Assembly (NCBI GenBank): GCA_030613025.1
Contig: JAUWMT010000002.1
Coordinates: forward strand, 19,945-83,944
Source of the DNA: Candidatus Cloacimonadota bacterium
Lineage (GTDB): Bacteria; Cloacimonadota; Cloacimonadia; JGIOTU-2
Direction of reading: 5' to 3'
Length of the DNA stretch: 64,000 nt
In this document: positions 1-64,000 of the stretch, piece after piece
How the letters are laid out: every line of letters begins with the position of its first letter
Numbering within the stretch: the first letter of the stretch is position 1
The notes under the pieces: model-generated
Database searches by the model: none
What the model was told of the DNA's origin: nothing
What the model saw: only the letters and a program-made list of their open reading frames with translations
Position numbers and translations under genes: made by a program

Positions 1-19
1 ATTAGGAAATTATGTTGAA

Positions 20-811
20 ATGGATGGAAGACCAATAATTGGAAAAATTCCATTTATAGCCAGAAATGGTGCTATGTTATTAGAGGAATCCCCAGAAGAA
101 AGAGAGCTAAAAAGTTGGCAAAATGGAGAGTATAGTGGAACTGAACAGATTATTGCTAAAAGATGGAGAGAAACAACAAGAGGGTATGATTTAGACCTAT
201 TTAAGAAAAACCTTAAAAAAATTCGTAAAAAAACGAGAAAGGTAAACTCAGTTAATGATTTAAAAATTTTAGTTGAAGAACTTTTAGATATACCTTCTAA
301 CCAAATATACTATCTCAGATGGACAATTCAGAATTTGGATCTTGTCGGTGGACTTGAAAAAACAGTATTAGAAAGATGGCAGAAAAGTAATTATAGAACT
401 TTTAAGAGTTTTGCTCCTTATGCTTATTATTTTTATAAAGTAAATTTTGCATTTGAACTTGGTTTATTAAATAATCTATTTGGAACAAAGTCAACCAATA
501 GAGTAGATATTGAATATTTGTATTATTTACCTTTTACTGAAATTTTTTCTTCTGGCGATGATTTTTTGATTAAATTTTCTAAAATTTTTCTTAAGAAAAA
601 CCAATATTTTATAACTCGAGATGATTTAAAGGAAGACCTAAAAAGTATTTATGAATATTTTAATGAACATCCTGAAAAGGATAATAGTTATCCACCCGAG
701 AATAAAAATTCTTTTACATATCAGATTTGGCAAAAATACAGACCTACTCAACCATCCTCAATAAGTGAATGGTTAGAAAATATAAAGAAGCAAAGAGAAA
801 ATAAAACTTAA
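20..811 (+). CDS. hypothetical protein (no recognisable domain; start uncertain, reading frame is open to the window edge)
   Basis: 263-aa ORF from the ORF track; AGGAAA-like RBS before ATG at 20, but no in-frame stop between position 2 and 20, so it could extend upstream of the window. Confidence 0.45.
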   Translation: MDGRPIIGKIPFIARNGAMLLEESPEERELKSWQNGEYSGTEQIIAKRWRETTRGYDLDLFKKNLKKIRKKTRKVNSVNDLKILVEELLDIPSNQIYYLRWTIQNLDLVGGLEKTVLERWQKSNYRTFKSFAPYAYYFYKVNFAFELGLLNNLFGTKSTNRVDIEYLYYLPFTEIFSSGDDFLIKFSKIFLKKNQYFITRDDLKEDLKSIYEYFNEHPEKDNSYPPENKNSFTYQIWQKYRPTQPSSISEWLENIKKQRENKT

Positions 812-876
812 TTTTAAATATTTATAAGGAAAATTACAAAAAAGGAATTATACTAATATTAAGAAAGGATTTAACT

Positions 877-2475
877 ATGAAAACCATAAAAATAACAAGA
901 ATCTCAATATTAGTTATTTTGGTTTTATTAATAAGTTTTTCGCAACTACTATCACAAACTAATGAAGAAGAAGCAGAAAAACATTTTATTTTGGGTTATG
1001 AATATGGACAAAAGGGCTTAACAGATAAAGAGATAGAAGAATACAAACTTGCTATTAAATATAAACCAGATTATGCAGGTGCACATTATTATCTTGGAGT
1101 TGTATACGGTGAACAAGGCTTAACAGATAAAGCAATAGAAGAATATAAACTTGCCATAAAATACAAACCAGATTTGGCAGAAGCACATTATAATCTCGGA
1201 CTTATATACGGTGAACAAGGTTTAATAAATAGACAAATAGAAGAATACAAACTTGCTATTAAATACAAACCAGATTTGGCAGTTGCACATTATAATCTTG
1301 GTGCTTACTATCTAGAAAAAGGTTTAAAGGATAAAGCAATAGAAGAATATAAACTTGCTATTAAATATAAACCAGATTATGTAGAAGCACATTATAGTCT
1401 TGGTGTTGTATATTGTGAACAAGGTTTAATAGATAAAGCAATAGAAGAATACAAACTTGCTCTTAAATATAAACCAGATTATGCAGAAGCATACTGCAAT
1501 ATGGGATATGTTTATATTAATAAAGGTAACTATGATAAAGCAATAGTATGCTCTCAGAAAGCAATCAATATCAATTCAGAATGTGCAGCACTTGCATACT
1601 ACAATATGGGAATTGCTTATTTACTAAAAGACTTGGAAACAACTGCAGCTGATTATATTTATCAAGCAGGTTTGTTATATTTAAAACAGAATAAAAGGAA
1701 AGATGTCCTCAAAACAATTGATTGTATGAAGGATTATGTTCCTGATTCTCCACTTATTCCAATATTAATGCAAAAGTTATATTCAGAAGATATTGAGCAA
1801 TCTCCTAAAGATGCAGATGTAGAATACACTGGAAGTGGTTTTATCATACATAATGATGGTTTTATTGTTACCAATTATCATATAATAGAAGGAACAGAAA
1901 ATATTGATATTTATTTACCTTCAAAAGACGCACAATACAAAGCAAAGGTTTTTATCAAAGATATTAACAATGATATTGCTTTATTAAAGATTGATGATAC
2001 AAAATTTACCAAAGATATTAAAAATATTCCATTTGGTTTAGGAAATTCATCAGATATAAAAGTGGGACAGGAAGTCTTCACTATTGGTTTTCCAATGGGA
2101 GACATATTAGGAAAATCCGCTAAACTATCTACTGGGGTTGTAAATTCTATAATGGGAATATTAGATGACCCAACCTTAATCCAAATCAGCAATCCTATTC
2201 AACCAGGTAATAGTGGTGGTGCTCTTTTCAATAGTAATGGAGATGTAATTGGTATTGTAATAGCTTCTTTAAATGCTAAATATTTTTATGAAAGTGCAGA
2301 TATTATTCCACAAAATGTTAATTTTGCTATTAAAGTTGATTATCTAAAAAATCTTATTTCAATGCTACCAGATGGAGAGGATATACTAAATAAAAAAAGC
2401 CAGATAAGTAATTTGCCTTTAGAAACTCAATTTGAGAAAATAAAGCCATTTGTAGTTAATATTAAAGCATATTAA
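877..2475 (+). CDS. secreted TPR-repeat protein fused to a C-terminal trypsin-like (S1/DegP-type) serine peptidase domain
   Basis: N-terminal signal peptide; five or six 34-aa TPR units (EEYKLAIKYKPD...); C-terminal GNSGGALFNSNGDVIGIV catalytic-Ser motif plus His/Asp region typical of S1 peptidases. Confidence 0.8.
   Translation: MKTIKITRISILVILVLLISFSQLLSQTNEEEAEKHFILGYEYGQKGLTDKEIEEYKLAIKYKPDYAGAHYYLGVVYGEQGLTDKAIEEYKLAIKYKPDLAEAHYNLGLIYGEQGLINRQIEEYKLAIKYKPDLAVAHYNLGAYYLEKGLKDKAIEEYKLAIKYKPDYVEAHYSLGVVYCEQGLIDKAIEEYKLALKYKPDYAEAYCNMGYVYINKGNYDKAIVCSQKAININSECAALAYYNMGIAYLLKDLETTAADYIYQAGLLYLKQNKRKDVLKTIDCMKDYVPDSPLIPILMQKLYSEDIEQSPKDADVEYTGSGFIIHNDGFIVTNYHIIEGTENIDIYLPSKDAQYKAKVFIKDINNDIALLKIDDTKFTKDIKNIPFGLGNSSDIKVGQEVFTIGFPMGDILGKSAKLSTGVVNSIMGILDDPTLIQISNPIQPGNSGGALFNSNGDVIGIVIASLNAKYFYESADIIPQNVNFAIKVDYLKNLISMLPDGEDILNKKSQISNLPLETQFEKIKPFVVNIKAY
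1021..1530 (+). repeat. five tandem, near-identical 102-bp DNA repeats encoding the TPR units
   Basis: repeated ...acagataaagcaatagaagaatacaaacttgctattaaatataaaccagat... blocks seen directly; a sixth degenerate unit follows. Confidence 0.8.
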
Positions 2476-2552
2476 GAAGCTGCTGTTCACCTATTGTAAC
2501 AGGATTTGTAATCCCGTTTAATTAAAATATGAATTTTTTTTATGAAGAAGTA

Positions 2553-2590
2553 AACACCATTATAAATGGTGTTGGATCGTTTATTTGAAG
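2553..2590 (+). terminator. hairpin aacaccat-tataa-atggtgtt followed by a T-rich tract; likely terminator of the protease gene
   Basis: perfect 8-bp stem at 2553-2573, then ggatcgtttattt. Confidence 0.45.
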
Positions 2591-2810
2591 ATTATTTTTA
2601 TATGAATCAAAATATTCATTTCCTTAAGACAAAACACCTCCTCCGATAAATCGGAGACTCCTCTTCCGTCTTCATTTCATTACGCCGAGATAAGCAAGAA
2701 GTGATTTTCTCTGCCTGCCAAGGCGTAGGGGAACAAAGACTTGTGCTCTCTGTGGTCTCTGTGGTGAATTCTTTTTTTTTTCGGTTTATCCGAGTTAGGA
2801 AGATAGTAAT

Positions 2811-3980
2811 ATGAAAGATAAAATTTTACTTTGTTTGAAGTTGCTGCTAATTGTGCTGCTCATTGTTGTGGGATCAATAATCTCAGTGAAAGTTTGGTCA
2901 GGAAAAGAGGAAGAATTAGAAGCTGTTACCGAGATCGTCATCGAAAAAAATATGACAATTGCCCAGATAGGAAAGGTAAATGGGCTGTCCAATATTGTGC
3001 TGAAAAATGCCTTTCAATTACAATCTAAAGAAGATCTTCAAAAGAAATTTTATGAAACCGGTATTACAATCGAAGAAGCAAAAAGTAGGATTATAAAATC
3101 ATTTGTCCTGCAGTCTGAAGATGCATCAAAGGATTGGAAGAAGATCGCAGCAAAATTTGTATTGTGGATTGCATTTCTAATTTTCATTTTTACGCTTATC
3201 AGAAAAAAGAAGATCAAAACAAAACTTCGGAACCGGTTATATTTTATTGCATTTGTGCTTTTTGGTATTGTGCTTGGAGCAGACCCGTCACCGATGGGAA
3301 CAATTAAAGACAATTTTGTGCTTCTCGGTTCATTTCATGTTATCTTTCCCCCTCGAGTTGTTGCTCTTTTTGTTATGCTTTTGATGGTCGTGCTGGTGAA
3401 TAAATTCATCTGCTCGTGGGGATGCCAGCTTGGGACGTTGCAGGATCTCATTTTCAGGATTAATAAAGATAAAAATGGGAAACCGGTTATTGCGAAAGTC
3501 AAAATTCCATTTGTGATGACTAACACGATTCGAATCATTTTCTTTCTTGTGTTTGCAGTTATTGCTTTAGTTTGGGCATTTGATATTATCGAACCGGTCG
3601 ATCTGTTTAAAATATTCAAGCCATCTGCGCTTGGTATTATCGGGATTATTTTTGCAGCGATCATGTTAAGTCTTTCGCTCATTATTTACCGTCCCTGGTG
3701 CCATCTCTTATGCCCATTTGGTCTGGTGGGCTGGATAGCAGAAAAGATAAGCATCATAAAAATAAAGGTAAATTATGAAAAATGTATTGCGTGTGGAGCA
3801 TGTGTGAAAAGTTGTCCATCAACAGCAATGGAGGCGATAATCAAGCATAAGAAAACAATTCCCGATTGCTTTTCCTGTGCATCCTGTATAGAAAGTTGCC
3901 CGGTCGATGCGATCGAATTTAAAGCCGGAAAGAGACAGAAGCCAACGAAAGAAATACTGGAGAAATTAGAAAGAGTTTAG
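2811..3980 (+). CDS. NapH/MauN/YccM-family membrane polyferredoxin (4Fe-4S binding membrane protein)
   Basis: two CX3CP motifs inside TM segments (CSWGCQLG, CHLLCPFG) and a C-terminal 2x[4Fe-4S] ferredoxin domain (CIACGACVKSCP, CFSCASCIESCP). Confidence 0.7.
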   Translation: MKDKILLCLKLLLIVLLIVVGSIISVKVWSGKEEELEAVTEIVIEKNMTIAQIGKVNGLSNIVLKNAFQLQSKEDLQKKFYETGITIEEAKSRIIKSFVLQSEDASKDWKKIAAKFVLWIAFLIFIFTLIRKKKIKTKLRNRLYFIAFVLFGIVLGADPSPMGTIKDNFVLLGSFHVIFPPRVVALFVMLLMVVLVNKFICSWGCQLGTLQDLIFRINKDKNGKPVIAKVKIPFVMTNTIRIIFFLVFAVIALVWAFDIIEPVDLFKIFKPSALGIIGIIFAAIMLSLSLIIYRPWCHLLCPFGLVGWIAEKISIIKIKVNYEKCIACGACVKSCPSTAMEAIIKHKKTIPDCFSCASCIESCPVDAIEFKAGKRQKPTKEILEKLERV

Positions 3981-4146
3981 GCACTTAACTCTAAATTCCT
4001 TATCCCGAAAGTCTTCGGAAGCAAAAAATTTCCAGCAACTAACAAAAACTAACAATAATATTTTTTTGATTTTTTTGTTAGATTTTGTTCGTTTTGTTCG
4101 TTGCTAAATGATTTTTGGTTTCAGTTTATACGAGCTATGTTAAATT

Positions 4147-4188
4147 AAAAAAAACACGGAATCAAAATCGACTCCGTGCTTTTATTTA
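4147..4188. terminator. bidirectional rho-independent terminator between the napH-like gene and hppA
   Basis: A8-cacgga-N12-tccgtg-cttttattt; on the minus strand the hairpin is followed by T8. Confidence 0.6.
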
Positions 4189-4206
4189 TGTTTGGGGGTT
4201 AAGAAA

Positions 4207-6411
4207 TTACATGATTCCGAGGAACTGCTGAATTGCAGGTGAGAACGCAACGATCAGACCCGCAAAAACAATACTCACCATACTCATCAATTTAATAAGA
4301 ATATTAATTGAAGGACCGGCAGTATCTTTGAAAGGATCTCCGACAGTATCACCTACTACACATGCCTTATGAATTTCTGAGCCCTTACCGCCGTAGTGTC
4401 CGATCTCGACATATTTTTTTGCATTATCCCAAGCACCACCTGAGTTGTTCATCATAACTGCAAGAGTAAAACCGGTTGTCAGTCCACCGACGAGGAGTCC
4501 CATCACGCCGGCAACACCAAGAATTAGACCCACGATAATAGGAGTGAGAATGCCGAGAAGCGCCGGAGCGACCATTTCTTTCTGAGCACCTTTAGTTGAG
4601 ATGTACACGCATTTTGCATATTCGGGCTCAGCTGTACCTTCCAGAATACCGGGAATTTCTTTAAATTGACGGCGAACTTCCGCAACCATATCACCCGCCG
4701 CACGACCAACTGCTTTGAGCGTCATCGCTGCAAAGACAAAGGTAACCATTGCGCCAATAAAGATGCCGACAAGCGTTTTGGGATTCATAAGTGTAATATT
4801 ATAATGTTCAACAAAATTGGCAATAGAAGCAGTACTCAGATCAACACCTGCGATAAGTGTTTCTCCTGCTAACTTCAAACCAGTTCGAACTTCTTCAAGA
4901 TAAGCTGCGAGAAGTGCCATTGCAGTTAGCGCAGCAGAACCGATTGCAAATCCTTTTCCTGTTGCAGCAGTTGTATTTCCAACAGAGTCGAGGGCGTCTG
5001 TACGTTCCCGTACTTCTTTAGGAAGTTTGGACATCTCAGCATTGCCGCCTGCATTATCTGCAATAGGACCAAAGGCATCCATGGCAAGGGTAACACCGAG
5101 TGTAGAAAGCATACCTACTGCACCAAAACCAATACCGTACAATCCCATTTCCGGAATAAGGAAACCTTTACTCACCGCAAAGGCGGAAATGATAGCAATA
5201 GCAATAATAATAACAGGAGCACCTGTAGAGTTCATCCCAACTGCAAGTCCATCTATGATAACAGTTGCAGGTCCGTATTCAGCTTGTTCTACGATTCCTT
5301 TCGTTGGTTTAAAACTGTAAGAAGTGGAACGTTCCGTGAACACACCAATTAAAATACCCGCAAGCAATCCAATAACCGATGCAAAAAAGACGCCTAGTGA
5401 ATATTCCGGTGGAAGCATCCATTTTGTAACAAAGAATGCAACAATTGCAATGAGGATCGAGCTGCCGTACACGCCTTTGTTCAATGCGAACATGAGATCT
5501 TTTGTGGTGGCGTCCTCTTTTGTAGAAACCAGATAAATACCAAGAATTGAGAGAAATGCACCGATACCGGCAAGGATCATTGGGGCAGTGACAAAACGGA
5601 TTGCAATGTCCTGCAAAGCAGGTATTTTTATAGAGATCTGCGTGAAAGCAGCCATACCCAGTGCTGCTGTAGCCAATATCGAGCCGCAGTATGATTCATA
5701 AAGATCAGCCCCCATTCCTGCTACATCACCCACATTATCACCAACATTGTCTGCGATAGTGGCAGGATTTCGTGGGTCATCTTCCGGAATGCCGGCTTCG
5801 ATCTTTCCTACAAGGTCAGCTCCCACATCGGCAGCTTTGGTATAAATACCTCCACCAAGACGAGCAAAAAGAGCTTGGGTTGATGCACCCATTCCAAAGC
5901 TAAGCATCACAACTGTAATTGTATGAAGATCCATTTTGAAGGCATTCAGCACAAAGAACCATGCAGAGATATCAATTAGTGCAAGTCCCACAACTACAAG
6001 TCCCATCACACCACCGGCGCGGAACGCAATAGTTAAGCCCTTATTAAGACTTTGCCGTGCGCCCTGGGCGGTTCTGTTTGAGGCAAGTGTAGCTGTGTTC
6101 ATGCCGATCCAGCCAGCAAGTCCGCTGAAGAAACCACCGGTTAAAAATGCCCATGGAATAAGCGGGTGGAGTACTTTCAGCACCCAAGCCATAATGTTAA
6201 AAACTATAAAAGCAGCGATAAAAAATATTCCTACTCCTTTATACTGCTGTTTAAGATAAGCGAATGCTCCTTCTCGCACATACTTGGCGATTTTCTGCAT
6301 TTGCTCATTGCCGGGATCTTCTTTCTTTACGCTTCTATAAAGAATAAAGGCAAAGATCAGAGCGACGATAGCACCACTTGGAGCCACGATCCATAACAAA
6401 GGTATGTTCAT
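4207..6411 (-). CDS. hppA: membrane-bound proton/sodium-translocating pyrophosphatase
   Basis: 734 aa, about 16 TM helices, hallmark DNVGDNVGD and GGxxxNAKKYxE motifs. Confidence 0.95.
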
Positions 6412-6642
6412 GAAGAATCCTCCTGAAATTAATGTAAATATGACGACAAATTTTTAACCCCCTCTGCTTTGTCAAGGATTGGGAGGTCGGGATGAACAGA
6501 ATGGTGTGCAAGCCATGAATTTAGTACAAATGTCCTCATTTGCTTACGCAACTCACAAAACTCTTGACAACAAAATCCATTAAATTATTGGAATCACATA
6601 ACTTCGGTGGGCAATCGAAGGGAAAAGTTGGTTGGAGGAACC

Positions 6643-8859
6643 ATGATGAAAAAGGTCCTTATAATTTTTACTACTATACTCATGCTCTGTAGCGTGACCC
6701 ACGCAATGGATAATATTGATAAGCTACAAATGCTCAAAAAACTAAAAGATGTATCCTTCTCATCCATAGCACTTGAGAACGAACGCGACCAGGAAATTGC
6801 ACAAATATCTTCAACAAAAAAAGGTGAATTTGAAACTACTGAAATGTATAATAAAAGAATGCAGAACGTTGCAAAAGAAAAAGAAGATATCAAAACTGAA
6901 TATGCCCAGAAAATCGACTTTGCTCGAAGAAAATTCTATGAAAGGAAGCAGGAGCTCGAGCAGGAAATCCAGCAATTATTAAATGAGACAAAAGAGACTG
7001 TGACGAGTTCAATAACAGTTGGCAACTATGATGCCGATAAACAACAATTCAGTATTTATGTTTCAAAAGAAGGGAAAAATAACAGTATCTATGTGCCAAT
7101 TGCCCTTGCGAAACAGTTCAAAGATGATGCAAATCTTTTAACAGCAAAAGGAATCCGGAAGCTAAAAATCAATGAAACGTGGGATTACTATAACTGGAGC
7201 ATTGACTACAACAACCAGTCCTTTGCTTTCGGCACACAGACTAAAGAAATCGATCCTGTTTATGTAAAAGCAAAACCAACTGCACCACCAGACCTGAAAG
7301 TTGTATCTATTGATTTCAAGGATAATAATAACGATATGTTCATTGAGGGTGATGAATCTGGAACGCTCACTATCAAAATAAAGAATTCCGGGAAAGGATC
7401 TGCAGTCGGTATTTCTGCGAACCTAAAACCAGCGGAGAATTATTCATTCCTGGAACATAGAAACCAGAGATTTATTTCCGAGATAAAACCCGGCGAAGTT
7501 GATGAGATTGAATTCAATATCTATGCAAACAAAAGCACGCCAACTCAGGATTGCCGCTATACTATTACCTTTGATGAAATTAATGGCTTCTTCCCTGATC
7601 CGGTTACTTGTAGTTTTCAGACCAAGCAACTTGAACCGCCCATGTTCTTCGTAGAAAAAGGTATCGAAGATGCGAGCGGAAACTACAGCATAGAACAACA
7701 AGAGATCGTTACAGTTACACTTCGGCTTGCAAACTCGGGTGGTGCCGGAAAAGATGTTACGCTTAATATTAAGAACACCAGCAGTGATGTATCTTTTACA
7801 GGTGGTTCAAAAACAAGATTTACATGGGAGAAGATAGATAAGGGTGATTACAAAGATGTCAGTTTCGGATTTTATACAAACAAGAAAATTAAGGACGAGA
7901 TACCTCTCTCGGTTGTCGTTTCTGCAGAAGATTATTCCAGAGAATTTCCTTTGAATTTAAAGATAAAACAAAAAGAGATGTCTCCACAGGAGTTTGCATT
8001 TACAGGTATAGAAGGAGAGGATAAGGAATACAAAATACCCGGATTGGTCATTGATATTGAGCAGGATATTCCTCAAACGACAAAGATAAACAAAGATGCG
8101 GTCGCGGTTGTGATTGGAAATAGAAATTATAATAAAAGCACTGTACCTGCGGTTGAATTTGCCAATAGAGATGCTGCATATATGAAGAAATATATTACAA
8201 ATACTTTGGGCTATAGGGAAGGAAATATTATCTATGTGAATGATGCTACACAGGCGGATTTTAATAGTATATTCGGCACAAAAGAAAATTTTAAAGGGAA
8301 ATTGCACAACTATATCAAATCGGGACAATCAGATATATTTATCTATTACAGCGGACACGGCGCACCCGATCTTCAAAGCAAGCATGGCTACTTTGTGCCT
8401 GTTGATTGCGATCCTTCTCTTGTTGCATTAAACGGATATTCCCTCGATACCTTTTACGGCAATCTCTCAAAACTGGATTACAGTTCTCTTACTGTTGTGA
8501 TAGACGCATGTTTTAGCGGTTCATCAGAAAAGGGAATGCTCATTAAAGACATTTCGCCCGTATTTATAAATGTGAAGAATCCGGTTGTTTCAAAGAAGAA
8601 TACAACGGTCTTTACTTCAGCCACTGGTGAGCAGGTATCTTCCTGGTACAGGGATAAAAAACACTCGCTATTTTCCTACTATTTTATGAAAGGATTACAG
8701 GGAAATGCTGATGCAAATAATGATAAAAAGCTAACTGTTGAAGAGATGCAAATCTACATTGATGATAATGTGCCCTATCAAGCTAGAAGACAAAAAAACC
8801 TCGAACAAACTCCGCAGTTGATCGGTGATAAGAATAAAGTTATTGTTGAGTATGAATAA
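6643..8859 (+). CDS. secreted multi-domain protein with C-terminal caspase-like (peptidase C14) domain
   Basis: start moved to ATG 6643 (GGAGG RBS; signal peptide MMKKVLIIFTTILMLCSVTHA); N-terminal coiled coil, beta-rich middle, C-terminal His/Cys dyad region (YYSGHGAP ... VVIDACFSGS). Confidence 0.75.
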   Translation: MMKKVLIIFTTILMLCSVTHAMDNIDKLQMLKKLKDVSFSSIALENERDQEIAQISSTKKGEFETTEMYNKRMQNVAKEKEDIKTEYAQKIDFARRKFYERKQELEQEIQQLLNETKETVTSSITVGNYDADKQQFSIYVSKEGKNNSIYVPIALAKQFKDDANLLTAKGIRKLKINETWDYYNWSIDYNNQSFAFGTQTKEIDPVYVKAKPTAPPDLKVVSIDFKDNNNDMFIEGDESGTLTIKIKNSGKGSAVGISANLKPAENYSFLEHRNQRFISEIKPGEVDEIEFNIYANKSTPTQDCRYTITFDEINGFFPDPVTCSFQTKQLEPPMFFVEKGIEDASGNYSIEQQEIVTVTLRLANSGGAGKDVTLNIKNTSSDVSFTGGSKTRFTWEKIDKGDYKDVSFGFYTNKKIKDEIPLSVVVSAEDYSREFPLNLKIKQKEMSPQEFAFTGIEGEDKEYKIPGLVIDIEQDIPQTTKINKDAVAVVIGNRNYNKSTVPAVEFANRDAAYMKKYITNTLGYREGNIIYVNDATQADFNSIFGTKENFKGKLHNYIKSGQSDIFIYYSGHGAPDLQSKHGYFVPVDCDPSLVALNGYSLDTFYGNLSKLDYSSLTVVIDACFSGSSEKGMLIKDISPVFINVKNPVVSKKNTTVFTSATGEQVSSWYRDKKHSLFSYYFMKGLQGNADANNDKKLTVEEMQIYIDDNVPYQARRQKNLEQTPQLIGDKNKVIVEYE

Positions 8860-8866
8860 AAGTAAC

Positions 8867-9020
8867 GCAAGATTCCAATCTTGCTTTATCCGCTCTTTAC
8901 CAAGCCCTCTGCTTGGTAAAGCAGAAGCTGGGGCTTCCGGATTTAGTTCCGTTACCAATTTAGGAATTGGTAAAGAGAGGAAAGTGGAGAATTTGCGTAA
9001 AACAAGATTCCGATCTTGTT
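8867..9020. repeat. cluster of hairpin (REP-like) repeats downstream of the caspase-like gene
   Basis: gcaagattccaatcttgc (8867-8884); ctttaccaagc-cctct-gcttggtaaag (8895-8921); ttaccaattt-agg-aattggtaa (8952-8973); aacaagattccgatcttgtt (9001-9020). Confidence 0.7.
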
Positions 9021-9043
9021 ATTGATGAAATGAAGGAAACGAT

Positions 9044-10069
9044 ATGAAAAAATTATTACTTTTAATTGGCGCACTACTCATTGCAGTTCCCCTCTACACC
9101 CAGCAGATAACAAATGTGAACCATAAAATTGAGGAAGGCAGAATAGTAATTACATACGATTTAAGTGGAACAGATGAATATGAATACACCGTTTCTATTC
9201 AAGCAAAAAACAACGCGGGACAGCAAATTAAACCAGAAATTGTAGTTGGTGATATCGGTTATGTAGAACCAGGGAATAGTAAAACCATTTACTGGGAGCC
9301 ACAGCTAGAAGGACGAAACCTAGAAGGGTGGATTATCTCTCTTGATTTAAAGTATAAAGAAAATCCAATGGTCTTCGTCCAGGGTGGCACCTTCCAGATG
9401 GGTAGCAATAGTGGGGACAGTGACGAAAAGCCGGTTCACAGTGTAACGGTGAGTGATTTTTATATTGGGAAATATGAAGTAACCCAAACGGAATGGAAAG
9501 AAGTGATGGGTAATAATCCGAGTTTTAGGAAAGGCGATAATTTCCCTGTAGAAAAAGTGAGCTGGTATGATGCAGTAGAATTTTGTAATAAGAAAAGCAG
9601 AGCAAAAGGTCTCACACCTTGCTACACAGGTAGTGGGAAAAACATAACGTGCAATTTTAATGCAAATGGTTATCGCTTACCCACCGAGGCGGAATGGGAG
9701 TATGCAGCGAGAGGTGGTAATAAGTCGAAAGGATATACCTATTCCGGGAGTAATACTATTGGCAATGTCGCATGGTATAATAATAATTCGGGAATCACAA
9801 CCCATCCAGTTGGTAAGAAGCATCCCAATGAACTTGGTATTTATGACATGAGTGGCAATGTTTTTGAGTGGTGCTGGGATTGGAAAGGAAGTTATGGCAG
9901 CAGTTCACAAACAAATCCTACAGGTGCCAGTGACGGCTCTCGTCGTGTGCGTCGCGGCGGTAGCTTGTACAGCGTTGCCATGTACTGCCGGGTTGCTATT
10001 CGCCACCACAGCATTCCAGATCTCACACTCAACTACATAGGCTTCCGATTGCTCCGCGGTTCAAAGTAA
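9044..10069 (+). CDS. FGE-sulfatase (SUMF1/formylglycine-generating-enzyme-like) domain protein, secreted
   Basis: signal peptide; motifs typical of the family (YRLPTEAEWEYAARGG, YDMSGNVFEWCWD, RVRRGGS). Confidence 0.8.
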   Translation: MKKLLLLIGALLIAVPLYTQQITNVNHKIEEGRIVITYDLSGTDEYEYTVSIQAKNNAGQQIKPEIVVGDIGYVEPGNSKTIYWEPQLEGRNLEGWIISLDLKYKENPMVFVQGGTFQMGSNSGDSDEKPVHSVTVSDFYIGKYEVTQTEWKEVMGNNPSFRKGDNFPVEKVSWYDAVEFCNKKSRAKGLTPCYTGSGKNITCNFNANGYRLPTEAEWEYAARGGNKSKGYTYSGSNTIGNVAWYNNNSGITTHPVGKKHPNELGIYDMSGNVFEWCWDWKGSYGSSSQTNPTGASDGSRRVRRGGSLYSVAMYCRVAIRHHSIPDLTLNYIGFRLLRGSK

Positions 10070-10187
10070 TCCATCTTGTTTTGAGCAGAGAAATGCGAAC
10101 AAAAGTGAAACAGGGAGTGCTTTTGGAGTAAAACAACCGTGTTGTTTTATGCAAAATCACGGGTTTTGCACTCCAAAGTTAAAATAA

Positions 10188-10207
10188 AACAAGATTCCAA
10201 TCTTGTT
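10188..10207. repeat. hairpin repeat aacaagattccaatcttgtt (same family as 9001-9020)
   Basis: direct sequence match with one loop substitution. Confidence 0.7.
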
Positions 10208-10245
10208 TATAAAGGAAATATAATAAATTGATTTAAGGAAATTTT

Positions 10246-11139
10246 ATGAAAAAAAGTATTATTTTAATTATTCTTACAATATTTATTGCATCCTGTGCAT
10301 CAAATAATCAAACAGCAACGAATGCTCAAGTTAATTCATTCAATCAGTCTATTCAGAAAACAGGCGCAAGGGACCTTGGAGATGGCTGGATAGAATCCAA
10401 TGCACAGGTGGAGATAGCACACATCACACCGGAAGAAGCGAGGGAAAAGGCAATAGATAAAGCATGTAACCAAGCATTAGAATCTTATGGCGTGGATGTC
10501 ACTGGAAGAAAACTTTATATTGTGGGAGAAGATGCCGAGAAAGTCACCCGAGATGATTATCTTAACCTTACAGAACAGACCACCCAGGGAATAATTTTGG
10601 ACAAGAAGGTTATCAGTGAACAAATAATAACGATTGGCAATGCAATCTTTTCAAGGGTAACAGTTCATGTCAAAATCGGACAACAGAAGGGCGAGAAAGA
10701 TCCTTATTTCTCACTCGATGCATCACTCAATAAAGAACATTTCCAGGAATATGAGACCCTTGAAATATCCTGTGTTGCTTCAAAGGACTGTTATATTACG
10801 ATCTTAAATATTTGCTCTAATGATACGGTGTATGTGCTTTTTCCAAATCAATATAGAGAATATAATTTTGTGCAAACAGGGGAAGAATTCAAGTTCCCAA
10901 ACAAAGCCGATAAGAATATTGGGATTTCCTTACCGGTTCAGCTCCTTCCGGGTAAAATAACCGATAGCGAGATCATAAAAATAATTGCAACAAAAGAGCT
11001 ACTCAATCTTGTTGAGTTCAAATCCGATATGACTTATGGAACCTGCAGTGCAACACTCACCAAACTCATGCAGAGACTCATCACAATCCCACGCGATCAG
11101 ATCGTTGAGTATGATCTTATGTATTTTGTGCATAAATAA
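10246..11139 (+). CDS. lipoprotein, probable DUF4384-like C-terminal domain
   Basis: lipobox IASC; C-terminal ...DCYITILNICSNDTVYVLFPNQ... resembles the DUF4384 pattern (from memory, not searched). Confidence 0.55.
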   Translation: MKKSIILIILTIFIASCASNNQTATNAQVNSFNQSIQKTGARDLGDGWIESNAQVEIAHITPEEAREKAIDKACNQALESYGVDVTGRKLYIVGEDAEKVTRDDYLNLTEQTTQGIILDKKVISEQIITIGNAIFSRVTVHVKIGQQKGEKDPYFSLDASLNKEHFQEYETLEISCVASKDCYITILNICSNDTVYVLFPNQYREYNFVQTGEEFKFPNKADKNIGISLPVQLLPGKITDSEIIKIIATKELLNLVEFKSDMTYGTCSATLTKLMQRLITIPRDQIVEYDLMYFVHK

Positions 11140-11174
11140 AGTGTAAGAATAGTTGCAGAGGCAGGGCTATTGCT

Positions 11175-11201
11175 TATTGCTTTACCAAGCAGGGGCTTGG
11201 T
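11175..11201. repeat. hairpin repeat ctttaccaagc-agggg-gcttggtaaag (second copy of the 8895-8921 element)
   Basis: identical 11-bp arms, different 5-nt loop. Confidence 0.7.
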
Positions 11202-11278
11202 AAAGAGGTTAGAGTAGTGGAACTGGTAAAGAGAAAGGAACCTGTCCATTTTGGCGGACATTTTTCAATAAAATACAG

Positions 11279-11355
11279 AATTTATTCATAATCTTTCCTC
11301 AGAAAATCGGGAATTTGGGAATCCGGATTTTAATTCATAAACTTTCTCAGAAAAA
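11279..11355 (+). promoter_or_regulatory. two direct repeats ttcataa(t/a)ctttc(c)tcagaaaa plus TTGACACGTTGACAAG upstream of the hydrogenase operon
   Basis: 24-nt direct repeats at 11279-11302 and 11333-11355; duplicated TTGACA at 11359-11374; candidate operator/promoter region. Confidence 0.35.
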
Positions 11356-11460
11356 CTTGACACGTTGACAAGCACTAAATGTTTTACCGACCAAATAAGT
11401 TACTTCAAAAGAAATTTATTTTATGATTAGACCTAAAAGCTTGAGTGAGAAAGGACAGAA

Positions 11461-12483
11461 ATGGTCGTTTCAAAATCCGATCTAATTAAATTTTTCTATA
11501 CTATACAATCAGAATTTGATGTTTTTGTTCCATATCAGACTGAGAGAGAAAAGGATGATCTCGTATTCAAAAAATATGATCCTGATAAAGAATTTGTACT
11601 GGATAAATATCGAACTGTCGATCCTGTAAGAACTCTGTTTTATATGCCTTCTGAAAGCGTGCTTCCTCCTTCTGCTAAATCAAACAAGAGGATCATTGCA
11701 GGTGTGAAAAACTGCGATCTGCTTGGGCTTGCAGTTCTGGATGATGCACTTCTCAAGGATAATTTTGTAGAGCCGAATTACAAAATCTGGAGAGATAGCT
11801 CATACATCATAAGCTGCGATTGTACAGATGCGTTATCAACATGTCATTGTATTTTGCTTGATAATAATCCATATCCAAATGATGATACAGAAAGCAATGC
11901 ATTATTTGATATCAATCTTTCTCCGGTTGATGATAAATTCATAATTACAGTTGGCAGCAAGAAGGGTGAAGAACTTATTGAAATGATAAAGGAAGTTTGT
12001 TCACTGGCTGAAATTACTAATAAAGATAAAGAAATTCGTGAGTCAAATCATGCTGAAGTTCTCAAAAAAGTCAGGGATATAAATTCTGATTTCACGCCCG
12101 ACAGAAATTATGATGTCATTACAGAAAATAAGGAAGCTTCTGTATGGAAAGAGTTCTGCAATGAATGTGTTCAGTGTGGCGCATGTACGAATATTTGCCC
12201 GACCTGCTACTGTCTTATTCTTAATGATGAAAGCACTGAAGAAGAATTCCGCAAGGTTCGTTCGTGGGATTCCTGCCAGCTTGTGGGATATGCTGAAGTC
12301 GCTGGCGGTGCTACACCACGTGAACACCGATGGGAAACCTTTAGAAACCGCTATCAATGCAAACACAATTTTATGAAATTTAATTTCGATAAATTAGGAT
12401 GCACGGGCTGTGGACGTTGTATTTCCGCCTGTCCTGCTGAAATCGATTTACGAGAAGTTATTCAAAGTTTACAGGAGGTTTAG
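11461..12483 (+). CDS. FeS subunit related to anaerobic sulfite reductase AsrA / sulfhydrogenase beta (HydB)
   Basis: two Cys clusters CVQCGACTNICPTCYC and CTGCGRCISACPAE; size and cysteine layout typical of AsrA/HydB-like proteins. Confidence 0.65.
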   Translation: MVVSKSDLIKFFYTIQSEFDVFVPYQTEREKDDLVFKKYDPDKEFVLDKYRTVDPVRTLFYMPSESVLPPSAKSNKRIIAGVKNCDLLGLAVLDDALLKDNFVEPNYKIWRDSSYIISCDCTDALSTCHCILLDNNPYPNDDTESNALFDINLSPVDDKFIITVGSKKGEELIEMIKEVCSLAEITNKDKEIRESNHAEVLKKVRDINSDFTPDRNYDVITENKEASVWKEFCNECVQCGACTNICPTCYCLILNDESTEEEFRKVRSWDSCQLVGYAEVAGGATPREHRWETFRNRYQCKHNFMKFNFDKLGCTGCGRCISACPAEIDLREVIQSLQEV

Positions 12484-12484
12484 T

Positions 12485-13312
12485 TTGCCAGACAAAAACC
12501 CCTACGAAGTATTAAAAGCTGATGTCCTCGAAGTAATCGAAGAATCTCCAACGATCAAATCTTTCTATCTCAAGCCGGAGAAACCTTTTGAATTTGCTAC
12601 AGGTCAGTTCATCGAACTGTCATTACCCGGAATTGGTGAGGCGCCATTTACTCCATCATCATCACATTATGAGACGGAAAAAATTTGGGTGTCCATTATG
12701 AATGCCGGATTTGTAACCAATGAAATTCACAAGGTCCAAAAAGGCGATGTGATGGGTATTCGCGGACCCTATGGAAAAGGTTATCCTCTTGATAAATTTA
12801 AAGGAAAAGATGTCCTTCTTCTTGGTGGTGGTGTAGGACTTGCACCTCTTAGATGCCTTCTTCAAACCATGATCCACGATGCCAAAGATTACAAAAGTAT
12901 TACTGTGTGCTTTGGTGCGAGAACACCTGATGATATGATCTACAAGGATCAGATCGATGAATGGAAGTCCGTTGAAGGAATTCATCATCTCTGTACGGTC
13001 GATAAATGTCCTGATGGTGTCAATTGGAATGGAAAAACCGGCGTGGTCACAGTATTGCTTGATGATATCAAGATCGATCCAAAAGATGCGATCGCAATTG
13101 TATGCGGACCCCCTATCATGATGAAATTCGGAACCTTCTCTCTGCTTGATAAAGGTTTTAAGCCGGAGAATATTTATCTGTCTATGGAGAAAAAGATGTA
13201 CTGCGGATTCGGACAGTGCCGCCATTGCGTAATGGGTAAATATTATGCATGCAAAGATGGTCCTGTATTCACCTATGAGCAGATCAAGGACGAAGAAAAA
13301 ATCTGGGAATAA
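12485..13312 (+). CDS. FAD/NAD(P)-binding oxidoreductase with C-terminal [2Fe-2S] (AsrB / sulfhydrogenase gamma HydG-like)
   Basis: ferredoxin-NADP reductase-like fold motifs (GQFIELSLPG, LLLGGGVGLAPL), C-terminal CGFGQCRHCV...C; start set at TTG 12485 preceded by GGAGG at 12472-12476 rather than the overlapping ATG 12410. Confidence 0.7.
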   Translation: MPDKNPYEVLKADVLEVIEESPTIKSFYLKPEKPFEFATGQFIELSLPGIGEAPFTPSSSHYETEKIWVSIMNAGFVTNEIHKVQKGDVMGIRGPYGKGYPLDKFKGKDVLLLGGGVGLAPLRCLLQTMIHDAKDYKSITVCFGARTPDDMIYKDQIDEWKSVEGIHHLCTVDKCPDGVNWNGKTGVVTVLLDDIKIDPKDAIAIVCGPPIMMKFGTFSLLDKGFKPENIYLSMEKKMYCGFGQCRHCVMGKYYACKDGPVFTYEQIKDEEKIWE

Positions 13313-13340
13313 GTTTATATATTAAAGGAAAGACAGTATC

Positions 13341-13847
13341 ATGAAAAGATTATTTGTAGATATACCAAGGCTTCTCAAAGAAGAGATTCTCGAATGCATT
13401 GATTGTGAATATCTTTATCACGAAGGAGCTAATCGCGGTGTATTTTCTATTGTAGAGATCGCAGAATTCGGCGCTTATTGCCGCCAGTGCAAGGAAGCTT
13501 TCTGTATTGAAGCATGCCCAAAGGATGCGCTTGAACATGGTGAAAATAATACTATAATACGTCATAATATGCGCTGTGTGGGTTGCAAAAGCTGTATCCT
13601 TGCCTGTCCATTTGGTACGATCTTTCCGGAGGTTATCAATTATATATCACAGAAATGTGATTTCTGTTTAAATCAATTGGAAAATGACCCGGACTATGTT
13701 CCGCTCTGTGTAAAAACTGCACCAAATGAAACACTTACAATGATCGATATCGATGAAGACGATCCTGAAAATAATATCTATCTTGTGGGCAGCAGAATGG
13801 CAGTGAAAACACATCATTGGCGAAATAAAGTCGGGAAAAATAAATAG
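13341..13847 (+). CDS. 4Fe-4S dicluster ferredoxin-type electron-transfer subunit (HycB/HydN-like)
   Basis: CRQCKEAFCIEACP, CVGCKSCILACP and CDFC...C motifs. Confidence 0.7.
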   Translation: MKRLFVDIPRLLKEEILECIDCEYLYHEGANRGVFSIVEIAEFGAYCRQCKEAFCIEACPKDALEHGENNTIIRHNMRCVGCKSCILACPFGTIFPEVINYISQKCDFCLNQLENDPDYVPLCVKTAPNETLTMIDIDEDDPENNIYLVGSRMAVKTHHWRNKVGKNK

Positions 13848-13875
13848 TGTAGGATGATGAGGTTCAGGAGATAAA

Positions 13876-14805
13876 ATGCTAAAATATTTGTTCTATTTGC
13901 TCGTGTTCCCGGGTTTTCTATTTGCATCTGTATTCGGTCTTATTGTAGGATGGATAGAAAGAAAGGTCAGCGCAAGGGTGCAATTCCGTGTGGGTCCTCC
14001 ATTCTTTCAAAATTTTTATGACGTGTTTAAGCTGTGGGGAAAAGAGATCATTCTTATTAGGAACTCACCATATTTCATATTTATAATTGCACCGATCATT
14101 GCTTTTGCTTCTGTGATAATGACCACTACGATCATTGGCATGTCTTTCTTCTATCATGTTGGCATCGGCGGTGATCTAATTTTCATAATATATCTGATGT
14201 TTATCTATTCAGTATGTTTGATACTTGGTTCATCGTCCACAGGAAATGTATATTCCAGTATTGGTGCAGGCAGAGAAATGAAAATGCTCATTTCCGACGA
14301 ACTCGCTTTCGTGATGGTTATCCTTGTTCCCATCATTCAGGCAGGATATAAGATCGATCTCACACAAATATTAGCATATCAAAACGCCAATGGTATGATC
14401 ATTGGTACTGCTTCAGGTATTATTGCGTTCATCGTTGGTATTCTGTGTCTTCAAGCAAAGATGGGTATGGTACCATTTGATATTGCGGAAGCAGAAACAG
14501 AAATTGTTGGAGGTCCGCTAATGGAGTATTCGGGTCCGCTGCTTGCTTTCTGGAAACTTGCACATTATATGATGTATGTATTCCTGCCTATGCTTCTTGT
14601 TATTCTTTTCTGGGGTGGAATAAGTTTTGCTTCTTTTGGTACGATCATGGCTGGTATCGGGAAGTACTTGCTTATCGTAGTTGTTATGATACTGATAAGA
14701 AATACAAATCCGCGTGTACGTATTGATTCTGCAATTAATTTCTTCTGGAAATGGGCAAGTCCACTTGCTCTTATCGCCGTAATTCTGGCAATCATAGGAG
14801 TGTAA
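13876..14805 (+). CDS. group-4 hydrogenase membrane subunit (NuoH/HycD/MbhM family)
   Basis: 309 aa, 8 TM, conserved NuoH-like loop motifs. Confidence 0.8.
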   Translation: MLKYLFYLLVFPGFLFASVFGLIVGWIERKVSARVQFRVGPPFFQNFYDVFKLWGKEIILIRNSPYFIFIIAPIIAFASVIMTTTIIGMSFFYHVGIGGDLIFIIYLMFIYSVCLILGSSSTGNVYSSIGAGREMKMLISDELAFVMVILVPIIQAGYKIDLTQILAYQNANGMIIGTASGIIAFIVGILCLQAKMGMVPFDIAEAETEIVGGPLMEYSGPLLAFWKLAHYMMYVFLPMLLVILFWGGISFASFGTIMAGIGKYLLIVVVMILIRNTNPRVRIDSAINFFWKWASPLALIAVILAIIGV

Positions 14806-14808
14806 ATT

Positions 14809-15228
14809 ATGGCATTCTATAATAAAATTATTAAAAAATCAATTTGGGTTTTTCACGTCAGTGCAAGCCCCTGTAACAACTGTGATATTGAAATCCTCGA
14901 TCTCATCACTCCCGGATATGACGTAGAACGCTTCGGCATCAAACTTGTTGGCTCTGTCCGTCATGCAGATGTTCTTCTTGTGACAGGTGTAGTGTCCTAT
15001 AAAGTTGCACCACGTATCAAACAACTATATGAGCAAGCAGCAAAGCCTATTTTTGTGATCGGTATCGGAACCTGTACTGCAGGAGGCGCAACCTTCAAAA
15101 CAAGTTACAATACAGCAGGAATACCACTTGAAAAGGTCATTCCTGTAAATGCCTACGTAACTGGCTGCCCCCCGAAACCAGAAGCTATGATAGATGGCGT
15201 ATTAAAATTATTAGGAACATTAAAATGA
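14809..15228 (+). CDS. [NiFe] hydrogenase small subunit, NuoB/MbhJ-like
   Basis: 139 aa, Cys pattern for proximal [4Fe-4S] (SPCNNCDIE ... GTC ... GCPP). Confidence 0.85.
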   Translation: MAFYNKIIKKSIWVFHVSASPCNNCDIEILDLITPGYDVERFGIKLVGSVRHADVLLVTGVVSYKVAPRIKQLYEQAAKPIFVIGIGTCTAGGATFKTSYNTAGIPLEKVIPVNAYVTGCPPKPEAMIDGVLKLLGTLK

Positions 15229-15674
15229 GCGATAAAGATACAGAATTTTTTGATAAATTTCAAGATAAAATAACGAAAGTTATTAAGAAGCCGAAAAGAA
15301 TTTACTTTAATATAAAGAACGAAGATCTGTGGGAGATCGCAGATTATCTCTCTAACACAATGGGCTGCCGTCTTTCTATCTGTACTGCTACAGAGGTATA
15401 TGACGGGCTCGAGGTTCTTTACCATTTTTCTGATGACACAACCGGAATTTATTATAATCCACGCGTCAAAACCGGACTGGAAAATCCTGAAATAAATTCA
15501 ATTACACCACTGATCGAAGGTGCGAACTGGATCGAAAGAGAAATGTATGATCTTTTTGGTATTAAGTTCAAAGGACATCCCAATCTGAAAAAACTACTGA
15601 CAATAAACAATCCGCATTTTAGTGAGGATGACCATCCTATGCGTTTTAATCGCAACAGAACGAAAGAGAAGTAA
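15225..15674 (+). CDS. NuoC/MbhK-like hydrogenase subunit
   Basis: 149 aa, NuoC-family signature region, translationally coupled (ATGA overlap). Confidence 0.75.
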   Translation: MSDKDTEFFDKFQDKITKVIKKPKRIYFNIKNEDLWEIADYLSNTMGCRLSICTATEVYDGLEVLYHFSDDTTGIYYNPRVKTGLENPEINSITPLIEGANWIEREMYDLFGIKFKGHPNLKKLLTINNPHFSEDDHPMRFNRNRTKEK

Positions 15675-15698
15675 CAGGTTTATGCAGAGGAGCATGCA

Positions 15699-16916
15699 AT
15701 GAGTAAATGTAGAATTCCTTTAGGTCCTTTTCATCCACTGCTGGAAGAAGCGGAATTCTTTGATATACAAGTCGAAGGTGAAAAGGTTGTTGATATTGAG
15801 ATGGAAACCGGTTGGATGCATAGAGGTCATGAAAAGATCTCGGAAACAAGATCCTATACGCAGTCAATCTTTCTCGTTGAACGTATTTGCGGAATCTGTT
15901 CAACCTCTCATCCATTTGCAGCAGCACATGCAATGGAAGATATTGATAATGTTGAAATACCTGAAAGGGCACAATATATAAGAATTTTTATTGGAGAAAT
16001 GGAAAGAATTCACAGCCATCTTCTCTGGCTCGGCCTTGCCGGTCATTTTATTGGATATGATACGCTCTGGATGTGGACGTGGAAATATCGCGAACCTGTT
16101 CTTCAAATTTTTGAAAAGGTTTCGGGCAACAGAAATCATTATGCAATGTTCCGTGTTGGCGGTGTAGGTAGAGATTTTGATAATGCATTGATCCCGGAGA
16201 TTCATCCCGTTCTTGATATGCTGGAAAAGAAGATGCTTATGTTAGCCGGCGCAGTTAAAGATGATCCTGTGCTGAGATCACGCCTTAAAGGAGTTGGTGT
16301 CTTGACAAAAGAGGATGCAATAAATTATTGTGCAAATGGACCCACTGCCCGTGCATCCGGTGTGGATATCGATGTACGTCGGGATGACGGGTACGAGTAT
16401 GATCTGATAAATTTTGATGTTATCGTATTGCCCAATGGCGATGTATATGACAAACTTGTTTTGCGTGTGCTGGAGATTATTGAATCGGTTAAAATCATAC
16501 GGCAATGTCTCGATGCATTCCCGAAAGTTGGTGGTGAATATCTTAATAAAGTAAAGCATATTTCTCCAGGAGAAGGCATTGGACGTTATGAAGCACCTCG
16601 TGGTGAAGTGTTTCATTACATACGTAGTGATGGCTCGAACCGTCCTCTTCGTCATAAAGTCCGTGCACCGAGCTTTTCTAATATTCCTACATATAAAGCA
16701 TCCTGTATAGGCATTCCTCTTGCTGATGCACTTATTACTCTTGCTGCTGTTGACCCATGCTATTGCTGTACCGAAAGAAGTATTCGCGTTGTCGATAAAA
16801 ATAATAAAAAATTAGAACATAATCTATTAACCATGTCTCGTGAGAAAACTGCAAATATTAAAAGGGCAGTTGCCGGTAGCGAGAAAACACCCATTGATAG
16901 AATTTTTGAAGATTAG
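15699..16916 (+). CDS. group-4 [NiFe] hydrogenase large (catalytic) subunit, NuoD/MbhL/EchE-like
   Basis: N-terminal RICGICSTSH and C-terminal DPCYCCTER Ni-Fe ligand CxxC pairs retained. Confidence 0.9.
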   Translation: MSKCRIPLGPFHPLLEEAEFFDIQVEGEKVVDIEMETGWMHRGHEKISETRSYTQSIFLVERICGICSTSHPFAAAHAMEDIDNVEIPERAQYIRIFIGEMERIHSHLLWLGLAGHFIGYDTLWMWTWKYREPVLQIFEKVSGNRNHYAMFRVGGVGRDFDNALIPEIHPVLDMLEKKMLMLAGAVKDDPVLRSRLKGVGVLTKEDAINYCANGPTARASGVDIDVRRDDGYEYDLINFDVIVLPNGDVYDKLVLRVLEIIESVKIIRQCLDAFPKVGGEYLNKVKHISPGEGIGRYEAPRGEVFHYIRSDGSNRPLRHKVRAPSFSNIPTYKASCIGIPLADALITLAAVDPCYCCTERSIRVVDKNNKKLEHNLLTMSREKTANIKRAVAGSEKTPIDRIFED

Positions 16917-16941
16917 GATTTCAAAAAGAAAGGGTACATAA

Positions 16942-18756
16942 ATGTGGAATAATTATCTGTTTTTGCTTGTCGTTATCCCGATAATTGCAACTATTATTAA
17001 TCTTTTTGTACCAAAGATTATAAAGAAACTTATCACTCTTGCTTCTGTGATTTGGTCGCTGGTGCTGAGTATCAAAGTGTTCAGCGCATCTACTGTGAGC
17101 TTTTCTCTATTCGGCGTTACGTTATTTCAAACCGATGTTTTATCAAAATTCATTTTGCTTTTCATAAATATTCTCAGTTCAATAATTCTTATTTACTGTC
17201 TTAAAAATGTGAAAAAAGAATATGAAGGTAAATTCTTCCTGCTTTTCACGCTGACAGTCAGTTTCTGCAATGGCGTCGCAGTGAGTTCCAATATGATCGC
17301 TTTTATAATTTTCTGGGGACTTTCCGGGTTGCTCGTGTACCTGTTTGGTATTTTAAATTCTCCAAAAAGCTCAGAAAGTTCGATGAAAGCATTTATCATA
17401 ATAGGAACTTCAGACGTACTTCTTCTATTTGGTTTGGCTGTTATGTATGTTATGACACAGAATTCCAATCTCTACTTAACACAAATTACTCTTTCAAGTG
17501 TGTTGACCTACATTGCATTTTTCTGCCTGCTTCTTGCTGCATTCACAAAAGCAGGTGCTTTCCCGATGCATACCTGGCTTCCAGACTATGCAAAGGATGC
17601 ACCGATCGAAGCCGTGGCAGAACTTCCTGCTGCTATGGATAAGCTGCTTGGAATTTATCTTTTTGCACGTATAATGATGCATCTTTTTGTCTATCCCTTT
17701 GCGATCCAGGCGATCATCATGATAATAGGTGCGCTTACGATAATCTTTGCAGTGATGATGGCGCTTGTTCAGCATAATGGGCGCAAACTGCTGGGATATC
17801 ATGCTGTTAGTCAGGTTGGGTATATGGTATTGGGAATAGGAACAGGTAATCCAATTGGTATTATTGGCGGACTTTTCCACATGCTAAATAATGCAATATA
17901 CAAATCAAGCTTGTTCTTATCTCTTGGTTCTGTTGAAAAGAGGACAGGAACATCTGAACTCGAAAATCTTGGTGGTCTTGCCAGAAAGATGCCTCTTACC
18001 TTTATCGCTGCGCTGATAGGAGCGCTTTCAATATCGGGTATTCCACCATTGAATGGGTTCTTCTCAAAATGGATGGTCTATCAAGGTATTTTGAAAACCG
18101 CTTCACAGCATGGGGCAATCTGGCAGATCATACTAAATGTCTGCTTTGTTCTCGCTGTTTTTGGAAGTGCGCTTACCCTTGCCAGTTTTATTAAATTCAT
18201 ACATGCAATATTCTTGAGCAAATTACCCAAAAAATATGAGGGCGTGAAAGAGATCAGTTTCAATAACTGGTTTGCCAATCTTTTACTCGGCGCTCTTTGT
18301 GTGATTTTTGGCGTGCTCGTATTTGCAATTCCTGTGAAATTATTCTTACTGCCTATAATTGGCGCAGGATCTATTAAAACATTGCTTTTGGGATTTTATA
18401 GTTCAAAGATCATACTTTATTTCTTTGCTGCATCAATTCTGCTCGGTCTTATTATTTATCTTGTATTTAAAAAGATCCGCTTTGATGATGAATATGTCGG
18501 CACCTATCCGACAACTGAAGAGCATAGAGCTACAGGTGTTGAGTTCTATAATGAAATTTCTTCGATGAAACCCTTTAATAAGATCTACGAGTGGGCAAAC
18601 AAGAAGTATTTTGATATATATAAATGGGGAACAGTATTCTCCTTATGGCTTGGCGATGTATTCCACAAGTTACATTCGGGTTTGTTGCATACCTATGCGA
18701 TTTGGATGCTTGCCGGCTTGGTTGTTGTTACAATAATTTTATTGAGTGCAATTTAG
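16942..18756 (+). CDS. MrpA/NuoL-like antiporter-type membrane subunit (MbhH-like)
   Basis: 604 aa polytopic protein with NuoL/MrpA family motifs. Confidence 0.85.
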   Translation: MWNNYLFLLVVIPIIATIINLFVPKIIKKLITLASVIWSLVLSIKVFSASTVSFSLFGVTLFQTDVLSKFILLFINILSSIILIYCLKNVKKEYEGKFFLLFTLTVSFCNGVAVSSNMIAFIIFWGLSGLLVYLFGILNSPKSSESSMKAFIIIGTSDVLLLFGLAVMYVMTQNSNLYLTQITLSSVLTYIAFFCLLLAAFTKAGAFPMHTWLPDYAKDAPIEAVAELPAAMDKLLGIYLFARIMMHLFVYPFAIQAIIMIIGALTIIFAVMMALVQHNGRKLLGYHAVSQVGYMVLGIGTGNPIGIIGGLFHMLNNAIYKSSLFLSLGSVEKRTGTSELENLGGLARKMPLTFIAALIGALSISGIPPLNGFFSKWMVYQGILKTASQHGAIWQIILNVCFVLAVFGSALTLASFIKFIHAIFLSKLPKKYEGVKEISFNNWFANLLLGALCVIFGVLVFAIPVKLFLLPIIGAGSIKTLLLGFYSSKIILYFFAASILLGLIIYLVFKKIRFDDEYVGTYPTTEEHRATGVEFYNEISSMKPFNKIYEWANKKYFDIYKWGTVFSLWLGDVFHKLHSGLLHTYAIWMLAGLVVVTIILLSAI

Positions 18757-18771
18757 TTTAAGTATAATATT

Positions 18772-19026
18772 ATGAACCACGAAATACACCCGTCTCCATT
18801 GCATTACGCCGTTGCAGGCGAAAGAAGCGAAACAATAATTTTCAAAGAAAAAAGTTATGCAATTCAGGATGCTATTTTTGAATTGAGAAAAATGGGTTCA
18901 AATTTAATAAACGAAATTAATAAAATGAAGTTTTGTAGAAAATTTTTCTTAGACACCATTTTCGTGCCTTTCGCCTGTCACGACGGAGCGAAGCGTAGTC
19001 GGATGGTTAAAAGTGTTTATATGTAG
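18772..19026 (+). pseudogene. truncated GxxExxY-family (PD-(D/E)XK-like) mini-element remnant
   Basis: 84-aa ORF whose first ~30 codons (HEIHPSPLHYAVAG...IIFKEKSYAIQDAIFEL) parallel the intact paralogue at 23052; the rest diverges and the GxxExxY motif is lost. Confidence 0.4.
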
Positions 19027-19035
19027 GAGGCTTAA

Positions 19036-19575
19036 GTGCCAGTTGATATTTGGTTGTACTTTATTTTAGGATTCATGATAATCGGTTCGATTGCATGTCT
19101 GGAAATAAAGAATATACTTTCTTCGATCATCACCATTGGTGTGGTTGGATTGGGTTTGTCTTTAGCGTTCCTGTTTTTAGGAGCTCCGGATCTTGCTCTT
19201 GTCCAGTTCGTGTTCGAAATTCTCTGTGTTATCATTTTGATCCGTGCATTTGCCAAACGTTCTATTGAAGTTCGTGCGCTTCGCAGAGATGTGCCTGAAA
19301 CGATCATTGCTATCGTTATTCTGGTAAGCATTTTTGTGCTGAGCATTTTTGCATTCAAAGATCTGCCATCATTTGGAAAGCCAATTGTACGCGTTGCAGA
19401 GCGTTATCTCGCCCAAGCAGGAGTGGAAACAGGTTCTCAAAATATCGTCACCGCCGTTATTCTAAACTATAGAGTATATGATACATTGGGTGAGGTTACT
19501 GTGCTCTTTACCGCAATTTTAGGTGCATTTACCATATTACGTAAAACAGGGAGGAAGAAAAGACATGCAGAATAA
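19036..19575 (+). CDS. MrpB-like N-terminal membrane subunit (MbhD-like)
   Basis: GTG start after AGGAGG; 179 aa, polytopic, position and hydropathy match Mbh/Mrp small subunits. Confidence 0.6.
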   Translation: MPVDIWLYFILGFMIIGSIACLEIKNILSSIITIGVVGLGLSLAFLFLGAPDLALVQFVFEILCVIILIRAFAKRSIEVRALRRDVPETIIAIVILVSIFVLSIFAFKDLPSFGKPIVRVAERYLAQAGVETGSQNIVTAVILNYRVYDTLGEVTVLFTAILGAFTILRKTGRKKRHAE

Positions 19576-20014
19576 TTTTCCAAATGAAGGTATGTCCGTA
19601 ATTGTTAAAACAATTACCCGTTTTACTGTCTGGTTGATCTTCTTATATGGTCTGTATATTGTTATTCATGGTCATCTTTCTCCAGGTGGTGGTTTTGCAG
19701 GCGGCGTGATCGTTGCCCTTTCATTTGTTCACTTGACGCTGGCGTATGGTAAGAATTTCGTCATGGAGCGTGTGAATAAATTTGCCATGAACAGTTTGGA
19801 AGCTATTGCAGCGATCCTTTTTGTGCTCACCGGTCTGATCGGCTTATATGTTATGGGCAATTTCCTCGCAAACTTTATGGGAATCGGTAAATTGTACACG
19901 CTTCTCAGTGCCGGCTACATACCGATGCTGAATATCTTTATTTGCGTGAAGGTCGGCATGGGATTGTATCTTGTGTTCTACTATTTAGCCAGTTTTAAAC
20001 CCAAGGAAGGATAA
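19565..20014 (+). CDS. MnhB-domain membrane subunit (MbhE-like)
   Basis: HGHLSPGGGFAGGVI motif of MnhB domain; start set at ATG 19565 (GGGAGG RBS). Confidence 0.7.
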   Translation: MQNNFPNEGMSVIVKTITRFTVWLIFLYGLYIVIHGHLSPGGGFAGGVIVALSFVHLTLAYGKNFVMERVNKFAMNSLEAIAAILFVLTGLIGLYVMGNFLANFMGIGKLYTLLSAGYIPMLNIFICVKVGMGLYLVFYYLASFKPKEG

Positions 20015-20018
20015 GAAT

Positions 20019-20363
20019 ATGATATTATATATTATGTGCTTTTTCCTCTTTTTGGTCGGCGTTTATGGCGCGATCACAAAAAGAGATCTGATTAAGATAA
20101 TACTTGCAATTGGCATCATGGGTTATTCCGTAAACCTGTTCCTTGTTTTGCTTGCCTATCGCACAGGTGCGCTGGTTCCCATCCTCAAAGAAGGACTTAA
20201 TATTCCAGCCAGCATGATGGTCGATCCTATTCCTCAAGCTCTTGTACTTACATCTATTGTTATTGAACTTGGTATCACTGCACTCATGGCTGCGCTTGCG
20301 ATCAGGATCTATCAAAAATATGATACCTTTGATATTACGAAGATCAGGAGATTACAAGGATGA
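20019..20363 (+). CDS. MrpC/NuoK-like membrane subunit (MbhG-like)
   Basis: 114 aa, 3 TM, NuoK-like. Confidence 0.7.
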   Translation: MILYIMCFFLFLVGVYGAITKRDLIKIILAIGIMGYSVNLFLVLLAYRTGALVPILKEGLNIPASMMVDPIPQALVLTSIVIELGITALMAALAIRIYQKYDTFDITKIRRLQG

Positions 20364-21865
20364 TATTATCACAGTTTATTTTCGTTCCCTTACTCGCTGC
20401 ATTTCTCATCGTTCTCCTTGCCCGTAAAAAAGAAAATTTTGCTGCTGCTATTGCCCTTGCTGCCTGTGCCTGGATTTTAATCGTTTCATTCATTGCGTTC
20501 TTTAAGCTCTCTTCCCACGGAGGTATGATCCTAAACAATACAAGTGGATGGAAAATACCTTATACGATCAGTTTGATCTTGGATAATCTGTCTGCCTTTA
20601 TGCTGATAGTAGTGAATCTTGTTGCCTTTCTTTCAGCATTCTATGCGATCCAGTACATAAATCATTTTACGGGGAAGTGGAATTTCTTTGCGCTTTTTAT
20701 GCTGATGGTAACCGGAATGAATGGAGTGATACTTACAGGTGACTTCTTCAACTTATATGTTTTCATGGAGATAGCGCTCTTTTCTGCCTATGCTCTTGTT
20801 GCCTTTGGTACGGAATCTGAAGAACTGGAGGCAGCATTTAAATATGCCACAATGGGTGCGATAACTTCCACAATGATACTGTTTGGTATTGGAATTCTTT
20901 ATAGTTATACTTCCACACTTACAATGGCGGATGTCGGACTTCAGCTGAGAAGTGCCGGAGCTCCGAAACTGATTTTCCTCGTTTATGGTTTGTTCATTGC
21001 AGGTTTTGGTTTGAAAACTGCACTCGTTCCCTTCCATGCGTGGCTTCCTGATGCCCATCCATCAGCCCCTGCACCGATCTCGGCAATGCTTTCCGGCGTA
21101 CTTATCAAAACACTCGGAGTATATGCGCTTGTGCGAATTTTCTTTAATGTATTCGGAGCGCCAACCGTTGTGTTACAGATACTTATGCTGCTTGGAACTC
21201 TCTCGATCGTAATTGGAGGTTTTCTTTCAATTGTGCAATGGGATTTCAAACGATTGCTGGGATTTAGCAGTGTCAGCCAGATCGGATATGTGGTGATAGG
21301 TTTTGCACTTGGCACACCCCTCGGTATTCTTGGCGGCATTCTTCATCTTTTCTATCATGCGATCTTCAAATCCTTGCTCTTCCTGAACAGCGGAGCAGTT
21401 GAATATGCGACAGATACAAGGGACCTGCGACAACTGGGTGGTCTTTCAAAAGAACTCAAAGTTACTTCGGCAACTAATATGGTTGGAACATTATCAATAT
21501 CTGGAATTCCACCTTTTAATGGCTTCTTCAGCAAGCTCATCATTATCATTGCCTGCATTTCTGCGGGTCAGATCGTTATAGGTATTATTGCTGCACTGGT
21601 GAGTATTGTGACCCTTGCATACTTCCTGAAAGTTCAAAAGCACGCATTTTATGGTAAAAAGGGATCTGCAAAAGTGCTTGAAAAAGTTCCTATTGCAATG
21701 AAAACTGTTATGATCATTCTTGCTGCACTGTGTTTATTGAGTTCAGTTATTATGATCCCATCAATTAGAAAAAATTATTTGAATCCTATAGTGGACACCG
21801 TTATGGGAAGAACTTCATATATCGATAAAATCGAGCCCTATCTTGATAATGGGAGTGTTAAATGA
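20360..21865 (+). CDS. MrpD/NuoM-like antiporter-type membrane subunit
   Basis: 501 aa polytopic, NuoM/MrpD family motifs (WLPDAH, FFNGF). Confidence 0.85.
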   Translation: MILSQFIFVPLLAAFLIVLLARKKENFAAAIALAACAWILIVSFIAFFKLSSHGGMILNNTSGWKIPYTISLILDNLSAFMLIVVNLVAFLSAFYAIQYINHFTGKWNFFALFMLMVTGMNGVILTGDFFNLYVFMEIALFSAYALVAFGTESEELEAAFKYATMGAITSTMILFGIGILYSYTSTLTMADVGLQLRSAGAPKLIFLVYGLFIAGFGLKTALVPFHAWLPDAHPSAPAPISAMLSGVLIKTLGVYALVRIFFNVFGAPTVVLQILMLLGTLSIVIGGFLSIVQWDFKRLLGFSSVSQIGYVVIGFALGTPLGILGGILHLFYHAIFKSLLFLNSGAVEYATDTRDLRQLGGLSKELKVTSATNMVGTLSISGIPPFNGFFSKLIIIIACISAGQIVIGIIAALVSIVTLAYFLKVQKHAFYGKKGSAKVLEKVPIAMKTVMIILAALCLLSSVIMIPSIRKNYLNPIVDTVMGRTSYIDKIEPYLDNGSVK

Positions 21866-22365
21866 AGACAGAAACAAAAAGCAGGATCGTTGTCTTTTTT
21901 CTATCCTTATTAGTTTGGATATTGATAACGATGGTTTTCAGTATTCCCTCTTTGATAGCAGGCGTTATCATGGCACTGATCACTGCGATCTTTGCCGGAG
22001 AGATGCTGATCATAACTGAAAGAAAATTTCATTTGAAACGAGTATGGTACACGATTGAATATCTCGTAAAGTTCATATGGGAACTGTTCAAGGCAAATTT
22101 TAACGTTGCATACATTGTTATCCACCCTCTTCTTCCCATAAAGCCCGGGATCGTGAAAGTTAAAACAAAGCTGAAAAGAGATTCTGCGCTTACCATGCTT
22201 GCAAATTCAATAACCTTAACTCCCGGAACACTAACGGTAGATATCGATGTTGATAACCAGATTTTATACGTGCACTGGATCGATGTGAAATTTACCGATA
22301 TAGAGCAAACCACTGAATTTATAGGTGGTCGATTTGAAAAACTACTCGAGGAGATTTTTGAATGA
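21862..22365 (+). CDS. MrpE-like subunit (MbhA-like)
   Basis: 167 aa, 2 N-terminal TM, operon position. Confidence 0.55.
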   Translation: MKTETKSRIVVFFLSLLVWILITMVFSIPSLIAGVIMALITAIFAGEMLIITERKFHLKRVWYTIEYLVKFIWELFKANFNVAYIVIHPLLPIKPGIVKVKTKLKRDSALTMLANSITLTPGTLTVDIDVDNQILYVHWIDVKFTDIEQTTEFIGGRFEKLLEEIFE

Positions 22366-22703
22366 GAGTTTTTAGATGGTTCATCGGTTTAATTATTATT
22401 GCAGCATTCCTTGTGATAAATTTTGTTGTGTTTACAAACATTCCTTTCAACTATAAGTTGATCAATGTGCTCCTTTTCTGCTCGCTTTTCATCCTGATAC
22501 GAGTCGTGAAAGGACCTTCAGTTGCAGACCGTATTGTTGCGATTGATATTCTTGGAATTTTGATCATCGGAATATGTGCGATCCTTGCTATTGCATTAGA
22601 CCGTTCATATTTTATAGATATTGGAATTGCCTGGGGTCTTCAAAGTTTCATAGGAGCTTTGGCGCTTGCAAAATTCTTAGAAGGGAGGTCGCTCGATGCC
22701 TGA
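22362..22703 (+). CDS. MrpF-like subunit (MbhB-like)
   Basis: 113 aa, 3 TM, overlapping start/stop. Confidence 0.55.
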   Translation: MRVFRWFIGLIIIAAFLVINFVVFTNIPFNYKLINVLLFCSLFILIRVVKGPSVADRIVAIDILGILIIGICAILAIALDRSYFIDIGIAWGLQSFIGALALAKFLEGRSLDA

Positions 22704-23046
22704 TTTAGCAATTAATCAAATTATCGGATATGTCATTATTTGTATTGGTGTTATTTTTGATCTTTTTGGAGTGCTCGGTCTTGTACGTCTTCCTGATGTA
22801 TATAATCGTCTTCAGGCAGCAACGAAAAGTGTGACTTTTGGATCTGCCGGGATACTGTTCGGAGTATTCGTTTACTCTGGTTTCACGTCAATGGGCTTCA
22901 AGGCAATTCTCTGTGCAATATTCATACTGTTGACCTCACCTGTTTCTGCACATGCAATTGCAAAAGCTGCTCACTCAGCAGGAATCAAGCTGACTGACAA
23001 AACAGTTATTGATCTATATCAAGAAGATAAAGAATTACAGAAATAA
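22696..23046 (+). CDS. MrpG-like subunit (MbhC-like)
   Basis: 116 aa, 3 TM. Confidence 0.55.
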   Translation: MPDLAINQIIGYVIICIGVIFDLFGVLGLVRLPDVYNRLQAATKSVTFGSAGILFGVFVYSGFTSMGFKAILCAIFILLTSPVSAHAIAKAAHSAGIKLTDKTVIDLYQEDKELQK

Positions 23047-23051
23047 CAGAT

Positions 23052-23483
23052 ATGAGCCACGAAAACACCAGTCTTCACTACGTTACGCCGTGGCAGGCAC
23101 AAAAGCACACGAAAAGGGATATTATATTTAGAGAGGAATGTTATAAAATCATTGACTGTGCCTTTACCGTTTGGAAGTTATTAGGATATGGTTTTTTAGA
23201 AAAGGTTTATAAGAATGGCTTATTTATCGAGTTAATTGATAAAGGTTTTCAGGCGGAAAAGGAATATCCAATAAAAGTATTCTATAAAGGGAAAGTGATC
23301 GGAGAATATTTTGCAGATATTGTTGTTGATAGGAAAATAATCTTAGAATTAAAAGCAGAAGAAAAATTAAATCTTATTCATCAAGCACAAATTATCAACT
23401 ATCTAAAAGCCTCTAAAATAAAAGTTGGTTTATTAATAAATTATGGCAAAAAGAAATGTGAGTTTAAAAGATTTATATATTAA
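23052..23483 (+). CDS. GxxExxY-family protein (PD-(D/E)XK nuclease-like), inserted inside the hydrogenase operon
   Basis: 143 aa with GFLEKVY (GxxExxY) motif and C-terminal ...IINYLKASKIKVGLLINYG typical of the family; weak RBS; interrupts otherwise coupled operon. Confidence 0.8.
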   Translation: MSHENTSLHYVTPWQAQKHTKRDIIFREECYKIIDCAFTVWKLLGYGFLEKVYKNGLFIELIDKGFQAEKEYPIKVFYKGKVIGEYFADIVVDRKIILELKAEEKLNLIHQAQIINYLKASKIKVGLLINYGKKKCEFKRFIY

Positions 23484-23537
23484 TAATTTTTGTGTCCTTT
23501 TGTGTGATTTTGTGGCTAAATATATCAGGAGAATAAA

Positions 23538-24149
23538 ATGATCATTCCAAAACTTCGTGAATTGGGTGAAGCTATTGTATCACTTTTTTCAAAACCAATA
23601 ACAAGTAAATATCCTTTTACAAAAAAACCCTATGAGCCGGTAAAACAGTTCAAGGGAAAACCAAAATATGATGAAGAAGAATGTGTAGGGTGTGGTTCGT
23701 GTGCTCAGGTATGTCCTGCCGGTGCAATCGATCTTACCGATATACCCGAAGAAGGAAAACGCATATTACAAGTCAATTACACGAATTGCATTTACTGCGG
23801 ACAGTGTGAAGAACACTGTATTACTCAAAAAGGCATCAAGCTTTCTAATGAGTACATAACTGCTACTTTCAGTCCGGACAAAGAAGCAAGCTTCATGAAA
23901 ATTGAAAAAAAGCTTATTGTCTGCCCTATTTGTGGTACAAAGATAGCCACTGAAGATCACATGAACTGGCTAATCGAGAAGATGGGACCAAAAGCTTATG
24001 GAAATCCCAACCTCCTCGCATTCATTCAACTTCGCTATCAGGATCTGCCGGACTCAAAGATAAAGAAAGATACAATACGTAGAGAAGATTATTATAAATT
24101 AATGTGTCCGAGTTGCAGGCACCAGGTTGTTGTAAAAGATGCATTCTGA
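23538..24149 (+). CDS. NuoI/MbhN-like 2x[4Fe-4S] subunit with extra C-terminal Zn-ribbon-like extension
   Basis: CVGCGSCAQVCP and CIYCGQCEEHC clusters; C-terminal CPICG...CPSCRH. Confidence 0.8.
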   Translation: MIIPKLRELGEAIVSLFSKPITSKYPFTKKPYEPVKQFKGKPKYDEEECVGCGSCAQVCPAGAIDLTDIPEEGKRILQVNYTNCIYCGQCEEHCITQKGIKLSNEYITATFSPDKEASFMKIEKKLIVCPICGTKIATEDHMNWLIEKMGPKAYGNPNLLAFIQLRYQDLPDSKIKKDTIRREDYYKLMCPSCRHQVVVKDAF

Positions 24150-24620
24150 TGAGTTAAAGAAATTATTTTCATCAATAAAAGATAAAAAAAACCTTTTTGT
24201 AGGGCTGGGAAATTATCAGCGCGGCGATGATGCTGTGGGATTATATATTATTGAACAACTGCAACTAAAATGTAAAAAAAAAATTTTACATACCTGATCG
24301 CAGAAACAACTCCCGAAAACTATTTTAGTACACTCACTTCACAAGATTTGGATTTAATTATTTTCCTTGACGCATGCCGATTTTCATCAAATGCAGGAGA
24401 GATTAAGATTTTGAGACATGAAGAAATAAGCACCTTTGCAACTTCGACTCATACAAGCTCGATCAGTGTCATCATTTCGTATATTCGCAAGTTTTCAAAT
24501 GTGAAAATTGAAGTGATCGGTATTAATATACTGAGTGCAGATTTCGTGCCAGAAATTTCAATGGAACTTAAAGAGAGCGTAGATTCTCTAATAACAATGA
24601 TTGAAGATGAAACACGCTGA
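24139..24620 (+). pseudogene. hydrogenase maturation endopeptidase (HycI/HyaD family) interrupted by a frameshift in an A10 tract
   Basis: N-terminal part (24139-24297, MHSDELKKLFSSIKDKKNLFVGLGNYQRGDDAVG...) stops just after A10 at 24274-24283; the family's downstream conserved region (...ENYF...DLIIFLDA...) continues in another frame to 24620. Confidence 0.7.
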
Positions 24621-26877
24621 GATACTACTTACAGGAATTGTGCAGGGGGTTGGTTTTCGACCTTTTGTGAAGAGAACTGCTTTGCATCATGGCATCAAGG
24701 GCTACGTGGAGAATAGGGAATTCGGTGTAAAAATAATTGCATCAGTTCAAAAGAATGATATTGAAGAATTCTTGCTCGATATTCTAAATAACGCCCCCGC
24801 AGTCTCAACCATTCTTACTCATTCAATAAAATATCTCGAACATGATTTACAAAAATTTACAACCTTTGAAATCGCACCGAGCAAGAAAAAGGGTGAAATA
24901 TCAGCGCTCATTCCACCAGATATTGCCACATGTGATAAATGTGCACAAGAGATCATTGATAAAGATGACAGGCATTTTTCTTATCCTTTTACAAACTGCA
25001 CAAATTGCGGTCCGAGGTTTTCAATAATTCAATCAATTCCTTATGACAGAAAAAATACAACAATGAAAAAATTCATTATGTGTGATGACTGCAATCGAGA
25101 ATATACAACAGTTGCGGATAGACGGTATCATGCACAGCCGAATGCGTGCCCGAAGTGTGGTCCGGAATTACGGCTTATAGAAGTTGTTGATGAAAGCCCT
25201 GTAGTAACTGAAAGGAGAGAAAAAGCATTTGATAAGACAGTATCACTGTTAAAGAATGGAGAGATAGTTGCGATAAAGGGCATTGGCGGCTACCATCTTG
25301 TGTGTAATGCATTGAAAAAAGAAGTGGTTGAAAAACTCAGAAAATTGAAGTATAGACCGCAAAAACCCTTTGCACTCATGGCTCGTGATATTGAGACGAT
25401 CGAGGATTATTGCGAGATACATGAGTGCGAAAAAGAAATGCTGGAAGGGCAGCAGAAACCGATAGTGCTGTTAAATAAGACAAATGAAATTCTGGAACAC
25501 ATTGCTCCTGGTGTAAAAGATCTCGGTTTCATGCTTCCATATACTCCTTTACATTATTTGCTTTTCAAACACTTTCAGTTGCTCGTTTTCACCAGCGGAA
25601 ATATTTCTGAAGAAGCACTCGAAAATAAAGACGATTATGCATATCAAAATCTGGCAAATATCACTAAATATTACCTTTCTTATAATAGAGAAATTTTCAA
25701 CCGAATTGACGATTCAATTGTAACTTTTGCAGAGACAAAGCAAATTCTGATAAGGAAAGCCCGGGGCTTTGTGCCTAAGCCAATTAATATAAAGAAGGGT
25801 GACGGGAAACCTCAGATATTCGCAGCAGGCGCAGACATGAAAGGTTCTTTCGGGTTAACAAAGGAGAATATATTTCTTGGAAGCCAGTATCTTGGCGATC
25901 TTGCATTTGCTTCAAATACAAAATTTTACAAGGAATCCCTTGAGTACTTTCAATCAATATTCGAGATGAAACCGGAAGTCGTTATCGCTGATTCTCATCC
26001 TAATTATTTCTCTACTCGATTTGCACAGGATTTTGCAGAAGAAAAAGAATTGCCAGTCCACTATATCCAACATCATAAAGCTCATATTTATAGTGTGATG
26101 GCTGAAAATGATCTTGAGAATGTATTGGGGGTTTCCTTTGACGGAACCGGTTATGGAGATGATGGGAATATCTGGGGTGGCGAATTCTTTATTGTAAAAA
26201 ATATTGAGTGCGAGAGATTTGCTCATTTGAATTATTTGCCGATGGTTTCAGGAGAAAGGGCAGCTAAGGAGCCGTGGAGAATGGCGCTAATATACCTATT
26301 TAAATATTTTCCCGATGTAATCGATACCATTATTCCAACAGCCACTTTTCCACAGAGGGACATGATACTTCATCAGCTTTTGAATGATTCTGTAAGACTT
26401 CAAACCTCGAGCATGGGAAGATTCTTCGATGCGGTTGCAAGTTTGATCGATGTGTGCCAATACAATTCCTATGAAGGCGAAGCTCCCATGAAGTTGGAAG
26501 CTTTTGCCGATGAAAAATATTCAGAATATTATCATTATGATTTTAATAAACAGCAATCACTAATTGAAGTGCCATTAATAATTAAAGGTATTGTTGAAGA
26601 CATTCTTGAGGAACGTTCAAAAAAATATATTTCATCAAAATTTCACTTTACAATTGCGAAGATGGTTTTCGATTTGTGTACAAAAATGAAGAATGAATCC
26701 GGCATAGATGCAGTAGCGCTTTCCGGTGGAGTGTTTCAGAATGTTGTGCTTGTAAATATGATAAAAAGAGTATTTTCCGGAAGTAGTTTTAAATTATTTT
26801 GGAACGAAAAAGTACCTCCAAATGATGCAGGAATTGCTCTCGGTCAGGTTTATTCGTTTCTTTTAAAAAGTAGGTAA
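24601..26877 (+). CDS. hypF: [NiFe] hydrogenase maturation carbamoyltransferase
   Basis: acylphosphatase N-terminus (ILLTGIVQGVGFRPFV), two Zn-finger CxxC pairs, YrdC and Kae1-like domains, 758 aa. Confidence 0.95.
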   Translation: MKMKHAEILLTGIVQGVGFRPFVKRTALHHGIKGYVENREFGVKIIASVQKNDIEEFLLDILNNAPAVSTILTHSIKYLEHDLQKFTTFEIAPSKKKGEISALIPPDIATCDKCAQEIIDKDDRHFSYPFTNCTNCGPRFSIIQSIPYDRKNTTMKKFIMCDDCNREYTTVADRRYHAQPNACPKCGPELRLIEVVDESPVVTERREKAFDKTVSLLKNGEIVAIKGIGGYHLVCNALKKEVVEKLRKLKYRPQKPFALMARDIETIEDYCEIHECEKEMLEGQQKPIVLLNKTNEILEHIAPGVKDLGFMLPYTPLHYLLFKHFQLLVFTSGNISEEALENKDDYAYQNLANITKYYLSYNREIFNRIDDSIVTFAETKQILIRKARGFVPKPINIKKGDGKPQIFAAGADMKGSFGLTKENIFLGSQYLGDLAFASNTKFYKESLEYFQSIFEMKPEVVIADSHPNYFSTRFAQDFAEEKELPVHYIQHHKAHIYSVMAENDLENVLGVSFDGTGYGDDGNIWGGEFFIVKNIECERFAHLNYLPMVSGERAAKEPWRMALIYLFKYFPDVIDTIIPTATFPQRDMILHQLLNDSVRLQTSSMGRFFDAVASLIDVCQYNSYEGEAPMKLEAFADEKYSEYYHYDFNKQQSLIEVPLIIKGIVEDILEERSKKYISSKFHFTIAKMVFDLCTKMKNESGIDAVALSGGVFQNVVLVNMIKRVFSGSSFKLFWNEKVPPNDAGIALGQVYSFLLKSR

Positions 26878-26879
26878 TA

Positions 26880-27107
26880 ATGTGCTTAGCTGTGCCATAT
26901 AGAATTATTTCAAAAGAAGGCAACAAAGCCATTGCAGATGTCTTCGGCATGAAAAAAGAGATAGACATCCGTATTATAGAAGATGTCGAAATAGATGAAT
27001 ATGTACTTGTTCATGCGGGTTTTGCTATTCAAAGAGTAAACCAGCAGGATGCAAAGGAAACTCTAGAGTTGCTCACTGAACTATGCGAAGCCGAGAGTAA
27101 ACCATGA
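26880..27107 (+). CDS. hypC: hydrogenase maturation factor HypC
   Basis: 75 aa starting MCLAVP. Confidence 0.9.
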   Translation: MCLAVPYRIISKEGNKAIADVFGMKKEIDIRIIEDVEIDEYVLVHAGFAIQRVNQQDAKETLELLTELCEAESKP

Positions 27108-28192
27108 CTGATAAATTCAGAAATAATCCTGAACTAAAACCGCTTCTAAATAAAATTAAGCATGACGTCGCTGCTTTGGATGGAAAAGCTCTTCCGTTGA
27201 AATTTATGGAGGTCTGCGGTACTCATACTGTATCGATACTCAAATTTGGATTCAGGCATTACTTTAAAGATTCAATAAAATTTTTATCAGGACCTGGATG
27301 TCCTGTATGCGTTACTTCAGCCTGTGACATTGATAAGATGATCTATCTAGCTCAACAGGGTCATCATATTGTAACATTTGGGGATCTGATAAAGGTGCCC
27401 GGAACACATTCCAGTTTGGAAAAAGAGATTGCAAAAGGCGCAACTGTCGATGTAGTGTACAGTCCTCTGGATGCACTAAATATTGCCCGAAACACTAAGA
27501 AGGAAGTAAACTTCATTGCAGTAGGATTTGAAACGACTATTCCGGTAATTGCGGGCTTGGTTCTGGATACTTATGCGCAACAAATTAAAAATCTAAGCAT
27601 TCTCTGTCTGATAAAAACGATGCCAAATGTGTTAAGATTTCTTCTTTCCCAACTAAAGGGTGAGATCGATGGTATGATCATGCCGGGACATGTCAGCGTG
27701 ATAATCGGTTCTGAACCATATGAGTTTATTCCTCGGGAGTATGGAATTCCCTGCACTGTAGCCGGTTTTGAGCCCGTCGATCTGGGGCTTGGAATTCAGG
27801 CACTCGTCTCTCAAATAGCGCTGGGTTCACCCGCAGTTGATAACCGATACAAAAGAATGGTCAAATCAGAGGGCAATAGAGCAGCACAGGAGTTGATCTC
27901 GGCAGTTTTTCAGGAATGTGATGTTGCCTGGCGGGGATTTGGTTCTATTCCCAAAAGTGGATTATGCCTGAATGAAGAATTTATAAATTTCGATGCTGAA
28001 AAGAGATTTCACATAAAGGTGAATGATGAAGTTGTGCAAAGTGCCTGCATATGCGGAGATATCATTGCAGGGAGAAAATCACCTATTGATTGTACTTTAT
28101 TTAGAAAAAAATGCACGCCGGAAAACCCGATCGGACCATGCATGGTTTCTTTCGAAGGTGCATGTGCTGCATTTTATAAATATGGAGAATGA
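27104..28192 (+). CDS. hypD: hydrogenase maturation factor HypD
   Basis: 362 aa with CGxH, GPGCPVC and C-terminal Cys motifs. Confidence 0.95.
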   Translation: MTDKFRNNPELKPLLNKIKHDVAALDGKALPLKFMEVCGTHTVSILKFGFRHYFKDSIKFLSGPGCPVCVTSACDIDKMIYLAQQGHHIVTFGDLIKVPGTHSSLEKEIAKGATVDVVYSPLDALNIARNTKKEVNFIAVGFETTIPVIAGLVLDTYAQQIKNLSILCLIKTMPNVLRFLLSQLKGEIDGMIMPGHVSVIIGSEPYEFIPREYGIPCTVAGFEPVDLGLGIQALVSQIALGSPAVDNRYKRMVKSEGNRAAQELISAVFQECDVAWRGFGSIPKSGLCLNEEFINFDAEKRFHIKVNDEVVQSACICGDIIAGRKSPIDCTLFRKKCTPENPIGPCMVSFEGACAAFYKYGE

Positions 28193-29196
28193 TGGGAAAT
28201 AATACAATTCTTCTCTCTCATGGAAGCGGTGGTAAGCAGAGTAAGGAATTACTTGATCTTATTTATCGAACACTCAGCCACGTTGTCATTAATCACGGCG
28301 AGGACAGCGGGGTCTTTCATGCAAATGAAGGGAAAGTAGCTATTACTACAGACAGCTACACGATCGATCCGATATTTTTTCCGGGTGGCAATATCGGGAA
28401 ACTGGCTATCTGCGGTACCACAAATGACCTCGCAATGGTTGGGGCGATCCCAAAGTATATTACACTTTCTCTAATCATTGAAGAGGGTTTTGGTTTTGAT
28501 GATCTTAAAAAAATTCTGATAGCGATTCGCGATGAAACCGAGAAGGGAAATATATCGATCATTGCGGGAGACACAAAGATCGTCAGCAAAGGAAAGGTAG
28601 ATAAGATATTCATCAATACTGCCGGATATGGAGAAATTATCTCAAAAGATACGATATCTTCGCAGAATGCAGAGTCGCAAGATGCTGTAATCATTACCGG
28701 TGATATTGGAGATCACGGCGCAGCGATCATGGCATACAGGAATGGATTCGAATCATCTTTAAAATCAGATTGCGCAAATGTTGCACCTCTTATAAAAGCC
28801 CTTTTGGAACATGGCGTTAAAATTCATGCACTGAGAGATCCTACTCGCGGAGGGCTGGCATCTATACTTAATGAGATCGTCGCTTCTTCAAAAGTAAATA
28901 TTGTTCTTGAAGAAGAAAAATTGCCTATCAAAGAAAGTGTGTCCGGAGTGTGCGATGCGCTTGGAATCGATCCTCTTTATATGGCTTGTGAAGGGAGAGC
29001 TGTGATAATTTGTCCCCAAGATCAAACTGATAAAGTACTGGAAATTTTACATAATGAAACTCTTGGGGAAAACGCACAGGTTATAGGACGGGTTGCTGAA
29101 AAATCAGATACACCTAAATTATTTTTGAAAACATTTATCGGAGCAAATAGAATATTACCGCTCCTCTCACGCGAACAAACACCAAGAATTTGTTAA
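28189..29196 (+). CDS. hypE: hydrogenase maturation factor HypE
   Basis: 335 aa AIR-synthase-like fold, C-terminal PRIC. Confidence 0.95.
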   Translation: MMGNNTILLSHGSGGKQSKELLDLIYRTLSHVVINHGEDSGVFHANEGKVAITTDSYTIDPIFFPGGNIGKLAICGTTNDLAMVGAIPKYITLSLIIEEGFGFDDLKKILIAIRDETEKGNISIIAGDTKIVSKGKVDKIFINTAGYGEIISKDTISSQNAESQDAVIITGDIGDHGAAIMAYRNGFESSLKSDCANVAPLIKALLEHGVKIHALRDPTRGGLASILNEIVASSKVNIVLEEEKLPIKESVSGVCDALGIDPLYMACEGRAVIICPQDQTDKVLEILHNETLGENAQVIGRVAEKSDTPKLFLKTFIGANRILPLLSREQTPRIC

Positions 29197-29207
29197 CAGG
29201 AATATAA

Positions 29208-30371
29208 ATGCCAGACCAGAACACTACAAATCTGAAAAGAATTTATAAAATCCTATTGCTGATCATACTGATCTATTTCTTCTTCCTCAGTATTGTGATG
29301 ATGGGAGCTGGGTTCAAAAGTTTTCGAGGGCTTTCGGAAAATCTTATTGCAAGCGTAAGCAATCCTATAATGGGATTGCTTATTGGAATTCTGACCACAA
29401 GCATTGTACAGAGTTCATCTACTACAACTTCAATTGTCGTGGGTTTAGTTGCCAGTAATATTCTTGGCGCTGATTCTATACGAATTGCCATCCCGATCAT
29501 AATGGGGGCGAATATTGGCACCACTATCACAAATACTATCGTATCACTGGGACATATTTCAAGAACGGATGAATTTAAGAGGGCTTATGGCTGTGCGATA
29601 GTACACGACATATTCAATATTATAGTTGTTGCTGTTCTTTTGCCTTTGGAGATATATTTTGGGATCATCGAAAAAATATCTCTTAAGCTTGGTTCCTTTA
29701 TTCTGCACGCAAATATTCAAGGTGCAGAGTTCAAGAGTCCAATTGCGATGATCACAAAACCCATAGTCGGATTTCTTTATGATCCGAAGTTCCCTGATAG
29801 TTCACCGGGATTGTTGCAGAAACTTTTTTCACAACCTGTCGCACAGATATTGATCCTTGTTATAGCTATGATATTTCTATTTATTGCATTAAAATATATG
29901 GTCAAAGTCATCCGGCAACTGGTTATAGGCAAGGTTGAAAATTTCTTTTCTGATTACATTTTTCGCAATGGTGTGCTTGCACTGCTTCTTGGTCTGGTTC
30001 TGACTGCCATCGTCCAAAGCAGCTCGATCACGACTTCAATTATGGTACCCCTGGCAGGTGCGGGTATTGTAAATATCTATCAAGTTTTCCCCTATACGGT
30101 GGGCGCAAATATTGGAACAACAGTGACTACCTTATTGGCAGCTATGGCGACGGGCTCGCCGGCAGCACTCGTGGTAGCACTTTCTCATTTCACCTTTAAC
30201 GTACTTGGAATGATACTGATACTTCCCTTGAAACCGATTAGAATGATCCCGATAAAAATCGCATTATGGGTATCAAATTTGACAACTAAAAGCAAGATAT
30301 ATCCAATTTTATTTATCGTTTTGATATTTTTTGTTATACCAATATCTATTCTTCTTATAACGAAACGATGA
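29208..30371 (+). CDS. Na+/phosphate cotransporter (NptA / Na_Pi_cotrans family)
   Basis: duplicated QSSS(T/I)TTSI(V/M)V motifs in a polytopic protein. Confidence 0.85.
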   Translation: MPDQNTTNLKRIYKILLLIILIYFFFLSIVMMGAGFKSFRGLSENLIASVSNPIMGLLIGILTTSIVQSSSTTTSIVVGLVASNILGADSIRIAIPIIMGANIGTTITNTIVSLGHISRTDEFKRAYGCAIVHDIFNIIVVAVLLPLEIYFGIIEKISLKLGSFILHANIQGAEFKSPIAMITKPIVGFLYDPKFPDSSPGLLQKLFSQPVAQILILVIAMIFLFIALKYMVKVIRQLVIGKVENFFSDYIFRNGVLALLLGLVLTAIVQSSSITTSIMVPLAGAGIVNIYQVFPYTVGANIGTTVTTLLAAMATGSPAALVVALSHFTFNVLGMILILPLKPIRMIPIKIALWVSNLTTKSKIYPILFIVLIFFVIPISILLITKR

Positions 30372-30396
30372 GTAAATTCTTAAATACGAGGTACAT

Positions 30397-31089
30397 ATGT
30401 TAAAAGAATTAATTAAATTATTCAAAAAAAGTAATCTCTTTAAAGAGGCACATCAGGACGCCTGTATTATGCTTAATCGGGCAAATAATATGTTTGATAA
30501 TGCGAGCGCTCAACTGCGTGGGAGAGAGATCCCTCATCCGGATATTGATATATTTTACGAGGAAAGAAAGGTCGATAAAACTGAACGTGCTGTGCGAAGG
30601 AAAGTTTTAATACATCTCTCAGCTACAGGTGCTATGGACACACCAGGTGCGATCATTCTTATCGGTATAGTAATAGACATTGAGAGGGTGGGCGATTATA
30701 CCACAAACATCCTGGAACTTGCCCGAGCAGCAAATATAAAACTTGATGCAGGAATTCTTGATGATGAGCTGACCGAAATTGAGTTGGAGGTAGAGCACAT
30801 GTTTGATGTGGTGAGCAAAGCTTTTGAAGAGTATGATAAGGATATTGCCGAGACTGTTATCAATAAAAGATTAACCGGAAGATGCGAGATCCTTCTTCAT
30901 CAGCTTATGACTGAAGATGTTGGTTTGAAAGTTCAGAATGCTGTAGTTGCAGCATTATATATTCGATATCTAAAGAGAATTGCCGCACATCTTCTCAATA
31001 TTGCAACTTCTCTTGTACAGCCATTTGATAAAGTCCGCTTTATGCCGGAATCTGCTACTACTGAGTATAAGCAAAAAAGAGAGAGTTAA
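30397..31089 (+). CDS. PhoU-domain protein paired with the Na/Pi cotransporter
   Basis: 230 aa helical protein, PhoU-like repeat, conserved adjacency to NptA. Confidence 0.75.
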   Translation: MLKELIKLFKKSNLFKEAHQDACIMLNRANNMFDNASAQLRGREIPHPDIDIFYEERKVDKTERAVRRKVLIHLSATGAMDTPGAIILIGIVIDIERVGDYTTNILELARAANIKLDAGILDDELTEIELEVEHMFDVVSKAFEEYDKDIAETVINKRLTGRCEILLHQLMTEDVGLKVQNAVVAALYIRYLKRIAAHLLNIATSLVQPFDKVRFMPESATTEYKQKRES

Positions 31090-31189
31090 TTGTGGTGCGT
31101 GTGGCGAAAAGAGAGAATAATTAATCAAATTGGGTAGAGACTGGTTTATCCAGTCGAAATAGATAAGCGAAAAGGATTATTAGTAATAA

Positions 31190-31218
31190 ATCGTCACCAA
31201 GTTCAACTTAGTAACGAG
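31190..31218. repeat. 29-nt near-palindromic repeat, copy 1 (atcgtcaccaagttcaacttagtaacgag)
   Basis: seen directly; nested palindrome with one stem mismatch. Confidence 0.85.
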
Positions 31219-31234
31219 AAAAAAAATTATCACT

Positions 31235-32161
31235 TTATTTTATGTTTAACCAATCTCTCTTTATAGTTCTATCAAACTCGCCATCAAAAGAATCTCTAAA
31301 AGATAGTAATAAGGAACGAGCAAATCCATCTAAACCAGGAAATAAGGTTTCAGAAGTTATATTCATGTCTTGTAAATCATACATTGCCGAATTGTGGCAA
31401 TCTCTAGGAATTATAAACTTAACTAATGGCCAATCATTTACAATCGAATAATCAAATGGATCGGTTAATGTAATAAAATATGAATTAGGTTTATCTATAA
31501 TCCCGATAGTTGAGTTTAAATTTTCATTAAAAGTAGTGTTTATATTGCAAGGAAATACGAATACTCCTTGTTGAATTGATAATCTTTCATTTAATATTTT
31601 AGGAGTAGTGTATGTGACAAAATTATCGCTGACTTGGTTTGACAAAACATAATTTGCAAAACTAAATGTATCAAAATATTCTTCTCCATCGTAAAATTTT
31701 TTCTCTTCAATAGTATTTGCAATATCTTCAATTGCATCATCAATCAATTCAAGATTTATCGCCCAAATTGCAGAATCAGAATTTGCTTTTTCCATAGAGA
31801 AAAATGCTGCTATATAGAACGAAAATGTAAAATCTAATAACCTTGTAGGGCCTCCATAATTCTGAAGTAAACTAAGCCATCCAACCCAATCGTTAACTTC
31901 TGGAAGTAAAATTTTATAAAATTGAGCACGATTTTTTAATTTATCTAATAAATATTTTTCTTTGTTGTATAAAAGTTTAGAATTAGAAAATAAACTGTAA
32001 TCATAAAACTCAAGTTGTCTTTCAAGGTTGGTTTTAAGTTCCCATTCAGAGTCGCTTTGACCACGGAATATCCAATTTGTAGCTTTGCACATCAAGAGCT
32101 GTATTTTCCGTACAGTCTCCCATGTATCAACTTTAATTGTGGTGTAATTAACATCTTTCAT
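31235..32161 (-). CDS. FRG-domain protein
   Basis: 308 aa; WIFRGQSDSEWELKTNLER matches the FRG-domain signature; very AT-rich gene. Confidence 0.75.
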   Translation of the reverse strand: MKDVNYTTIKVDTWETVRKIQLLMCKATNWIFRGQSDSEWELKTNLERQLEFYDYSLFSNSKLLYNKEKYLLDKLKNRAQFYKILLPEVNDWVGWLSLLQNYGGPTRLLDFTFSFYIAAFFSMEKANSDSAIWAINLELIDDAIEDIANTIEEKKFYDGEEYFDTFSFANYVLSNQVSDNFVTYTTPKILNERLSIQQGVFVFPCNINTTFNENLNSTIGIIDKPNSYFITLTDPFDYSIVNDWPLVKFIIPRDCHNSAMYDLQDMNITSETLFPGLDGFARSLLLSFRDSFDGEFDRTIKRDWLNIK

Positions 32162-32303
32162 TTTACCGCCTGTATCTCGGATAAGGTTTTTCTACCTAAA
32201 AGGAGCTTTAGAGAATTCTAGAAATTTAATGCTAACCAATAATGTATAGGTTATAAAAATCTAACAAGTAAATTTTCAATTTCCCTGTCAAATATTATAG
32301 AAA

Positions 32304-32332
32304 CTCGTTACCAAGTTCAACTTCGTAACGAG
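32304..32332. repeat. 29-nt palindromic repeat, copy 2 (ctcgttaccaagttcaacttcgtaacgag)
   Basis: perfect nested palindrome CTCGTTAC-c-AAGTT-c-AACTT-c-GTAACGAG; shares 5' flank ttatagaaa with copy 4. Confidence 0.85.
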
Positions 32333-32364
32333 TACAACAATTTATAGAATAACAAATTTGTTTA

Positions 32365-32718
32365 TTAATGGGAATAATCTGAAACCAGCTTTTTAATTCC
32401 ATCTTCTAAACTTAAAATATCTTCTGTTACTGTATTCCAAACCACCTGAGTATCAACACCGAAGTAATCGTGAATTAATTTATCTCTCATACCAGCCATA
32501 AATCGCCATGGAAGCCATGAATAATTCTCTTTAACTTTTTTTGGTATTTTTTTTGATGCTTCACCAATTATTTCTAAAGCACGAATTACAGCGTATTGTG
32601 ATTTTTTATCTTCTTGAAAGGTTAGGAAATCCATGTCGTGTATGAATGATTTTATATTGATTATCGATTCTAAAATATCGTTAAGATAATCGATTATTAT
32701 TCTGTCTTTTTCTTTCAT
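32365..32718 (-). CDS. hepT: HepT-like (DUF86) toxin of a HepT/MNT toxin-antitoxin pair
   Basis: 117 aa with Rx4HxY motif (RDKLIHDY). Confidence 0.85.
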   Translation of the reverse strand: MKEKDRIIIDYLNDILESIINIKSFIHDMDFLTFQEDKKSQYAVIRALEIIGEASKKIPKKVKENYSWLPWRFMAGMRDKLIHDYFGVDTQVVWNTVTEDILSLEDGIKKLVSDYSH

Positions 32719-33029
32719 ATTATCGATTGAGCTTCAGCTAATATTTTTTGTCCTATATTTGGTTTTAATGAACTTCTCATTACCAAATCAACTTTTACAC
32801 CGATCAGCTCACTTAAATAATCTTCCAATTCAATAAACTTAAATAGAGAAGGAGCTTTTGAGAATGACACTAAAATATCTAAATCACTGTTTGACTCTTG
32901 TTCATTTCGCACAAAAGACCCAAACACTTCAAGAGTGGCCACATAATATTGAGTCTTAAGTAGAGGTAATTCTTCTTTTAATTTTAATACGATGTTTTTT
33001 AATTTATCCATAATTAAATAAAATTTCAA
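32715..33029 (-). CDS. mntA: MNT-type nucleotidyltransferase antitoxin
   Basis: 104 aa with GSx(n)DxD motif (FGSFVRNEQESNSDLDILV); 4-nt overlap with hepT. Confidence 0.85.
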   Translation of the reverse strand: MKFYLIMDKLKNIVLKLKEELPLLKTQYYVATLEVFGSFVRNEQESNSDLDILVSFSKAPSLFKFIELEDYLSELIGVKVDLVMRSSLKPNIGQKILAEAQSII

Positions 33030-33109
33030 AAGATCATTTTTTATGTCAATTTATTATTTTTTGATGGATCAAGCAGTTTAAAAAATAGTTAAATATTGGA
33101 TTAAAAAAA

Positions 33110-33138
33110 ATCGTCACCAAGTACAACTTAGTGACGAG
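33110..33138. repeat. 29-nt palindromic repeat, copy 3 (atcgtcaccaagtacaacttagtgacgag)
   Basis: perfect 7-bp stem; on the minus strand it is followed by T8, so it probably also terminates the rnf operon. Confidence 0.85.
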
Positions 33139-33153
33139 AATATTTATAGAAAC

Positions 33154-33179
33154 TCGTTACGGAGTTGAACTTCGTAACG
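33154..33179. repeat. palindromic repeat, copy 4 (ctcgttacggagttgaacttcgtaacg)
   Basis: same element, 10 nt from copy 3, shares the ttatagaaa 5' flank with copy 2. Confidence 0.8.
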
Positions 33180-33191
33180 CAACAATATTTA

Positions 33192-34175
33192 TCAGGACTT
33201 TGCCTCTATCGCTTTTTTCGGACAGACATCAATACAAATTCCGCACTGAATACATTTCAACTCATCGATCTTATGAACCTCTTTAACTTTTCCATCAATT
33301 GCATCAACCGGACATTTCTTCGCACAGATCGTGCAGCCGATACAATTTTCTTCAATAATTATTGGCTGAGGTCGAATTTTAATTCTATCTTCAATAGCTT
33401 TTGTAGGGCACACAGTTGCGCACAAACCGCAGGAAACACACTTTTCATAATTAATAGTTGCGAGATTATTTTCAAGGGTTATCGCATCAACAGGGCATTT
33501 CTTAACACAGAGACCGCAGCCGATACAAGCAGTATTGTTTCCGCAATTTGCTTTTGCAAACTTACCTTTATCATGAGACATGCACTGAATATGTACTTTT
33601 TTACTGATAGGTACGAGCTCAATAAGGTCTCTCGGACAGGCTTCCACGCAATTTCCGCATCCTGTGCATTTATCCTCATCAATAATACGCATATTATTTT
33701 CATCTATAGAAATCGCATCAAAGGGACACACGCGATAGCAGTCATTATAACCGAGACAGCCGTATGTACATGCATTCTGCCCATTTGAAAGCAATATTGA
33801 TGCCTGACAGGTGGCAATGCCTTTGTTTTCAAATTTGATATTCGTGTTATTAATTCCACCACTTTGACAATGGATAACTGCAATATTTCTCTCTTTTTTA
33901 CTTGCTTTTGTTCCAAAGATCTTTGCGATTTGCACAGCTACATCATGCCCACCGGGTGCACACAACGTGGGATCAGCACCGGATACAACTATAGCTTCTG
34001 CATAAGCAGCACAGCCGGGATAGCCACAAGCACCGCAATTTGCACCGGGTAATGCTTCCTCGATCTGTTCAATTTTAGGGTCAATATCCACATGAAATAC
34101 CTTTGAAGCAAAAGAGAGTGCGATACCAAATAATATACCAAGGACACTTAAAACAATTATGGAAACCAATAACAT
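33192..34175 (-). CDS. rnfB: Rnf complex subunit B (polyferredoxin type)
   Basis: N-terminal TM helix, multiple 4Fe-4S Cys clusters, operon position. Confidence 0.9.
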   Translation of the reverse strand: MLLVSIIVLSVLGILFGIALSFASKVFHVDIDPKIEQIEEALPGANCGACGYPGCAAYAEAIVVSGADPTLCAPGGHDVAVQIAKIFGTKASKKERNIAVIHCQSGGINNTNIKFENKGIATCQASILLSNGQNACTYGCLGYNDCYRVCPFDAISIDENNMRIIDEDKCTGCGNCVEACPRDLIELVPISKKVHIQCMSHDKGKFAKANCGNNTACIGCGLCVKKCPVDAITLENNLATINYEKCVSCGLCATVCPTKAIEDRIKIRPQPIIIEENCIGCTICAKKCPVDAIDGKVKEVHKIDELKCIQCGICIDVCPKKAIEAKS

Positions 34176-34188
34176 GTGTGCTCCTTAT

Positions 34189-34791
34189 TTAAAATTTCAT
34201 TCCGGTAAATCCGAGGAAGGCAAGCGCCATACAACCTGCGATAATAAACGAAATGGGCATTCCCTTCATTGATCTGGGAACTTTACTATATTCAAGACGT
34301 TCACGAATGCCTGCCATGAGCACAAGCACAAGCGTGAAACCAACTCCTGCTGCAGCACCGTTAACAATGGATTCGATGAAGTTGTAATTTTCATTTATAT
34401 TAAGGAGTGAAACACCAAGTACTGCGCAGTTCGTAGTGATAAGAGGTAGATAAATACCGAGTGCTTTATAGAGTTCCGGTGCAGCTTTTTTTATAACCAT
34501 CTCGACAAATTGCACAAGCACTGCAATGCTGAGGATGAAAGTTATCGTACGAAGGAAGGTAAGATCAAGCCCGAAAATGCTTGTTGCTTCATTGAGAAAG
34601 AACGTGTAGATAAGCCAAGTGATCGTCGAAGCCATCGTCATCACAAAGATAACTGCCATGCCCATGCCGAGTGCGGAATCCATCTTTTTTGAAACACCGA
34701 TATAGGGGCATAAGCCCAGAAAACGATGGATCACGAAATTGTTCACAAAGATTGAACCGATAATTATAATAAAAAGTGTTGAGAAATCCAT
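34189..34791 (-). CDS. rnfA: Rnf complex subunit A
   Basis: 200 aa, 6 TM, RnfA/NqrE family. Confidence 0.9.
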   Translation of the reverse strand: MDFSTLFIIIIGSIFVNNFVIHRFLGLCPYIGVSKKMDSALGMGMAVIFVMTMASTITWLIYTFFLNEATSIFGLDLTFLRTITFILSIAVLVQFVEMVIKKAAPELYKALGIYLPLITTNCAVLGVSLLNINENYNFIESIVNGAAAGVGFTLVLVLMAGIRERLEYSKVPRSMKGMPISFIIAGCMALAFLGFTGMKF

Positions 34792-34808
34792 TAATGCTCC
34801 TTGCTCAT

Positions 34809-35411
34809 CTATGCTTTAGATTTCTTCTTGTTCTGTAAAATACTTAATAAACCCATTAAAAGTCCTATCGTAATAAAGGCACCTGGAGGAAGAATAGCAG
34901 CGATCATCGGCTTGTATGAAGCAGGAAGAATACGAATATTCAATATTGTGCCTACACCGAGAATTTCTCTGATAAGTGCAATAACCATAATTGCAAGCAT
35001 GAACCCAAGTCCCATGCCCAGTCCGTCCAGCATGGATTTGAACACGCCGTTCTTACTTGCAAATGCTTCTGCTCTTCCAAGAATGATGCAGTTCACCACA
35101 ATTAGTGGAATGAAGATACCGAGACTCTTATGAAGCGGTGGCACGTATGCTTCCATGACCATATCTATTATCGTCACAAAGGAAGCGATAACCAAAATAA
35201 AACAGGGAATTCGGACTTTACTTGGAATTAAATTTTTGATAAGGGAAATAAAGATATTCGAACAAAGGAGAACAAAGGTTGCTGCTGCGCCCATGCCGAT
35301 CGCATTCTGCACAGATGTACTTACTGCAAGTGTAGGACACAGCCCAAGCGCCATAACGAAAACTGGGTTTTCTTTGATGATGCCTTTTGTAAATTCTTGA
35401 ATTGCTTTCAT
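34809..35411 (-). CDS. rnfE: Rnf complex subunit E
   Basis: 200 aa, 6 TM, RnfE/NqrD family. Confidence 0.9.
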   Translation of the reverse strand: MKAIQEFTKGIIKENPVFVMALGLCPTLAVSTSVQNAIGMGAAATFVLLCSNIFISLIKNLIPSKVRIPCFILVIASFVTIIDMVMEAYVPPLHKSLGIFIPLIVVNCIILGRAEAFASKNGVFKSMLDGLGMGLGFMLAIMVIALIREILGVGTILNIRILPASYKPMIAAILPPGAFITIGLLMGLLSILQNKKKSKA

Positions 35412-35423
35412 TATTCTCCTCGT

Positions 35424-35954
35424 TTATAATTTATCACGAAGTTTTTGAAAAGTATCACGAATTGCATTGGTGACTGCACGGGTAGTAATGGTCGCACCGG
35501 TAAGGGACTGAATAACTCCACCGTCTTTATCAACATAGATATTATAGGGATTCTTTCCTGCAAATTGAGTGGTGAAATCATCTCTTGTGCAGTTCGCTCC
35601 GAGCCCGGGAGTTTCTGCCTGGGATACTACAGTGATAGCGTTTATCATTAGTTCCGGCGTAAGCCCGACAATAGTTTTCACATCGCTGCTGTAGCCATAT
35701 TGGACACAAGAAAACACATAACCCACAAGCGTGCTGTCTGCATTGTATCCTTCATAATAAAGTACATCACTGCTATCTGAAACCGGCTTAAAGAATTCAG
35801 CATCGGGCAGAACCAGTCTGCGTGCAGCTTCTTCGGCTTTCAGTTTGTTCTCAGCAATGAGCGGTGCGGTTTGTTGATAAATAAAAGCAAGAATTGTGCC
35901 TGCGATCAAACAAATGATCAGTAAAACCAGAGTTGGACGAATAAAATCTTTCAT
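35424..35954 (-). CDS. rnfG: Rnf complex subunit G (FMN-binding)
   Basis: N-terminal TM, TGATITTRAV flavinylation motif. Confidence 0.85.
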   Translation of the reverse strand: MKDFIRPTLVLLIICLIAGTILAFIYQQTAPLIAENKLKAEEAARRLVLPDAEFFKPVSDSSDVLYYEGYNADSTLVGYVFSCVQYGYSSDVKTIVGLTPELMINAITVVSQAETPGLGANCTRDDFTTQFAGKNPYNIYVDKDGGVIQSLTGATITTRAVTNAIRDTFQKLRDKL

Positions 35955-35975
35955 ACTATCCTCAAAAATATATGA

Positions 35976-37055
35976 TTACTTATTGGATTTCTTTCGATAT
36001 CCAAAGGTTTTTTGTGGGGTTAACTTATCAATAAGAGGAGTGGCAATATTCATGATAAGAATTGAATATGAGACTCCTTCGGGATAACCTCCCCATGTAC
36101 GGATCACAACTGTAAGTAGTCCGCACCCAATGCCGAATATAAGCCGTCCTTTTTTTGTGACTGGAGATGTGACCATATCCGTAGCCATAAAGAAAGCACC
36201 GAGAATAAGACCACCTGAGAAAATATGGAAAAGGACAGGACCGGAAAACAACCCATCAATTCCACCAATCATCCAGCTCAGGAAGGCAACAGTCCCGATA
36301 TAACCGATGGGTATTCGCCATTCGACGTAATGCTTATACACGAGTATTGCAGCTCCGAGAATGAGCGCTGCTGCTGATACTTCGCCGATACATCCACCGA
36401 TGTTACCCCAGAAAAGCTCTTTGATATAATCCAGAGACGAAAGCTGGTGAAAAATAGTTCTGGCAGAGTCTCCGGCAGTTCCGGCAACGATATCACCACG
36501 AATCTGCTGTGCTAAATTAAGAGGAGTGGCAGAGGTGATCAGATTTTGAAGCTGAGCATTTCCACCGGTTATCAAAGTCTGCTTGAGCCCTGAAACGGTT
36601 GCAACGCCGGCATTAGCAAGCTTTGTTGCCCAGCCGGTTGTCATCTGAATAGGCCAGGATGCCATAAGGAAGGCACGACCAAGGAGTGCAGGATTTACAG
36701 GATTATAGCCCAGACCACCAAAGATCTGCTTTCCAATAGTAATAGCGAAAATAGAACCCACAACAGGTATCCACCACGGTGTAAGAGGTGGAAGGTTGAA
36801 AGCGAGGAGCATTCCTGTAACGACTGCACTTCCGTCAGAGATCGTAATAGGTCTTTTTGTTAAAAATTGCACCAGGGCTTCTGTTCCCACCGCAGCAACC
36901 ACTCCAAGAATGGTTATCCAGATCGATCTCCATCCAAAGAAAAGGTATGCGGCAATAAGAGCCGGCAGGAGAGCGATAACAACAGTCCACATCACGCGGC
37001 GAACATTTACCTGTTCGTGCAGGTGCGGAGAAGAAGAAACATTCACTAAACTCAC
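35976..37055 (-). CDS. rnfD: Rnf complex subunit D
   Basis: 359 aa polytopic, RnfD/NqrB family. Confidence 0.9.
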   Translation of the reverse strand: MSLVNVSSSPHLHEQVNVRRVMWTVVIALLPALIAAYLFFGWRSIWITILGVVAAVGTEALVQFLTKRPITISDGSAVVTGMLLAFNLPPLTPWWIPVVGSIFAITIGKQIFGGLGYNPVNPALLGRAFLMASWPIQMTTGWATKLANAGVATVSGLKQTLITGGNAQLQNLITSATPLNLAQQIRGDIVAGTAGDSARTIFHQLSSLDYIKELFWGNIGGCIGEVSAAALILGAAILVYKHYVEWRIPIGYIGTVAFLSWMIGGIDGLFSGPVLFHIFSGGLILGAFFMATDMVTSPVTKKGRLIFGIGCGLLTVVIRTWGGYPEGVSYSILIMNIATPLIDKLTPQKTFGYRKKSNK

Positions 37056-37073
37056 GTTAAAAACCTCCCAAAA

Positions 37074-38399
37074 CTATTTATCTTGGCGTTTAAGTTTATT
37101 AGCTTCGATTTTACCAATCTTGATCCATTGTACTAGCTGAATATGAGATGGGCACACATAACCGCAAGAACCGCATTCAATACAGTCAAGAACTCCTAAT
37201 TTCATAGCTTCTTCGTATTGTCCGTTTTTCACCTTATCAGCAATGAAACTTGGCAAAAGGTTCATCGGGCATGCATCGACACAGCGTCCGCAACGCAAAC
37301 AGGGTGCCTCTGTCGTATCAACTACTTCTTTTTCACCCATGAATACAAAACCCGAAGTCGTCTTTGTGGCAGGGGCTTCCAGATCGGGAAGTGCAAATCC
37401 CATCATAGGACCGCCGGAAATTATTTTGGCGATGTCCTCAGATGTTCCACCGCAGAATTCAAGCAGTTGAGAAAGTGGTGTTCCGATTGGCACTTTCAGA
37501 TTTTTGGGCTCATTAACTATTGCTCCGCTTATTGTAGTAATCCTCTCAATAAGTGGCTTATGATAACGAAGTGCTTCGTATATTGCAAACGCAGTTCCGA
37601 CATTTTGGACAACCACTCCCACATCCATCGGAAGTCCGCCTGCAGGTACTCTGCGTTTTGTGGCAGCATAGATCAGTTGCTTTTCTGCGCCCTGAGGGTA
37701 ACGTAGTTTGCATGGTACAACATTAATATTTTTGTGATCGCGAAGCATCTGCTTGAAAATAATGATTGCATTTTTTTTGTTCAGCTCGATACCAATATAT
37801 CCCCGCTTTGCGCCCAGCACCTTCATTATGATGCGCAGACCCTCAATGATCTCTTCAGGATGTTCGAGCATTAGGCGATGGTCGGAAGTGAGGTAGGGTT
37901 CGCACTCCACACCATTTAAAATGACAGTATCAATCGGACGGTTCTCAGGGGGAGAGAGTTTGACATGAGTAGGAAATCCAGCTCCGCCCATTCCGCAAAT
38001 ACCTGCTTCCTGAATACATTCCTTCATCTTGTCACTGCTTAATGAGTAATACTTTTCGTCATCCTGGAGTTCTGATATCCATTCATCTTTACCATCATTC
38101 TCAATCTCGATCGCATGTTGAATAGTTCCTGTCGGATGGGGATAAGGTCCAATCTTAGTAACCTTTCCGGAAACAGGGCTGTGTATAGGAATGGAAACAA
38201 ATCCGTCGGCTTCAGCGATCTTTTGTCCTTTTTTCACCTCATCACCGACTTTTACGATTGGCACAGCCGGACGTCCAATATGCTGGATCAGGGGAATAAA
38301 GAGTTTTTCGGGTGCAGGAAATTTCTCAATTGCTTTATGATTGGAAAAATGCTTATGGTCATGTGGATGGATACCACCCTTAAAGGTTTTTGCACACAT
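37074..38399 (-). CDS. rnfC: Rnf complex subunit C
   Basis: 441 aa, NADH-binding region and two 4Fe-4S motifs (CLRCGRCVDACP, CIECGSCGYVCP). Confidence 0.9.
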   Translation of the reverse strand: MCAKTFKGGIHPHDHKHFSNHKAIEKFPAPEKLFIPLIQHIGRPAVPIVKVGDEVKKGQKIAEADGFVSIPIHSPVSGKVTKIGPYPHPTGTIQHAIEIENDGKDEWISELQDDEKYYSLSSDKMKECIQEAGICGMGGAGFPTHVKLSPPENRPIDTVILNGVECEPYLTSDHRLMLEHPEEIIEGLRIIMKVLGAKRGYIGIELNKKNAIIIFKQMLRDHKNINVVPCKLRYPQGAEKQLIYAATKRRVPAGGLPMDVGVVVQNVGTAFAIYEALRYHKPLIERITTISGAIVNEPKNLKVPIGTPLSQLLEFCGGTSEDIAKIISGGPMMGFALPDLEAPATKTTSGFVFMGEKEVVDTTEAPCLRCGRCVDACPMNLLPSFIADKVKNGQYEEAMKLGVLDCIECGSCGYVCPSHIQLVQWIKIGKIEANKLKRQDK

Positions 38400-38457
38400 A
38401 ATCAGTCCTTTGGAAATGTAAAATTCAAAATTAAAAAATTAAAATTTAAAATGATCA

Positions 38458-39393
38458 TTATTCAAAAATTGCTTTCACGAATTCTGTTGCATCAAAGTCC
38501 TTCAGATCGTCTATTTGTTCGCCAACTCCGATGGCTTTGATCGGTATCTGAAGACTATCTTTGATGCCGAGAGCTACACCACCCTTAGCAGTGCCGTCAA
38601 GTTTCGTGAGTATAATGCCGTCTATAGGTATGGATTCGAGGAACTTCTTTGCCTGCTGAACACCATTCTGCCCAGTGGTAGCATCAACGACAAGCAGAAC
38701 CTGATGAGGTGCATCAGATATGTGTTTCTGAATAGTCCGTTTTATCTTTTCAAGCTCTCTCATCAAATTTATTTTAGTATGAAGTCTGCCGGCAGTATCT
38801 ATTAGCACGACATCGTAGGACTGTGCTTTTGCAGACTGCATTGCGTTAAAAATTACAGACGACGGATCAGAGCCGTATTCCTGTCCGATGATTGTCACAC
38901 CAATTCTTTTTGCCCAAATCTCAAGTTGCTCAATTGCTGCAGCACGGAAAGTATCACCTGCAACGAGAAGAACCTTTTTGCCATTATTTTTGAAACGCTG
39001 TGCACATTTGGCAATGGTCGTAGTTTTGCCCACGCCATTCACTCCTATAAAAAGCAAAACATAGGGCTTCTCTTCGGGATTGAAATCAATGGCATCGACA
39101 TCTTTGTATTCATCATGGAGGATAGTAATAATGATGTTTTCCAGGGCTTTATAAACCTGTTCGGTTTTAGATAATTTTTGAAGTCGTATTTGCTCTTCTA
39201 ATCGTGAGGTAATTTTCCCGGTTATAGAAACACCAAGATCTGCCTGAATCAGGATGTCTTCAATATCTTCAATAAGCTCTTCATCAACTCTGCCGCTTAA
39301 CTGAACGATCTCGGCAAGACGCTTGATGAAAGAGTTATGTGTTTTTGCAAGTTTCTTTTTTAAACTGCTAACAATGGACAATAGTAACTCCAA
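38458..39393 (-). CDS. ftsY: signal recognition particle receptor FtsY
   Basis: SRP GTPase motifs GVNGVGKTTTIAK, DTAGR, TKLDGTAKGG; short N-domain form (311 aa). Confidence 0.9.
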   Translation of the reverse strand: MELLLSIVSSLKKKLAKTHNSFIKRLAEIVQLSGRVDEELIEDIEDILIQADLGVSITGKITSRLEEQIRLQKLSKTEQVYKALENIIITILHDEYKDVDAIDFNPEEKPYVLLFIGVNGVGKTTTIAKCAQRFKNNGKKVLLVAGDTFRAAAIEQLEIWAKRIGVTIIGQEYGSDPSSVIFNAMQSAKAQSYDVVLIDTAGRLHTKINLMRELEKIKRTIQKHISDAPHQVLLVVDATTGQNGVQQAKKFLESIPIDGIILTKLDGTAKGGVALGIKDSLQIPIKAIGVGEQIDDLKDFDATEFVKAIFE

Positions 39394-39513
39394 ATATTTT
39401 GCATCAAATTTTGTGAAGGTTAGAATGAATCAAGTTTTTTAGATACAAGTAAATTAGCTTGTCAATATAAATTACAAGCATATTAGCTTGTATGAATGAT
39501 AGTGTATAAAAAA

Positions 39514-39590
39514 TGGTGGGTGATACTGGATTCGAACCAGTGACCTCTACGATGTGAACGTAGCGCTCTAACCAGCTGAGCTAATCACCC
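39514..39590 (-). tRNA. tRNA-Val (anticodon CAC)
   Basis: minus-strand sequence GGGTGATTAGCTCAGCTGGTTAGAGCGCTACGTTCACATCGTAGAGGTCACTGGTTCGAATCCAGTATCACCCACCA folds as a cloverleaf (7-bp acceptor, GTTCGAATC T-loop, anticodon loop TTCACAT), CCA encoded. Confidence 0.9.
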
Positions 39591-39599
39591 GACCTAAAT

Positions 39600-39809
39600 T
39601 TATGCTTCTTTCTTAGCAAAGACTATATAAAATAAACGAATCGAGATGAGCACTATCGGTATAATGAGCCAAACATAGTCAACTTTTGTGAGCACCGGAA
39701 ATATCTTGATCACGACCCACATGACAAGTGCTGAAACGATCTGCGCTAATTTGAGATCGAGTATATTCATAAGTTTCATACGTTTATTAAAATAACTAAT
39801 AATATTCAT
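39600..39809 (-). CDS. small hypothetical membrane protein
   Basis: 69-aa ORF, two hydrophobic helices, immediately downstream of ppdK; no other support. Confidence 0.35.
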   Translation of the reverse strand: MNIISYFNKRMKLMNILDLKLAQIVSALVMWVVIKIFPVLTKVDYVWLIIPIVLISIRLFYIVFAKKEA

Positions 39810-42529
39810 TATTCTGGATTTTTTATTGCAGCTTGTGCTGCGGCAATGCGTGCGATAGGTACACGGAAGGGTGAGCAGCTCACATAATTTAAGTGTTCTT
39901 TATGGCAGAATTCAATCGAGCTGGGATCTCCGCCATGCTCTCCGCAAATGCCAATTATTAATTTAGGATTTGTTTTTCGACCTTTTTTAATAGCGATCTT
40001 TATCAGCTCGCCAATACCTTTTTGGTCAAGTGACTGGAAGGGATCACGATCTAAAATACCGATCTCTTTATATCGCTTGAGAAATTTTCCGCTATCATCG
40101 CGGGAAAAGCCAAAACCCATTTGTGTAAGGTCATTCGTACCAAAAGAGAAAAATTCTGCATACTCAGCAATCTCGTCAGCTACAAGACATGCACGCGGGA
40201 TTTCGATCATCGTACCCACTTTATAGTGAAGGTCAACACCGCATTTCCCGATGATTTGTGATGCGATCTCATGAGCTTGTTTCTCAATAAAAGTGTATTC
40301 ATTCACATCGCTGACAAGGGGGATCATTATTTCCGGTCTGGCATCGATTCCCTTTTCTTTGAGCTTGCAGGCAGATTCAATTATCGCTTCTGTCTGCATC
40401 TTATAAATATCAGGGAAGGTGATACCGAGACGACAGCCACGATGACCGAGCATAGGATTAAATTCTTTGAGCTGACTTATTTTCGCTTTAATATCTTGAG
40501 CTGATTTTTTGAATTTCTTGCTCAATTTTAGGATTTCTTCTTCATCCTGCAGCTCAGGAAGGAATTCGTGAAGTGGGGGGTCCAGCAAGCGGATCGTTAC
40601 AGGAAAGCCCTGCATCACTTCAAGAATACCCTTGAAATCCTCAATCTGATTCTTCTTCAATTCTTCAAGGGGGTATTTTCTTTCTTCAGGAGAATCTGCA
40701 AGGATCATACCGCGAACATAATCGATCCTGTCGTCTCCGAAGAACATATGCTCCGTTCTGCAAAGACCTATGCCGACTGCACCAAAATCACGGGCAATGC
40801 CGGAATCCTTTGGAGTATCTGCATTTGCATGGACATGCAATCTGGCACGTTCGTCAGCCCACTTCATAAGCTGTTCAAATTCTTTGGAAAATTCAGGAGA
40901 TTTTGTGCCAATCTTACCTTCAAAGACTTCACCGGTAGAGCCATCAAGAGAAATATAGTCACCCTCTTTGATCGTATGATCATTCACAAAGAATTTCTTT
41001 GCTTTAAGATCAATATTGATATCCCCGCAGCCAGCAACACAGCATTTTCCCATTCCCCGTGCAACAACAGCAGCATGAGATGTCATGCCGCCACGTACTG
41101 TAAGAATACCCTGAGAAGCATCCATTCCAGCGATATCTTCCGGAGAGGTTTCGGTTCGAACAAGGATCGTCTTTTCACTTCTTTCTTTCCATTTAACTGC
41201 TTCCTCAGCGTAGAAAACAACTTTGCCGACCGCTGCACCAGGAGATGCGGGTAATCCTTTGGTGAGATAACGGTTCTCTGTTTCCGCCTTTTCTTTTTCC
41301 TTATCATCAAAGCTGGGATGTAGGAGCTGGTCAAGCTGATTTGCCTCGACTCGCATAAGTGCAGTATCCTGATCGATCATTTTTTCTTTCACCATATCGA
41401 CTGCAATTTTTACTGCTGCTTTTGCTGTACGCTTGCCCGTTCGGGTTTGAAGGATGAACAGAGTGCCTTTCTGAATAGTAAATTCCAGGTCCTGCATATC
41501 CTTGTAATGGTCTTCGAGTTTTTTCTGAATTGTAAAAAGTTCTTTGCAAGCATTGGGCATTAATTCTTCAAGAGAGGGATATTTCTCTTCTCTTTCCTTT
41601 TTAGGAATATCATTATTCTCTGCCCACCGTATTGAGTTTTCTTTTGTAATTTCCTGTGGAGTTCGAATGCCGGCGACCACGTCTTCTCCCTGTGCATTTA
41701 TGAGAAATTCGCCGAAGAATCTGTTTTCACCGGTAGAGGGATCACGCGTGAAGGCAACACCTGTGGCACAGTCTTCACCCATGTTCCCGAAGACCATAGT
41801 CTGCACGTTCACTGCAGTGCCGAGAAGCCCTTTTATATTGTTCAGTTCGCGATATTTTATCGCACGAGGGTTACTCCATGAATTGAAAACCGAATCGATT
41901 GCCGACCAGAGTTGATCGTAAGGATTTTGAGGGAATTCCTTACCCATTTCTTCTTTATAGATTTCTTTATATTGCTCGACGACCAGCTTAAGGTCATCAG
42001 CGTTCAGGTCAATATCAAGTGTAACTTTTTTCATGTTTTTGATGCGTGTAAGTACATCTTCAAAAAGCTCAGAATCAATTTGATGAACAACATTTCCAAA
42101 CATTTGAATGAGTCTGCGGTAGGCATCCCTGACAAATCTTGCGTTTCCGGTTGTTTCAGCAAAACCTATTACTGATTTATCATTGAGCCCGAGATTGAGG
42201 ATCGTATCCATCATACCGGGCATGGACACAGCAGCACCGGAACGAACTGAAATAAGAAGTGGATTGTGAGCATCGCCAAATTTAAGATTCATTTCCTTTT
42301 CCAAAAGATGAAGGTTATTTTCAACCTCCTTCTTCAAATTTTCGGGATAGTGCTGGTTATGTTTGTTGAAATAATCGCATATTTCCGTTGATAAGGTAAA
42401 ACCTGGGGGAACAGGAATTCCGAGATTAGACATTTCGGCAAGATTAGCGCCTTTCCCACCAATGATTTCTTTCATTGTTTTATTGCCTTCGGTTTTTATT
42501 TTACCGAAATAATACACATGTTTAGCCAT
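39809..42529 (-). CDS. ppdK: pyruvate, phosphate dikinase
   Basis: 906 aa; N-terminal GGKGANLAEM, phospho-His region GGMTSHAAVVARG, C-terminal PEP-utilising TIM barrel. Confidence 0.95.
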   Translation of the reverse strand: MAKHVYYFGKIKTEGNKTMKEIIGGKGANLAEMSNLGIPVPPGFTLSTEICDYFNKHNQHYPENLKKEVENNLHLLEKEMNLKFGDAHNPLLISVRSGAAVSMPGMMDTILNLGLNDKSVIGFAETTGNARFVRDAYRRLIQMFGNVVHQIDSELFEDVLTRIKNMKKVTLDIDLNADDLKLVVEQYKEIYKEEMGKEFPQNPYDQLWSAIDSVFNSWSNPRAIKYRELNNIKGLLGTAVNVQTMVFGNMGEDCATGVAFTRDPSTGENRFFGEFLINAQGEDVVAGIRTPQEITKENSIRWAENNDIPKKEREEKYPSLEELMPNACKELFTIQKKLEDHYKDMQDLEFTIQKGTLFILQTRTGKRTAKAAVKIAVDMVKEKMIDQDTALMRVEANQLDQLLHPSFDDKEKEKAETENRYLTKGLPASPGAAVGKVVFYAEEAVKWKERSEKTILVRTETSPEDIAGMDASQGILTVRGGMTSHAAVVARGMGKCCVAGCGDINIDLKAKKFFVNDHTIKEGDYISLDGSTGEVFEGKIGTKSPEFSKEFEQLMKWADERARLHVHANADTPKDSGIARDFGAVGIGLCRTEHMFFGDDRIDYVRGMILADSPEERKYPLEELKKNQIEDFKGILEVMQGFPVTIRLLDPPLHEFLPELQDEEEILKLSKKFKKSAQDIKAKISQLKEFNPMLGHRGCRLGITFPDIYKMQTEAIIESACKLKEKGIDARPEIMIPLVSDVNEYTFIEKQAHEIASQIIGKCGVDLHYKVGTMIEIPRACLVADEIAEYAEFFSFGTNDLTQMGFGFSRDDSGKFLKRYKEIGILDRDPFQSLDQKGIGELIKIAIKKGRKTNPKLIIGICGEHGGDPSSIEFCHKEHLNYVSCSPFRVPIARIAAAQAAIKNPE

Positions 42530-42540
42530 GAAACCTCTTT

Positions 42541-43122
42541 CTATTTATATAAATTATATTTTGTAATAAAATCTTCAACCTTTTTTGGGACAAGTCCTTT
42601 TATTGACTGTCTTTTGGAACACATATTACGGATACATTGGGAAGAAATATTGATTATTGGCATTTCGAGGTATGAGAGATCCTGGCTGAATGGGAAATTG
42701 TTTGAATGATATTTTGGATCTGCAGGTCTGCTTATAATGACGAATTGAGCAAGACTCAATAATTCATTATATTTAAACCATGTTGAAATTTCTGCAACAC
42801 TATCTTCTCCCAAAAGAAAGAAGAGCTCGTCATTTGGATGTTTATTTTTTAATTTTTGCAGTGTGTAATAAGTGTATGTATAATTGCGAGCATGCTCCTG
42901 CTTTTCAAGTTCACTGATCTCGAAATAAGGTTTCCCTTCAAGAGCAAGATGAAGCATCTGAACTCTCAAGTCATAATGTATATGTGGTTTTTTATGTGGT
43001 GGATTACCTGCAGGAATAAAATAAATTTTATCCAGATGAAGTTTTTCGCGGCAATATTCTGCCATCCTAAGGTGGGCGCAATGGATTGGATCAAAGGTGC
43101 CACCAAGTATTCCCAATCTCAT
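42541..43122 (-). CDS. nadD: nicotinate-nucleotide adenylyltransferase
   Basis: GILGGTFDPIHCAHL (HxGH-type) motif, 193 aa. Confidence 0.9.
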   Translation of the reverse strand: MRLGILGGTFDPIHCAHLRMAEYCREKLHLDKIYFIPAGNPPHKKPHIHYDLRVQMLHLALEGKPYFEISELEKQEHARNYTYTYYTLQKLKNKHPNDELFFLLGEDSVAEISTWFKYNELLSLAQFVIISRPADPKYHSNNFPFSQDLSYLEMPIINISSQCIRNMCSKRQSIKGLVPKKVEDFITKYNLYK

Positions 43123-43124
43123 TA

Positions 43125-43937
43125 TCAGTTTGTTATGTGAGCGTTTATTTTTTCAATAAATGGATGTTCGGGATACTGTGAAGAGAATCGTTCTCCAATA
43201 TCAGCGAGTTTGTCCCAGTTCTTCTTTTTAATATAGATCTTCGCAGCAAGTTCAAGAGAATTTTCTTCGATCTCTCCAGTAATATTCTCATCAAATATTT
43301 CGTTAAGATACATCAATGATGCATTATAGTATCCCATCATATAATAAATATGAGCATTGAGATATTTCTTTTCCAGCAGCTTATTAGTGCAGGTGATTCT
43401 CATGTTTTCAACTTTATCGATGAGTTCAGATTTTGGATATTGAGCAATAAAATGATTGAATTGCTGAAGTGCATTTACCGTTTCCTGCTGGTCATACGCA
43501 GGTGGATAAGACAATTTAAACCAGGCAGTGCCAATCTTGTAATTTGCATCTTCATTATATTGAGAGTATGGGAATAATCGCATGAGTTGCTCATATTCGA
43601 AGATTGAGTCTTCATACAAGCGCATGTTGTAATAACAGTTTGCAAGTTGGTACTGAGCTCGTTTGACAAGGGTATCCCCTTTGCTCATATACGTAATGAT
43701 CTCATAAATATCTCGGGCTTTGCTGAATTTTCTTTTTTGATACAGGCCATCAGCTTCTATCATTTTTTCATGAGGATTGAAGTCACCTTTTGGAAGTTCA
43801 AAAGGACGCTCAAATGTGACATTCTCTTCCTCTTCATCCCAGTTCATGGGTGAAGGTGCTTGCGCAAATAGAAGATTCATAAAAATTATCGAAGTAAAGA
43901 TAAGCAATGTCAGGGTAGGTAGCACATATTTTTTCAT
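43125..43937 (-). CDS. TPR lipoprotein, BamD (YfiO)-like outer membrane assembly factor
   Basis: start moved to ATG 43937 (signal peptide MKKYVLPTLTLLIF...); TPR repeats throughout; 1-nt stop/start overlap with upstream gene. Confidence 0.55.
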   Translation of the reverse strand: MKKYVLPTLTLLIFTSIIFMNLLFAQAPSPMNWDEEEENVTFERPFELPKGDFNPHEKMIEADGLYQKRKFSKARDIYEIITYMSKGDTLVKRAQYQLANCYYNMRLYEDSIFEYEQLMRLFPYSQYNEDANYKIGTAWFKLSYPPAYDQQETVNALQQFNHFIAQYPKSELIDKVENMRITCTNKLLEKKYLNAHIYYMMGYYNASLMYLNEIFDENITGEIEENSLELAAKIYIKKKNWDKLADIGERFSSQYPEHPFIEKINAHITN

Positions 43938-43938
43938 A

Positions 43939-44691
43939 TTATCTGTTCTCCAGCATAACAATTCTTTCGCGCACGATAGCCAGACGTTCATAATCAGGAT
44001 AATGCTTTTGGATTTCTCTGAGCTGAGTAAGAGCACCGGTATATTGCTCCATTCCGATCAGGCAGAGTGCAATTTTAAGTTTCGCATCAACGATCTTATT
44101 GGATTCCGGATAATTAATGACCACTTTATCAAAGTTGAAGATAGCAGTTTCAAACTGATCAAGAGAATAATAACACTCACCGATCCAGTACTGTGCATTT
44201 GCAGCGAGATCATGTTGGGAATATTCCTTGATAAATTCTGAAAAAGTGGAGATCGATTTTCTGAAGTCCTTATCTACGTAATACTGTCTTCCTGTCTGAT
44301 AGAGTTTTTCCGGTGTGATCTCGTCTGATTTTGTAGTGGGTTTAGTTTGAGTATTATCGGCAATAGCAGGATTGGATTTAAGCTGAGCCAGTATCTTGTT
44401 TTGGGCTTCGATCTTAGAGTCGAGAGTTTTTACTTTTACCTCTAAGTTTGAGACCTTTGATTGCAGCACAATGATCTGATCGAGTTTGCTATTGAGCATC
44501 TGAAGATCTCCGGAAAATTGTTTTTCCTGTTGATCAATCGCTTCGGAATTCATCTTGATGACTTCTGCGAGATACTGAATCTGCTGCTCGTTTTTGCTCA
44601 TGGGCTGCTGTATATCCGTATAGGGTTGTTGCTGTGCGCAATGAGCGAGAAAAAGTAAAATCACTAAACCGAATACATATAATTTTTTCAC
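43939..44691 (-). CDS. lipoprotein with coiled-coil plus C-terminal TPR domain, CpoB/YbgF-like
   Basis: lipobox LAHC, Q/L-rich coiled coil, C-terminal TPR (YWIGECYYSLDQFETAIFNFDKV...). Confidence 0.55.
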   Translation of the reverse strand: MKKLYVFGLVILLFLAHCAQQQPYTDIQQPMSKNEQQIQYLAEVIKMNSEAIDQQEKQFSGDLQMLNSKLDQIIVLQSKVSNLEVKVKTLDSKIEAQNKILAQLKSNPAIADNTQTKPTTKSDEITPEKLYQTGRQYYVDKDFRKSISTFSEFIKEYSQHDLAANAQYWIGECYYSLDQFETAIFNFDKVVINYPESNKIVDAKLKIALCLIGMEQYTGALTQLREIQKHYPDYERLAIVRERIVMLENR

Positions 44692-44693
44692 CG

Positions 44694-46118
44694 TTAACCC
44701 CCATAGTGTTCAAAGAAAATTTTATACGCTTTATAGGTTGAGAAAATATCTCCTTTGCTTGAGATCTCAAAAGGAGAGTGCATAGCAAGAAGCGGTGTGC
44801 CGCAATCAATGACTTCTGCGTTGTGTTCAGCCATAAATTTTGCTATTGTTCCTCCACCGCCGATATCAACTTTTCCGAGCTCTCCGATCTGCCAGTTAAC
44901 ATTATAAGTATTAAAGAGTGCACGCAGTTTTGCAATGAATTCAGGATGGGCATCGTTAGAACCGCTTTTTCCTTTTGAGCCGGTAAATTTTGTCAGGCAT
45001 ACTCCATAACCGAGGAGAGGTGCGTTCTGTTTCTCGTGAACATCTTTGAAAGAAGGATTTATCGCTGCGGCCACATCGCCGGAAAGAATATTTGTTTTTG
45101 TTAATACCTTTCTTAAAATTTTTGAGCTGTCATATCCCTGAAAATCAATGATATCAGCAATAAAATCAAGAATGAAATCCGACCGGGCGCCGGTATTACC
45201 TTCGCTGCCTATCTCTTCTTTGTCAGCAAGAAATACTATTGAAGAAAGTGCGGGTTCGTCACTGTCCAGCAATGCACGAAGTGCAGTATAGGAACACACC
45301 CTGTCATCCTGTCCGTAAGCACCTACCATGCTGGCATCAATGCCAACATCTTTACTCGAAAAGGCAGGTACGATTTCAAGCTCAGCACTGATTAAATCTT
45401 CTTCAATAATACCATATTTTTCATGAAGGATGTTCAGGCAGTTCAATTTTACATTATCTTTTATCTCATCATCGGGGAAAGGTATTGAACCAAAAAGGAG
45501 CTGAAGTTTGTCTGCATCGATAGCTTCAGTTATCTTTTTTTTATCGTAATCTTTTGCAAGATGAGGAAGCAGATCTGCAAAAGTAAAAACCGGATCGCCG
45601 TCATTATCGCCAATAGAAATATCGATGCGGGTACCGTCTTCTTTAATTACAACACCATACAACGCAAGCGGGATAGACATCCATTGATATTTTCTTATGC
45701 CGCCGTAGTAATGGGTCAACATGATCCCGAGCTGTGTTGTTCCATCCTCAGAAAGTGGAACCTGCTTCAAATCGACTCGCGGTACATCGATGTGTGCAAC
45801 GATCAGGTTGCATCCGTTTGAAATATCTTTCTTGCCGGTTCGGAAAATCGTAATGTTCTTATCGCGGTTTATTCTATAATAGCCAGGTGCGGTCTTGGGA
45901 GCATCAGAATCAAGGGGTATGAACTTACGAGCTTTCAATATTTGCTCAGAAAATTCGACGGAGAGCCGTTCTGTTTTTGCTTCATCGAGGAATGCACAAT
46001 ATTCATCAGCCAATACAAAAGCATCTTCTCGTTCTTTCTCTGAACATATCTTCCAGAAGTTCTTCTTTTTATATGATAACTTGTCCTGCAGTTCTTTACC
46101 TTTTGATGATTTGGTCAT
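44694..46118 (-). CDS. metallo-aminopeptidase (M18/M42-like)
   Basis: 474 aa with AHIDVPRVD and other metal-ligand regions typical of M18-type aminopeptidases; family assignment from memory. Confidence 0.6.
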   Translation of the reverse strand: MTKSSKGKELQDKLSYKKKNFWKICSEKEREDAFVLADEYCAFLDEAKTERLSVEFSEQILKARKFIPLDSDAPKTAPGYYRINRDKNITIFRTGKKDISNGCNLIVAHIDVPRVDLKQVPLSEDGTTQLGIMLTHYYGGIRKYQWMSIPLALYGVVIKEDGTRIDISIGDNDGDPVFTFADLLPHLAKDYDKKKITEAIDADKLQLLFGSIPFPDDEIKDNVKLNCLNILHEKYGIIEEDLISAELEIVPAFSSKDVGIDASMVGAYGQDDRVCSYTALRALLDSDEPALSSIVFLADKEEIGSEGNTGARSDFILDFIADIIDFQGYDSSKILRKVLTKTNILSGDVAAAINPSFKDVHEKQNAPLLGYGVCLTKFTGSKGKSGSNDAHPEFIAKLRALFNTYNVNWQIGELGKVDIGGGGTIAKFMAEHNAEVIDCGTPLLAMHSPFEISSKGDIFSTYKAYKIFFEHYGG

Positions 46119-46130
46119 GAGATTCCTTTT

Positions 46131-47249
46131 TTATAAATTTTCTGCAACTGCGTTAGCCATGTCAAGAGTTGAGGAAGTGCCGTCCATATCGTAGGTACGA
46201 ACTTTTCCTTCTTCGATTACTTTTGAGATGGCATTCATCAGACGGTCAGCTTTTTCAGTCTCGCCTAAATAGTCAAGCATAAGTTTTGTTGTGATAAGCA
46301 TGGCAATAGGATTCACTTTATATTGTCCGGCATATTTTGGCGCACTGCCGTGAGTTGGCTCAAAGACTGCGAGTTTGTTTCCAATATTTCCGCTTGCAGC
46401 GAAGCCCAAACCACCGACCAATTGAGCACAGAGGTCGGAAATGATATCTCCAAACATATTACTGGAAACGAGCACTCCGTAATTTTGAGGATTTTTGACC
46501 AGCCACATTGCCATAGCATCGACATTGGTTTCCCACAGTTCAATTTCAGGATATTCCTGCGCGATCTTTCGTGCTTCTCTCACCATTAAGCCGGAAGTTT
46601 CCCTAATGACATTTGGTTTTTCGACTACTGTTACAGTTGGATAGCCGTGTTTCTTTGCATACTCAAAGGCATTGCGTACAATTCTACGGCACGCTTCTCT
46701 TGTAAAAATTCTGCAAGAGATCGCAAGATTATCAAGGGGTGTGTCGGCAAATTTTGCCATTTTATTATGGTTTTTTACAAGTGTATTAAAGACATTTTCA
46801 GGGACTGGATGGAATTCAACACCTGCGTAGAGCCCCTCTGTATTTTCACGAAAAACAACAATATCAATGTCATCTCTGTAATTGAGAGGATTTCCCTTAA
46901 ATGCCTTGCAGGGTCTGAGATTTGTGTGCAGATCGAATTTTTGGCGCAAGCCGACAATCGGGCTTGAATAGATAAGTCCTTTGCCTTGAAGTTCAGGAAT
47001 GAGTTCTGCTTCAGCTTCCTGTTTTGGTTTAGAAGTGATTGCTCCAAAAAGTGCGCAATCAACATTATTAAGAAGGTCAATAGTTCTGTCCGGAAGGGGA
47101 TTTCCTTCGGTTTTCCAGAATTCCCAACCAATGTCACCATGGATGTATTCTGCATCAAGTTTTAAGGTGTCCAGGATAATTTTAGCAGCTTCCATAACGT
47201 CGTTTCCTACGCCGTCACCCGGAAGCCATGCAATGCGATATGAGCTCAT
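46131..47249 (-). CDS. isocitrate / isopropylmalate dehydrogenase family enzyme
   Basis: 372 aa; NMFGDIISDLCAQLVGGLGFAASGNIG signature of beta-decarboxylating dehydrogenases. Confidence 0.85.
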   Translation of the reverse strand: MSSYRIAWLPGDGVGNDVMEAAKIILDTLKLDAEYIHGDIGWEFWKTEGNPLPDRTIDLLNNVDCALFGAITSKPKQEAEAELIPELQGKGLIYSSPIVGLRQKFDLHTNLRPCKAFKGNPLNYRDDIDIVVFRENTEGLYAGVEFHPVPENVFNTLVKNHNKMAKFADTPLDNLAISCRIFTREACRRIVRNAFEYAKKHGYPTVTVVEKPNVIRETSGLMVREARKIAQEYPEIELWETNVDAMAMWLVKNPQNYGVLVSSNMFGDIISDLCAQLVGGLGFAASGNIGNKLAVFEPTHGSAPKYAGQYKVNPIAMLITTKLMLDYLGETEKADRLMNAISKVIEEGKVRTYDMDGTSSTLDMANAVAENL

Positions 47250-47250
47250 T

Positions 47251-47733
47251 TTAATCCTCGTATGTGATATTTTTTATTTTATATTCTAAAATGCCGACTG
47301 GAGCTTTTACTTTGACTGTTTCACCAATATTTTTGCCGAGAAGAGCTCGTGCAATCGGAGATTTACAAGAGATCATTCTCACGCTCTTAGTTTTTCCTGT
47401 TTCATCTTCACCAACGATTTTGTAATTTAAGACTTTATTTCTTCTTATATCAAGAAGCTCAACTATTGCCCCGAAACGAATTGAATTTTTGTCAATATCT
47501 TCTGTATTGATGACTTTCAAACTTGCGATCTTTGCCTGAAGTTTTGATATTTCTGACTCTATAAAGCGCTGTTTTTCTTTGGCAGCATGATATTCTGCAT
47601 TTTCACTAAGGTCACCAAATTGCCGTGCGCGACCAATTTCTCCAATGATGGCAGGGCGTTCTTCCTGAATGAGATGTTCTAATCGCTTACGAAGATTCTC
47701 AAGCCCTTCTTTTGATATATATTCTTGTGTCAT
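47251..47733 (-). CDS. greA: transcription elongation factor GreA
   Basis: start set at ATG 47733 (MTQEYISKEGLENL...), 160 aa GreA-like; the ORF-track N-terminal extension overlaps the upstream gene. Confidence 0.85.
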   Translation of the reverse strand: MTQEYISKEGLENLRKRLEHLIQEERPAIIGEIGRARQFGDLSENAEYHAAKEKQRFIESEISKLQAKIASLKVINTEDIDKNSIRFGAIVELLDIRRNKVLNYKIVGEDETGKTKSVRMISCKSPIARALLGKNIGETVKVKAPVGILEYKIKNITYED

Positions 47734-48554
47734 TATGTTCTCTTTAATTTTTTCAAGGTTTTTTCTGCAGTATGGGCAGCTTTCTTTATGCGAATATTTC
47801 CGCTTTTTTCCCATCTTTCAACGATTTCACGAATCAATTGTGAATTCTCAGAAATAGAATCTGCAAGAATTTCAATGAAGTTTGGATTGTAGGTTGATTG
47901 ATAGGATCTGTAGGTATCACGGTAGAGTCTTTTGTCAATCTTGTATAAATTTTTTAATATTTGCACAATACCGTTTCGTATCATCTTGTTTTCGGAATTC
48001 CAAAAGGAGTCTATCTTTTGATTAATCGTCTTCGCTTTTACTTCATTTGTTTTCATGTATTTACAAAGCGTTGTAAATGCGCAATCGATGACATCATCTT
48101 TGGGCACCTGGCGGACAGTGTTGATAACGTCATCAATATATTTATCCGGATATTTTTTGAGTAACGGAAGAATAATATTATCATATATTTTCTTTATCTC
48201 GCTTTTATCATGAGTATCTTTAAGCGCTTTCCTGAAAATTTCATCATAGTCGCCAGGATGTTTCAACGCCACTTTGCTCATCACGTAATTAAAGATCTTT
48301 TTGCCGTAATCACCCTTATTTTTTTGAATAAACAGCAGAAAATCAATATAGGTATCAGGATCGTTTTGAATAACTTTTCTCATCTCTTTTGCAACGTACG
48401 TTACCACGGGCTGAGGTACTTCTCCATTGACTCGTTCGGGATATGCATTATAGATAATTTCAAAATCAAAGTCCTTGTCCGGTATCTTGTGCTCAAGGAA
48501 ATCAAGAGTATCTTTTTTCAGTCTTTGCTGCCAGTCATAAGTAATAATCATCAT
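47733..48554 (-). CDS. hypothetical helical-repeat protein
   Basis: 273-aa ORF in operon-like arrangement; no confident motif. Confidence 0.45.
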   Translation of the reverse strand: MMIITYDWQQRLKKDTLDFLEHKIPDKDFDFEIIYNAYPERVNGEVPQPVVTYVAKEMRKVIQNDPDTYIDFLLFIQKNKGDYGKKIFNYVMSKVALKHPGDYDEIFRKALKDTHDKSEIKKIYDNIILPLLKKYPDKYIDDVINTVRQVPKDDVIDCAFTTLCKYMKTNEVKAKTINQKIDSFWNSENKMIRNGIVQILKNLYKIDKRLYRDTYRSYQSTYNPNFIEILADSISENSQLIREIVERWEKSGNIRIKKAAHTAEKTLKKLKRT

Positions 48555-48560
48555 TCACCT

Positions 48561-51500
48561 TTATCGAATTATTGCAATTTTACCTTTTTTATATAAATCA
48601 GAATATTTTATCAAATAAAAATACATTCCGGATGCCACTTTCTTACCAGATTGATTTGAAAGATTCCACTCGGCTCTATTATAATCTTCAGAAAGAAATT
48701 CTGCTGTAAAGTTGTTCACAAGATTCCCCGCAAGGTCAAATATATAAAAATCAGCAGAGCCCGAGGTAGGTAAGTTCTGGAAATAAATTACCTCATTTTC
48801 AATCGTTACAGGATTCGGGAATACAGTAACATTATCAAGATCGGTGATCGGGATCGTGATCTTAATGAGGTTTTTCCCGGGCAGAATGCAATTACCTGCA
48901 AGATCGGTCACATTGAAAATCTTAATAAAGTAGGGTTCGCCAACAGGTTTGATCTTATGGGTAAGAGTAAGTATGACTGATTCGTTATTGACCTGAATCC
49001 GGGAAATGCTGTTAGCTGCTTGCTCGGGGAATAGCAGAGTATAGTTTGAAGCATCTTCAGCACTGATATGATCAACAGTTTCATTAAATTCGATATAAAC
49101 CTCTTTGTCATTCTCAAGTGCACTAGATACAATATAAGGTCTGGTAAGATCTTCCTGATACATAAATGTAACTGATGTGTCTGCCATTGGTGTGTTAAAA
49201 ATTCCAACAATGTTTTCAATTTCGATTGTGAAGGGAGAATCTGTCTCGTCGAGTATCTCTGCAAAGGTCAGAAGCAAACTGAGCTGGCTGTTTGTCGGAA
49301 TAACTGATTCGGGATATCCATAGGTGTCCACATAAAAGTTTGAAACCTGCTCACAATCCTTGTGCAGTGTTTTATCAAAATTGAGCAATATACTATTCAA
49401 CGATACCATTTGAATTGAAAGCAAAGTAGGCGGATCAATTGGGATGATCTCAAGGGGCAAGGTCTTGTAACTTTCCTGTTCATCTTTCAGTGCGGATAAG
49501 TAGTATTTGTATAGACTGTCAGGAATGACATCAGTATCAAAATATGAGGTTTCGGTGCCGGGAATTGCTTTCACTTCAACATTCTGATTTTGCTCTTTAT
49601 AGAAATAGAAAGAGTCAGCAATTTGGGCATTCCAGGTGAAGGAAACAAGCTGCTTATTAATAGCTCTGCCAAAGAAATTCTGTGGCATGGGAGTTGAAGG
49701 AGCAGGAGGATCTGAAGGATAGGAAGAGAGCACGAGCATAAGAGAATCATTTGCATCATACCGGTTATAAGCAACTTCGAACTGACCGTCATTATCTGCA
49801 TCGACACATACCGGCTGATAGGTTCTATGGGATGAACCGACCCATTGCGGAACAATATCATAGGATTTTGCGGTCTGGATGAGTTTGAAGATATAAATAT
49901 CCGGTGCTGCTGCAATAATGATTTCATCAGCTCCATCACCATTAAGGTCACCTACAGATAAGCCATTATTTGAACTTACACCTGCGATCTCGATATAATC
50001 GAGAAGTGTGAGATTTCCATCGATGTATTTATAAACTCCGTAAAGCCAAAACTGATTATTCACTTCGTCACCTTTTGCATAACCTCCAACGATGAACTCG
50101 AGAAGCCCATCACCATCGAGGTCGCCAATTGCATTGTAGTATGCATTAGGAATAGGAATTTTCAAGGAATCTATTCGTTCAACAGAGTAATTATTATTGA
50201 TTTGATAGATCAGGATATCACCGTCGATATCAGAGAAAAGGATATTTCTTTTGCCATCATTATTAAGGTCGCCAAACCGGATGTAAGGGGAGAGTTCATT
50301 TCTGGAATAGGTATGGGTGTTATTGAGTATCCTGCATTCCAAATTAAAATTATCTCCGCTTCTGGAGTACACATCATAATAAGAGTAGGTTCCCATAATA
50401 TCAGCAGAACGAATTACTACGTCATCAATTCCGTCGTTATTGAAATCATAGAAAGTACCGGTATAAGCATCTTTGATGGAATTTACATATCTGCTTGGGA
50501 AGGAAGTTGAGGTCTCTGCTTCAAAAATAACCATAGAATCTGCCTGATTTCCAAGTATCTCATGGTTGCCGTCCCAATCTGTATCTCCGATGCTCCATGG
50601 AATAAATTCATTGTTCATTGTATGAACGATATCGAGTTTGTTGTTATCATATTCACAGAAACGCACAGGACCATAAGAACCTTCGTCTGGGAATTCCATA
50701 AATACAAGTTCGATTTTGCCGTTTCCATTGATATCATAGTTGTTCGCACAGAGATATACTGAATGATCATAAGAAGCGATTGGGTCGAATCCGCTTGTGG
50801 GAATTGTGCTATTATCAATTTTAATTGCATCAGAATAAATACCGGAAGTTGCAGTAAGACCTGCATGGTTTTGAATCGATAAAGAGAATGAGTAGGATTC
50901 ATCAGGAAGGTGTTGTGGAAGTCTCATGGTCGTGAAGTAGTTGTATTTTTTCTGAATAAGTGAGAAGGTGTCTGCATCGGCTGAAAAACAGGTTGCATAG
51001 AATTGTGAGGGCTCGGTTGCAGTGGAGAGGATGTAATAATCCTTCTTATCGAAATTATATCGATATGTCGAAGCAGTTGCATTTTCAACGAACTGAGGTG
51101 GTGTTCTATCCACATTTATTTTCACGATATCTATGAAATTTTTTCCATGAATATCTTTTACGGAAAGGCGGATGTAATAGGTTGAATCCTGAATTCCATA
51201 TAGAAGAAATGTGCCGAGAGTGTCATCAATAACAGGATCAGTATATAAGGTTGGCTCAGGGTTATGGGTGACGACATCGAGCCAGTCATTTTCAACGGGC
51301 TCCTGTTTGGTTGTGAACCCAAGAGTGTAACAGAAGAAATTTTCACAGTATGCAGTTCCAACGATTGGGATATTATGCATGTAGCCGGAATTATATGGAG
51401 GATAGAAAATTGCTGACTGGGGCTTTATATCAATTCCAGCATTTAGCATAAGTTTTTCTGCATTTATGATTCCGTATCCATAAATATTATCATAACCTTT

Positions 51501-52724
51501 TTCGCCAAGATCGTCACAAGAAATATTTATCAGATTGTACACTTCGATATTTGAGAGCAGAGGATTTTGCGAAAGGAGCAATCCGGCACATCCTGAAACA
51601 AAGGGTGCTGCCATAGAGGTGCCGCTTTCGTTTTTATAATCATTATTTAGAAAGGTGCTGTAAATGCTCAAACCGGGTCCGCAGAGGTCGATACCCTCAC
51701 CATAACTGGAGAATGAGCAGATTTTCAGATTTTCATCAACTGCTGTGACGGAAAGCACCTTATCGAGAGCTGCCGGGTACAAAAGCCCAACTCCGCCTTC
51801 ATTACCGGCAGAAGCTATGATAGAAACGCCATGATCATAAGCGTAATTGCAGGCATCATTAATAATGGGCGCTAAGATCACATCTCCCCAGCTTATGCTT
51901 ATTATCTGCGCTCCGTTATCAGCGGCATAAACGATAGCAGCAGACACATCATCATCTTCGAGATATCCACCAAGCGTGGTGCGGAAACCGGCTCTGAGAT
52001 TCATACATTTGACAAACCATGTAGTGCCTGATACTCCAGTATGATTATTTGTCTGAGCGGAAATAATTCCCGCAATGTGCGTACCATGTCCGAGGTCATC
52101 TCTAGGGTCATTATCGCGCTCCCGGAAGTCACCCATTGCATCGACTATATTTGTATCTGTGAAGTCCCATCCCATCCAGTCATCAATATAACCGTTCTGG
52201 TCGTCATCGATATAGTTATCAGGTATTTCACCATGATTTATCCAGATATTCTGCTCGAGATCGGGATGGTCATATTCAATTCCTGAGTCAATGATGGCAA
52301 TTATAACCTGCTCATTACCCTTTTCAATTTCCCAAGCATTATCTGCATTTATAGCTGGCAATCCCCACTGTTGATAGTAATAGGGATCGTTTGGTGTGAT
52401 GGAAAGCATCTCATTCAGATAGTTCGGCTGAGTATAAATGATCGATTCGTCTTTTTGAGAAAGTTCAATAAGCGCAGAGAAATCAATTTCCTTTTCACAT
52501 GTAAATTTATAAATATGGAGATCGGGCTTCTCAATAATTGGTTCTGATGACAGAACACCGAACAGATCAAGGAAATTATCAAATGCCTCGATGCCTGTAG
52601 TGCCGTCTTTGAATACTACTTTCTCAGAAAAACGTGCTATAAGTTCATGAGAAGAATAGTTTGGTTTTCCCCAAAGCTGGGAAGCACAAACAAGACACAA
52701 AAGTATGAGTGCGATCTTTTTCAT
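48561..52724 (-). CDS. giant secreted subtilisin-like (S8) peptidase with FG-GAP/VCBS-like repeats and T9SS C-terminal sorting domain
   Basis: Asp/His/Ser triad regions (AIIDSGIEYDHPDL, HGTHIAGII, GTSMAAPFVSGCAGLL); ...DGDG... repeats; C-terminal ~85 aa matches T9SS type-A CTD pattern. Confidence 0.85.
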   Translation of the reverse strand: MKKIALILLCLVCASQLWGKPNYSSHELIARFSEKVVFKDGTTGIEAFDNFLDLFGVLSSEPIIEKPDLHIYKFTCEKEIDFSALIELSQKDESIIYTQPNYLNEMLSITPNDPYYYQQWGLPAINADNAWEIEKGNEQVIIAIIDSGIEYDHPDLEQNIWINHGEIPDNYIDDDQNGYIDDWMGWDFTDTNIVDAMGDFRERDNDPRDDLGHGTHIAGIISAQTNNHTGVSGTTWFVKCMNLRAGFRTTLGGYLEDDDVSAAIVYAADNGAQIISISWGDVILAPIINDACNYAYDHGVSIIASAGNEGGVGLLYPAALDKVLSVTAVDENLKICSFSSYGEGIDLCGPGLSIYSTFLNNDYKNESGTSMAAPFVSGCAGLLLSQNPLLSNIEVYNLINISCDDLGEKGYDNIYGYGIINAEKLMLNAGIDIKPQSAIFYPPYNSGYMHNIPIVGTAYCENFFCYTLGFTTKQEPVENDWLDVVTHNPEPTLYTDPVIDDTLGTFLLYGIQDSTYYIRLSVKDIHGKNFIDIVKINVDRTPPQFVENATASTYRYNFDKKDYYILSTATEPSQFYATCFSADADTFSLIQKKYNYFTTMRLPQHLPDESYSFSLSIQNHAGLTATSGIYSDAIKIDNSTIPTSGFDPIASYDHSVYLCANNYDINGNGKIELVFMEFPDEGSYGPVRFCEYDNNKLDIVHTMNNEFIPWSIGDTDWDGNHEILGNQADSMVIFEAETSTSFPSRYVNSIKDAYTGTFYDFNNDGIDDVVIRSADIMGTYSYYDVYSRSGDNFNLECRILNNTHTYSRNELSPYIRFGDLNNDGKRNILFSDIDGDILIYQINNNYSVERIDSLKIPIPNAYYNAIGDLDGDGLLEFIVGGYAKGDEVNNQFWLYGVYKYIDGNLTLLDYIEIAGVSSNNGLSVGDLNGDGADEIIIAAAPDIYIFKLIQTAKSYDIVPQWVGSSHRTYQPVCVDADNDGQFEVAYNRYDANDSLMLVLSSYPSDPPAPSTPMPQNFFGRAINKQLVSFTWNAQIADSFYFYKEQNQNVEVKAIPGTETSYFDTDVIPDSLYKYYLSALKDEQESYKTLPLEIIPIDPPTLLSIQMVSLNSILLNFDKTLHKDCEQVSNFYVDTYGYPESVIPTNSQLSLLLTFAEILDETDSPFTIEIENIVGIFNTPMADTSVTFMYQEDLTRPYIVSSALENDKEVYIEFNETVDHISAEDASNYTLLFPEQAANSISRIQVNNESVILTLTHKIKPVGEPYFIKIFNVTDLAGNCILPGKNLIKITIPITDLDNVTVFPNPVTIENEVIYFQNLPTSGSADFYIFDLAGNLVNNFTAEFLSEDYNRAEWNLSNQSGKKVASGMYFYLIKYSDLYKKGKIAIIR

Positions 52725-52733
52725 AGGGCGTTC

Positions 52734-53639
52734 CTAAAAGTTATATGCCACAGAAAATCGATGAGCTGTACCGATGTCATTCTGATAAGGTGTGAAAGCG
52801 TAATCAAAGTTGAAATCATTGAGTTTTATTCCAATGCCAGCAGTGACATTTTGCTCATCATAGTTAATTTTATATCCCAAACGGGAGAAGATCATATCAG
52901 AGAAACCATACTCGAACCCGAGATTTGCTTTAAGCCCTTCAGAAGAATATTTTGCGAATTCTCCGGAAAAAGTGAATGTATTCTGGGCATTCATTTCCCA
53001 CAGATATTGAAACCCAAGCTTAAAGACAAGCGGAAAATTTATGCTTTTTTCTTTCAGCTTTGATGATTTGCCGATATTTTGGACAACCATTCCAAAATTG
53101 AGTCCTTTAATAAATGAATCATAGATAGCTCCAATATCAAAACCAAAACCGTAGCTTGCATCAGTATCGATCTTTTCATATATGAATTTCAGGTTTGCAC
53201 CCAGCGAGATGCCTGGTGTGATCCTTCGGGCGTATGTGAAGATTGAAACAATATCGAGAGGGTGGAATTCTCCGATCGTATCACCCTGTGCATCGGTCTT
53301 ATCGATCATGCCATAATCAAGATAGGTAAGACCCAATCCCCAACTGCTTTTGCCATTGCGCACAATAAGTGATGCATTTTCAATATTATTATCAAAGATG
53401 TAACTGTTATGATTGAAGCAGAAATTTGATGAAGGGCTGATCTGCACGGCAGCAGGATTTGACCATAAAATGGCTGCGTCTCCGGGAGAAGCTATAACCG
53501 CATCCGCTTTGCCGGCATTTCGTGCGCTAAGGCCGATCTTTAGTATCTGAAAGCCGTATTTCCCGGGATCGTCTGCTGCAAAAGAATTCAATACAATAAC
53601 GAAAATGAAGAAGATCACCAAGAATATTTTTTTCTTCAT
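52734..53639 (-). CDS. outer-membrane beta-barrel protein, PorV/PorQ-like (T9SS-associated)
   Basis: signal peptide; N-terminal FQILKIGLSARNAGKADAV...NPAAV resembles the PorV/PorQ N-terminal motif; C-terminal aromatic residue; adjacent to T9SS cargo. Confidence 0.5.
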   Translation of the reverse strand: MKKKIFLVIFFIFVIVLNSFAADDPGKYGFQILKIGLSARNAGKADAVIASPGDAAILWSNPAAVQISPSSNFCFNHNSYIFDNNIENASLIVRNGKSSWGLGLTYLDYGMIDKTDAQGDTIGEFHPLDIVSIFTYARRITPGISLGANLKFIYEKIDTDASYGFGFDIGAIYDSFIKGLNFGMVVQNIGKSSKLKEKSINFPLVFKLGFQYLWEMNAQNTFTFSGEFAKYSSEGLKANLGFEYGFSDMIFSRLGYKINYDEQNVTAGIGIKLNDFNFDYAFTPYQNDIGTAHRFSVAYNF

Positions 53640-53659
53640 AATATTTTTTTATCCTAATT

Positions 53660-53701
53660 TTTTATATATAAAATCCTCTCATCAATTGCGATAAGAGGAT
53701 T
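53660..53701 (-). terminator. hairpin aatcctct-N14-agaggatt downstream of the small Zn-ribbon gene
   Basis: 8-bp perfect stem at 53672-53701, T-rich tract follows on the minus strand. Confidence 0.35.
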
Positions 53702-53743
53702 ATTTGGTAAAAAAAACCAAATGCAATTATGAAAATAACAATC

Positions 53744-53938
53744 TTATCCTAAGATCTCCTTCTCGTTACATTTACAGATCTGAACAACTTCTTTCTTAGG
53801 AGACCATTTACAATCTTTATGTCGATTTCGGATAACTTTTATGGTAGTCATTTCAGTATTACATACTGGGCAGACAGCCTTTCTCTTACCGGCACTTGCA
53901 TGAGCTAATTTAGCTGCAAATGTTCTTACTTTAGGCAT
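53744..53938 (-). CDS. small Cys-rich (zinc-ribbon-like) protein
   Basis: start set at ATG 53938 (AAGGAG RBS 7 nt upstream; MPKVRTFAAKLAHA...); CPVC ... C..C pairs. Confidence 0.5.
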   Translation of the reverse strand: MPKVRTFAAKLAHASAGKRKAVCPVCNTEMTTIKVIRNRHKDCKWSPKKEVVQICKCNEKEILG

Positions 53939-53945
53939 TTTCAAC

Positions 53946-53990
53946 TCCTTTTTGAATTGACACATAAGTCCTTTGCACAAGGACTGGTGT
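53946..53990. promoter_or_regulatory. long imperfect palindrome TTGACAC-cAGTCCTT-gtgca-AAGGACT-tat-GTGTCAA just upstream of the Zn-ribbon gene
   Basis: seen directly; overlaps the expected promoter; candidate operator. Confidence 0.4.
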
Positions 53991-54552
53991 CAAGTTTTTC
54001 ATCGGGGATGAAATTATTGAATATTTTTAAAAAAAATAGGACACAGATGAACCCCGTGAAATCCTGCAAAGCAAGAACAGTAAAGCTCTTATTTCACAGG
54101 GTGAACGCTGATGGAGCTGATCGGCACAGATAAAAACATTGTTAAAACAAAAAAAGGTTAATTATTTATCGGTGAAAATTCTGGATTCCCGATCTGGTCG
54201 GGAATGACATTTTTGGTTTTGTTGGTGGTATATGAGATTAATAAATTAACAATCCAAAAAAAGAAAATTGTCATTCTGAGAGTAACGAAATGAAACGAAG
54301 AATCTCGCAAAAACGTTGATTTATCCTACAGGGAGATCCGTCGTCGTGAGTTAAAAATACCATCCTCGAGGATGACAATTGTTTTTATTTGAGGTAGCCG
54401 ACTTAGTCGTCTTAATTGCTCAATGCTTTTGCATCGAGACGCTTGATGTATTCCACAATGAAAGAATTATCTTGTCATAAGCTTGTCACGGCGTAGAGTA
54501 ACGGAGACGGATCGAAGAGCTTGTGATAAGTAATTCTTGGGCACATTACAAC

Positions 54553-55467
54553 TTAAGACATGCTCTCCGACTCGCCTTCATCCCGAGAATCGGGGCTACG
54601 GCGCAACAAACATGTCTCAAGTTCTTGAATCCATTTTATCTTTTCTTCGTCTGAAATATTTATATCATTATTAATACTGTTTATTGCAATCTCAATTAAC
54701 TTTTTGGCTCTTTTAAAATTATTTTTAATATCAATTTCCCATATAGCCAAAGCTTTCATTACTTCAGGTCTTTTACTTTTTTCAAATAGTTTTAAAATTT
54801 CTAATAAATTTTGTACCATTTCATCATCTTTTCCTGCATTTGCTGCTGAAATAATTAATGAACTAACTGTGCATCTAATGGTTCTAATACTTTTATTAAT
54901 CTGATCTTTATTTATTTTTAGGTGAATAGGATATTTCCTGATATATTCTTGCTTTATACTCGGAATATTAGATATTATTCCAAAATCTCTGAATTGTATT
55001 AATGTTGTTGTTATCTTTATTATATCGTGAAATTCCTCAAACCATTTTTCCTTATTTATTTCAATAACTATATCTGACTCAATTCTCTTTGTTTTTTTTG
55101 GCAAACCATTATACATTATATATTTTGTAATATTAGCTATATAAATCTTTTTTACTTTGCTCTCTTCGTTTTTTCTTACGTAGAAAGCAAAAACTGGTAC
55201 AGGTTGTCTGTTCCAATATTCTAGATGTCTTTTTTCGAATTTACATGTTGCTTTCTTATTTTTTTTTATCTTTATTTGTTCGCCACTTTTAACTTGCACC
55301 CAAAAATGCAAAAATCCTTTCCAATCTTCAATTGTCTCACAATATAAATCAACACCAATGTCAGTACCTTCAGTTACTTGTCTTACTAGACAATTCTCGC
55401 TTAACAAATGTGCAATTAGCGTATTTCCATAATTTCCAATTATCCTATTTTTATCTATTGTTGTCAT
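54553..55467 (-). CDS. standalone restriction-endonuclease-fold protein (DUF4365-like N-terminal domain)
   Basis: N-terminal GNYGNTLIAHLL...DIGVDLYCE...FWVQVKSG pattern; C-terminal tail (RRSPDSRDEGESESMS) reads through a palindromic repeat remnant. Confidence 0.45.
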   Translation of the reverse strand: MTTIDKNRIIGNYGNTLIAHLLSENCLVRQVTEGTDIGVDLYCETIEDWKGFLHFWVQVKSGEQIKIKKNKKATCKFEKRHLEYWNRQPVPVFAFYVRKNEESKVKKIYIANITKYIMYNGLPKKTKRIESDIVIEINKEKWFEEFHDIIKITTTLIQFRDFGIISNIPSIKQEYIRKYPIHLKINKDQINKSIRTIRCTVSSLIISAANAGKDDEMVQNLLEILKLFEKSKRPEVMKALAIWEIDIKNNFKRAKKLIEIAINSINNDINISDEEKIKWIQELETCLLRRSPDSRDEGESESMS

Positions 55468-55484
55468 TATATCTTTCTATCTTA

Positions 55485-58400
55485 CTACCTTATTAATACA
55501 ATTTTTTTTATAATTATATCTACTCCATCAACACTCATTCTTGTAAAATATATTCCTGATGTTAAATCATTAACTGAATAACTAATTGAGTAATCTCCAA
55601 TATTTTTATCTTCATTTATAAGAGTTGAAACAAGTTGTCCTTTTATATTAAATAGTTGAATTTTAACATTTCCTGGCTTCTTTATAGAAAAACTAACCGT
55701 GAGATTATTGATTTTTGAGCTAATTGGATTGGGATAATTTGTAAAATTGAAACCGATTATATCTTCTGTCTCATTAATTGCAACTGGTGTCTGGTCAAAA
55801 TAGTATGCTCCCATATCTGCAATAGTTCCATCGGGATCAAGTTGTGAACTTGGGTCACCTGCATCTATGCAGGGAGAATTTTCTGTTAGATTATAGTCTC
55901 CATTTGCAGGGTCTTCAAATAATGGATTTAACTGTATGTTGGAATATGCATCGCAACTATCTCCATTTGCATTGGTAGTTACGTTTATTCCTATCCATTG
56001 TTCACAATTATAGAAGTTACCATTTTCATTGTTATAAAAATCTGAATATTTTATGGATGGATTCCCTGAGTCTACATAAATACCATAATCTCCTATATTA
56101 TCTGACACTATTGAATTAATTATGATTGGTGAAGAACTATCACAGAAAATCCCCCCTCCATAATTCACAGCACTATTATCTGTTATCGTTACATTTTCTA
56201 AACTCGGAGAGGAATTATCATAACAGTAAATCCCACCACCATCATCAATAGCACTGTTTTCTGTTATAGTTACATGCTTTATAGTTGGTGAGGAATTATT
56301 AAAATAAATCCCACCACCATAAGCAGCAGCACTATTGCCTGTTATAGTTACATGCTTTATTGTTGGAGATGAATTACTACAGTTAATCCCTCCCCCCAAA
56401 CCATAACCATTTGTAATTGTAAATCCTAATAAAACAGTATTAGAATCTTCACCATTCCCAAAATTAACTACAGTTCCATTATTATCACCATTAATAATAG
56501 TTTGTGAAATATAACTTGTGTCTTGCGTAATTAGATATTTTGAAGCAATAGTAATACTTTTGCCGTTATAATCTATATTTTCAAAATAATTTCCAATATC
56601 TACCAATACTGTATCTCCTTCTATACATTGGTTAATTCCTTCCTGTATTGTTGTGTAGCTTAGTGGAATTAACATATAAGTGTAGAGTGTTATTTCTTGG
56701 AGTGTTGTATTTGAATATAATGGTTCATTTAACTTTTGAAAATAAAAATTATCTTTTAAGTATGTCATATTGTATAAACCATCAGGCAAACCAAGAGAAT
56801 AATAACCAACTGAATTTGTATATGTAGAATCCTTATATATACTAGGTGCAAATCTCTCAAATAGTACTTTAATTCCATTATGATTTGCTTGATTAAATAA
56901 ATAAGCATGACCATTAACCTCGTTTCCTTCAAATATTGTTATATAATCAATTTTTTGCTCTGTATCAGTTGAATCATTTAAATCAGTAACTGTGAGTGAA
57001 ACACTATATGTTCCAATATCCTGATAGATATGAGTTATTGTATCAATATATGATGTATATGTGGTATCTATGCCATCTCCAAAATCCCAGTCCCAGAATA
57101 TTATAGAATCATTTGGAGTAGATAAGTCTTTGAAATTTATTGTTAATGGTACATATCCAAACGTTTTGTCAGCTTTGAAGTTTGCTTTAAATCCTTGGTC
57201 AAAATAAAATGTTCCCATATCTGCAATAGAACCATCTGGGTCTAAATTTGAACTTGGATCACCTGCGTCTATACACGGTGAGCCCCATTGAAGATGGTAA
57301 ACTCCATTTGTGGGGTCTACAAATAATGGGTCTTCTTGGATATTATAATAAACATCACAACTATCTCCATTTGCATTTGTAGTTACGTTTACCCCTATCC
57401 ATTGTCCACAATTATGTAAATTACCATTCTCGTTATTATAAAAATCTGAATATGTTATAGACGGATTTCCTGAATAGACATAAATTCCATAATTCCCCGT
57501 GTTATCAGATATAATAGAATTTACTAAACTCAGGCAGGAATTATAACAGTAAATACCACCTCCATTATCATTAGCATTATTACCTGTTATCGTTATATTA
57601 TTTAAACTCGGGGATGAATTATAACCGTAAATACCACCGCCATTATAATCAGCACTATTATCCGTTATCTCTACATACTCTAAGCTCGGTGAAGAATTTG
57701 ATTCACAGAAAATCCCACCACCATAAGAAGTATTATTACCTATTATTGTTAAATTTGCTATACTAGGGGATGAATTATAGCAGAAAATCCCACCTCCATA
57801 ATCACCAGCAATATTACCTGTTATTGTTAAATTCTTTAAACTCGGCGAAGAATTTTCACAGTAAATTCCACCACCATGATTAGCATCACCATTCATTATT
57901 GTAAAACCGCACAAAAGCGCAGTTGAATCTTCTCCACTTTCGAATATAACAACACTATTTACATTATTACCATCAATAATTGTCTGATAGATATATGACG
58001 TGTCCTGCGTCGTTAAAAATAATGATCCAACTGTAATTTTTTTCCCATTATAATTAATATTTTCCATATAGGTTCCTGGTTGCACTAGAATTATATCTCC
58101 GTTATTGGATACATTTATACCTTCTTGGATAGTACTGTAATCTAATGGAATATTAATTACTCCACCTACAGATATATAATCTTCTTTTGTTTCAGTATCA
58201 GTAAATTTTAAGTTACCATCGCTTACAGTTAATGAAACAGTATATATTCCATTATCACTGTACGTCCATTGAGGATTCTGTTCGTATGAATCTATTGTTC
58301 CATCATTCTGAAAATCCCATTCCCAACTTGTTATTTCTAATGTGTCTAGACATGTTGATAAATCTGTAAAATTTACAGTTAGTGGCGCACAACCTGAGGT

Positions 58401-59171
58401 GTTGTCTGCTGTGAAGTTTGCGTTTATTTCAATATTTGGAACATCGTCACACCATGTGGCTCCGTAAATTGTTCCATGATTTCCATTTCCTGAAATATCG
58501 TAGACTATTTCTCCTTCACCTTCATTGAAGTTCCAATATCCAACCAATCCTTTTTCTTTTTCTGTTGTCTCATTATACATATTTGATTTTATTTCTTCAT
58601 AAGTTAATGCGTTATCATAAATTTTAACTTCATCTATAGTTGCATTAAAATAATTATTATGTACTCTCGGATGTCTTCCAATCTCAAAAATATTGTTAGG
58701 ATTTCCCTTTGTTTGAAAAAAAATATTTTGTTTAACACCGCCATCAATTACAATAAAGATTTCACTATTTTCTTCAAAACCAATTTCTACGAAATGCCAT
58801 ATGTCGTTATTTATGCAGCCATCAGCACAAACGGATACAATTTCTGAACCATCGCAAACATGCCATCTTAATCTATTATCTGGACATAGAGAGTACTTTG
58901 ATAATACTAATTCACCATATCCACTATCTTCTCCCCAACCACAAATAGCATTAGTTCCAGTCTCTATGCTTTTAATCCAAAAACTTAAAGTTAAAGCATT
59001 CCAATCATCAATATCTAAAATTATGCTTAAATAATCATCTTCCCCATCAAAACTGAGAGAGTAATTATCAGCTAATAGCGGTAAAGTTATTACCAAACAT
59101 ATACATGTTAATATGAATTTAGTTGTTATCCAAGCTTTTGCTCTTGTTTTCATTTTGTCCTCCATTTTCAT
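55485..59171 (-). CDS. giant secreted adhesin-like protein: LamG-like jelly-roll, PKD domains, parallel beta-helix repeats, internal duplication, T9SS C-terminal sorting domain
   Basis: signal peptide; PKD signature (WEWDFQNDGTIDS...YTVSLTVSDGN); many GGGIYC(Y)NSSPS beta-helix repeats; two ~400-aa halves highly similar; C-terminal T9SS CTD. Confidence 0.8.
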   Translation of the reverse strand: MKMEDKMKTRAKAWITTKFILTCICLVITLPLLADNYSLSFDGEDDYLSIILDIDDWNALTLSFWIKSIETGTNAICGWGEDSGYGELVLSKYSLCPDNRLRWHVCDGSEIVSVCADGCINNDIWHFVEIGFEENSEIFIVIDGGVKQNIFFQTKGNPNNIFEIGRHPRVHNNYFNATIDEVKIYDNALTYEEIKSNMYNETTEKEKGLVGYWNFNEGEGEIVYDISGNGNHGTIYGATWCDDVPNIEINANFTADNTSGCAPLTVNFTDLSTCLDTLEITSWEWDFQNDGTIDSYEQNPQWTYSDNGIYTVSLTVSDGNLKFTDTETKEDYISVGGVINIPLDYSTIQEGINVSNNGDIILVQPGTYMENINYNGKKITVGSLFLTTQDTSYIYQTIIDGNNVNSVVIFESGEDSTALLCGFTIMNGDANHGGGIYCENSSPSLKNLTITGNIAGDYGGGIFCYNSSPSIANLTIIGNNTSYGGGIFCESNSSPSLEYVEITDNSADYNGGGIYGYNSSPSLNNITITGNNANDNGGGIYCYNSCLSLVNSIISDNTGNYGIYVYSGNPSITYSDFYNNENGNLHNCGQWIGVNVTTNANGDSCDVYYNIQEDPLFVDPTNGVYHLQWGSPCIDAGDPSSNLDPDGSIADMGTFYFDQGFKANFKADKTFGYVPLTINFKDLSTPNDSIIFWDWDFGDGIDTTYTSYIDTITHIYQDIGTYSVSLTVTDLNDSTDTEQKIDYITIFEGNEVNGHAYLFNQANHNGIKVLFERFAPSIYKDSTYTNSVGYYSLGLPDGLYNMTYLKDNFYFQKLNEPLYSNTTLQEITLYTYMLIPLSYTTIQEGINQCIEGDTVLVDIGNYFENIDYNGKSITIASKYLITQDTSYISQTIINGDNNGTVVNFGNGEDSNTVLLGFTITNGYGLGGGINCSNSSPTIKHVTITGNSAAAYGGGIYFNNSSPTIKHVTITENSAIDDGGGIYCYDNSSPSLENVTITDNSAVNYGGGIFCDSSSPIIINSIVSDNIGDYGIYVDSGNPSIKYSDFYNNENGNFYNCEQWIGINVTTNANGDSCDAYSNIQLNPLFEDPANGDYNLTENSPCIDAGDPSSQLDPDGTIADMGAYYFDQTPVAINETEDIIGFNFTNYPNPISSKINNLTVSFSIKKPGNVKIQLFNIKGQLVSTLINEDKNIGDYSISYSVNDLTSGIYFTRMSVDGVDIIIKKIVLIR

Positions 59172-59260
59172 GAATTGTTAAAGTTTTCTTATATTCAAGT
59201 AATTCATATTTATACATCTTGTATCCTTTTAAAATTCCGCATAGTCCAGTATCGTAAATT

Positions 59261-60160
59261 TTAAGTATTTTTCTTTGTAAAATCTACATTGAAAACCCAC
59301 ACGGTCTTCTTATAGTCCACGAATTCTACTCCTAAATTAGCCTTTAGATGTTTTAAGTTAAATTTTAGTTTTGCATTAATACCGTAATCATCTAAATATT
59401 CTAATTCTACTGATACACTTTTTAATCCATGTTCAACTCGTTCTCTAGCCATTTCCTTCCATGTATTTTCATAGGGAAACCATACAAGATCATTGGATAT
59501 TTCTGGTTTAGATTCATTATTAAGGTCAGCTTTATAAACAATTGATTTATCTCTTAATTTATTTTTTTCATACTTTCCATCAACTGAAGCTATTGATATA
59601 TCAATTTCACCACCAGAAAGTATCTCTGTTTTGTATCCCTCAACACTTTGTGCTTTAATTCGTCTTGTACCTAGAGATGATATTAATCTCAACAATTCGG
59701 CAAATTTGTGTTCAAAAACAAATCTATGAAAATATGCAATTGGGAAATATATTTTTTCCTCCGTAGGATGTCCTACATATATTTGTCCATTCGTTGAAGG
59801 GTGTCCTGGTGGTAAGCTAAGGTATTTTGAAAATTGTAAAGGAAGTAATAATAAATTTTCTTCAGACGACCTTCTTCTATTAATACCTTTAATAAAATTA
59901 AGAATAGGTACAGTTGCAATCATTAGTGCTAATAATACACTAGGTAATATAAATAAGCCTGCAGACGTAGAAATTATTCTTGCAAGACTCGTTAGCCCCA
60001 TTAGGGAAATGATCTCATAAAGGGATTTCTTTATCTGGTTCTGATTTATTCCAGATGCATTTTTTTCCCGCTCTTGACTCTCTGTGTAAGCTTTATTTGG
60101 AATAAATGTAATGATTTTTCTTTCTGCATAATACATATCAAGAAATTTTGTTATATCCAT
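59261..60160 (-). CDS. hypothetical protein with two adjacent TM helices and a ~190-aa C-terminal domain
   Basis: 299-aa ORF; hydrophobic segment LYEIISLMGLTSLARIISTSAGLFILPSVLLALMIATVPILNFI; no recognisable catalytic motif. Confidence 0.45.
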   Translation of the reverse strand: MDITKFLDMYYAERKIITFIPNKAYTESQEREKNASGINQNQIKKSLYEIISLMGLTSLARIISTSAGLFILPSVLLALMIATVPILNFIKGINRRRSSEENLLLLPLQFSKYLSLPPGHPSTNGQIYVGHPTEEKIYFPIAYFHRFVFEHKFAELLRLISSLGTRRIKAQSVEGYKTEILSGGEIDISIASVDGKYEKNKLRDKSIVYKADLNNESKPEISNDLVWFPYENTWKEMARERVEHGLKSVSVELEYLDDYGINAKLKFNLKHLKANLGVEFVDYKKTVWVFNVDFTKKNT

Positions 60161-60376
60161 ATATATTTTCCTCTTTTAATTAGAATTTCCTTTTTTTTCT
60201 TAACTATTTAATTTTTCCGCAAAAATTTTAATATAACAATCCTAATTTCTTAATCATTTATTTAATTTCTTAATCTTTTTGTCAATTCTTTCTTTTCAAA
60301 ATCATTTTCTTGACACGTCAAGAGTTAGTATACCAGTTTTGGTTCAAATAAAATAATTCGGATGGAGGTTCATCGC

Positions 60377-60475
60377 ATGATCAGACTTATTCCCAATGAC
60401 GCAACTGGTCTATCTACAATACAAATAGTGTGCTTTTCAGTTGTTTCAACAACCGCCTGTCCGAGGTTCATATAA
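60377..60475 (+). CDS. small ORF (32 aa, MIRLIPNDATGLSTIQIVCFSVVSTTACPRFI) with strong RBS upstream of the ABC exporters
   Basis: GGATGGAGG RBS 7 nt before ATG; followed by a strong terminator. Confidence 0.35.
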   Translation: MIRLIPNDATGLSTIQIVCFSVVSTTACPRFI

Positions 60476-60495
60476 TATAACATTTTTTAATGTAA

Positions 60496-60526
60496 GCCAC
60501 GGACGAGCGATTCCGTGGCTTTTTTA
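60496..60526 (+). terminator. rho-independent terminator gccacgga-cgagcgat-tccgtggc + T6
   Basis: perfect 8-bp GC-rich stem followed by tttttt, located between the small ORF and the ABC transporter gene. Confidence 0.75.
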
Positions 60527-60613
60527 GTTTATACCTTTCCAGAACAAGACCCCGGATTCATCTCTAAATTGCGTTTTATTTTATGTTAATCAATATTTTT
60601 TAAGCAGGTCTTT

Positions 60614-62479
60614 ATGAAAAAATTATATTATTTATGGCAATTTATGAAGGGCAACAGAGCTCTCTATATCATATCCATCGCAGCGATTGGAATGGCTACA
60701 TTTCTATCATTCTTCTGGCCAATGGTACTTCGGATAACCGTTGACTCTATTATTGGTGGAAAAGCTCTCGAAACTCAGGGTTGGCTCAAACCGCTGTTCT
60801 CAGGCGCTTATGATTTCTTTGGCGGGCACTCCGGACTCGTAGGCAAGCTCTGGATCTGCAGCATATTACTTATTGTTATCACTTCAATAAGAGGAATATT
60901 TCTATACTTAAAAGGAAAGTGGTCTGCAATTGCATCGGAATCCATCGCTCAAAAAATTCGAGATAAGGTGTATGATCATCTCCAGCTTTTACCCTATAAT
61001 TATCATGTTAAAGCAAAAACAGGTGATCTAATCCAACGGTGCACCTCGGATGTGGAGACGGTTAGAAGGTTTCTATCGATTCAATTCGTTGAAGTGGGAA
61101 GAGCATTATTCATGGTCGGATTTGCGCTTTCTTTCATGCTACCAATGAGTGTTCCAATGACGCTGGTTTCTATGGCACTTGTCCCTTTTATCTTCGGATT
61201 TGCGGTGATTTTCTTCATCAAAGTAAAAAAGGCATTCCAGCTTTCCGACGAATCTGAAGGAAGAATGTCAACAGTACTTCAGGAGAACCTTTCCGGCGTA
61301 AGAGTGGTGCGTGCCTTTGCTCGTCAAGCACACGAGATCGATAAATTCGATGGTAAAAACAGTGAATACCGAGATCTTACCTATAGATTGATCTGGCTTC
61401 TGGCATGGTATTGGTCGATATCGGATTTTCTCTCTCTCATTCAGATCGCAGCGGTACTGATTCTCGGAACTTTCTGGGCTGCAAATGGTGTGATATCTCT
61501 CGGTACACTCTTGGCATTCTCAACTTTTGTGGGCATGATGCTCTGGCCTATCAGGCAGATGGGAAGAGTGCTTACGGATATGGGTAAGACAATGGTTTCT
61601 GTCGGTCGTATTCATGAAATCCTCGATGAACCGATTGAAGAATTTAGCGATGGTGAAGAAATAACGGTAAAAGGCAAGATCGAATTCAAGAATGTGAGTT
61701 TTGAATACGTGCCGGAAAAACCCGTGTTAAAGGACGTTTCATTCAGTGTAGAGCCCGGTCAAACAGTTGCAATTCTTGGGCCCACAGGTTCAGGAAAATC
61801 TACCTTGGTTCATCTTCTTCCACGTCTGTATGATTATACAAGTGGTTCGATAACTATCGACGGCATGGAGCTTAAGGATATAGATAAGCATGCAATCCGA
61901 AAGAATGTCGGACTCGTGCTTCAGGAGCCATTTCTGTTTTCCCGCACTCTAAAAGAGAATATCGGGATGAGCAGAATTAATTCTGAAGATGACGAGATTT
62001 TCGAAGCCGCACAGATAGCTTCAGTTCATGACGTGATATTGGATTTCCAGAAAGGATATGAAACTGCAGTTGGTGAACGTGGTGTAACTTTATCCGGCGG
62101 CCAGAAACAGAGAGTGGCAATGGCAAGAACCCTGGTAATGGAAACACCAATTCTGATTTTTGATGATTCCCTCAGTGCGGTTGACACAGAAACCGATGCT
62201 GCAATAAGAGCTCAACTGAATAAGAGAGCACAGAAGGCAACGACCTTCATTATTTCTCATCGGCTGATTACACTTTCTGAAGCTGATATCATTCTCGTTC
62301 TTGAGCATGGCGAACTCGTTCAGATCGGTTCTCATGAAGAGCTTGTCGTTCAGGAAGGATTGTATAAGCGCATCTGGACGATCCAGAATTCCCTGGAAGA
62401 AGAACTGGAAACCGAACTGAGCAAAAATGACATAAAAATCGGCATTGATAAAAAGAAAATTTCTTTGGAAACAGCTTAA
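60614..62479 (+). CDS. ABC transporter permease/ATP-binding protein (type I exporter, MsbA/heterodimeric multidrug-exporter-like)
   Basis: 6-TM N-terminus, Walker A GPTGSGKST, signature LSGGQKQR, Walker B ILIFDDSLSAVD. Confidence 0.9.
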   Translation: MKKLYYLWQFMKGNRALYIISIAAIGMATFLSFFWPMVLRITVDSIIGGKALETQGWLKPLFSGAYDFFGGHSGLVGKLWICSILLIVITSIRGIFLYLKGKWSAIASESIAQKIRDKVYDHLQLLPYNYHVKAKTGDLIQRCTSDVETVRRFLSIQFVEVGRALFMVGFALSFMLPMSVPMTLVSMALVPFIFGFAVIFFIKVKKAFQLSDESEGRMSTVLQENLSGVRVVRAFARQAHEIDKFDGKNSEYRDLTYRLIWLLAWYWSISDFLSLIQIAAVLILGTFWAANGVISLGTLLAFSTFVGMMLWPIRQMGRVLTDMGKTMVSVGRIHEILDEPIEEFSDGEEITVKGKIEFKNVSFEYVPEKPVLKDVSFSVEPGQTVAILGPTGSGKSTLVHLLPRLYDYTSGSITIDGMELKDIDKHAIRKNVGLVLQEPFLFSRTLKENIGMSRINSEDDEIFEAAQIASVHDVILDFQKGYETAVGERGVTLSGGQKQRVAMARTLVMETPILIFDDSLSAVDTETDAAIRAQLNKRAQKATTFIISHRLITLSEADIILVLEHGELVQIGSHEELVVQEGLYKRIWTIQNSLEEELETELSKNDIKIGIDKKKISLETA

Positions 62480-62517
62480 TAAAATGGCAATTCAAAAAAT
62501 TATTTAGGATAAATAAA

Positions 62518-64000
62518 ATGAGTGTGTATAAAGAACAGGAATATACAAAAAGATTCGATTTCTCTCTCTGGAAGAAATTGTCTCAGTTCATCAAACCTTA
62601 CAAAAAAAGATTGCTGATTCTTGCATTCTTCATGCTGTCACTTGCAGGTGTCGATGTGATACTTCCTCTAATGACCAAATATGCGATCGACCATTTCGTT
62701 GTTGCGCAAAACACAGATGGGATAGTGGTTTTTGGAATAGTATATTTTGTGCTCATCATAGTGCAAAGCATGAATATATACTTCTTTATCGCAATTGCAG
62801 GAAAGATCGAGATGGGTATATCTTATGATATTCGAAAAAAGGGTTTCAAGCATCTTCAGGAGCTTTCGTTCAATTATTATGATAAAACTCCTGTTGGCTG
62901 GATCATGACCAGAATGACATCGGACAGCACACGTCTCGGAGAATTCATTTCCTGGGGTTTGGTCGATATGGTCTGGGGTATTTCACTTATGCTCGGGATT
63001 GTATTCGTGATGCTCTTCATGAATTGGAAACTGGCGCTTATCACTTTGACTGTTGTTCCAGTACTGATTGTGATCAGCTTGTATTTTCAGAAGAAAATCC
63101 TCAAAGCATACAGAAAAGTCAGAAAGATAAACTCCCAGATCACAGGAGCTTTCAGCGAAGGGATCACTGGAGCAAAGACAACAAAGACACTTGTTCGTGA
63201 AGAAGAAAACCTGCTTGAATTTCAGGAGATCACGATAAAAATGAACCGCTCCTCAGTACGCACCGCGATATTTTCATCGCTCTATCTGCCGGTCGTCCTT
63301 ACCCTTGGAAGCATAGGAACAGGACTTGTGCTCTGGAGAGGTGGCTCTGGCGTGCTTCTTGGAACGATATCTTATGGAACGCTTGTCGCATTCATCTCAT
63401 ACACGGTTCAATTCTTCGAACCTCTTCGTGAACTTTCACGAGTGTTTGCAGAGCTACAGAATGCGCAGGCATCAGCAGAGAGAATTTTCTCTATGATCGA
63501 CGAAAAACCCGATATTCAGGACACCTCAGAAGTTGTTGATGAGTATGGAGATATTACAGAATCCAAAAAGGAAAATTGGCCTGAAATTGATGGAAATATC
63601 AATTTTAAGGATGTTTCTTTCGGGTATAAAGACGGTGAATTAGTTCTCGACGACTTCAATCTTGAGGTTCAGGCAGGAGAGACAATTGCGCTCGTCGGAG
63701 AGACAGGTTCCGGCAAAAGCACGATTGTAAATCTCGCTTGCAGGTTCTATGAACCTACAAAAGGAGAAGTGCTTATTGATGGTGTCGATTACAGGAAAAG
63801 ATCGTTGCTCTGGCTTCATTCAAATCTTGGATATGTTCTCCAAACTCCACATCTTTTCAGCGGAACGATAAAAGAGAATATTGCCTATGGAAGACTCGAT
63901 GCAACTGATAGGGAGATCAATGAAGCTGCCAAATTGGTCAATGCTCATGAGTTTATATCGAATCTGCAAGATGGTTATGATTCTGAAGTTGGAGAAGGCG
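62518..64000 (+). CDS. second ABC exporter permease/ATPase (3' end truncated by the window)
   Basis: TMD then Walker A GETGSGKST; partner of the preceding gene; runs off the window end. Confidence 0.9.
   Translation, partial: MSVYKEQEYTKRFDFSLWKKLSQFIKPYKKRLLILAFFMLSLAGVDVILPLMTKYAIDHFVVAQNTDGIVVFGIVYFVLIIVQSMNIYFFIAIAGKIEMGISYDIRKKGFKHLQELSFNYYDKTPVGWIMTRMTSDSTRLGEFISWGLVDMVWGISLMLGIVFVMLFMNWKLALITLTVVPVLIVISLYFQKKILKAYRKVRKINSQITGAFSEGITGAKTTKTLVREEENLLEFQEITIKMNRSSVRTAIFSSLYLPVVLTLGSIGTGLVLWRGGSGVLLGTISYGTLVAFISYTVQFFEPLRELSRVFAELQNAQASAERIFSMIDEKPDIQDTSEVVDEYGDITESKKENWPEIDGNINFKDVSFGYKDGELVLDDFNLEVQAGETIALVGETGSGKSTIVNLACRFYEPTKGEVLIDGVDYRKRSLLWLHSNLGYVLQTPHLFSGTIKENIAYGRLDATDREINEAAKLVNAHEFISNLQDGYDSEVGEG

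What the first reader, a model, noticed from the sequence alone, without database searches (positions are those of the whole stretch)
11461..24149. Group-4 membrane-bound [NiFe] hydrogenase fused in one operon with a full Mrp-type antiporter module and a sulfhydrogenase beta/gamma-like (AsrA/AsrB-like) NAD(P)H module
The catalytic core (NuoH, NuoB, NuoC and NuoD-like subunits, with all four NiFe-ligating Cys retained: RICGICS...DPCYCC) is followed by two MrpA/D-type and five small Mrp-type subunits, as in archaeal Mbh. The operon begins with three soluble redox proteins (11461-13847). Their closest analogues are the beta (AsrA/HydB-like FeS), gamma (AsrB/HydG-like FAD/NAD(P) + 2Fe-2S) and ferredoxin-like subunits of cytoplasmic group-3b sulfhydrogenases. 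A diaphorase-type NAD(P)H input module attached to an ion-pumping group-4 hydrogenase would couple NAD(P)H oxidation, H2 production and ion translocation. That is plausible for a syntrophic fermenter that also has Rnf, H+-PPase and PPDK. I could not match this architecture to a described subgroup from sequence alone.
Basis: partly seen in the sequence, partly recalled or inferred. Interest (0 to 1): 0.6.

Follow-up and report, generated by a model that had tools for sequence, protein, structure and literature searches.

The report
NAD(P)H-linked membrane hydrogenase operon of Cloacimonadota
This uncultured anaerobe has one long operon for a membrane-bound, ion-pumping hydrogen-producing enzyme that also carries a module for using NAD(P)H; nearly all related bacteria keep the same layout, so their hydrogen metabolism is probably wired differently from what current genome models assume.

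Summary
Window 11461-24149 (+) is one tightly packed operon. It encodes homologues of the P. furiosus sulfhydrogenase-I beta and gamma subunits and a three-cluster HycB/CooF-like ferredoxin. These are followed by a group-4 [NiFe] hydrogenase core with all Ni-binding Cys, a full Mrp-type membrane module and a HycF/NuoI-like subunit. hycI and hypFCDE come next.

The organism belongs to Cloacimonadota. In 58 of 61 related loci with enough upstream DNA, the same three genes precede the hydrogenase, usually with 4-nt overlaps. These loci come from Cloacimonadota, Marinimicrobia, KSB1, Ignavibacteria and Calditrichia.

The best reading is a reversible NAD(P)H-linked, ion-translocating hydrogenase that can probably still use ferredoxin. 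It is built like formate hydrogenlyase or CO-hydrogenase, but with a diaphorase as the soluble partner.

- The membrane arm has two antiporter-like subunits, as in MBS and not as in archaeal MBH.
- The 84-aa ORF is spurious.
- A PD-(D/E)XK gene is a lineage-specific insertion.

The architecture is not wholly new. Beta/gamma homologues next to group-4 hydrogenases were noted in 2019, 2020 and 2026, there together with an Fdh-like subunit. Papers on these phyla still treat the enzyme as a ferredoxin-only "group 4g" Mbh. The function has not been tested. I rate it a new variant of a known kind, interest about 0.5.

The parts
11461..12483 (+). SHI-beta/AsrA-like iron-sulfur subunit (340 aa)
   Evidence: Pfam Fer4_22. 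NCBIfam ShyB 137, HydB 117 and AsrA 114 bits, all below cut-offs. PDB 9nez_B E 9e-30 over residues 36-329. 16 Cys are invariant in 60 orthologues.
12485..13312 (+). SHI-gamma/AsrB-like FAD/NAD(P)-binding [2Fe-2S] subunit (275 aa from TTG 12485; the listed ORF starts at GTG 12410)
   Evidence: Pfam FAD_binding_6, NAD_binding_1 and DHODB_Fe-S_bind. PDB 9nez_C E 7e-54. RBS and TTG start. Invariant GGGxGxAPxR, PFTPSS and four 2Fe-2S Cys.
13341..13847 (+). HycB/CooF/HydN-like ferredoxin, predicted three [4Fe-4S] clusters (168 aa)
   Evidence: Pfam Fer4_11. PDB HycB3 7qv7_A E 1.4e-13 and FHL HycB 7z0s_B E 5e-7. Exactly 12 Cys invariant in 67 orthologues. Present in 61 of 61 loci, including those without beta/gamma.
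13876..14805 (+). NuoH/MbhM-like membrane anchor
   Evidence: Pfam NADHdh E 4e-65.
14809..15228 (+). NuoB/MbhJ-like hydrogenase small subunit
   Evidence: Pfam Oxidored_q6. C22, C25, C89 and C120 invariant in 77 orthologues.
15225..15674 (+). NuoC/MbhK-like subunit
   Evidence: Pfam Complex1_30kDa.
15699..16916 (+). [NiFe] hydrogenase large subunit with a C-terminal extension of about 45 aa
   Evidence: Pfam Complex1_49kDa and NiFeSe_Hases. RICGICS and DPCYCC motifs. 6cfw_L E 4e-83. The Cys are invariant.
16942..18756 (+). MbsH'-like antiporter-like subunit with C-terminal extension (604 aa)
   Evidence: Pfam Proton_antipo_M. Best PDB hit 6u8y_X, aligned 8-597 against 6-613, E 1.5e-38.
18757..19035 (.). 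Lineage-specific insertion of about 280 nt holding a non-conserved 84-aa ORF; not part of the complex
   Evidence: No Pfam hit. No syntenic homologue in 60 loci, where this gap is usually 20-100 nt. Clean insertion relative to L005 and L007. Its first 49 nt resemble the start of the PD-(D/E)XK_3 gene. No Rfam match.
19036..19575 (+). MbhD + MbhE fusion (MrpA C-terminal part)
   Evidence: Pfam MbhD and MbhE.
19523..20014 (+). MrpB/MbhF-like subunit
   Evidence: Pfam MnhB.
20019..20363 (+). MrpC/MbhG/NuoK-like subunit
   Evidence: Pfam Oxidored_q2.
20360..21865 (+). MrpD/MbhH-like antiporter-like subunit
   Evidence: Pfam Proton_antipo_M and Proton_antipo_N. 6cfw_H E 4e-75.
21862..22365 (+). MrpE/MbhA-like subunit
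   Evidence: Pfam MNHE.
22362..22703 (+). MrpF/MbhB-like subunit
   Evidence: Pfam MrpF_PhaF.
22696..23046 (+). MrpG/MbhC-like subunit
   Evidence: Pfam PhaG_MnhG_YufB.
23052..23483 (+). PD-(D/E)XK_3 (GxxExxY-type) gene inserted within the operon; not a subunit
   Evidence: Pfam PDDEXK_3 E 1e-38. Absent at this position in L003, L004, L005 and L007, where MrpG and NuoI are 18 nt apart.
23538..24149 (+). HycF/NuoI/MbhN-like 2x[4Fe-4S] subunit with a conserved C-terminal CxxC...CxxC extension (203 aa)
   Evidence: NCBIfam FHL iron-sulfur subunit E 1e-28. PDB HycF 7z0s_F E 2.6e-18, MbhN 6cfw_N E 6e-15. Eight cluster Cys invariant in all 49 orthologues; the extra Cys C129 (49/49), C132, C190 and C193 (46/49 each) conserved.
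24139..24620 (+). HycI-type maturation protease gene, split by a frame change at an A10 run (24274-24284)
   Evidence: Pfam HycI on the C-terminal part. Sequence and frames. The same split occurs in six related Cloacimonadota loci; the gene is in frame elsewhere.
24601..29196 (+). hypF, hypC, hypD, hypE maturation genes
   Evidence: Pfam.

Best explanation
The operon encodes one multi-subunit membrane complex. This is a [NiFe] hydrogenase of the MBH/MBS/complex-I lineage, with a Mrp-derived arm carrying two antiporter-like subunits and a soluble NAD(P)(H) module attached.

**Proposed electron path (inferred):** NAD(P)H, then FAD and [2Fe-2S] in the gamma-like subunit, then the [4Fe-4S] clusters of the beta-like subunit, then three [4Fe-4S] in the HycB/CooF-like connector, then two [4Fe-4S] in the HycF/NuoI-like subunit, then the proximal cluster of the NuoB-like small subunit, and finally the Ni-Fe site, where H+ is reduced to H2. 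The logic is that of formate hydrogenlyase or CO-hydrogenase, with a sulfhydrogenase-type diaphorase in place of FdhH or CODH.

**Energetics (from established redox potentials):** the reaction is near equilibrium and therefore reversible. At low H2, NAD(P)H oxidation can evolve H2 with little or modest ion export, or be driven by the Na+/H+ gradient. At higher H2 it can reduce NAD(P)+ while exporting ions.

**Second donor:** reduced ferredoxin very probably still feeds the same FeS chain. The connector and core persist where beta/gamma have been lost, and two pumps fit the larger driving force of ferredoxin.

**Shown here:** gene content, cofactor-binding residues, homology to solved subunits, and conserved, translationally coupled synteny. 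**Inferred:** physical attachment, the electron path, nucleotide specificity, direction, and the ion used.
For: 1. Homology with retained cofactor ligands: beta to 9nez_B (E 9e-30), gamma to 9nez_C (E 7e-54), and the connector to HycB-type proteins. Invariant Cys number 16 in beta, 4 in gamma and 12 in the connector. The nucleotide- and FAD-binding motifs are invariant.
2. The terminal FeS subunit resembles HycF, which receives electrons from HycB in FHL, more than MbhN.
3. Synteny: 58 of 61 loci from Cloacimonadota, Neomarinimicrobiota, KSB1, Ignavibacteria/Melioribacter and Calditrichia carry beta, gamma and connector directly upstream of NuoH-B-C-D. Median gaps are -4 nt for gamma to connector and for connector to NuoH. 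In L081 nearly every junction from beta to MrpG overlaps by a few nt, mostly 4.
4. The enzyme looks functional: Ni-binding Cys and small-subunit Cys are invariant, and hycI and hypFCDE are adjacent.
5. Independent published AlphaFold3 modelling of group-4b clusters carrying SHI-beta/gamma homologues places them on the FeS network of the membrane hydrogenase (PMC13582414).
6. No siroheme AsrC gene and no group-3 large or small subunit genes lie nearby to serve as alternative partners.
Against: - No multimer model or biochemical data exist for this clade, so attachment rests on gene order alone.
- Beta (L019) or beta plus gamma (L003, L009) are missing in 3 of 61 loci while the rest is intact. 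The module is therefore dispensable and another donor must exist.
- NAD(P)H to H2 is endergonic by about 18 kJ/mol under standard conditions. A two-pump arm seems oversized for that couple.
- Beta and gamma score below every NCBIfam equivalog cut-off, so their activity cannot simply be transferred from SHI or Asr.
- Published metabolic reconstructions treat the enzyme as ferredoxin-dependent (PMC8542988, PMC9324843).
Confidence: 0.55

Rival explanations
1. Ferredoxin-only Mbh-Mrp hydrogenase, as published for these phyla. The beta/gamma pair is a separate soluble NAD(P)H oxidoreductase, co-transcribed for redox balancing but not bound to the membrane complex. For example, it might act with free ferredoxin.
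For: - The core and connector persist without beta/gamma in L003 and L009.
- Two antiporter-like subunits suit the ferredoxin/H+ couple.
- The literature assigns Fd dependence.
Against: - 95% co-occurrence across five phylum-level groups, with 4-nt overlaps into the connector and NuoH genes, is typical of subunits of one complex.
- A free NAD(P)H:ferredoxin reductase would run uphill.
- The connector is HycB-like and the terminal subunit HycF-like, which is the arrangement that docks a soluble dehydrogenase in FHL.
Confidence: 0.2
2. An electron-confurcating/bifurcating membrane hydrogenase. Ferredoxin and NAD(P)H are oxidised together to make H2 (or the reverse), as proposed for group-4b clusters that carry SHI-beta/gamma and an Fdh-like protein.
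For: - PMC13582414 proposes a branched FeS network and bifurcation for related 4b clusters.
- Both a ferredoxin-type entry and an NAD(P)H entry are plausible here.
Against: - The third branch, the Fdh-like/molybdopterin subunit, is absent in the window and in the upstream ORFs sampled from ten loci.
- The FNR/PyrK-type flavin of gamma is not a known bifurcating site. SHI itself is not bifurcating (my own knowledge).
- There is no second flavoprotein in the operon.
Confidence: 0.1
3. The beta/gamma module is an alternative acceptor site for sulfur, polysulfide or sulfite, as in 'sulfhydrogenase' or AsrAB. The complex would then couple H2 or ferredoxin oxidation to sulfur-compound reduction.
For: - The closest named families are sulfhydrogenase beta/gamma and AsrA/AsrB.
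- The membrane arm is MBS-like, and MBS is a sulfane-sulfur reductase.
Against: - There is no AsrC/siroheme subunit.
- Scores fall below the AsrA and AsrB cut-offs.
- The Ni-Fe ligands are intact, unlike in MBS.
- The S0-reductase activity of SHI is generally regarded as non-physiological (my own knowledge).
Confidence: 0.05

Closest known systems
Pyrococcus furiosus membrane-bound hydrogenase MBH (PDB 6CFW; HydDB group 4d)
   Same: The [NiFe] large subunit is its best solved match (E 4e-83). NuoB/C/H/I-like subunits, an MrpD-like MbhH (E 4e-75), the MrpB/C/E/F/G and MbhD/E modules, and Hyp/HycI maturation are shared.
   Different: MBH has a single antiporter-like subunit plus MbhI. It takes electrons from free ferredoxin at MbhN, has no HycB-like connector and no beta/gamma, and has a different gene order.
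[quoted passage not shown]
   Same: It has a second antiporter-like subunit, MbsH', with a C-terminal lateral helix and extra TM helices. The 604-aa subunit aligns to it end to end (PMC8165549).
   Different: MBS has lost the Ni-Fe ligands and reduces polysulfide. Here all four Cys are invariant.
Pyrococcus furiosus soluble hydrogenase I / sulfhydrogenase (PDB 9NEZ; group 3b)
   Same: Its beta and gamma subunits are the closest solved relatives of the first two genes, with FeS, FAD and NAD(P) motifs retained.
   Different: SHI is cytoplasmic, and its beta/gamma dock on a group-3 alpha/delta dimer. Here they precede a group-4 membrane enzyme and score below the ShyB/HydB/HydG/ShyC equivalog cut-offs.
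Formate hydrogenlyase (E. coli FHL-1, PDB 7Z0S) and the Thermococcus Fdh-Mfh-Mnh / CODH-Mch-Mnh complexes (groups 4a/4b/4c)
   Same: The modular logic is the same: soluble dehydrogenase, HycB/CooF polyferredoxin, HycF-like subunit, then membrane [NiFe] hydrogenase with or without Mrp.
   Different: Their donor is formate or CO. Here the soluble partner is an FAD/NAD(P) diaphorase, and the connector has three rather than four predicted clusters.
'Mbh-Mrp-oxidoreductase type' clusters of Saganbacteria/Elusimicrobia, and group-4b clusters with SHI-beta/gamma plus a Cys-less Fdh-like protein (PMC6349859; bioRxiv 10.1101/765248; PMC13582414)
   Same: asrA/asrB (SHI-beta/gamma) and cooF-like genes lie next to a group-4 hydrogenase with Mrp subunits. 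Function is unknown, and NADP(H) coupling has been proposed.
   Different: Those clusters include a molybdopterin/Fdh-like subunit as a third branch and are placed in group 4b. No such gene is in the window operon or among the ten upstream ORFs checked, and the enzyme is called 4g.
Anaerobic sulfite reductase AsrABC
   Same: AsrA and AsrB are homologous to the first two genes (TIGR02910 E 1e-32; TIGR02911 E 2e-65).
   Different: Scores are below the equivalog cut-offs (114 vs 323 bits; 221 vs 289 bits), and there is no AsrC siroheme subunit nearby.

Membership tests
Group 4 (respiratory, membrane-bound) [NiFe] hydrogenase | Large subunit with N-terminal RxCGxC and C-terminal DPCxxC Ni-Fe ligands on a NuoD-like fold | tested here: met
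   RICGICS and DPCYCC are present. C64, C67, C354 and C357 are invariant in 81 sequences. Pfam Complex1_49kDa and NiFeSe_Hases hit.
Group 4 (respiratory, membrane-bound) [NiFe] hydrogenase | NuoB-like small subunit with one proximal [4Fe-4S], plus NuoC-, NuoH- and NuoI-like partners | tested here: met
   Oxidored_q6 with four invariant Cys. Complex1_30kDa, NADHdh and a 2x[4Fe-4S] HycF/NuoI-like subunit are present.
Group 4 (respiratory, membrane-bound) [NiFe] hydrogenase | Maturation machinery (Hyp proteins, C-terminal endopeptidase) | tested here: inconclusive
   hypF, C, D and E are present. hycI is present but needs a frame change at an A10 run. hypA and hypB are not in the stretch examined.
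HydDB subgroup 4g | Assignment by the HydDB classifier or phylogeny of the large subunit | not testable with these tools
   HydDB could not be run. A 95.6%-identical orthologue (Ca. Celaenobacter antarcticus, L003) is published as group 4g (PMC8542988). [quoted passage not shown]
Archaeal MBH (group 4d, MbhA-N) | One antiporter-like subunit (MbhH) plus MbhI; 14 subunits; ferredoxin docks on MbhN | tested here: not met
   Two antiporter-like subunits are present, and the first is MbsH'-like over its full length. No MbhI-like gene is present. There are extra HycB-like, beta and gamma subunits.
Mrp-type antiporter module | Homologues of MrpA (N- and C-terminal parts), B, C, D, E, F and G | tested here: met
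   Proton_antipo_M twice, MbhD and MbhE, MnhB, Oxidored_q2, MNHE, MrpF_PhaF and PhaG_MnhG_YufB.
Sulfhydrogenase (group 3b) beta/gamma subunits | Equivalog-level match to HydB/ShyB and HydG/ShyC | tested here: not met
   Bit scores against cut-offs: 137 vs 690 (ShyB), 117 vs 750 (HydB), 194 vs 650 (HydG), 181 vs 600 (ShyC).
Sulfhydrogenase (group 3b) beta/gamma subunits | Homologous fold with FeS, FAD and NAD(P) binding residues | tested here: met
   phmmer to 9nez_B E 9e-30 and to 9nez_C E 7e-54. Cys and GGGxGxAPxR motifs are invariant.
Sulfhydrogenase (group 3b) beta/gamma subunits | Partnered with group-3 alpha/delta hydrogenase subunits | tested here: not met
   The only hydrogenase genes in the operon are group-4 type.
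Anaerobic sulfite reductase AsrABC | AsrA and AsrB equivalogs together with siroheme subunit AsrC | tested here: not met
   Scores are 114 vs 323 and 221 vs 289 bits. No AsrC-like gene lies in 8000-27000.
FHL-type modular hydrogenase (soluble dehydrogenase + HycB-like + HycF-like + membrane core) | HycB/CooF-type polyferredoxin and HycF-like subunit encoded with the core | tested here: met
   Fer4_11 protein with 12 invariant Cys. The terminal subunit's best NCBIfam hit is the FHL iron-sulfur subunit, with HycF 7z0s_F at E 2.6e-18.
FHL-type modular hydrogenase (soluble dehydrogenase + HycB-like + HycF-like + membrane core) | Physical assembly of the soluble module on the membrane complex | not testable with these tools
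   No multimer prediction or biochemistry was available. Only synteny and overlapping genes support it.

The most novel reading that the evidence does not exclude
A whole clade of 'group 4g' enzymes, spread across the FCB superphylum (Cloacimonadota, Marinimicrobia, KSB1, Ignavibacteria, Calditrichia), is a hydrogen-evolving analogue of complex I. It would have acquired an NAD(P)H input module (SHI-type beta/gamma plus a three-cluster connector) independently of NuoEFG. It would couple NAD(P)H/H2 interconversion directly to a Na+/H+ gradient in a single complex. This would give abundant uncultured fermenters and syntrophs a route from NAD(P)H to H2 that needs neither a confurcating [FeFe] hydrogenase nor an Rnf-plus-Ech relay.
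Probability: 0.35. Interest if true: 0.75.

Novelty: new variant of a known kind. Interest (0 to 1): 0.5.

Why it matters
Cloacimonadota and Marinimicrobia are abundant in anaerobic digesters, oxygen-minimum zones and sediments. Their genome-based models count this enzyme as a plain ferredoxin-dependent Mbh.

If the conserved beta/gamma module really connects NAD(P)H to the membrane hydrogenase, three things follow:
1. The redox and energy budgets of these organisms change. NAD(P)H re-oxidation to H2 would be linked to the ion gradient and would depend strongly on H2 partial pressure.
2. The uncharacterised HydDB class 4g gains a testable function for one large, coherent subclade.
3. It adds a second, independent example of a complex-I-like scaffold recruiting a pyridine-nucleotide module. 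That bears on how complex I acquired NuoEFG.

It would also be a candidate enzyme for NAD(P)H-driven H2 production in biotechnology.

Tried and rejected
- **Promoter/terminator scan of 10000-27500.** 13 terminator-like sites were found against 11.3 expected from shuffles, and none lies between the soluble and membrane genes. The sigma-70 consensus probably does not apply to this phylum, so the scan is uninformative.
- **Rfam on the whole window and on the 280-nt insertion.** Only one tRNA was found, at 39517-39590, and nothing in the insertion.
- **BLASTP of the 84-aa ORF against the PD-(D/E)XK_3 protein.** There is no protein similarity. Only 49 nt at the 5' end are alike.
- **L002, the closest single-cell genome.** The operon is broken after the first antiporter gene and followed by unrelated genes. 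I treated this as a rearrangement or chimera.
- **Fdh-like/molybdopterin gene upstream of beta.** This would place the operon in the published 'Mbh-Mrp-oxidoreductase' type. I ran Pfam on upstream ORFs from ten loci, including the largest ones. They were histidine kinases, a helicase, a tRNA synthetase, a heparinase, RF3, an amylase, a receiver domain and similar. None was Fdh-like.
- **Literature searches** for Melioribacter/Ignavibacterium, Marinimicrobia, Caldithrix and Aegiribacteria descriptions of this enzyme found no mention of the beta/gamma link.
- **The SHI structure paper (PubMed 40570843)** is not held, so the cluster count of SHI beta could not be taken from it.
- **Not run:** structure prediction and fold search, because the sequence matches to solved chains were already decisive and complexes cannot be modelled with the tool. 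The metagenome scan, the third homologue search and the representative-library search would only have returned more close relatives.

Full report
**1. What is there**

Window 11461-24149 carries a run of + strand genes separated by short gaps or overlaps. Pfam and NCBIfam assign them as follows:
- A Fer4_22 protein most like sulfhydrogenase beta (ShyB/HydB) and AsrA.
- An FAD_binding_6 / NAD_binding_1 / DHODB_Fe-S_bind protein most like hydrogenase gamma, AsrB and HydG.
- A Fer4_11 ferredoxin of the HydN/HycB/CooF/DmsB type.
- NuoH-, NuoB-, NuoC- and NuoD-like subunits.
- A 604-aa antiporter-like subunit.
- An MbhD/MbhE fusion, then MrpB, MrpC, MrpD, MrpE, MrpF and MrpG.
- A PD-(D/E)XK_3 protein.
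- A 203-aa 2x[4Fe-4S] subunit whose best named family is the formate hydrogenlyase iron-sulfur subunit.

The large subunit has RICGICS and DPCYCC. Its best solved relative is P. furiosus MbhL (6cfw_L, E 4e-83), ahead of HycE (E 3e-61) and complex-I Nqo4.

The operon continues directly into a HycI-type protease gene and hypF, hypC, hypD and hypE. The gamma gene most likely begins at TTG 12485, 5 nt after an AGGAGG. This agrees with where the alignment to SHI gamma begins.

**2. Whose genome**

The large subunit is 96-97% identical to the orthologues in Cloacimonadota single-cell and metagenome genomes, including Ca. Celaenobacter antarcticus. It is 67-73% identical to orthologues in Neomarinimicrobiota, KSB1, Ignavibacteria/Melioribacter and Calditrichia.

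**3. Is the soluble module really part of it?**

I fetched 80 genome loci with a large-subunit profile and searched each for all 19 window proteins.
- Of 61 loci with at least 4.4 kb upstream of the large subunit, 58 carry beta, gamma and the ferredoxin directly upstream of NuoH. The ferredoxin is present in all 61.
- Median gaps are -4 nt for gamma to ferredoxin and for ferredoxin to NuoH, the signature of overlapping stop and start codons.
- In a locus from a 2.4-Mb contig, nearly every junction from beta to MrpG overlaps by a few nt, mostly 4.
- No terminator-like site above background separates the soluble genes from the membrane genes in the window.

The exceptions are informative.
- In Ca. 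Celaenobacter antarcticus (L003) and in L009, beta and gamma are absent but the ferredoxin and everything downstream remain.
- In L009 and L014, a histidine kinase and/or receiver gene sits directly upstream of NuoH.
- In L019 the beta region has no ORF.

So the ferredoxin behaves as a core subunit. Beta/gamma behave as a nearly universal but dispensable peripheral add-on.

**4. Are the proteins functional?**
- Beta aligns to the solved P. furiosus SHI beta chain (9nez_B, E 9e-30, residues 36-329). Gamma aligns to SHI gamma (9nez_C, E 7e-54).
- Across 60-67 orthologues, 16 Cys in beta, the four [2Fe-2S] Cys in gamma and exactly 12 Cys in the ferredoxin are invariant. Twelve Cys imply three [4Fe-4S] clusters rather than the four of HycB.
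- The nucleotide-binding GGGxGxAPxR motif and the flavin-binding PFTPSS motif of gamma are invariant.
- The small subunit keeps four invariant Cys. The HycF-like subunit keeps eight, plus a conserved C-terminal CxxC...CxxC pair that MbhN lacks.
- An invariant Asp198 in gamma sits about where SHI gamma has Thr-Arg. In my own reading of FNR-family enzymes this hints at NADH rather than NADPH. The alignment there is ambiguous, so I give the hint little weight.

**5. Anatomy compared with solved complexes**
- The 501-aa antiporter-like subunit is MbhH-like (6cfw_H, E 4e-75).
- The 604-aa one aligns end to end with MbsH' of the sulfane-sulfur reductase MBS (6u8y_X, residues 8-597 against 6-613).
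- According to PMC8165549, MBH has one antiporter-like subunit and MBS has two. In MBS the lateral helix and TMH15-16 of MbsH' take the place of MbhI.
- The enzyme here is therefore a hybrid: a true hydrogenase catalytic module on an MBS-like two-pump arm, with no MbhI.
- The terminal FeS subunit resembles HycF (7z0s_F, E 2.6e-18) slightly more than MbhN (E 6e-15). The ferredoxin resembles HycB-type connectors (HDCR HycB3, E 1.4e-13).
- This is the arrangement by which FHL and CO-dependent hydrogenases plug a soluble dehydrogenase into the membrane core.

**6. Mechanism**

The best-supported model is a single complex. A sulfhydrogenase-type diaphorase (gamma with FAD and 2Fe-2S; beta with several 4Fe-4S) is wired through the three-cluster ferredoxin and the HycF-like subunit to the small subunit and the Ni-Fe site.

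From textbook potentials (NAD+/NADH -320 mV; H+/H2 -414 mV at 1 atm), NAD(P)H to H2 costs about +18 kJ/mol under standard conditions. It becomes favourable only around 10-100 Pa H2. The enzyme should therefore be reversible and sensitive to H2 partial pressure. It would either draw on or feed the ion gradient.

Ferredoxin probably remains a donor, for two reasons: the core survives loss of beta/gamma, and two pumps fit the larger ferredoxin/H+ span.

Shown here are gene content, ligands, homology and synteny. Inferred are assembly, the electron path, direction, nucleotide specificity and the ion used.

**7. Rivals**
1. A ferredoxin-only Mbh with a merely co-transcribed soluble beta/gamma enzyme. 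The beta/gamma-less variants support it. Against it stand the 95% linkage, the overlapping genes and the FHL-like connector logic.
2. A confurcating or bifurcating enzyme, as proposed for group-4b relatives in PMC13582414. Here the Fdh-like third branch and any plausible bifurcating flavin are missing.
3. A sulfur- or sulfite-reducing role for beta/gamma. There is no AsrC, the scores are below cut-off and the Ni-Fe site is intact.

**8. What is already known**
- The Ace Lake studies classify the Cloacimonadota, Omnitrophota and Auribacterota enzymes as 'group 4g Mbh linked to Mrp' and model them as ferredoxin-dependent. They do not mention beta/gamma.
- Matheus Carnevali et al. 2019 described an 'enigmatic' Saganbacteria group-4 cluster with Mrp subunits, a molybdopterin oxidoreductase, cooF, asrA and asrB that 'might compose an oxidoreductase module'.
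- Meheust et al. 2020 named a 'Mbh-Mrp-oxidoreductase type' of unknown function.
- A September 2026 paper reports SHI-beta/gamma homologues in group-4b clusters with a Cys-less Fdh-like protein. From AlphaFold3 models it proposes a three-branched FeS network.

The idea of a beta/gamma module on a group-4 hydrogenase is therefore in print. Three things appear new:
- The Fdh-less version.
- Its near-universal presence in a large FCB-superphylum clade currently filed under 4g.
- Its combination with an MBS-like two-pump arm.

No biochemical test exists for any of these enzymes.

**9. Verdict**

I rate it a new variant of a known kind. Interest is 0.5: a specialist would find it a worthwhile and testable lead rather than a surprise. 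The most novel reading is an NAD(P)H-linked, ion-coupled 'hydrogen-evolving complex I' across the FCB superphylum. It is not excluded, and I put its probability at about 0.35.

Noticed in passing
window 24139-24620 (A-run at 24274-24284); also L003, L004, L005, L007, L013, L014: The hycI maturation-protease gene is split. The N-terminal 48 codons end in a K-run encoded by A10, and the rest of a normal HycI continues in the -1 frame. The same split, at an A10 or A11 run, occurs in six other Cloacimonadota genomes from independent assemblies. Both halves are conserved there (62-87% and 44-84% amino-acid identity). The gene is in frame in L011 (A9) and in the other phyla. This suggests expression by transcriptional or ribosomal slippage rather than an assembly error or a dead gene. 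However, the required shift is not the same in every genome.
   Followed up: partly
window 23052-23483 and 18757-19035; L009 2149-2481; L019 1299-2133 and 13051-13416; L017: Small PD-(D/E)XK_3 (GxxExxY-type) genes sit in intergenic gaps of this operon and of the neighbouring complex, at different positions in different genomes. The copy at 23052-23483 is absent from the closest relatives. The 280-nt insertion between the first antiporter gene and MbhD/E shares its first 49 nt (84% identity) with the start of that gene and looks like a decayed copy. They behave like small mobile insertions that tolerate, or exploit, operon read-through.
   Followed up: partly
L003 403-7476; L009 190-5546; L019 269-5713 (not in the window): In three relatives a second complex-I-like cluster lies directly upstream. 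It has NuoL/M-, NuoH-, NuoB- and NuoD-like genes, and the NuoD-like protein lacks the Ni-Fe Cys. It also has a 617-621-aa fusion of a NuoI-like 2x[4Fe-4S] domain to a GltD/NfnB-like NAD(P)H flavoprotein (Fer4_20 + Pyr_redox_2). L003 and L019 also have a CBS-pair protein there. This is an Ehr/Mbx-like complex with its own built-in pyridine-nucleotide module. Where beta/gamma are missing (L003, L009), the ferredoxin gene lies just downstream of this cluster.
   Followed up: partly
L081 7432-9474; L036, L062, L068, L074 upstream of beta; L009 6408-7703; L014 102-500; L020 5465-5833 and similar: Signalling genes cluster with the operon. In KSB1-type loci a 680-aa protein that joins a [FeFe]-hydrogenase H-cluster domain to a histidine kinase (a likely H2 sensor) lies upstream. 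In many Marinimicrobia-type loci a CheY-like receiver lies 24-65 nt upstream of beta. In two Cloacimonadota loci a kinase and/or receiver gene sits directly upstream of NuoH. This suggests H2- or redox-responsive control.
   Followed up: partly
window 6607-11139: In the closest relatives (L005, L006, L007) the H+-pyrophosphatase gene lies 350-570 nt upstream of beta. The window has about 4.7 kb more in between. It encodes a caspase/CARDB protein, an FGE-sulfatase-domain protein and a DUF4384 protein, so this is a lineage-specific insertion.
   Followed up: no
window 23538-24149 (residues C129, C132, C190, C193): The HycF/NuoI-like subunit has a C-terminal extension of about 60 residues with a conserved CxxC...CxxC pair (46-49 of 49 orthologues). 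P. furiosus MbhN lacks it. It could be a zinc ribbon or an extra metal site, and it is a candidate docking surface for the connector.
   Followed up: no
L001 8317-8920: The closest metagenome relative has a run of about 600 N exactly in the gap between the first antiporter gene and MbhD/E, where the window has its 280-nt insertion. This is probably a scaffolding gap caused by a repeated element, but what lies there could not be read.
   Followed up: no

Follow-up and report, generated by a model that had tools for sequence, protein, structure and literature searches.

According to our analysis, the hydrogenase operon in the window (the whole 64-kb stretch of DNA that was analysed) has been entered by two members of one family of foldback elements, of which the complete one encloses a gene for a predicted nuclease of the GxxExxY (PDDEXK_3) family. 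We consider it fairly likely that this is a selfish element built like the intervening sequences (IVSs) of 23S rRNA, in which the GxxExxY protein takes the place of the four-helix-bundle protein and the site is a junction of a protein-coding operon. In the best reading the element rides on host transcription, and nuclease-stimulated recombination is tentatively favoured as its way of moving.

Two Interrupted Junctions in the Hydrogenase Operon

The operon proved to be as tightly coupled as the earlier note described it: every junction overlaps or abuts except for the two that bear the additional ORFs. An intact 143-aa GxxExxY ORF lies at 23052-23483 (+) between the MnhG-like gene (22696-23046) and the NuoI/HycF-like gene (23538-24149), and both TIGR04256 and PF13366 recognise it. 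The position of the 84-aa ORF, 18772-19026 (+), was likewise confirmed, between the MbhH/NuoL-like gene (16942-18756) and the MbhD/E gene (19036-19575). The elements to which these ORFs belong, hereafter B and A, are about 4 kb apart, with A upstream.

Both junctions are empty in five close Cloacimonadota relatives (L003, L004, L005, L007, and L008), whose flanking proteins are 83-96% identical to those of the window. In these empty alleles, the stop codon of mnhG and the start codon of the nuoI-like gene overlap, and the mbhH-mbhDE gap is only 20 nt. Element B is missing from the same five and from L011, L015, and L016; the mbhH-mbhDE junction is empty in L004, L005, L007, L008, and L016, whereas L014 and L018 have it filled. 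Filled and empty states both occur inside one shallow clade. The alignment of orthologous operons had been set beforehand as the test of the proposal that the ORFs are insertions; because the orthologous junctions are empty in five close relatives, both ORFs are insertions and not hydrogenase subunits.

Structure of the Complete Element

Element B (23048-23527, +), delimited by the empty orthologous junctions and by the end of the identity block with L012, is a complete foldback element of about 470 bp that consists of arms and a predicted nuclease gene and has the orientation of the operon. Its defining feature, which the earlier note overlooked, is a pair of terminal inverted repeats of about 31 bp, each made of three tandem 9-10-bp CAC(G/A)AAA units. 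The left repeat (23055-23117) reads AGCCACGAAAACAC, a 30-nt insert, and ACAAAAGCACACGAAAAGG, and the right one (23487-23517) reads TTTTTGTGTCCTTTTGTGTGATTTTGTGGCT; the paired segments are 23055-23068 with 23504-23517 and 23095-23114 with 23498-23517. The left arm runs without the 30-nt interruption in L014, L018, and L028. A weak outer inverted repeat, GATAT/ATATC, can be read from the sequence as well, and a construct consisting only of the two arms folded with a z of -5.1.

The left arm holds the first codons of the GxxExxY ORF, whose ATG lies inside the arm, 5 nt past the mnhG stop. Where relatives occupy other sites, the stop codon of the host gene comes from the ATGA of the arm. The right arm is followed by an A/T spacer and then by the Shine-Dalgarno sequence CAGGAG (23526-23531) of the nuoI-like gene; because this signal for the next host gene follows the arm, the operon stays intact. 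A consensus scan of 18500-23700 revealed 25 promoter-like sites (17 ± 3.7 expected), none at the elements, and three terminator-like sites (3.7 expected), none inside them. To judge from this layout, the GxxExxY protein is probably made via read-through transcription and coupled translation.

The GxxExxY Protein

The 143-aa product matched the TIGR04256 profile over aa 29-142 (E 1e-39, 135.6 bits, cutoff 35) and PF13366 (E 1e-38, 132.4 bits, cutoff 22); aa 1-23 are the translated left arm with the nested 30-nt repeat, and the protein is 143 aa long with this repeat and 133 aa without it. The GFLEKVY motif occupies aa 47-53. In an alignment of 30 sequences, G47-F-L-E50-K-V-Y53, D89, and E99-L-K101 were invariant or nearly so, and Q113-I-I-N-Y117, a QxxxY motif, was conserved. 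The values of dN/dS (0.05-0.18) point to purifying selection on the protein, with the catalytic residues kept.

The AF2 model depicts a small protein without a separate DNA-binding domain, with a pLDDT above 95 in the core and below 50 at aa 1-19. Its best Foldseek match was the Cas4 protein SSO0001 (4ic1; E 1.8e-5, TM 0.53 on the query); next came lambda exonuclease, MGME1, and AdnAB, and the weaker matches include tRNA splicing endonuclease, PA endonuclease, and Rai1. On the evidence of the model, GxxExxY has a minimal nuclease fold of the RecB/Cas4-like PD-(D/E)XK type, and both the likeness of fold and the QxxxY motif agree with this placement; the E, D, ExK, and QxxxY motifs are common to GxxExxY and the Cas4/RecB family. 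It differs from Cas4 proper in being about half the size and in lacking an Fe-S cysteine cluster (the 30-sequence alignment contains no conserved cysteine set) and a cas neighbourhood, its neighbours being hydrogenase genes.

The Nuclease-Less Derivative and the Nested Mini-Repeat

Element A (18764-19023, +) is a nuclease-less foldback derivative in the mbhH-mbhDE junction, recognised from the empty junction of relatives. The 84-aa ORF passes through it without encoding a nuclease core; any resemblance to the GxxExxY N-terminus is confined to one helix at most (aa 17-40). The left arm contains a nested 30-nt mini-repeat at 18789-18818 (+), which appears as a 30-column gap in the alignment with L014, and the right arm, placed by alignment with relatives at 18956-19008, includes a mirrored, related nested piece of about 30 nt (about 18972-19002). 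A stretch of 249 nt pairs end to end (dG -32.9 kcal/mol, z -2.7), with CAGGCGAAAG pairing with CTTTCGCCTG and the ends pairing mutually. In L014 the ORF of element A is open too and ends at the same TAG, which precedes the mbhDE start by 9 nt.

The 84-aa ORF had been taken for a truncated GxxExxY copy. The arms do place it in the same element family; kinship at the protein level could not be shown. The ORF had no match to TIGR04256, PF13366, or any other HMM at E ≤ 0.01, BLASTP produced no alignment with the GxxExxY protein, and hhalign aligned only 24 columns (aa 17-40 with 19-42; E 0.0056, probability 6.6%), so that homology between the two proteins is not demonstrable. The region is more aptly called a derivative of the foldback element seen in B, without the nuclease. 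The DNA homology claimed for the first ~100 nt of the two ORFs is clear over about 50 nt (18772-18820 and 23052-23098), and this shared start is really one terminal-inverted-repeat unit plus the nested mini-repeat, not homologous coding DNA.

In element B the mini-repeat (CAGTCTTCACTACGTTACGCCGTGGCAGGC; 23069-23098, +) interrupts the left arm behind unit 1 without shifting the reading frame. Four full copies of this family are present in the window against 0.4 expected, and its 16-nt core, TTACGCCGTKGCAGGC, occurs four times there when up to 3 mismatches are allowed (0.28 expected). The third copy (2714-2740) is nested after the first units of an arm of the CACAGAG unit type (2700-2766, -), which belongs to a third, ORF-less element with an inverted half-copy at 2666-2685; the fourth (54482-54508, -) is nested in a CACAAGC-unit arm in a repeat-rich intergenic region. 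The mini-repeat is missing from the elements of L014, L018, L028, and L024. Further CACGAAA-type arms were not found beyond the two junctions in about 400 kb of the window and Cloacimonadota loci.

Gain, Loss, and Transfer Between Lineages

The core of element B is 94.7% identical to the copy at the same junction in L012 (element dS 0.07), whereas mnhE, mnhF, mnhG, and nuoI of the two genomes are only 65-70% identical. The block of 90-100% identity stops sharply at about 23519, at the right arm, and identity in the host DNA is 43-86%. In L014 and L018, with host genes 82-92% identical to those of the window, the mnhG-nuoI-like junction is filled by a second element lineage (77-79% identical). 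The suggestion of the earlier note that there is repeated activity or a site preference is thereby supported: one junction has received two element lineages, and a near-identical copy resides in a distant lineage. The MnhG C-termini of filled alleles end in ..EDKELQK*, as in L012 and L013, and those of empty alleles of the same clade in ..KSEEQK*; the last 30 nt of mnhG are 83% identical, and the tail common to the filled alleles and L012/L013 might be a co-converted flank, although at about 27 nt it is short and partly encodes a conserved tail.

Elsewhere, GxxExxY relatives lie at GT9-deaminase and aminotransferase-ORF junctions, co-oriented and with ATGA overlaps, and terminal inverted repeats accompany at least four distinct insertion junctions in Cloacimonadota. 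Nuclease-less derivatives that have kept their arms include copy A and ORF-less hairpins in L014, L018, and L009, one of them at 8430-8546 of L018. From these comparisons, the GxxExxY element is evidently mobile: it appears to have been gained, lost, and moved between lineages. Presence and absence at one site, with an element phylogeny at odds with that of the host, is the pattern of homing-type elements.

Target-site duplications were not detected in 25 elements (the longest common substring of the flanks was 4.36 nt vs. 4.47 nt in controls), the single exception being a 16-nt duplication in L009. No recognised transposase is present, the sole ORF of element B being the predicted PD-(D/E)XK nuclease. 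A phage, plasmid, or defence origin was rejected: matches numbered zero in 50,697 phage records and only eight in 72,556 plasmid records (mostly megaplasmids), and PADLOC and PHROGs gave no match for GxxExxY.

Distribution of the Element Build

At E ≤ 0.001 the GxxExxY/PDDEXK_3 family counts 33,366 cluster representatives, of which 12,869 remain at E ≤ 1e-10. Upstream/downstream inverted repeats were found at 38 of 65 metagenomic GxxExxY loci (58%), compared with 4.1% of cross-locus pairs and 0% of shuffles, and the arms at these loci have a periodicity of 9-10 nt. Arm length varies by the number of units, reaching about 10 per arm in L110, and ORF-less hairpins are frequent beside ORF-bearing ones. 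Genes for four-helix-bundle proteins of the 23S rRNA IVS type (TIGR02436) have the same build, with arms of GAAACTKG units, in operon junctions; one such element resides in this same hydrogenase operon in L009. Among 80 metagenome loci, a search for other cargo in periodic inverted repeats gave two candidates (L044 and L031) and no convincing ORF.

The function of GxxExxY/PDDEXK_3 was given as “Unknown” in a superfamily survey of 2012 (PMC3424549). Our literature search by family, by Pfam name, and by nuclease together with inverted repeats found no description of a GxxExxY element, and the remark that such insertions had been noted before could not be traced to a source in that literature.

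Comparison With Known Mobile Elements

The Coxiella IVS is a selfish element of 428 nt. Its terminal inverted repeats, with three tandem GACAGAT heptamers, form a 28-bp stem, and the loop contains an ORF; RNase III cuts the element, and its S23p protein is thought to be silent and decaying (PMC4990558). The GxxExxY elements resemble the 23S rRNA IVSs of Coxiella and Leptospira in their size (~430-480 nt), in terminal inverted repeats of ~28-31 bp that form a stem, in short tandem arm units (GACAGAT in Coxiella, CAC(A/G)GAT or CACGAAA here), in a single ORF of about 120 aa in the loop, and in a sporadic distribution with horizontal transfer. They differ in that the cargo is a PD-(D/E)XK nuclease instead of S23p, the site is a junction of protein-coding genes instead of helix 45 or 25 of 23S rRNA, and the ORF, apparently translated and under selection, has its start within the arm.

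The free-standing seg/mob genes of T-even phages and the PD-(D/E)XK homing endonuclease I-Ssp6803I offer another comparison. Like free-standing homing endonuclease genes, the element is a small nuclease gene between conserved genes, present or absent among close relatives; the same site is filled in divergent genomes, the element and host phylogenies disagree, target-site duplications are lacking, and flanks may be co-transferred. Unlike them, it has terminal inverted repeats and ORF-less derivatives, occupies several unrelated sites, and is not phage-borne. GxxExxY is not counted among the known homing-endonuclease families, nor is it known to cleave a target.

With pairs of MITEs and autonomous transposons and with REP-RAYT systems, the element shares inverted-repeat ends, an intergenic location, and short ORF-less hairpins near ORF-bearing copies; the absence of target-site duplications is also a trait of REP/RAYT and IS200/IS605. 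In contrast to these systems, it has no DDE, HUH, serine, or tyrosine transposase, and its arms are tandem arrays of 8-10-nt units. A hydrolytic nuclease is incapable of strand transfer.

Possible Mechanism and Alternative Explanations

Under the IVS-like explanation, the GxxExxY nuclease would serve the element by making DNA breaks, which host recombination would repair; in doing so it would copy the element into a junction that is empty or into a hairpin that lacks an ORF, or reinstate an element that had been lost. Such a homing-like route would fit the missing target-site duplications. At the DNA level, the arms could act as recognition sites, homology arms, or both; in the transcript they would probably pair, by analogy with rRNA IVSs, into a stem of about 30 bp that RNase III could cut. 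Against this explanation, a protein of ~120 aa without a separate DNA-binding domain cannot alone recognise several unrelated insertion sites. The arms might not be peculiar to the nuclease, given that the unrelated four-helix-bundle cargo has arms of the same kind and that the Coxiella GACAGAT units resemble those of the GxxExxY type, and recurrence at the same site could be ordinary homologous replacement of a resident element.

A possible, though in our view doubtful, alternative is that the tandem-unit hairpin is the mobile or self-propagating entity, mobilised by an unlinked enzyme or by template switching in replication, while GxxExxY is a mere passenger that benefits the host or the element, e.g., as an addiction-like nuclease or in defence or repair. 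The same architecture does hold the TIGR02436 cargo, and the Coxiella units are like the CACAGAT units of the GxxExxY type; the commonness of ORF-less hairpins, the change of arm length through unit number, and the small size of the protein also suit a passenger. However, no candidate mobilising enzyme is linked to any examined locus, PADLOC and PHROGs are silent, and the elements sit in housekeeping operons, not in defence islands; strong purifying selection despite gain and loss between sister genomes suits a function for the element over one for the host. Improbable, in our estimation, is an element acting mainly on RNA, in which the mRNA stem is excised by RNase III or by GxxExxY as a ribonuclease, the insertion being phenotypically silent or tuning the stoichiometry of the operon halves, with DNA mobility secondary. 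RNase III excision of an analogous IVS stem has been demonstrated (PMC4990558), the arms would yield a stem of ~30 bp, and RNA endonucleases are among the PD-(D/E)XK folds, as the weaker structural matches indicate. Nevertheless, the mismatches of 40 arm pairs have no sense-strand excess of G.U (39 vs. 38 antisense-equivalent, i.e., C.A), and because of this lack of asymmetry they give no support for selection on an RNA stem. An Rfam search that covered the full window (gathering thresholds), the section 18700-23600 (E ≤ 1), and 20 related loci yielded nothing but a tRNA, DNA nucleases rank first among the structural neighbours, and horizontal transfer and new insertions would be left unexplained. 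As for the reading that the ORFs encode subunits of the Mbh/Mrp-type hydrogenase, integral or accessory, or regulators of it, which their co-orientation and tight packing within the operon might suggest, it is hardly credible: the ORFs are missing from five close and three distant, otherwise collinear orthologous operons, the GxxExxY family is also found in unrelated operons, and the 84-aa ORF is without a family match.

Significance for the GxxExxY Family

The IVS-like explanation makes it a testable hypothesis that the GxxExxY gene is part of a hairpin-armed element built like rRNA IVSs, a build that would be common to the very large, unstudied GxxExxY family and to the rRNA “intervening sequences.” Together, the window and the related genomes represent a clean natural experiment, with empty sites, two element lineages at one junction, a near-identical copy in a distant host, and nuclease-less derivatives. 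The origin and mobility of rRNA IVSs have been a question since about 1990, and a defined element, with its arms and its empty site, is now at hand. The element also exemplifies a selfish design that can reside in a tightly coupled operon by providing stop, start, and ribosome-binding signals. Translated arms, not protein domains, account for the N-terminal extensions of GxxExxY-type proteins and for small ORFs like that of 84 aa.

A broader and more tentative proposal, which we regard as rather unlikely, is that GxxExxY elements, four-helix-bundle elements, and rRNA IVSs form one large, hitherto undescribed superfamily of mobile foldback elements, in which the ORF-less tandem-unit hairpin is a phenotypically silent “safe harbour” and a minimal RecB-like nuclease homes into hairpins or gene junctions, with the arms serving for recognition and homology. 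If true, this would represent a bacterial counterpart of the homing-endonuclease gene in a self-splicing intron, and a new transposase-free way of moving DNA.

Two insertions in the hydrogenase operon

The GxxExxY ORF (23052–23483, plus strand, 143 aa; TIGR04256 ‘GxxExxY protein’, E 1e-39; PF13366, PDDEXK_3) lies between an MnhG-like gene (22696–23046) and a NuoI/HycF-like ferredoxin gene (23538–24149). The 84-aa ORF (18772–19026, plus strand), between the MbhH/NuoL-like and MbhD/E genes, gave no match in family profile searches. All remaining junctions of this Mbh/Mrp-type operon abut or overlap, so the earlier note was right to describe the operon as tightly packed except at these two ORFs; together with the profile matches and gene positions, this establishes that observation as real. 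The window is from a Candidatus Cloacimonadota genome, and close matches were exclusively Cloacimonadota MAGs or single-cell genomes. An assembly artefact was ruled out as the source of the 143-aa gene, because an independent assembly (L001) carries an identical copy of it with the same upstream operon genes, and one single-cell genome (L014) as well as several MAGs have orthologues.

Using the NuoI-like protein as a query, 22 orthologous loci were fetched and the operon genes were mapped on each. In five of them (L003, L004, L005, L007, and L008; flanking proteins 83–96% identical to those of the window) the mnhG stop overlaps the nuoI-like start (...GAACAGAAATGATT...), the GxxExxY junction being empty, and mbhH is 20 nt from mbhDE; the more distant L011, L015, and L016 are empty too. 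The downstream junction is occupied by a GxxExxY gene in L006, L012, L014, and L018, and the upstream junction in L014 and L018. In the MnhD and NuoI host trees L018 is the sister of the window, and the shallow clade around them includes empty genomes. Since both junctions are empty in orthologous operons, the two ORFs are not subunits of the hydrogenase. The comparison had been proposed in the earlier note and supports its main interpretation of the ORFs as insertions; the finding is real, though its structure is richer than that note had seen. In a further orthologous operon (L010, 2259–2881), a HicB/HicA toxin–antitoxin pair (PF15919, E 1.5e-11; PF07927, E 3.3e-13) lies between the nuoI-like and hycI-like genes; several sorts of selfish module are drawn to junctions of this operon.

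Structure of the elements

Comparison of filled sites revealed terminal inverted repeats of ~31 bp (arms) flanking the GxxExxY gene, which had been overlooked when the insertion was first recognized. In this element (element B), each arm comprises three tandem 9–10-bp CAC(G/A)AAA units, reading AGCCACGAAAA-CACACAAAAG-CACACGAAAAGG on the left and TTTTTGTGTCCTTTTGTGTGATTTTGTGGCT on the right (23487–23517). The ATG at 23052 is located at the outer edge of the left arm, with the mnhG stop 5 nt before it, and 3' of the right arm a short A/T spacer is followed by the Shine-Dalgarno sequence and ATG of the next host gene. Family relatives at two other junctions begin ATGAGCCAC, the TGA of which is the stop of the upstream host gene. 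Consensus scans positioned no promoter or terminator at elements A and B. As the TIGR04256 profile spans only aa 29–142 and the AlphaFold pLDDT is below 50 for aa 1–19 (core above 95), the N-terminal extension (MSHENT...QKHTKR) is translated arm.

The (near-)invariant residues of the protein (G45, G47-F-L-E50, Y53, D89, E99-x-K101, H110, and Q113...N116-Y117) we take to be the RecB-family nuclease motifs E, D, ExK, and QxxxY. Its best structural neighbour was Cas4 SSO0001 (E 1.8e-5, TM 0.53), followed by lambda exonuclease, MGME1, and AdnAB; Hjc and tRNA-splicing endonucleases matched more weakly. The dN/dS of 0.05–0.18 across six Cloacimonadota copies shows that the protein is functional. It had no match in PADLOC or PHROGs and none in 50,697 phage records, and eight in 72,556 plasmid records.

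Element A (~18764–19023), which contains the 84-aa ORF, keeps both arms, lacks the nuclease core, and folds end to end (dG -32.9 kcal/mol, z -2.7). Protein comparisons did not bear out the reading of this ORF as a truncated copy: BLASTP against the 143-aa protein gave no alignment, and hhalign aligned only 24 residues (E 0.0056, probability 6.6%). Element A is best regarded as a derivative that has no nuclease, like the ~100-nt arm-loop-arm units without an ORF that adjoin the GxxExxY gene in L014 and L018 (folding z -6.7 and -4.1) and the ORF-less element of locus L009. In L014, too, the 84-aa ORF is open and ends 9 nt ahead of the mbhDE start; translational coupling may be what keeps it open.

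The DNA similarity of the two ORFs is clear, as first reported, but spans ~50 nt rather than ~100 nt and is composite, joining the first arm unit (ATGARCCACGAAA.ACAC) to a 30-nt mini-repeat (GTCTYC...TACGCC...GCAGG). The elements of L014, L018, L028, and L024, orthologous in other respects, lack the mini-repeat. Four full copies occur in the window against 0.4 expected (18789–18818 and 23069–23098; 2714–2740 and 54482–54508 on the minus strand), all four nested behind the first unit of a tandem-unit arm, regardless of unit type (CACGAAA twice, CACAGAG, and CACAAGC). The right arm of copy A has a related piece in mirror position. Within the nuclease gene the mini-repeat preserves the reading frame (the protein has 143 aa, versus 133 aa without it), and in L012 a different 33-nt piece occupies its position.

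Other small repeats were observed. An in-frame palindrome, TCCCGAT(A/G)T(G/A)TCGGGA, inside the nuclease ORFs of L012 (~4935–4955) and L024 (~5083–5100) changes the codons TVW to IP(I/M)(C/Y)RE; since these copies are not mutual closest relatives, this suggests that a tiny hairpin has inserted at a single codon position on more than one occasion. Two further short palindromic families in the window, TCGTCACCAAGTT..AACTTAGTAACGA (31188–31228, 32302–32342, 33108–33148, and 33151–33191) and GCAAGATTCCAATCTTGC (8859–8886, 8994–9021, and 10181–10208), could be REP-like elements or terminators. An intergenic stretch of ~570 nt (53980–54553, minus strand), adjoining a DUF4365 gene (54553–55467; PF14280, E 1e-13), is dense in repeat fragments: the mini-repeat, CCCGATTCTCGGG hairpins, and the tcgttactctcagaatgaca motif.

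Mobility and distribution

Between the window and L012, the DNA identity is 65–70% for mnhE, mnhF, mnhG, and nuoI versus 94.7% for the nuclease core (dS 0.07). By 30-nt windows, it is 83% in the last 30 nt of mnhG, 90–100% in the element save for the nested pieces, and 63% just past the right arm. Compared with L014 and L018, the host genes are 82–92% identical and the element just 77–79%, and the elements of L014 and L018 share 96% identity with each other; two element lineages thus occupy one junction in sister genomes. Relatives with 82% (P0003) and 66% (P0010) amino acid identity occupy an aminotransferase gene–small ORF junction and a heptosyltransferase gene–deaminase gene junction, co-oriented with their neighbours and with the same ends as element B. 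Within the shallow clade, MnhG ends in ...KSEEQK in empty alleles and in ...EDKELQK in filled ones, as in the distant L012 and L013, which would fit the transfer of a short flank together with the element, but the shared MnhG tail is too short to be strong evidence.

The family is very large: 7,984 of the 8,000 candidates scored were hits, and 33,366 cluster representatives (50% identity) were found at E<=0.001. Of 80 metagenomic GxxExxY loci fetched, 65 had at least 130 nt on each side, and in 38 of these (58%) the upstream flank formed an inverted repeat with the downstream one (score >=30), versus 4.1% of cross-locus pairs and 0% of shuffles. These arms too are tandem 8–10-nt units, left and right complementary, with a unit varying by lineage (CACAGAC, CACGGAT, CACGAAT, CGCAGAT, CGCAAAT, AACGAT, AGGGGAT, and others). 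The gene lies within the hairpin in 30 of 40 arm pairs and is flanked by two complete hairpins, as in L018, in the other 10. By crude gene calling, the upstream neighbour is on the same strand in 43/49 loci and both neighbours in 26/33. Many proteins of 250–280 aa have two GxxExxY domains (P0011, P0121–P0124, and others) and are probably tandem elements read as a single ORF, or true fusions. A subfamily with the N-terminus MDINDITY (L031, L035, L037, L039, L042, L055, and L091) has additional conserved flanks between arms and ORF, GTCATCGCTTCGCGAAAA upstream and TTGCCCGAAGGGCA downstream.

Target-site duplication in the flanks of 25 elements did not exceed chance. In L009, a perfect 16-nt direct repeat, GGAGTCAAAAATGAAG (8476–8491 and 8672–8687), surrounds an ORF-less element and corresponds to the Shine-Dalgarno sequence and ATGA stop/start overlap of mnhD/mnhE.

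Relation to intervening sequences

At the mnhB–mnhC junction of the same operon, L009 carries a four-helix-bundle gene (TIGR02436, E 9e-25) flanked by arms made up of GAAACTTGA units, and at its mnhG–nuoI junction an ORF-less hairpin with GAAACTTGA-type units. TIGR02436/PF05635 is the ‘23S rRNA intervening sequence protein’ (IVS protein). Homologues 72–84% identical to the L009 protein occur in Desulfonema, Kiritimatiellia, Chlamydiota, and wastewater metagenomes; in the Desulfonema, Kiritimatiellia, and wastewater loci fetched they are co-oriented, at operon junctions, and within GAAACTKG-unit arms. In all, L009, a related MAG, bears insertions at four junctions of this hydrogenase operon (6074–6595, 8423–8712, 4800–5111, and 9884–10001): the TIGR02436 gene with its GAAACTTGA-unit arms, an AGCCACGAAT-type element that has no ORF, and two GAAACT-type hairpins, likewise ORF-less, in which small GC-rich hairpins are nested. 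Near-identical four-helix-bundle elements (L111/L113 and L115/L119) lie upstream of a Thioredoxin_3 gene, downstream of a cation-efflux gene in one pair and an ArsP permease gene in the other; in L111 one arm type is nested within another, with TGGAATG units enclosing GAAACTGG units.

In the Coxiella IVS, tandem GACAGAT heptamers precede the ORF and RNase III cuts within the stem; the ORF has been hypothesized to have formerly given mobility, the origin and function being described as unknown (PMC4990558). The GxxExxY element shares this architecture, with a different cargo and kind of host site. The searchable literature held no description of such an architecture for GxxExxY, and Rfam no model for the arms.

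Discussion

Element B is an IVS-like foldback element with a RecB-like nuclease, accompanied by a gutted copy and a nested mini-repeat. It is mobile, arm-bounded, and co-oriented with the operon; its nuclease gene is under selection, its ends furnish signals for stop, start, and ribosome binding, and it leaves behind nuclease-less derivatives. In these statements on anatomy and mobility we have high confidence.

For its spread or retention we favour, tentatively and at slightly under even chances, a mechanism driven by the nuclease. The enzyme would work for the element itself, breaking DNA that host recombination would repair from a filled copy, so that the element would spread or be retained in a homing-like manner, with the arms as recognition or homology sequences. 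Such a mechanism is in keeping with several observations: target duplications are lacking, one site is occupied recurrently, identity ends sharply on the right, and the left flank may have been transferred together with the element. Against it, several unrelated junctions cannot all be specified by a nuclease of 120 aa, similar arms carry non-nuclease cargo, and no horizontal-transfer carrier is evident. The main rival, in which mobility resides in the hairpin as vehicle and the nuclease is carried as cargo, we regard as rather unlikely, though a serious contender. In RNA, by analogy with IVSs, the arms would probably form an RNase III-sensitive stem. We regard a primarily RNA-level role as improbable. 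Arm mismatches showed no sense-strand G.U excess (39 vs 38; 40 arm pairs), and the arm symmetry looks like a property of the DNA.

Returning to the nuclease-bearing element as a whole, it offers a testable handle both on a very large protein family of unknown function and on the long-standing question of IVS mobility.

Follow-up and report, generated by a model that had tools for sequence, protein, structure and literature searches.

The minimal mobile elements and intergenic mosaic arrays of Neisseria are bounded by dRS3 repeats and contain no mobility gene. Their flanking genes are conserved and their cassettes vary between strains, with exchange presumed to occur via DNA uptake and recombination. 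The attC sites of integrons span 57 to 141 nt, carry R''-L''...L'-R' boxes and a GTTRRRY cassette boundary, and show extrahelical bases when the bottom strand is folded; a CALIN does not require intI beside the array. The pdif (XerC/D) modules of Acinetobacter plasmids have 28-bp, 11-6-11 Xer sites that are related to dif and alternate in orientation. REPs, REPINs, and BIMEs with a RAYT (TnpA-REP) are known in E. coli and Pseudomonas (PMC3116915, PMC3479197, PMC3733652, PMC5581495). One end of the REP superfamilies carries a GTAG or CGTC tetranucleotide that stays unpaired, their classical clusters are mostly inverted, and dRS3 has been classed as a CGTC-type REP (PMC3733652).

Here we analyzed a 64,000-nt stretch of a Candidatus Cloacimonadota contig (the window), in which four copies of a short palindrome lie between phoU and rnfB, with which the rnf operon ends (Table 1). 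We suggest, with a probability of roughly 65%, that the four palindromes are local REP elements bounding a hotspot of swappable defense and toxin-antitoxin genes. Like REPs, REPINs, and BIMEs, the window family is a short imperfect extragenic palindrome with a covarying stem at gene 3' ends. It likewise occurs as singlets, inverted doublets, and clusters, and its copies flank a predicted RAYT gene in each of four other genomes. The locus resembles the Neisseria minimal mobile elements in its conserved flanks, its variable cassettes, its lack of a mobility gene, the short palindromes at its boundaries, and its presumed exchange following DNA uptake. However, it belongs to a different phylum and has a different repeat, and here the repeat has terminator anatomy and comes from a family with a demonstrated RAYT link.

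Table 1. Genes and palindrome copies at the rnfB-phoU junction (window coordinates)
Feature	Position	Strand	Remarks
phoU	30397..31089	+	Pfam PhoU, E 3.5e-16; conserved right-hand flank, converges on the insert
Palindrome/REP copy 1	31190-31218	minus	phoU-proximal boundary; terminator-like hairpin of the FRG gene
FRG-domain protein, 308 aa	31235..32161	minus	Pfam FRG, E 2e-19
Palindrome/REP copy 2	32304-32332	minus	Between the HepT and FRG modules; variant without T-run
HepT (HEPN ribonuclease) toxin	32365..32718	minus	Pfam HepT-like, E 9e-28
MNT nucleotidyltransferase antitoxin	32715..33029	minus	Pfam NTP_transf_2, E 4e-14
Palindrome/REP copy 3	33110-33138 (33102-33138 with T8)	minus	T8 = 33102-33109
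Palindrome/REP copy 4	33153-33181	minus	Directly past the rnfB stop codon
rnfB	33192..34175	minus	Pfam Fer4 and FeS domains (RnfB-type Fe-S protein); conserved left-hand flank

The initial annotation described an AT-rich insert of two minus-strand cassettes bracketed by the repeats, with cargo typical of defense islands. This observation was confirmed. The GC content of the insert is 28 to 32%, versus about 39 to 43% on either side, and the neighborhood beyond it consists of the rnf operon and the phoU/Na-Pi transporter genes. Pfam confirmed the FRG, HepT, and MNT assignments, the last two being encoded by genes that overlap by 4 nt. The FRG protein matched the PADLOC candidate defense family PDC-S15 (E 5e-37), and MNT matched PDC-S09. 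The cargo genes possess their own promoter-like regions. The exact HepT protein of the window had no record elsewhere.

Our search also reproduced the four palindrome positions. A 27-nt pattern with up to three mismatches gave five matches at the four sites, one of which matched on both strands; the same search gave no match in 100 shuffles. There was no fifth copy in the 64-kb window at up to eight mismatches. All four copies are intergenic (4/4), and a covariance model scored them at 40 to 46 bits (copy 1, 42.7; copy 2, 45.8; copy 4, 40). The model also placed three weaker relatives, of 18 to 20 bits, in the window at 8893, 8948, and 11178. Within the window's lineage, the palindrome was seen only at the rnfB-phoU junction, as four copies in 64 kb plus these three diverged relatives. 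Inspection of the sequence also confirms the annotated flank, ttatagaaa...acaa(.)atttat, that copies 2 and 4 have in common.

The palindrome is 27 to 29 nt long and folds into a 12-3-12 hairpin with a stem of 11 to 12 bp and a 3-nt loop. Copy 1 reads CTCGTTACTAAGT-TGA-ACTTGGTGACGAT on the minus strand, followed by TTATT. In the stem alignment, 94% of the cells pair, and 59 are changed on both sides versus 11 expected, a value reached in none of 500 shuffles (0/500). The hairpins are also asymmetric between strands. The RNA fold of copy 1 has an energy of -17.4 kcal/mol on the minus strand versus -6.3 kcal/mol on the plus strand. Among 24 distinct REPs from this junction in the window and its relatives, G·U pairs numbered 22 on the gene-sense strand versus 5 on the opposite strand. 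A T-rich tail (at least five T in the 8 nt past the stem) was present in 22 of the 24, and all 24 share one orientation, as judged from the T-run and the wobble asymmetry. A terminator scan found copies 1 and 3 to be terminator-like on the minus strand; copy 3 has 12 pairs and a 3-nt loop, and its tail is TTTTTTTT. Copy 2 has one internal mismatch on either strand and a weak T-run, its next bases being TTTCTATAA; for copy 4, the plus-strand fold is marginally the better one.

These hairpins sit on the sense strand, 10 to 35 nt past the stop codons of rnfB, HepT, and FRG. Judged from sequence, nearly every copy here and in the relatives has the shape of an intrinsic terminator, namely, a 12-bp G·U-containing hairpin followed by a T-run, with copy 2 fitting weakly. 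The initial annotation had proposed that copy 3 plus T8 doubles as the rnf terminator; this element has the canonical shape of a predicted intrinsic terminator 3' of rnfB, and the shape extends to nearly all copies. Because the G·U-containing hairpin and the T-run lie on the strand of the cargo genes and rnfB, each REP most likely ends the upstream gene's transcript and insulates it. In their stable stem-loop and U-run past the stop codons of rnfB, HepT, and FRG, the hairpins resemble Rho-independent terminators. However, ordinary terminators are not conserved in sequence between genes or phyla and have no transposase link.

The palindrome was found at 28 genome loci and 68 metagenome loci in several phyla, and we estimate from the degeneracy of the pattern that about 1 match would be expected by chance. 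These loci and contigs of other genomes and metagenomes are designated by L numbers below. Most copies across the 96 loci fall between ORFs; the intragenic matches in L021 and L033 look fortuitous. Usually the palindrome is one component of a three-hairpin module, in which hairpin A is the window palindrome, B is CGAAGT-NNN-ACTTCG, and C is GTTCCCAAGT-NNN-ACTTGGGAAC. The palindrome is also arranged in inverted doublets and in tandem arrays (L069, L009, L054, and L095), and one 5.1-Mb Hydrogenedentes chromosome holds 9 palindrome loci.

In L043 and L049, a 176-aa gene sits between two hairpin modules. It scores 114 to 116 bits on NCBIfam NF047646, "REP-associated tyrosine transposase" (cutoff, 80), and its best solved-structure match is 4ER8, a TnpA-REP. 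RAYT homologues flanked by the same hairpins were found in Chthoniobacter flavus (L110 and L111) and on a 4-Mb contig (L112), which brings the RAYT-flanking cases to four other genomes in all, and a degraded RAYT copy adjoins a hairpin A-B module in L014. The flanked gene of these four genomes encodes an HUH motif (DNHLHAI) as well as the tyrosine-bearing motif IDYIHNNP. A tblastn search with a RAYT query found none in the 64-kb window or in about 60 kb of the relatives' flanks. On sequence grounds, the palindrome thus belongs to a REP family whose high copy number and RAYT are seen in other genomes and not in the 64-kb window, and the earlier comparison with REP-flanked insertions was apt. 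An odd repeat thereby gains an identity, with a demonstrable RAYT partner, in the poorly studied Cloacimonadota, Verrucomicrobiota, and Hydrogenedentota.

The family also departs from classical REPs. The conserved unpaired GTAG or CGTC tag is absent from the palindrome alignments; GTTGAAC/GTTCAAC occurs at the loop only, and CGT(C/T) lies within the stem, paired with (G/A)ACG. Unlike the mostly inverted classical clusters, the window copies all point in the same direction, have T-runs, and separate accessory genes. In other genomes, the family typically takes the form of the three-hairpin A-B-C module. Mostly vertical inheritance has been described for REPIN-RAYT systems (literature cited above), whereas the window hairpin is nearly identical over 27 nt in several phyla. 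No Rfam family matched the hairpins at the gathering threshold or at E values up to 10 (window segment and 18 + 7 loci). The palindrome was absent from the viral contigs and plasmids searched, and the literature searched contained no report of its sequence.

The initial annotation reasoned that a palindrome dispersed between genes at random, without regard to accessory genes, would be a generic REP or terminator. This is partly so. Outside the Cloacimonas locus, the flanking ORFs (85 and 132) are mostly housekeeping genes, and no gene family is enriched next to the palindrome, which rules out a general association with accessory or toxin-antitoxin genes.

We compared this junction in about 15 related Cloacimonadota contigs and found at least eight different configurations. 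Besides an empty site with two REPs (L046), the variants hold PIN toxin-antitoxin, GmrSD, or DUF2971 genes, unknown genes, or HepT/MNT, the last either accompanied by FRG or not; L117 is a further variant. The rnfB synteny is common to L006, L010, L020, L032, L035, L047, L063, and L082. Most relatives lack FRG, and the genes at the junction differ by lineage, as expected of an accessory insert. The core flanks are the same while the cargo varies, and no mobility genes are present. The FRG gene is 100% identical in L038 and in L097 to L104, every time at the rnfB-phoU locus, and the FRG module is confined to this lineage and the L038-type contigs.

REP copies mark most of the module boundaries in these contigs. 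The tandem pair formed by copies 3 and 4 is also present in L010, L056, and L062, and at the empty site of L046, and copy 1 plus its downstream block is also present in L010, L020, L038, L047, and L082. Direct REP copies flank the GmrSD gene in L082 and the DUF2971 gene in L035, and relative to L010 the whole HepT/MNT-FRG block lies between copies 3 and 1. L047 and L032 have internal gene boundaries without a REP.

Sequence identity changes at the same points. MNT-HepT is 95.7 to 99% identical in lineages whose rnfB is only 84 to 87.6% and whose phoU is 87 to 93.5% identical, and the FRG identity of 100% likewise stands against these values; in the relatives, phoU is 87 to 94% identical. Sliding identity falls from 96 to 100% to 72 to 90% at the pair of copies 3 and 4 and again at copy 2. 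The profile drops at 33100-33200, and the high-identity cargo tract stops at copy 3. On the rnfB side of L006, L020, and L063, identity goes from 98 to 100% to 72 to 88% right at the REP pair. The tracts in these three contigs may stem from one and the same exchange, which leaves few independent events behind the match between end points and REPs. In L020, the first REP is hybrid and combines a copy 4 left arm with a copy 3 right arm. Such hybrids, together with the occurrence of REP pairs versus single REPs, indicate that the repeats themselves undergo recombination. The variable cargo, the REP boundaries, and the identity drops therefore indicate that the locus is a REP-bounded defense and toxin-antitoxin hotspot.

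We envisage the following scenario. In other bacteria, the family hairpin is scattered over intergenic DNA and flanks a RAYT gene, and in this Cloacimonadota lineage the rnfB-phoU space holds a resident tandem REP pair. HepT/MNT, FRG, PIN, GmrSD, DUF2971, and other genes may have accumulated between and behind the REPs, with additional REP copies separating the modules. These modules would be gained, lost, and passed between lineages by recombination, whose end points, as the identity profiles show, fall at REP copies. The route would most likely be recombination at or between the 27- to 29-nt repeats following DNA uptake. The locus documents a small defense and toxin-antitoxin hotspot in which REPs delimit modules and exchange tracts. 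If REPs generally insulate accessory genes and anchor their recombination, this debated class of repeat would have a host-level role.

It is possible, although we consider it unlikely, that the hairpins are only locally duplicated terminators with no role in recombination, and that content changes only through homologous recombination in the conserved rnfB and phoU flanks following DNA uptake. Their terminator anatomy and strand asymmetry fit this account, as do the core genes flanking the variable region and the lack of any visible mobility gene. In L038, moreover, the high-identity tract (94 to 100%) runs on into the 3' half of phoU. However, identity on the rnfB side in L006, L020, and L063 drops at the REPs and not inside rnfB, the hybrid REPs and the alternation of pairs and singles point to recombining repeats, and conservation of the hairpin across phyla with a RAYT link is unlike a plain terminator.

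A second alternative gives the RAYT an active part. A pair of REPs in the same orientation would act as IS200/IS605-like ends, and a RAYT elsewhere in the genome would excise the gene as single-stranded DNA and paste it beside another REP. In other genomes the hairpins are genuine partners of a RAYT, cargo is framed by direct REP copies (GmrSD in L082, DUF2971 in L035, and the HepT/MNT-FRG block versus L010), high-identity tracts stop at REPs, and hybrid REPs are present. Against this, every cassette was seen at one locus only, the nearest FRG and HepT/MNT homologues at other loci and in other phyla have no palindrome, the RAYT search of the window and the relatives' flanks was negative, and some cargo boundaries (L047 and L032) have no REP. 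We know of no RAYT that has been shown to move cargo genes. We regard it as improbable that these cassettes are ended by REP pairs and moved in trans by an unlinked RAYT. A further novelty would be that one REP-RAYT system maintains a nearly identical 27-nt hairpin across at least five phyla. If a RAYT does move REP-bounded genes, this would be a new cassette mechanism, an integrase-free, integron-like system that builds defense islets, and it would explain why tracts end at REPs.

The closest relatives of the cargo speak against "a new kind of palindrome-bounded mobile cassette," which the initial annotation had raised. The next FRG homologues (L105 to L109) are just 49 to 57% identical and lie at unrelated loci with no palindrome nearby. 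The palindrome is also absent near the HepT/MNT homologues at unrelated loci (L118 to L123; 81 to 83% identity). A self-mobile gene-plus-palindrome cassette is therefore unsupported, and the idea of a gene and palindrome traveling as a unit was rejected on the basis of these homologues. The genes do not carry the palindrome outside the rnfB-phoU locus, and the element is not integron-like.

The least probable alternative, and a very doubtful one, is a site-specific cassette array of the integron or pdif type, in which an unlinked tyrosine recombinase (an integron integrase or XerC/D) would cross over at the palindrome, and each gene with its site could be captured as a cassette. The locus does share with integron arrays and CALINs a gene-then-site layout in one orientation and toxin-antitoxin and FRG-type cargo. 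With pdif modules it shares discrete units, often toxin-antitoxin, palindromes of about 28 bp, and no recombinase inside. The FRG homologues L105, L107, and L108 sit between attC-like GTTAGNN/NCTAAC motifs, and the hybrid sites fit a crossover near the palindrome center. However, the anatomy largely refutes this reading. As the initial annotation remarked, the site is far shorter than attC, at half the minimum attC length, and it is a plain hairpin without R/L boxes. Folding of both strands, as DNA or RNA, gave only symmetric internal mismatches and no bulged, extrahelical bases. The chromosomal 12-3-12 sites in a single orientation are unlike dif and pdif, and no integrase or recombinase was present among ten window ORFs of about 300 aa. 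In other phyla, the hairpin also lies beside housekeeping genes with no cassette context, and the RAYT shown to partner it is of the HUH type rather than a tyrosine recombinase. With HepT as the constant left-hand module, the palindrome switches type as a whole, and not in its right half alone.

Other identities for the palindrome were also considered. A CRISPR repeat and a dif/Xer site were both dropped; against the latter, the palindrome center is a 3-nt loop and all copies have one orientation. A transcription-factor operator was rejected because single arrays contain compensatory stem changes, which point to structure. A sequencing-adapter artifact was dismissed because the element occurs in an isolate genome and at syntenic sites of independent assemblies. 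A MITE with terminal inverted repeats fits the inverted-doublet variants only, and these are better called REPINs.

Matches to a 27-nt degenerate pattern of the palindrome (up to three mismatches) were confined to four sites in the window, with none in 100 shuffles, and a search allowing eight mismatches found no further copy in the 64 kb. The initial annotation had described four palindromes bracketing an FRG gene and a HepT/MNT pair between phoU and the rnf genes. The pattern search, Pfam and GC content (28 to 32% in the insert versus about 39 to 43% on either side) bore out every detail, and the longer flanks ascribed to copies 2 and 4 are indeed common to both. In the DNA fold, an AT-rich 9-bp inverted repeat (TAAATATTG / CAATATTTA, window 33089-33099 and 33181-33193) encloses copies 3 and 4. 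This repeat is probably fortuitous, because it is not conserved in the related L006 (a Cloacimonetes single-cell genome) or L010 (Candidatus Cloacimonas sp.).

Palindromes and genes of the insert and its flanks
Feature	Window position	Strand	Basis or form
Palindrome copy 1	31190-31218		27-29 nt, near-perfect
Palindrome copy 2	32304-32332		27-29 nt, near-perfect
Palindrome copy 3	33110-33138		27-29 nt, near-perfect
Palindrome copy 4	33153-33181		27-29 nt, near-perfect
FRG-domain protein	31235-32161	minus	Pfam
HepT	32365-32718	minus	Pfam
MNT nucleotidyltransferase, overlaps HepT	32715-33029	minus	Pfam
phoU (flank)		plus	Pfam
RnfB-type gene (flank)		minus	Pfam

In an exact scan, TCGTYACNNAGTNNAACTTNGTRACG occurred at 28 loci in GTDB contigs (one genome per species) and at 68 in JGI metagenome contigs; from the pattern degeneracy we estimate about one chance match per collection. 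One pair of matches in a coding region (L021, L033) looks like chance. The labelled hosts are Verrucomicrobiota (including the isolate Chthoniobacter flavus Ellin428), Hydrogenedentes, Cloacimonadota, Deferribacteres, a deltaproteobacterium, a cyanobacterium and Neomarinimicrobiota. Nine loci lie in one 5.1-Mb Hydrogenedentes chromosome, and the GC content of palindrome-bearing contigs ranges from 28 to 66%. Outside the window's lineage, a smaller hairpin B (CGAAGT-NNN-ACTTCG) usually comes 9 nt after the palindrome (hairpin A, TCGTTACCAAGT-NNN-ACTTGGTAACGA), and hairpin C (GTTCCCAAGT-NNN-ACTTGGGAAC) often lies about 12 nt beyond B. Hairpin A also occurs in inverted doublets around a longer hairpin (L054, L076, L095, L096) and in tandem arrays (L009, and L069 with a 188-nt period). 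The stem covaries, both at pair 6 (U-A 61, C-G 15, G-C 7) and at pair 9 (C-G 46, G-C 14, A-U 3). Changes on both sides filled 59 cells against 11 expected, a value reached in 0 of 500 shuffles. No Rfam family matches the hairpins, the palindrome sequence was not found in the searched literature, and it is absent from viral contigs and plasmids. Beside copies outside the window's lineage no gene family is enriched, and the neighbours are ordinary.

We listed the ORFs located between two palindrome copies and scanned them. At L043 (266-796, minus strand) and L049 (290-820, plus strand), a 176-aa protein with weak Y1_Tnp matches lies between two copies. It matches NCBIfam NF047646, "REP-associated tyrosine transposase" (RAYT), at 114 to 116 bits (cut-off 80, E about 1e-33), and its top solved-structure match is 4ER8, E. 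coli TnpA-REP. The protein has an HUH motif (DNHLHAI), a tyrosine region (IDYIHNNPIKRG) and more than 1000 homologues, many carrying the JGI name RayT. A partial copy ends L069 beside the tandem hairpin array, and the Hydrogenedentes chromosome (L014) has a degraded copy after a hairpin A-B module. The RAYT genes of C. flavus (L110/L111) and of a 4-Mb contig (L112), all at 2501-3034, are flanked by hairpins of the palindrome's family; those in L112 form an inverted pair, one hairpin 38 nt upstream of the start codon and the other 28 nt downstream of the stop codon. Beside a more distant RAYT (L113-L116) the flanking hairpin has diverged and keeps the outer CTCGTTCC...GGAACGAG, as expected if REP and RAYT evolve together.

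Because hairpins of its family flank RAYT genes, the palindrome qualifies as a REP by the established usage of the term (PMC3116915, PMC3479197, PMC5581495), and of the initial alternatives that of REP-flanked insertions holds. The RAYT partner is demonstrated at the level of the hairpin family; the window itself contains no RAYT. Whereas the REP families catalogued in PMC3733652 have an unpaired GTAG or CGTC tag, the palindrome has neither. Three features are less usual: the direct orientation of the REPs with terminator anatomy, their coincidence with end points of exchange tracts, and a hairpin nearly identical across phyla. Descriptions of REPIN-RAYT systems usually present them as specific to a lineage and inherited vertically. 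One REP-RAYT system with a near-identical 27-nt hairpin, often within an A-B-C module of about 95 nt, occurs here in genomes labelled Verrucomicrobiota, Hydrogenedentota, Cloacimonadota, Neomarinimicrobiota, deltaproteobacterium and cyanobacterium. In L011 (362-830; also L044, L066 and L068), a complete A-B-C module separates a cobalamin riboswitch (362-612) from the ORF expected to be under the riboswitch's control; the REP module is thus within a 5' untranslated region.

We then compared the rnfB-phoU junction in relatives of the window, which is from Cloacimonadota. L006, L010 and L020 are syntenic with the window and 87 to 88% identical to it; further relatives came from the metagenome scan.

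Junction contents, read from rnfB to phoU (P, one palindrome copy)
Contigs	Order
L046	rnfB, P P, phoU (empty site)
L010	rnfB, P P, PIN toxin gene
L056, L062, L074	P P (L074: single P), convergent 210-aa unknown gene; in L056 and L062 only the rnfB 3' end precedes the P pair
L020, L058, L063	(rnfB), P, MNT-HepT, P, PIN toxin-antitoxin; phoU seen in L020 alone
L006, L032	rnfB, P, MNT-HepT, P, two unknown genes, truncated P (seen in L032), phoU
L035	rnfB, P, DUF2971 gene, P, phoU
L082	rnfB, P, GmrSD restriction enzyme, P, phoU
L047, L117	(rnfB, P), NosD-like gene, unknown gene (521 aa L047, 443 aa L117), MNT(-HepT), P, phoU
Window, L038, L097-L104	(rnfB, P P), MNT-HepT, P, FRG, P, phoU

The comparison of this junction, proposed with the initial annotation, showed an empty site in L046 and contents that differ among lineages. 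PADLOC matches FRG, MNT and DUF2971 to the defence candidates PDC-S15, PDC-S09 and PDC-S31; the GmrSD restriction enzyme is of type IV. The junction is a strain-variable hotspot of defence and toxin-antitoxin genes between two core genes, with a tandem REP pair as its basal state and no mobility gene. It works like hotspots of the minimal-mobile-element type.

Several side observations concern individual junctions. In L038 and L097-L104, which carry the identical FRG, an apparent frameshift in the first approximately 290 nt divides HepT into ORFs of 58 and 35 aa, unlike the intact HepT of the window. These contigs are all only 2.1 to 2.5 kb and end inside HepT and just past phoU, which suggests that strains are heterogeneous at the hotspot. 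In L062 (8941-9243), another Fe-S gene, homologous to window 2811-3980, takes the upstream position, followed by the last approximately 100 nt of rnfB and the REP pair, and full rnfB is absent before them. Either the region is rearranged, or a copy of the rnfB tail has been displaced together with its REPs. L020 (1186-1529) has an insertion of about 350 to 400 nt without a long ORF, between the post-REP block and the MNT promoter region, that is missing from the window and L006.

Sequence identity changes at the REPs. MNT-HepT is 95.7 to 99% identical to the window in lineages with rnfB at 84 to 87.6% and phoU at 87 to 93.5%. From copy 2 to copy 3, sliding identity to L063, L006 and L020 is 94 to 100% (one 50-nt L006 bin is at 82%), and it drops to 72 to 90% at the REP pair and beyond it in rnfB. 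In L038, FRG is 100% identical and phoU 92.6%; across HepT and FRG the sliding identity to this contig is 100%, and after a dip at copy 1 it runs at 94 to 100% into the phoU 3' half. In L020 the one REP next to rnfB combines the left arm and flank seen in window copy 4 with the right arm and T-run seen in copy 3. It is a hybrid of the kind expected from recombination between these copies. Cargo differences start directly after "REP plus T-run" on the rnfB side and end directly before the phoU-proximal REP on the other. Modules are therefore passed from lineage to lineage, and the exchanged tracts stop at REP copies. Because a single event may underlie all three comparisons on the rnfB side, the independent exchange events are few.

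Read in the rnfB sense, almost every junction copy is CTCGTCACTAAGT-TGA-ACTTGGTGACGA followed by T6-8. A terminator scan scored copies 1 and 3 as terminator-like when read on the minus strand. There copy 1 has a folding energy of -17.4 kcal/mol, versus -6.3 for the plus strand; the difference comes from two pairs that are G·U on one strand but C·A on the other. Among 24 distinct junction copies, G·U pairs number 22 on the gene-sense strand versus 5 on the other, and 22 copies have a T-rich tail. The T-run of copy 2 is poor, however, and for copy 4 the plus strand gives the slightly better fold. The strand asymmetry points to selection on the transcript. We suggest that the REPs would terminate and insulate rnfB and each cargo module.

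The alternative that RAYT mobilises the cargo as cassettes is improbable. The identical FRG protein occurs in 13 contigs, and all eight places listed are the rnfB-phoU locus. The next FRG relatives (49 to 57% identical, other genomes) have no palindrome nearby. It is likewise absent from both places with HepT/MNT relatives 81 to 83% identical: a beta-oxidation operon of a 57% GC organism, and beside nfeD in Calditrichota. Elsewhere, therefore, the cargo genes move in some other way, and the REPs belong to the rnfB-phoU site. The integron-like or new mobile cassette first proposed is not sustained, since homologues elsewhere lack the palindrome and the site is not attC-like. An integron or CALIN was rejected because the site is too short and lacks R/L boxes, predicted folding gave no attC-like extrahelical bases, no integrase is adjacent, and the hairpin also occurs outside cassette contexts; none of ten window ORFs of integrase-like size is a recombinase. 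A pdif/Xer module array was rejected because its architecture does not fit and every site here has the same orientation.

Three of the FRG relatives sit between attC-like GTTAGNN/NCTAAC motifs. The nearest outside homologues (L105 ~3950-4969, L107 ~4921-5050, L108 ~1622-1750) have GTTAGCT upstream and CCAGCTAAC / GTTAGAGG...TCTAAC downstream, and look like genuine integron cassettes; that in L105 adjoins Phd and BrnT toxin-antitoxin genes. The beta-oxidation operon of L118-L121 (~3480-4460) contains an inserted pair (MNT 3705-4004, HepT 4001-4354; 83% identical to window HepT), with the direct repeat ACCTACAGCCTTTTT(T)ATAAA on either side, together with runs of AACCCTA/AAACCTA heptamers whose number varies among contigs.

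The window also holds a second set of diverged hairpins sharing TTACCAAG...CTTGGTAA (8893-8923, 8948-8977, 11178-11207) and three copies of CAAGATTCCNATCTTG (at 8868, 9003 and 10190). These elements (8868-9020, 10190-10205, 11178-11207) are intergenic, around an FGE-sulfatase-like gene (9044-10069) and a DUF4384 gene (10246-11139), which may be another REP-bounded pair.
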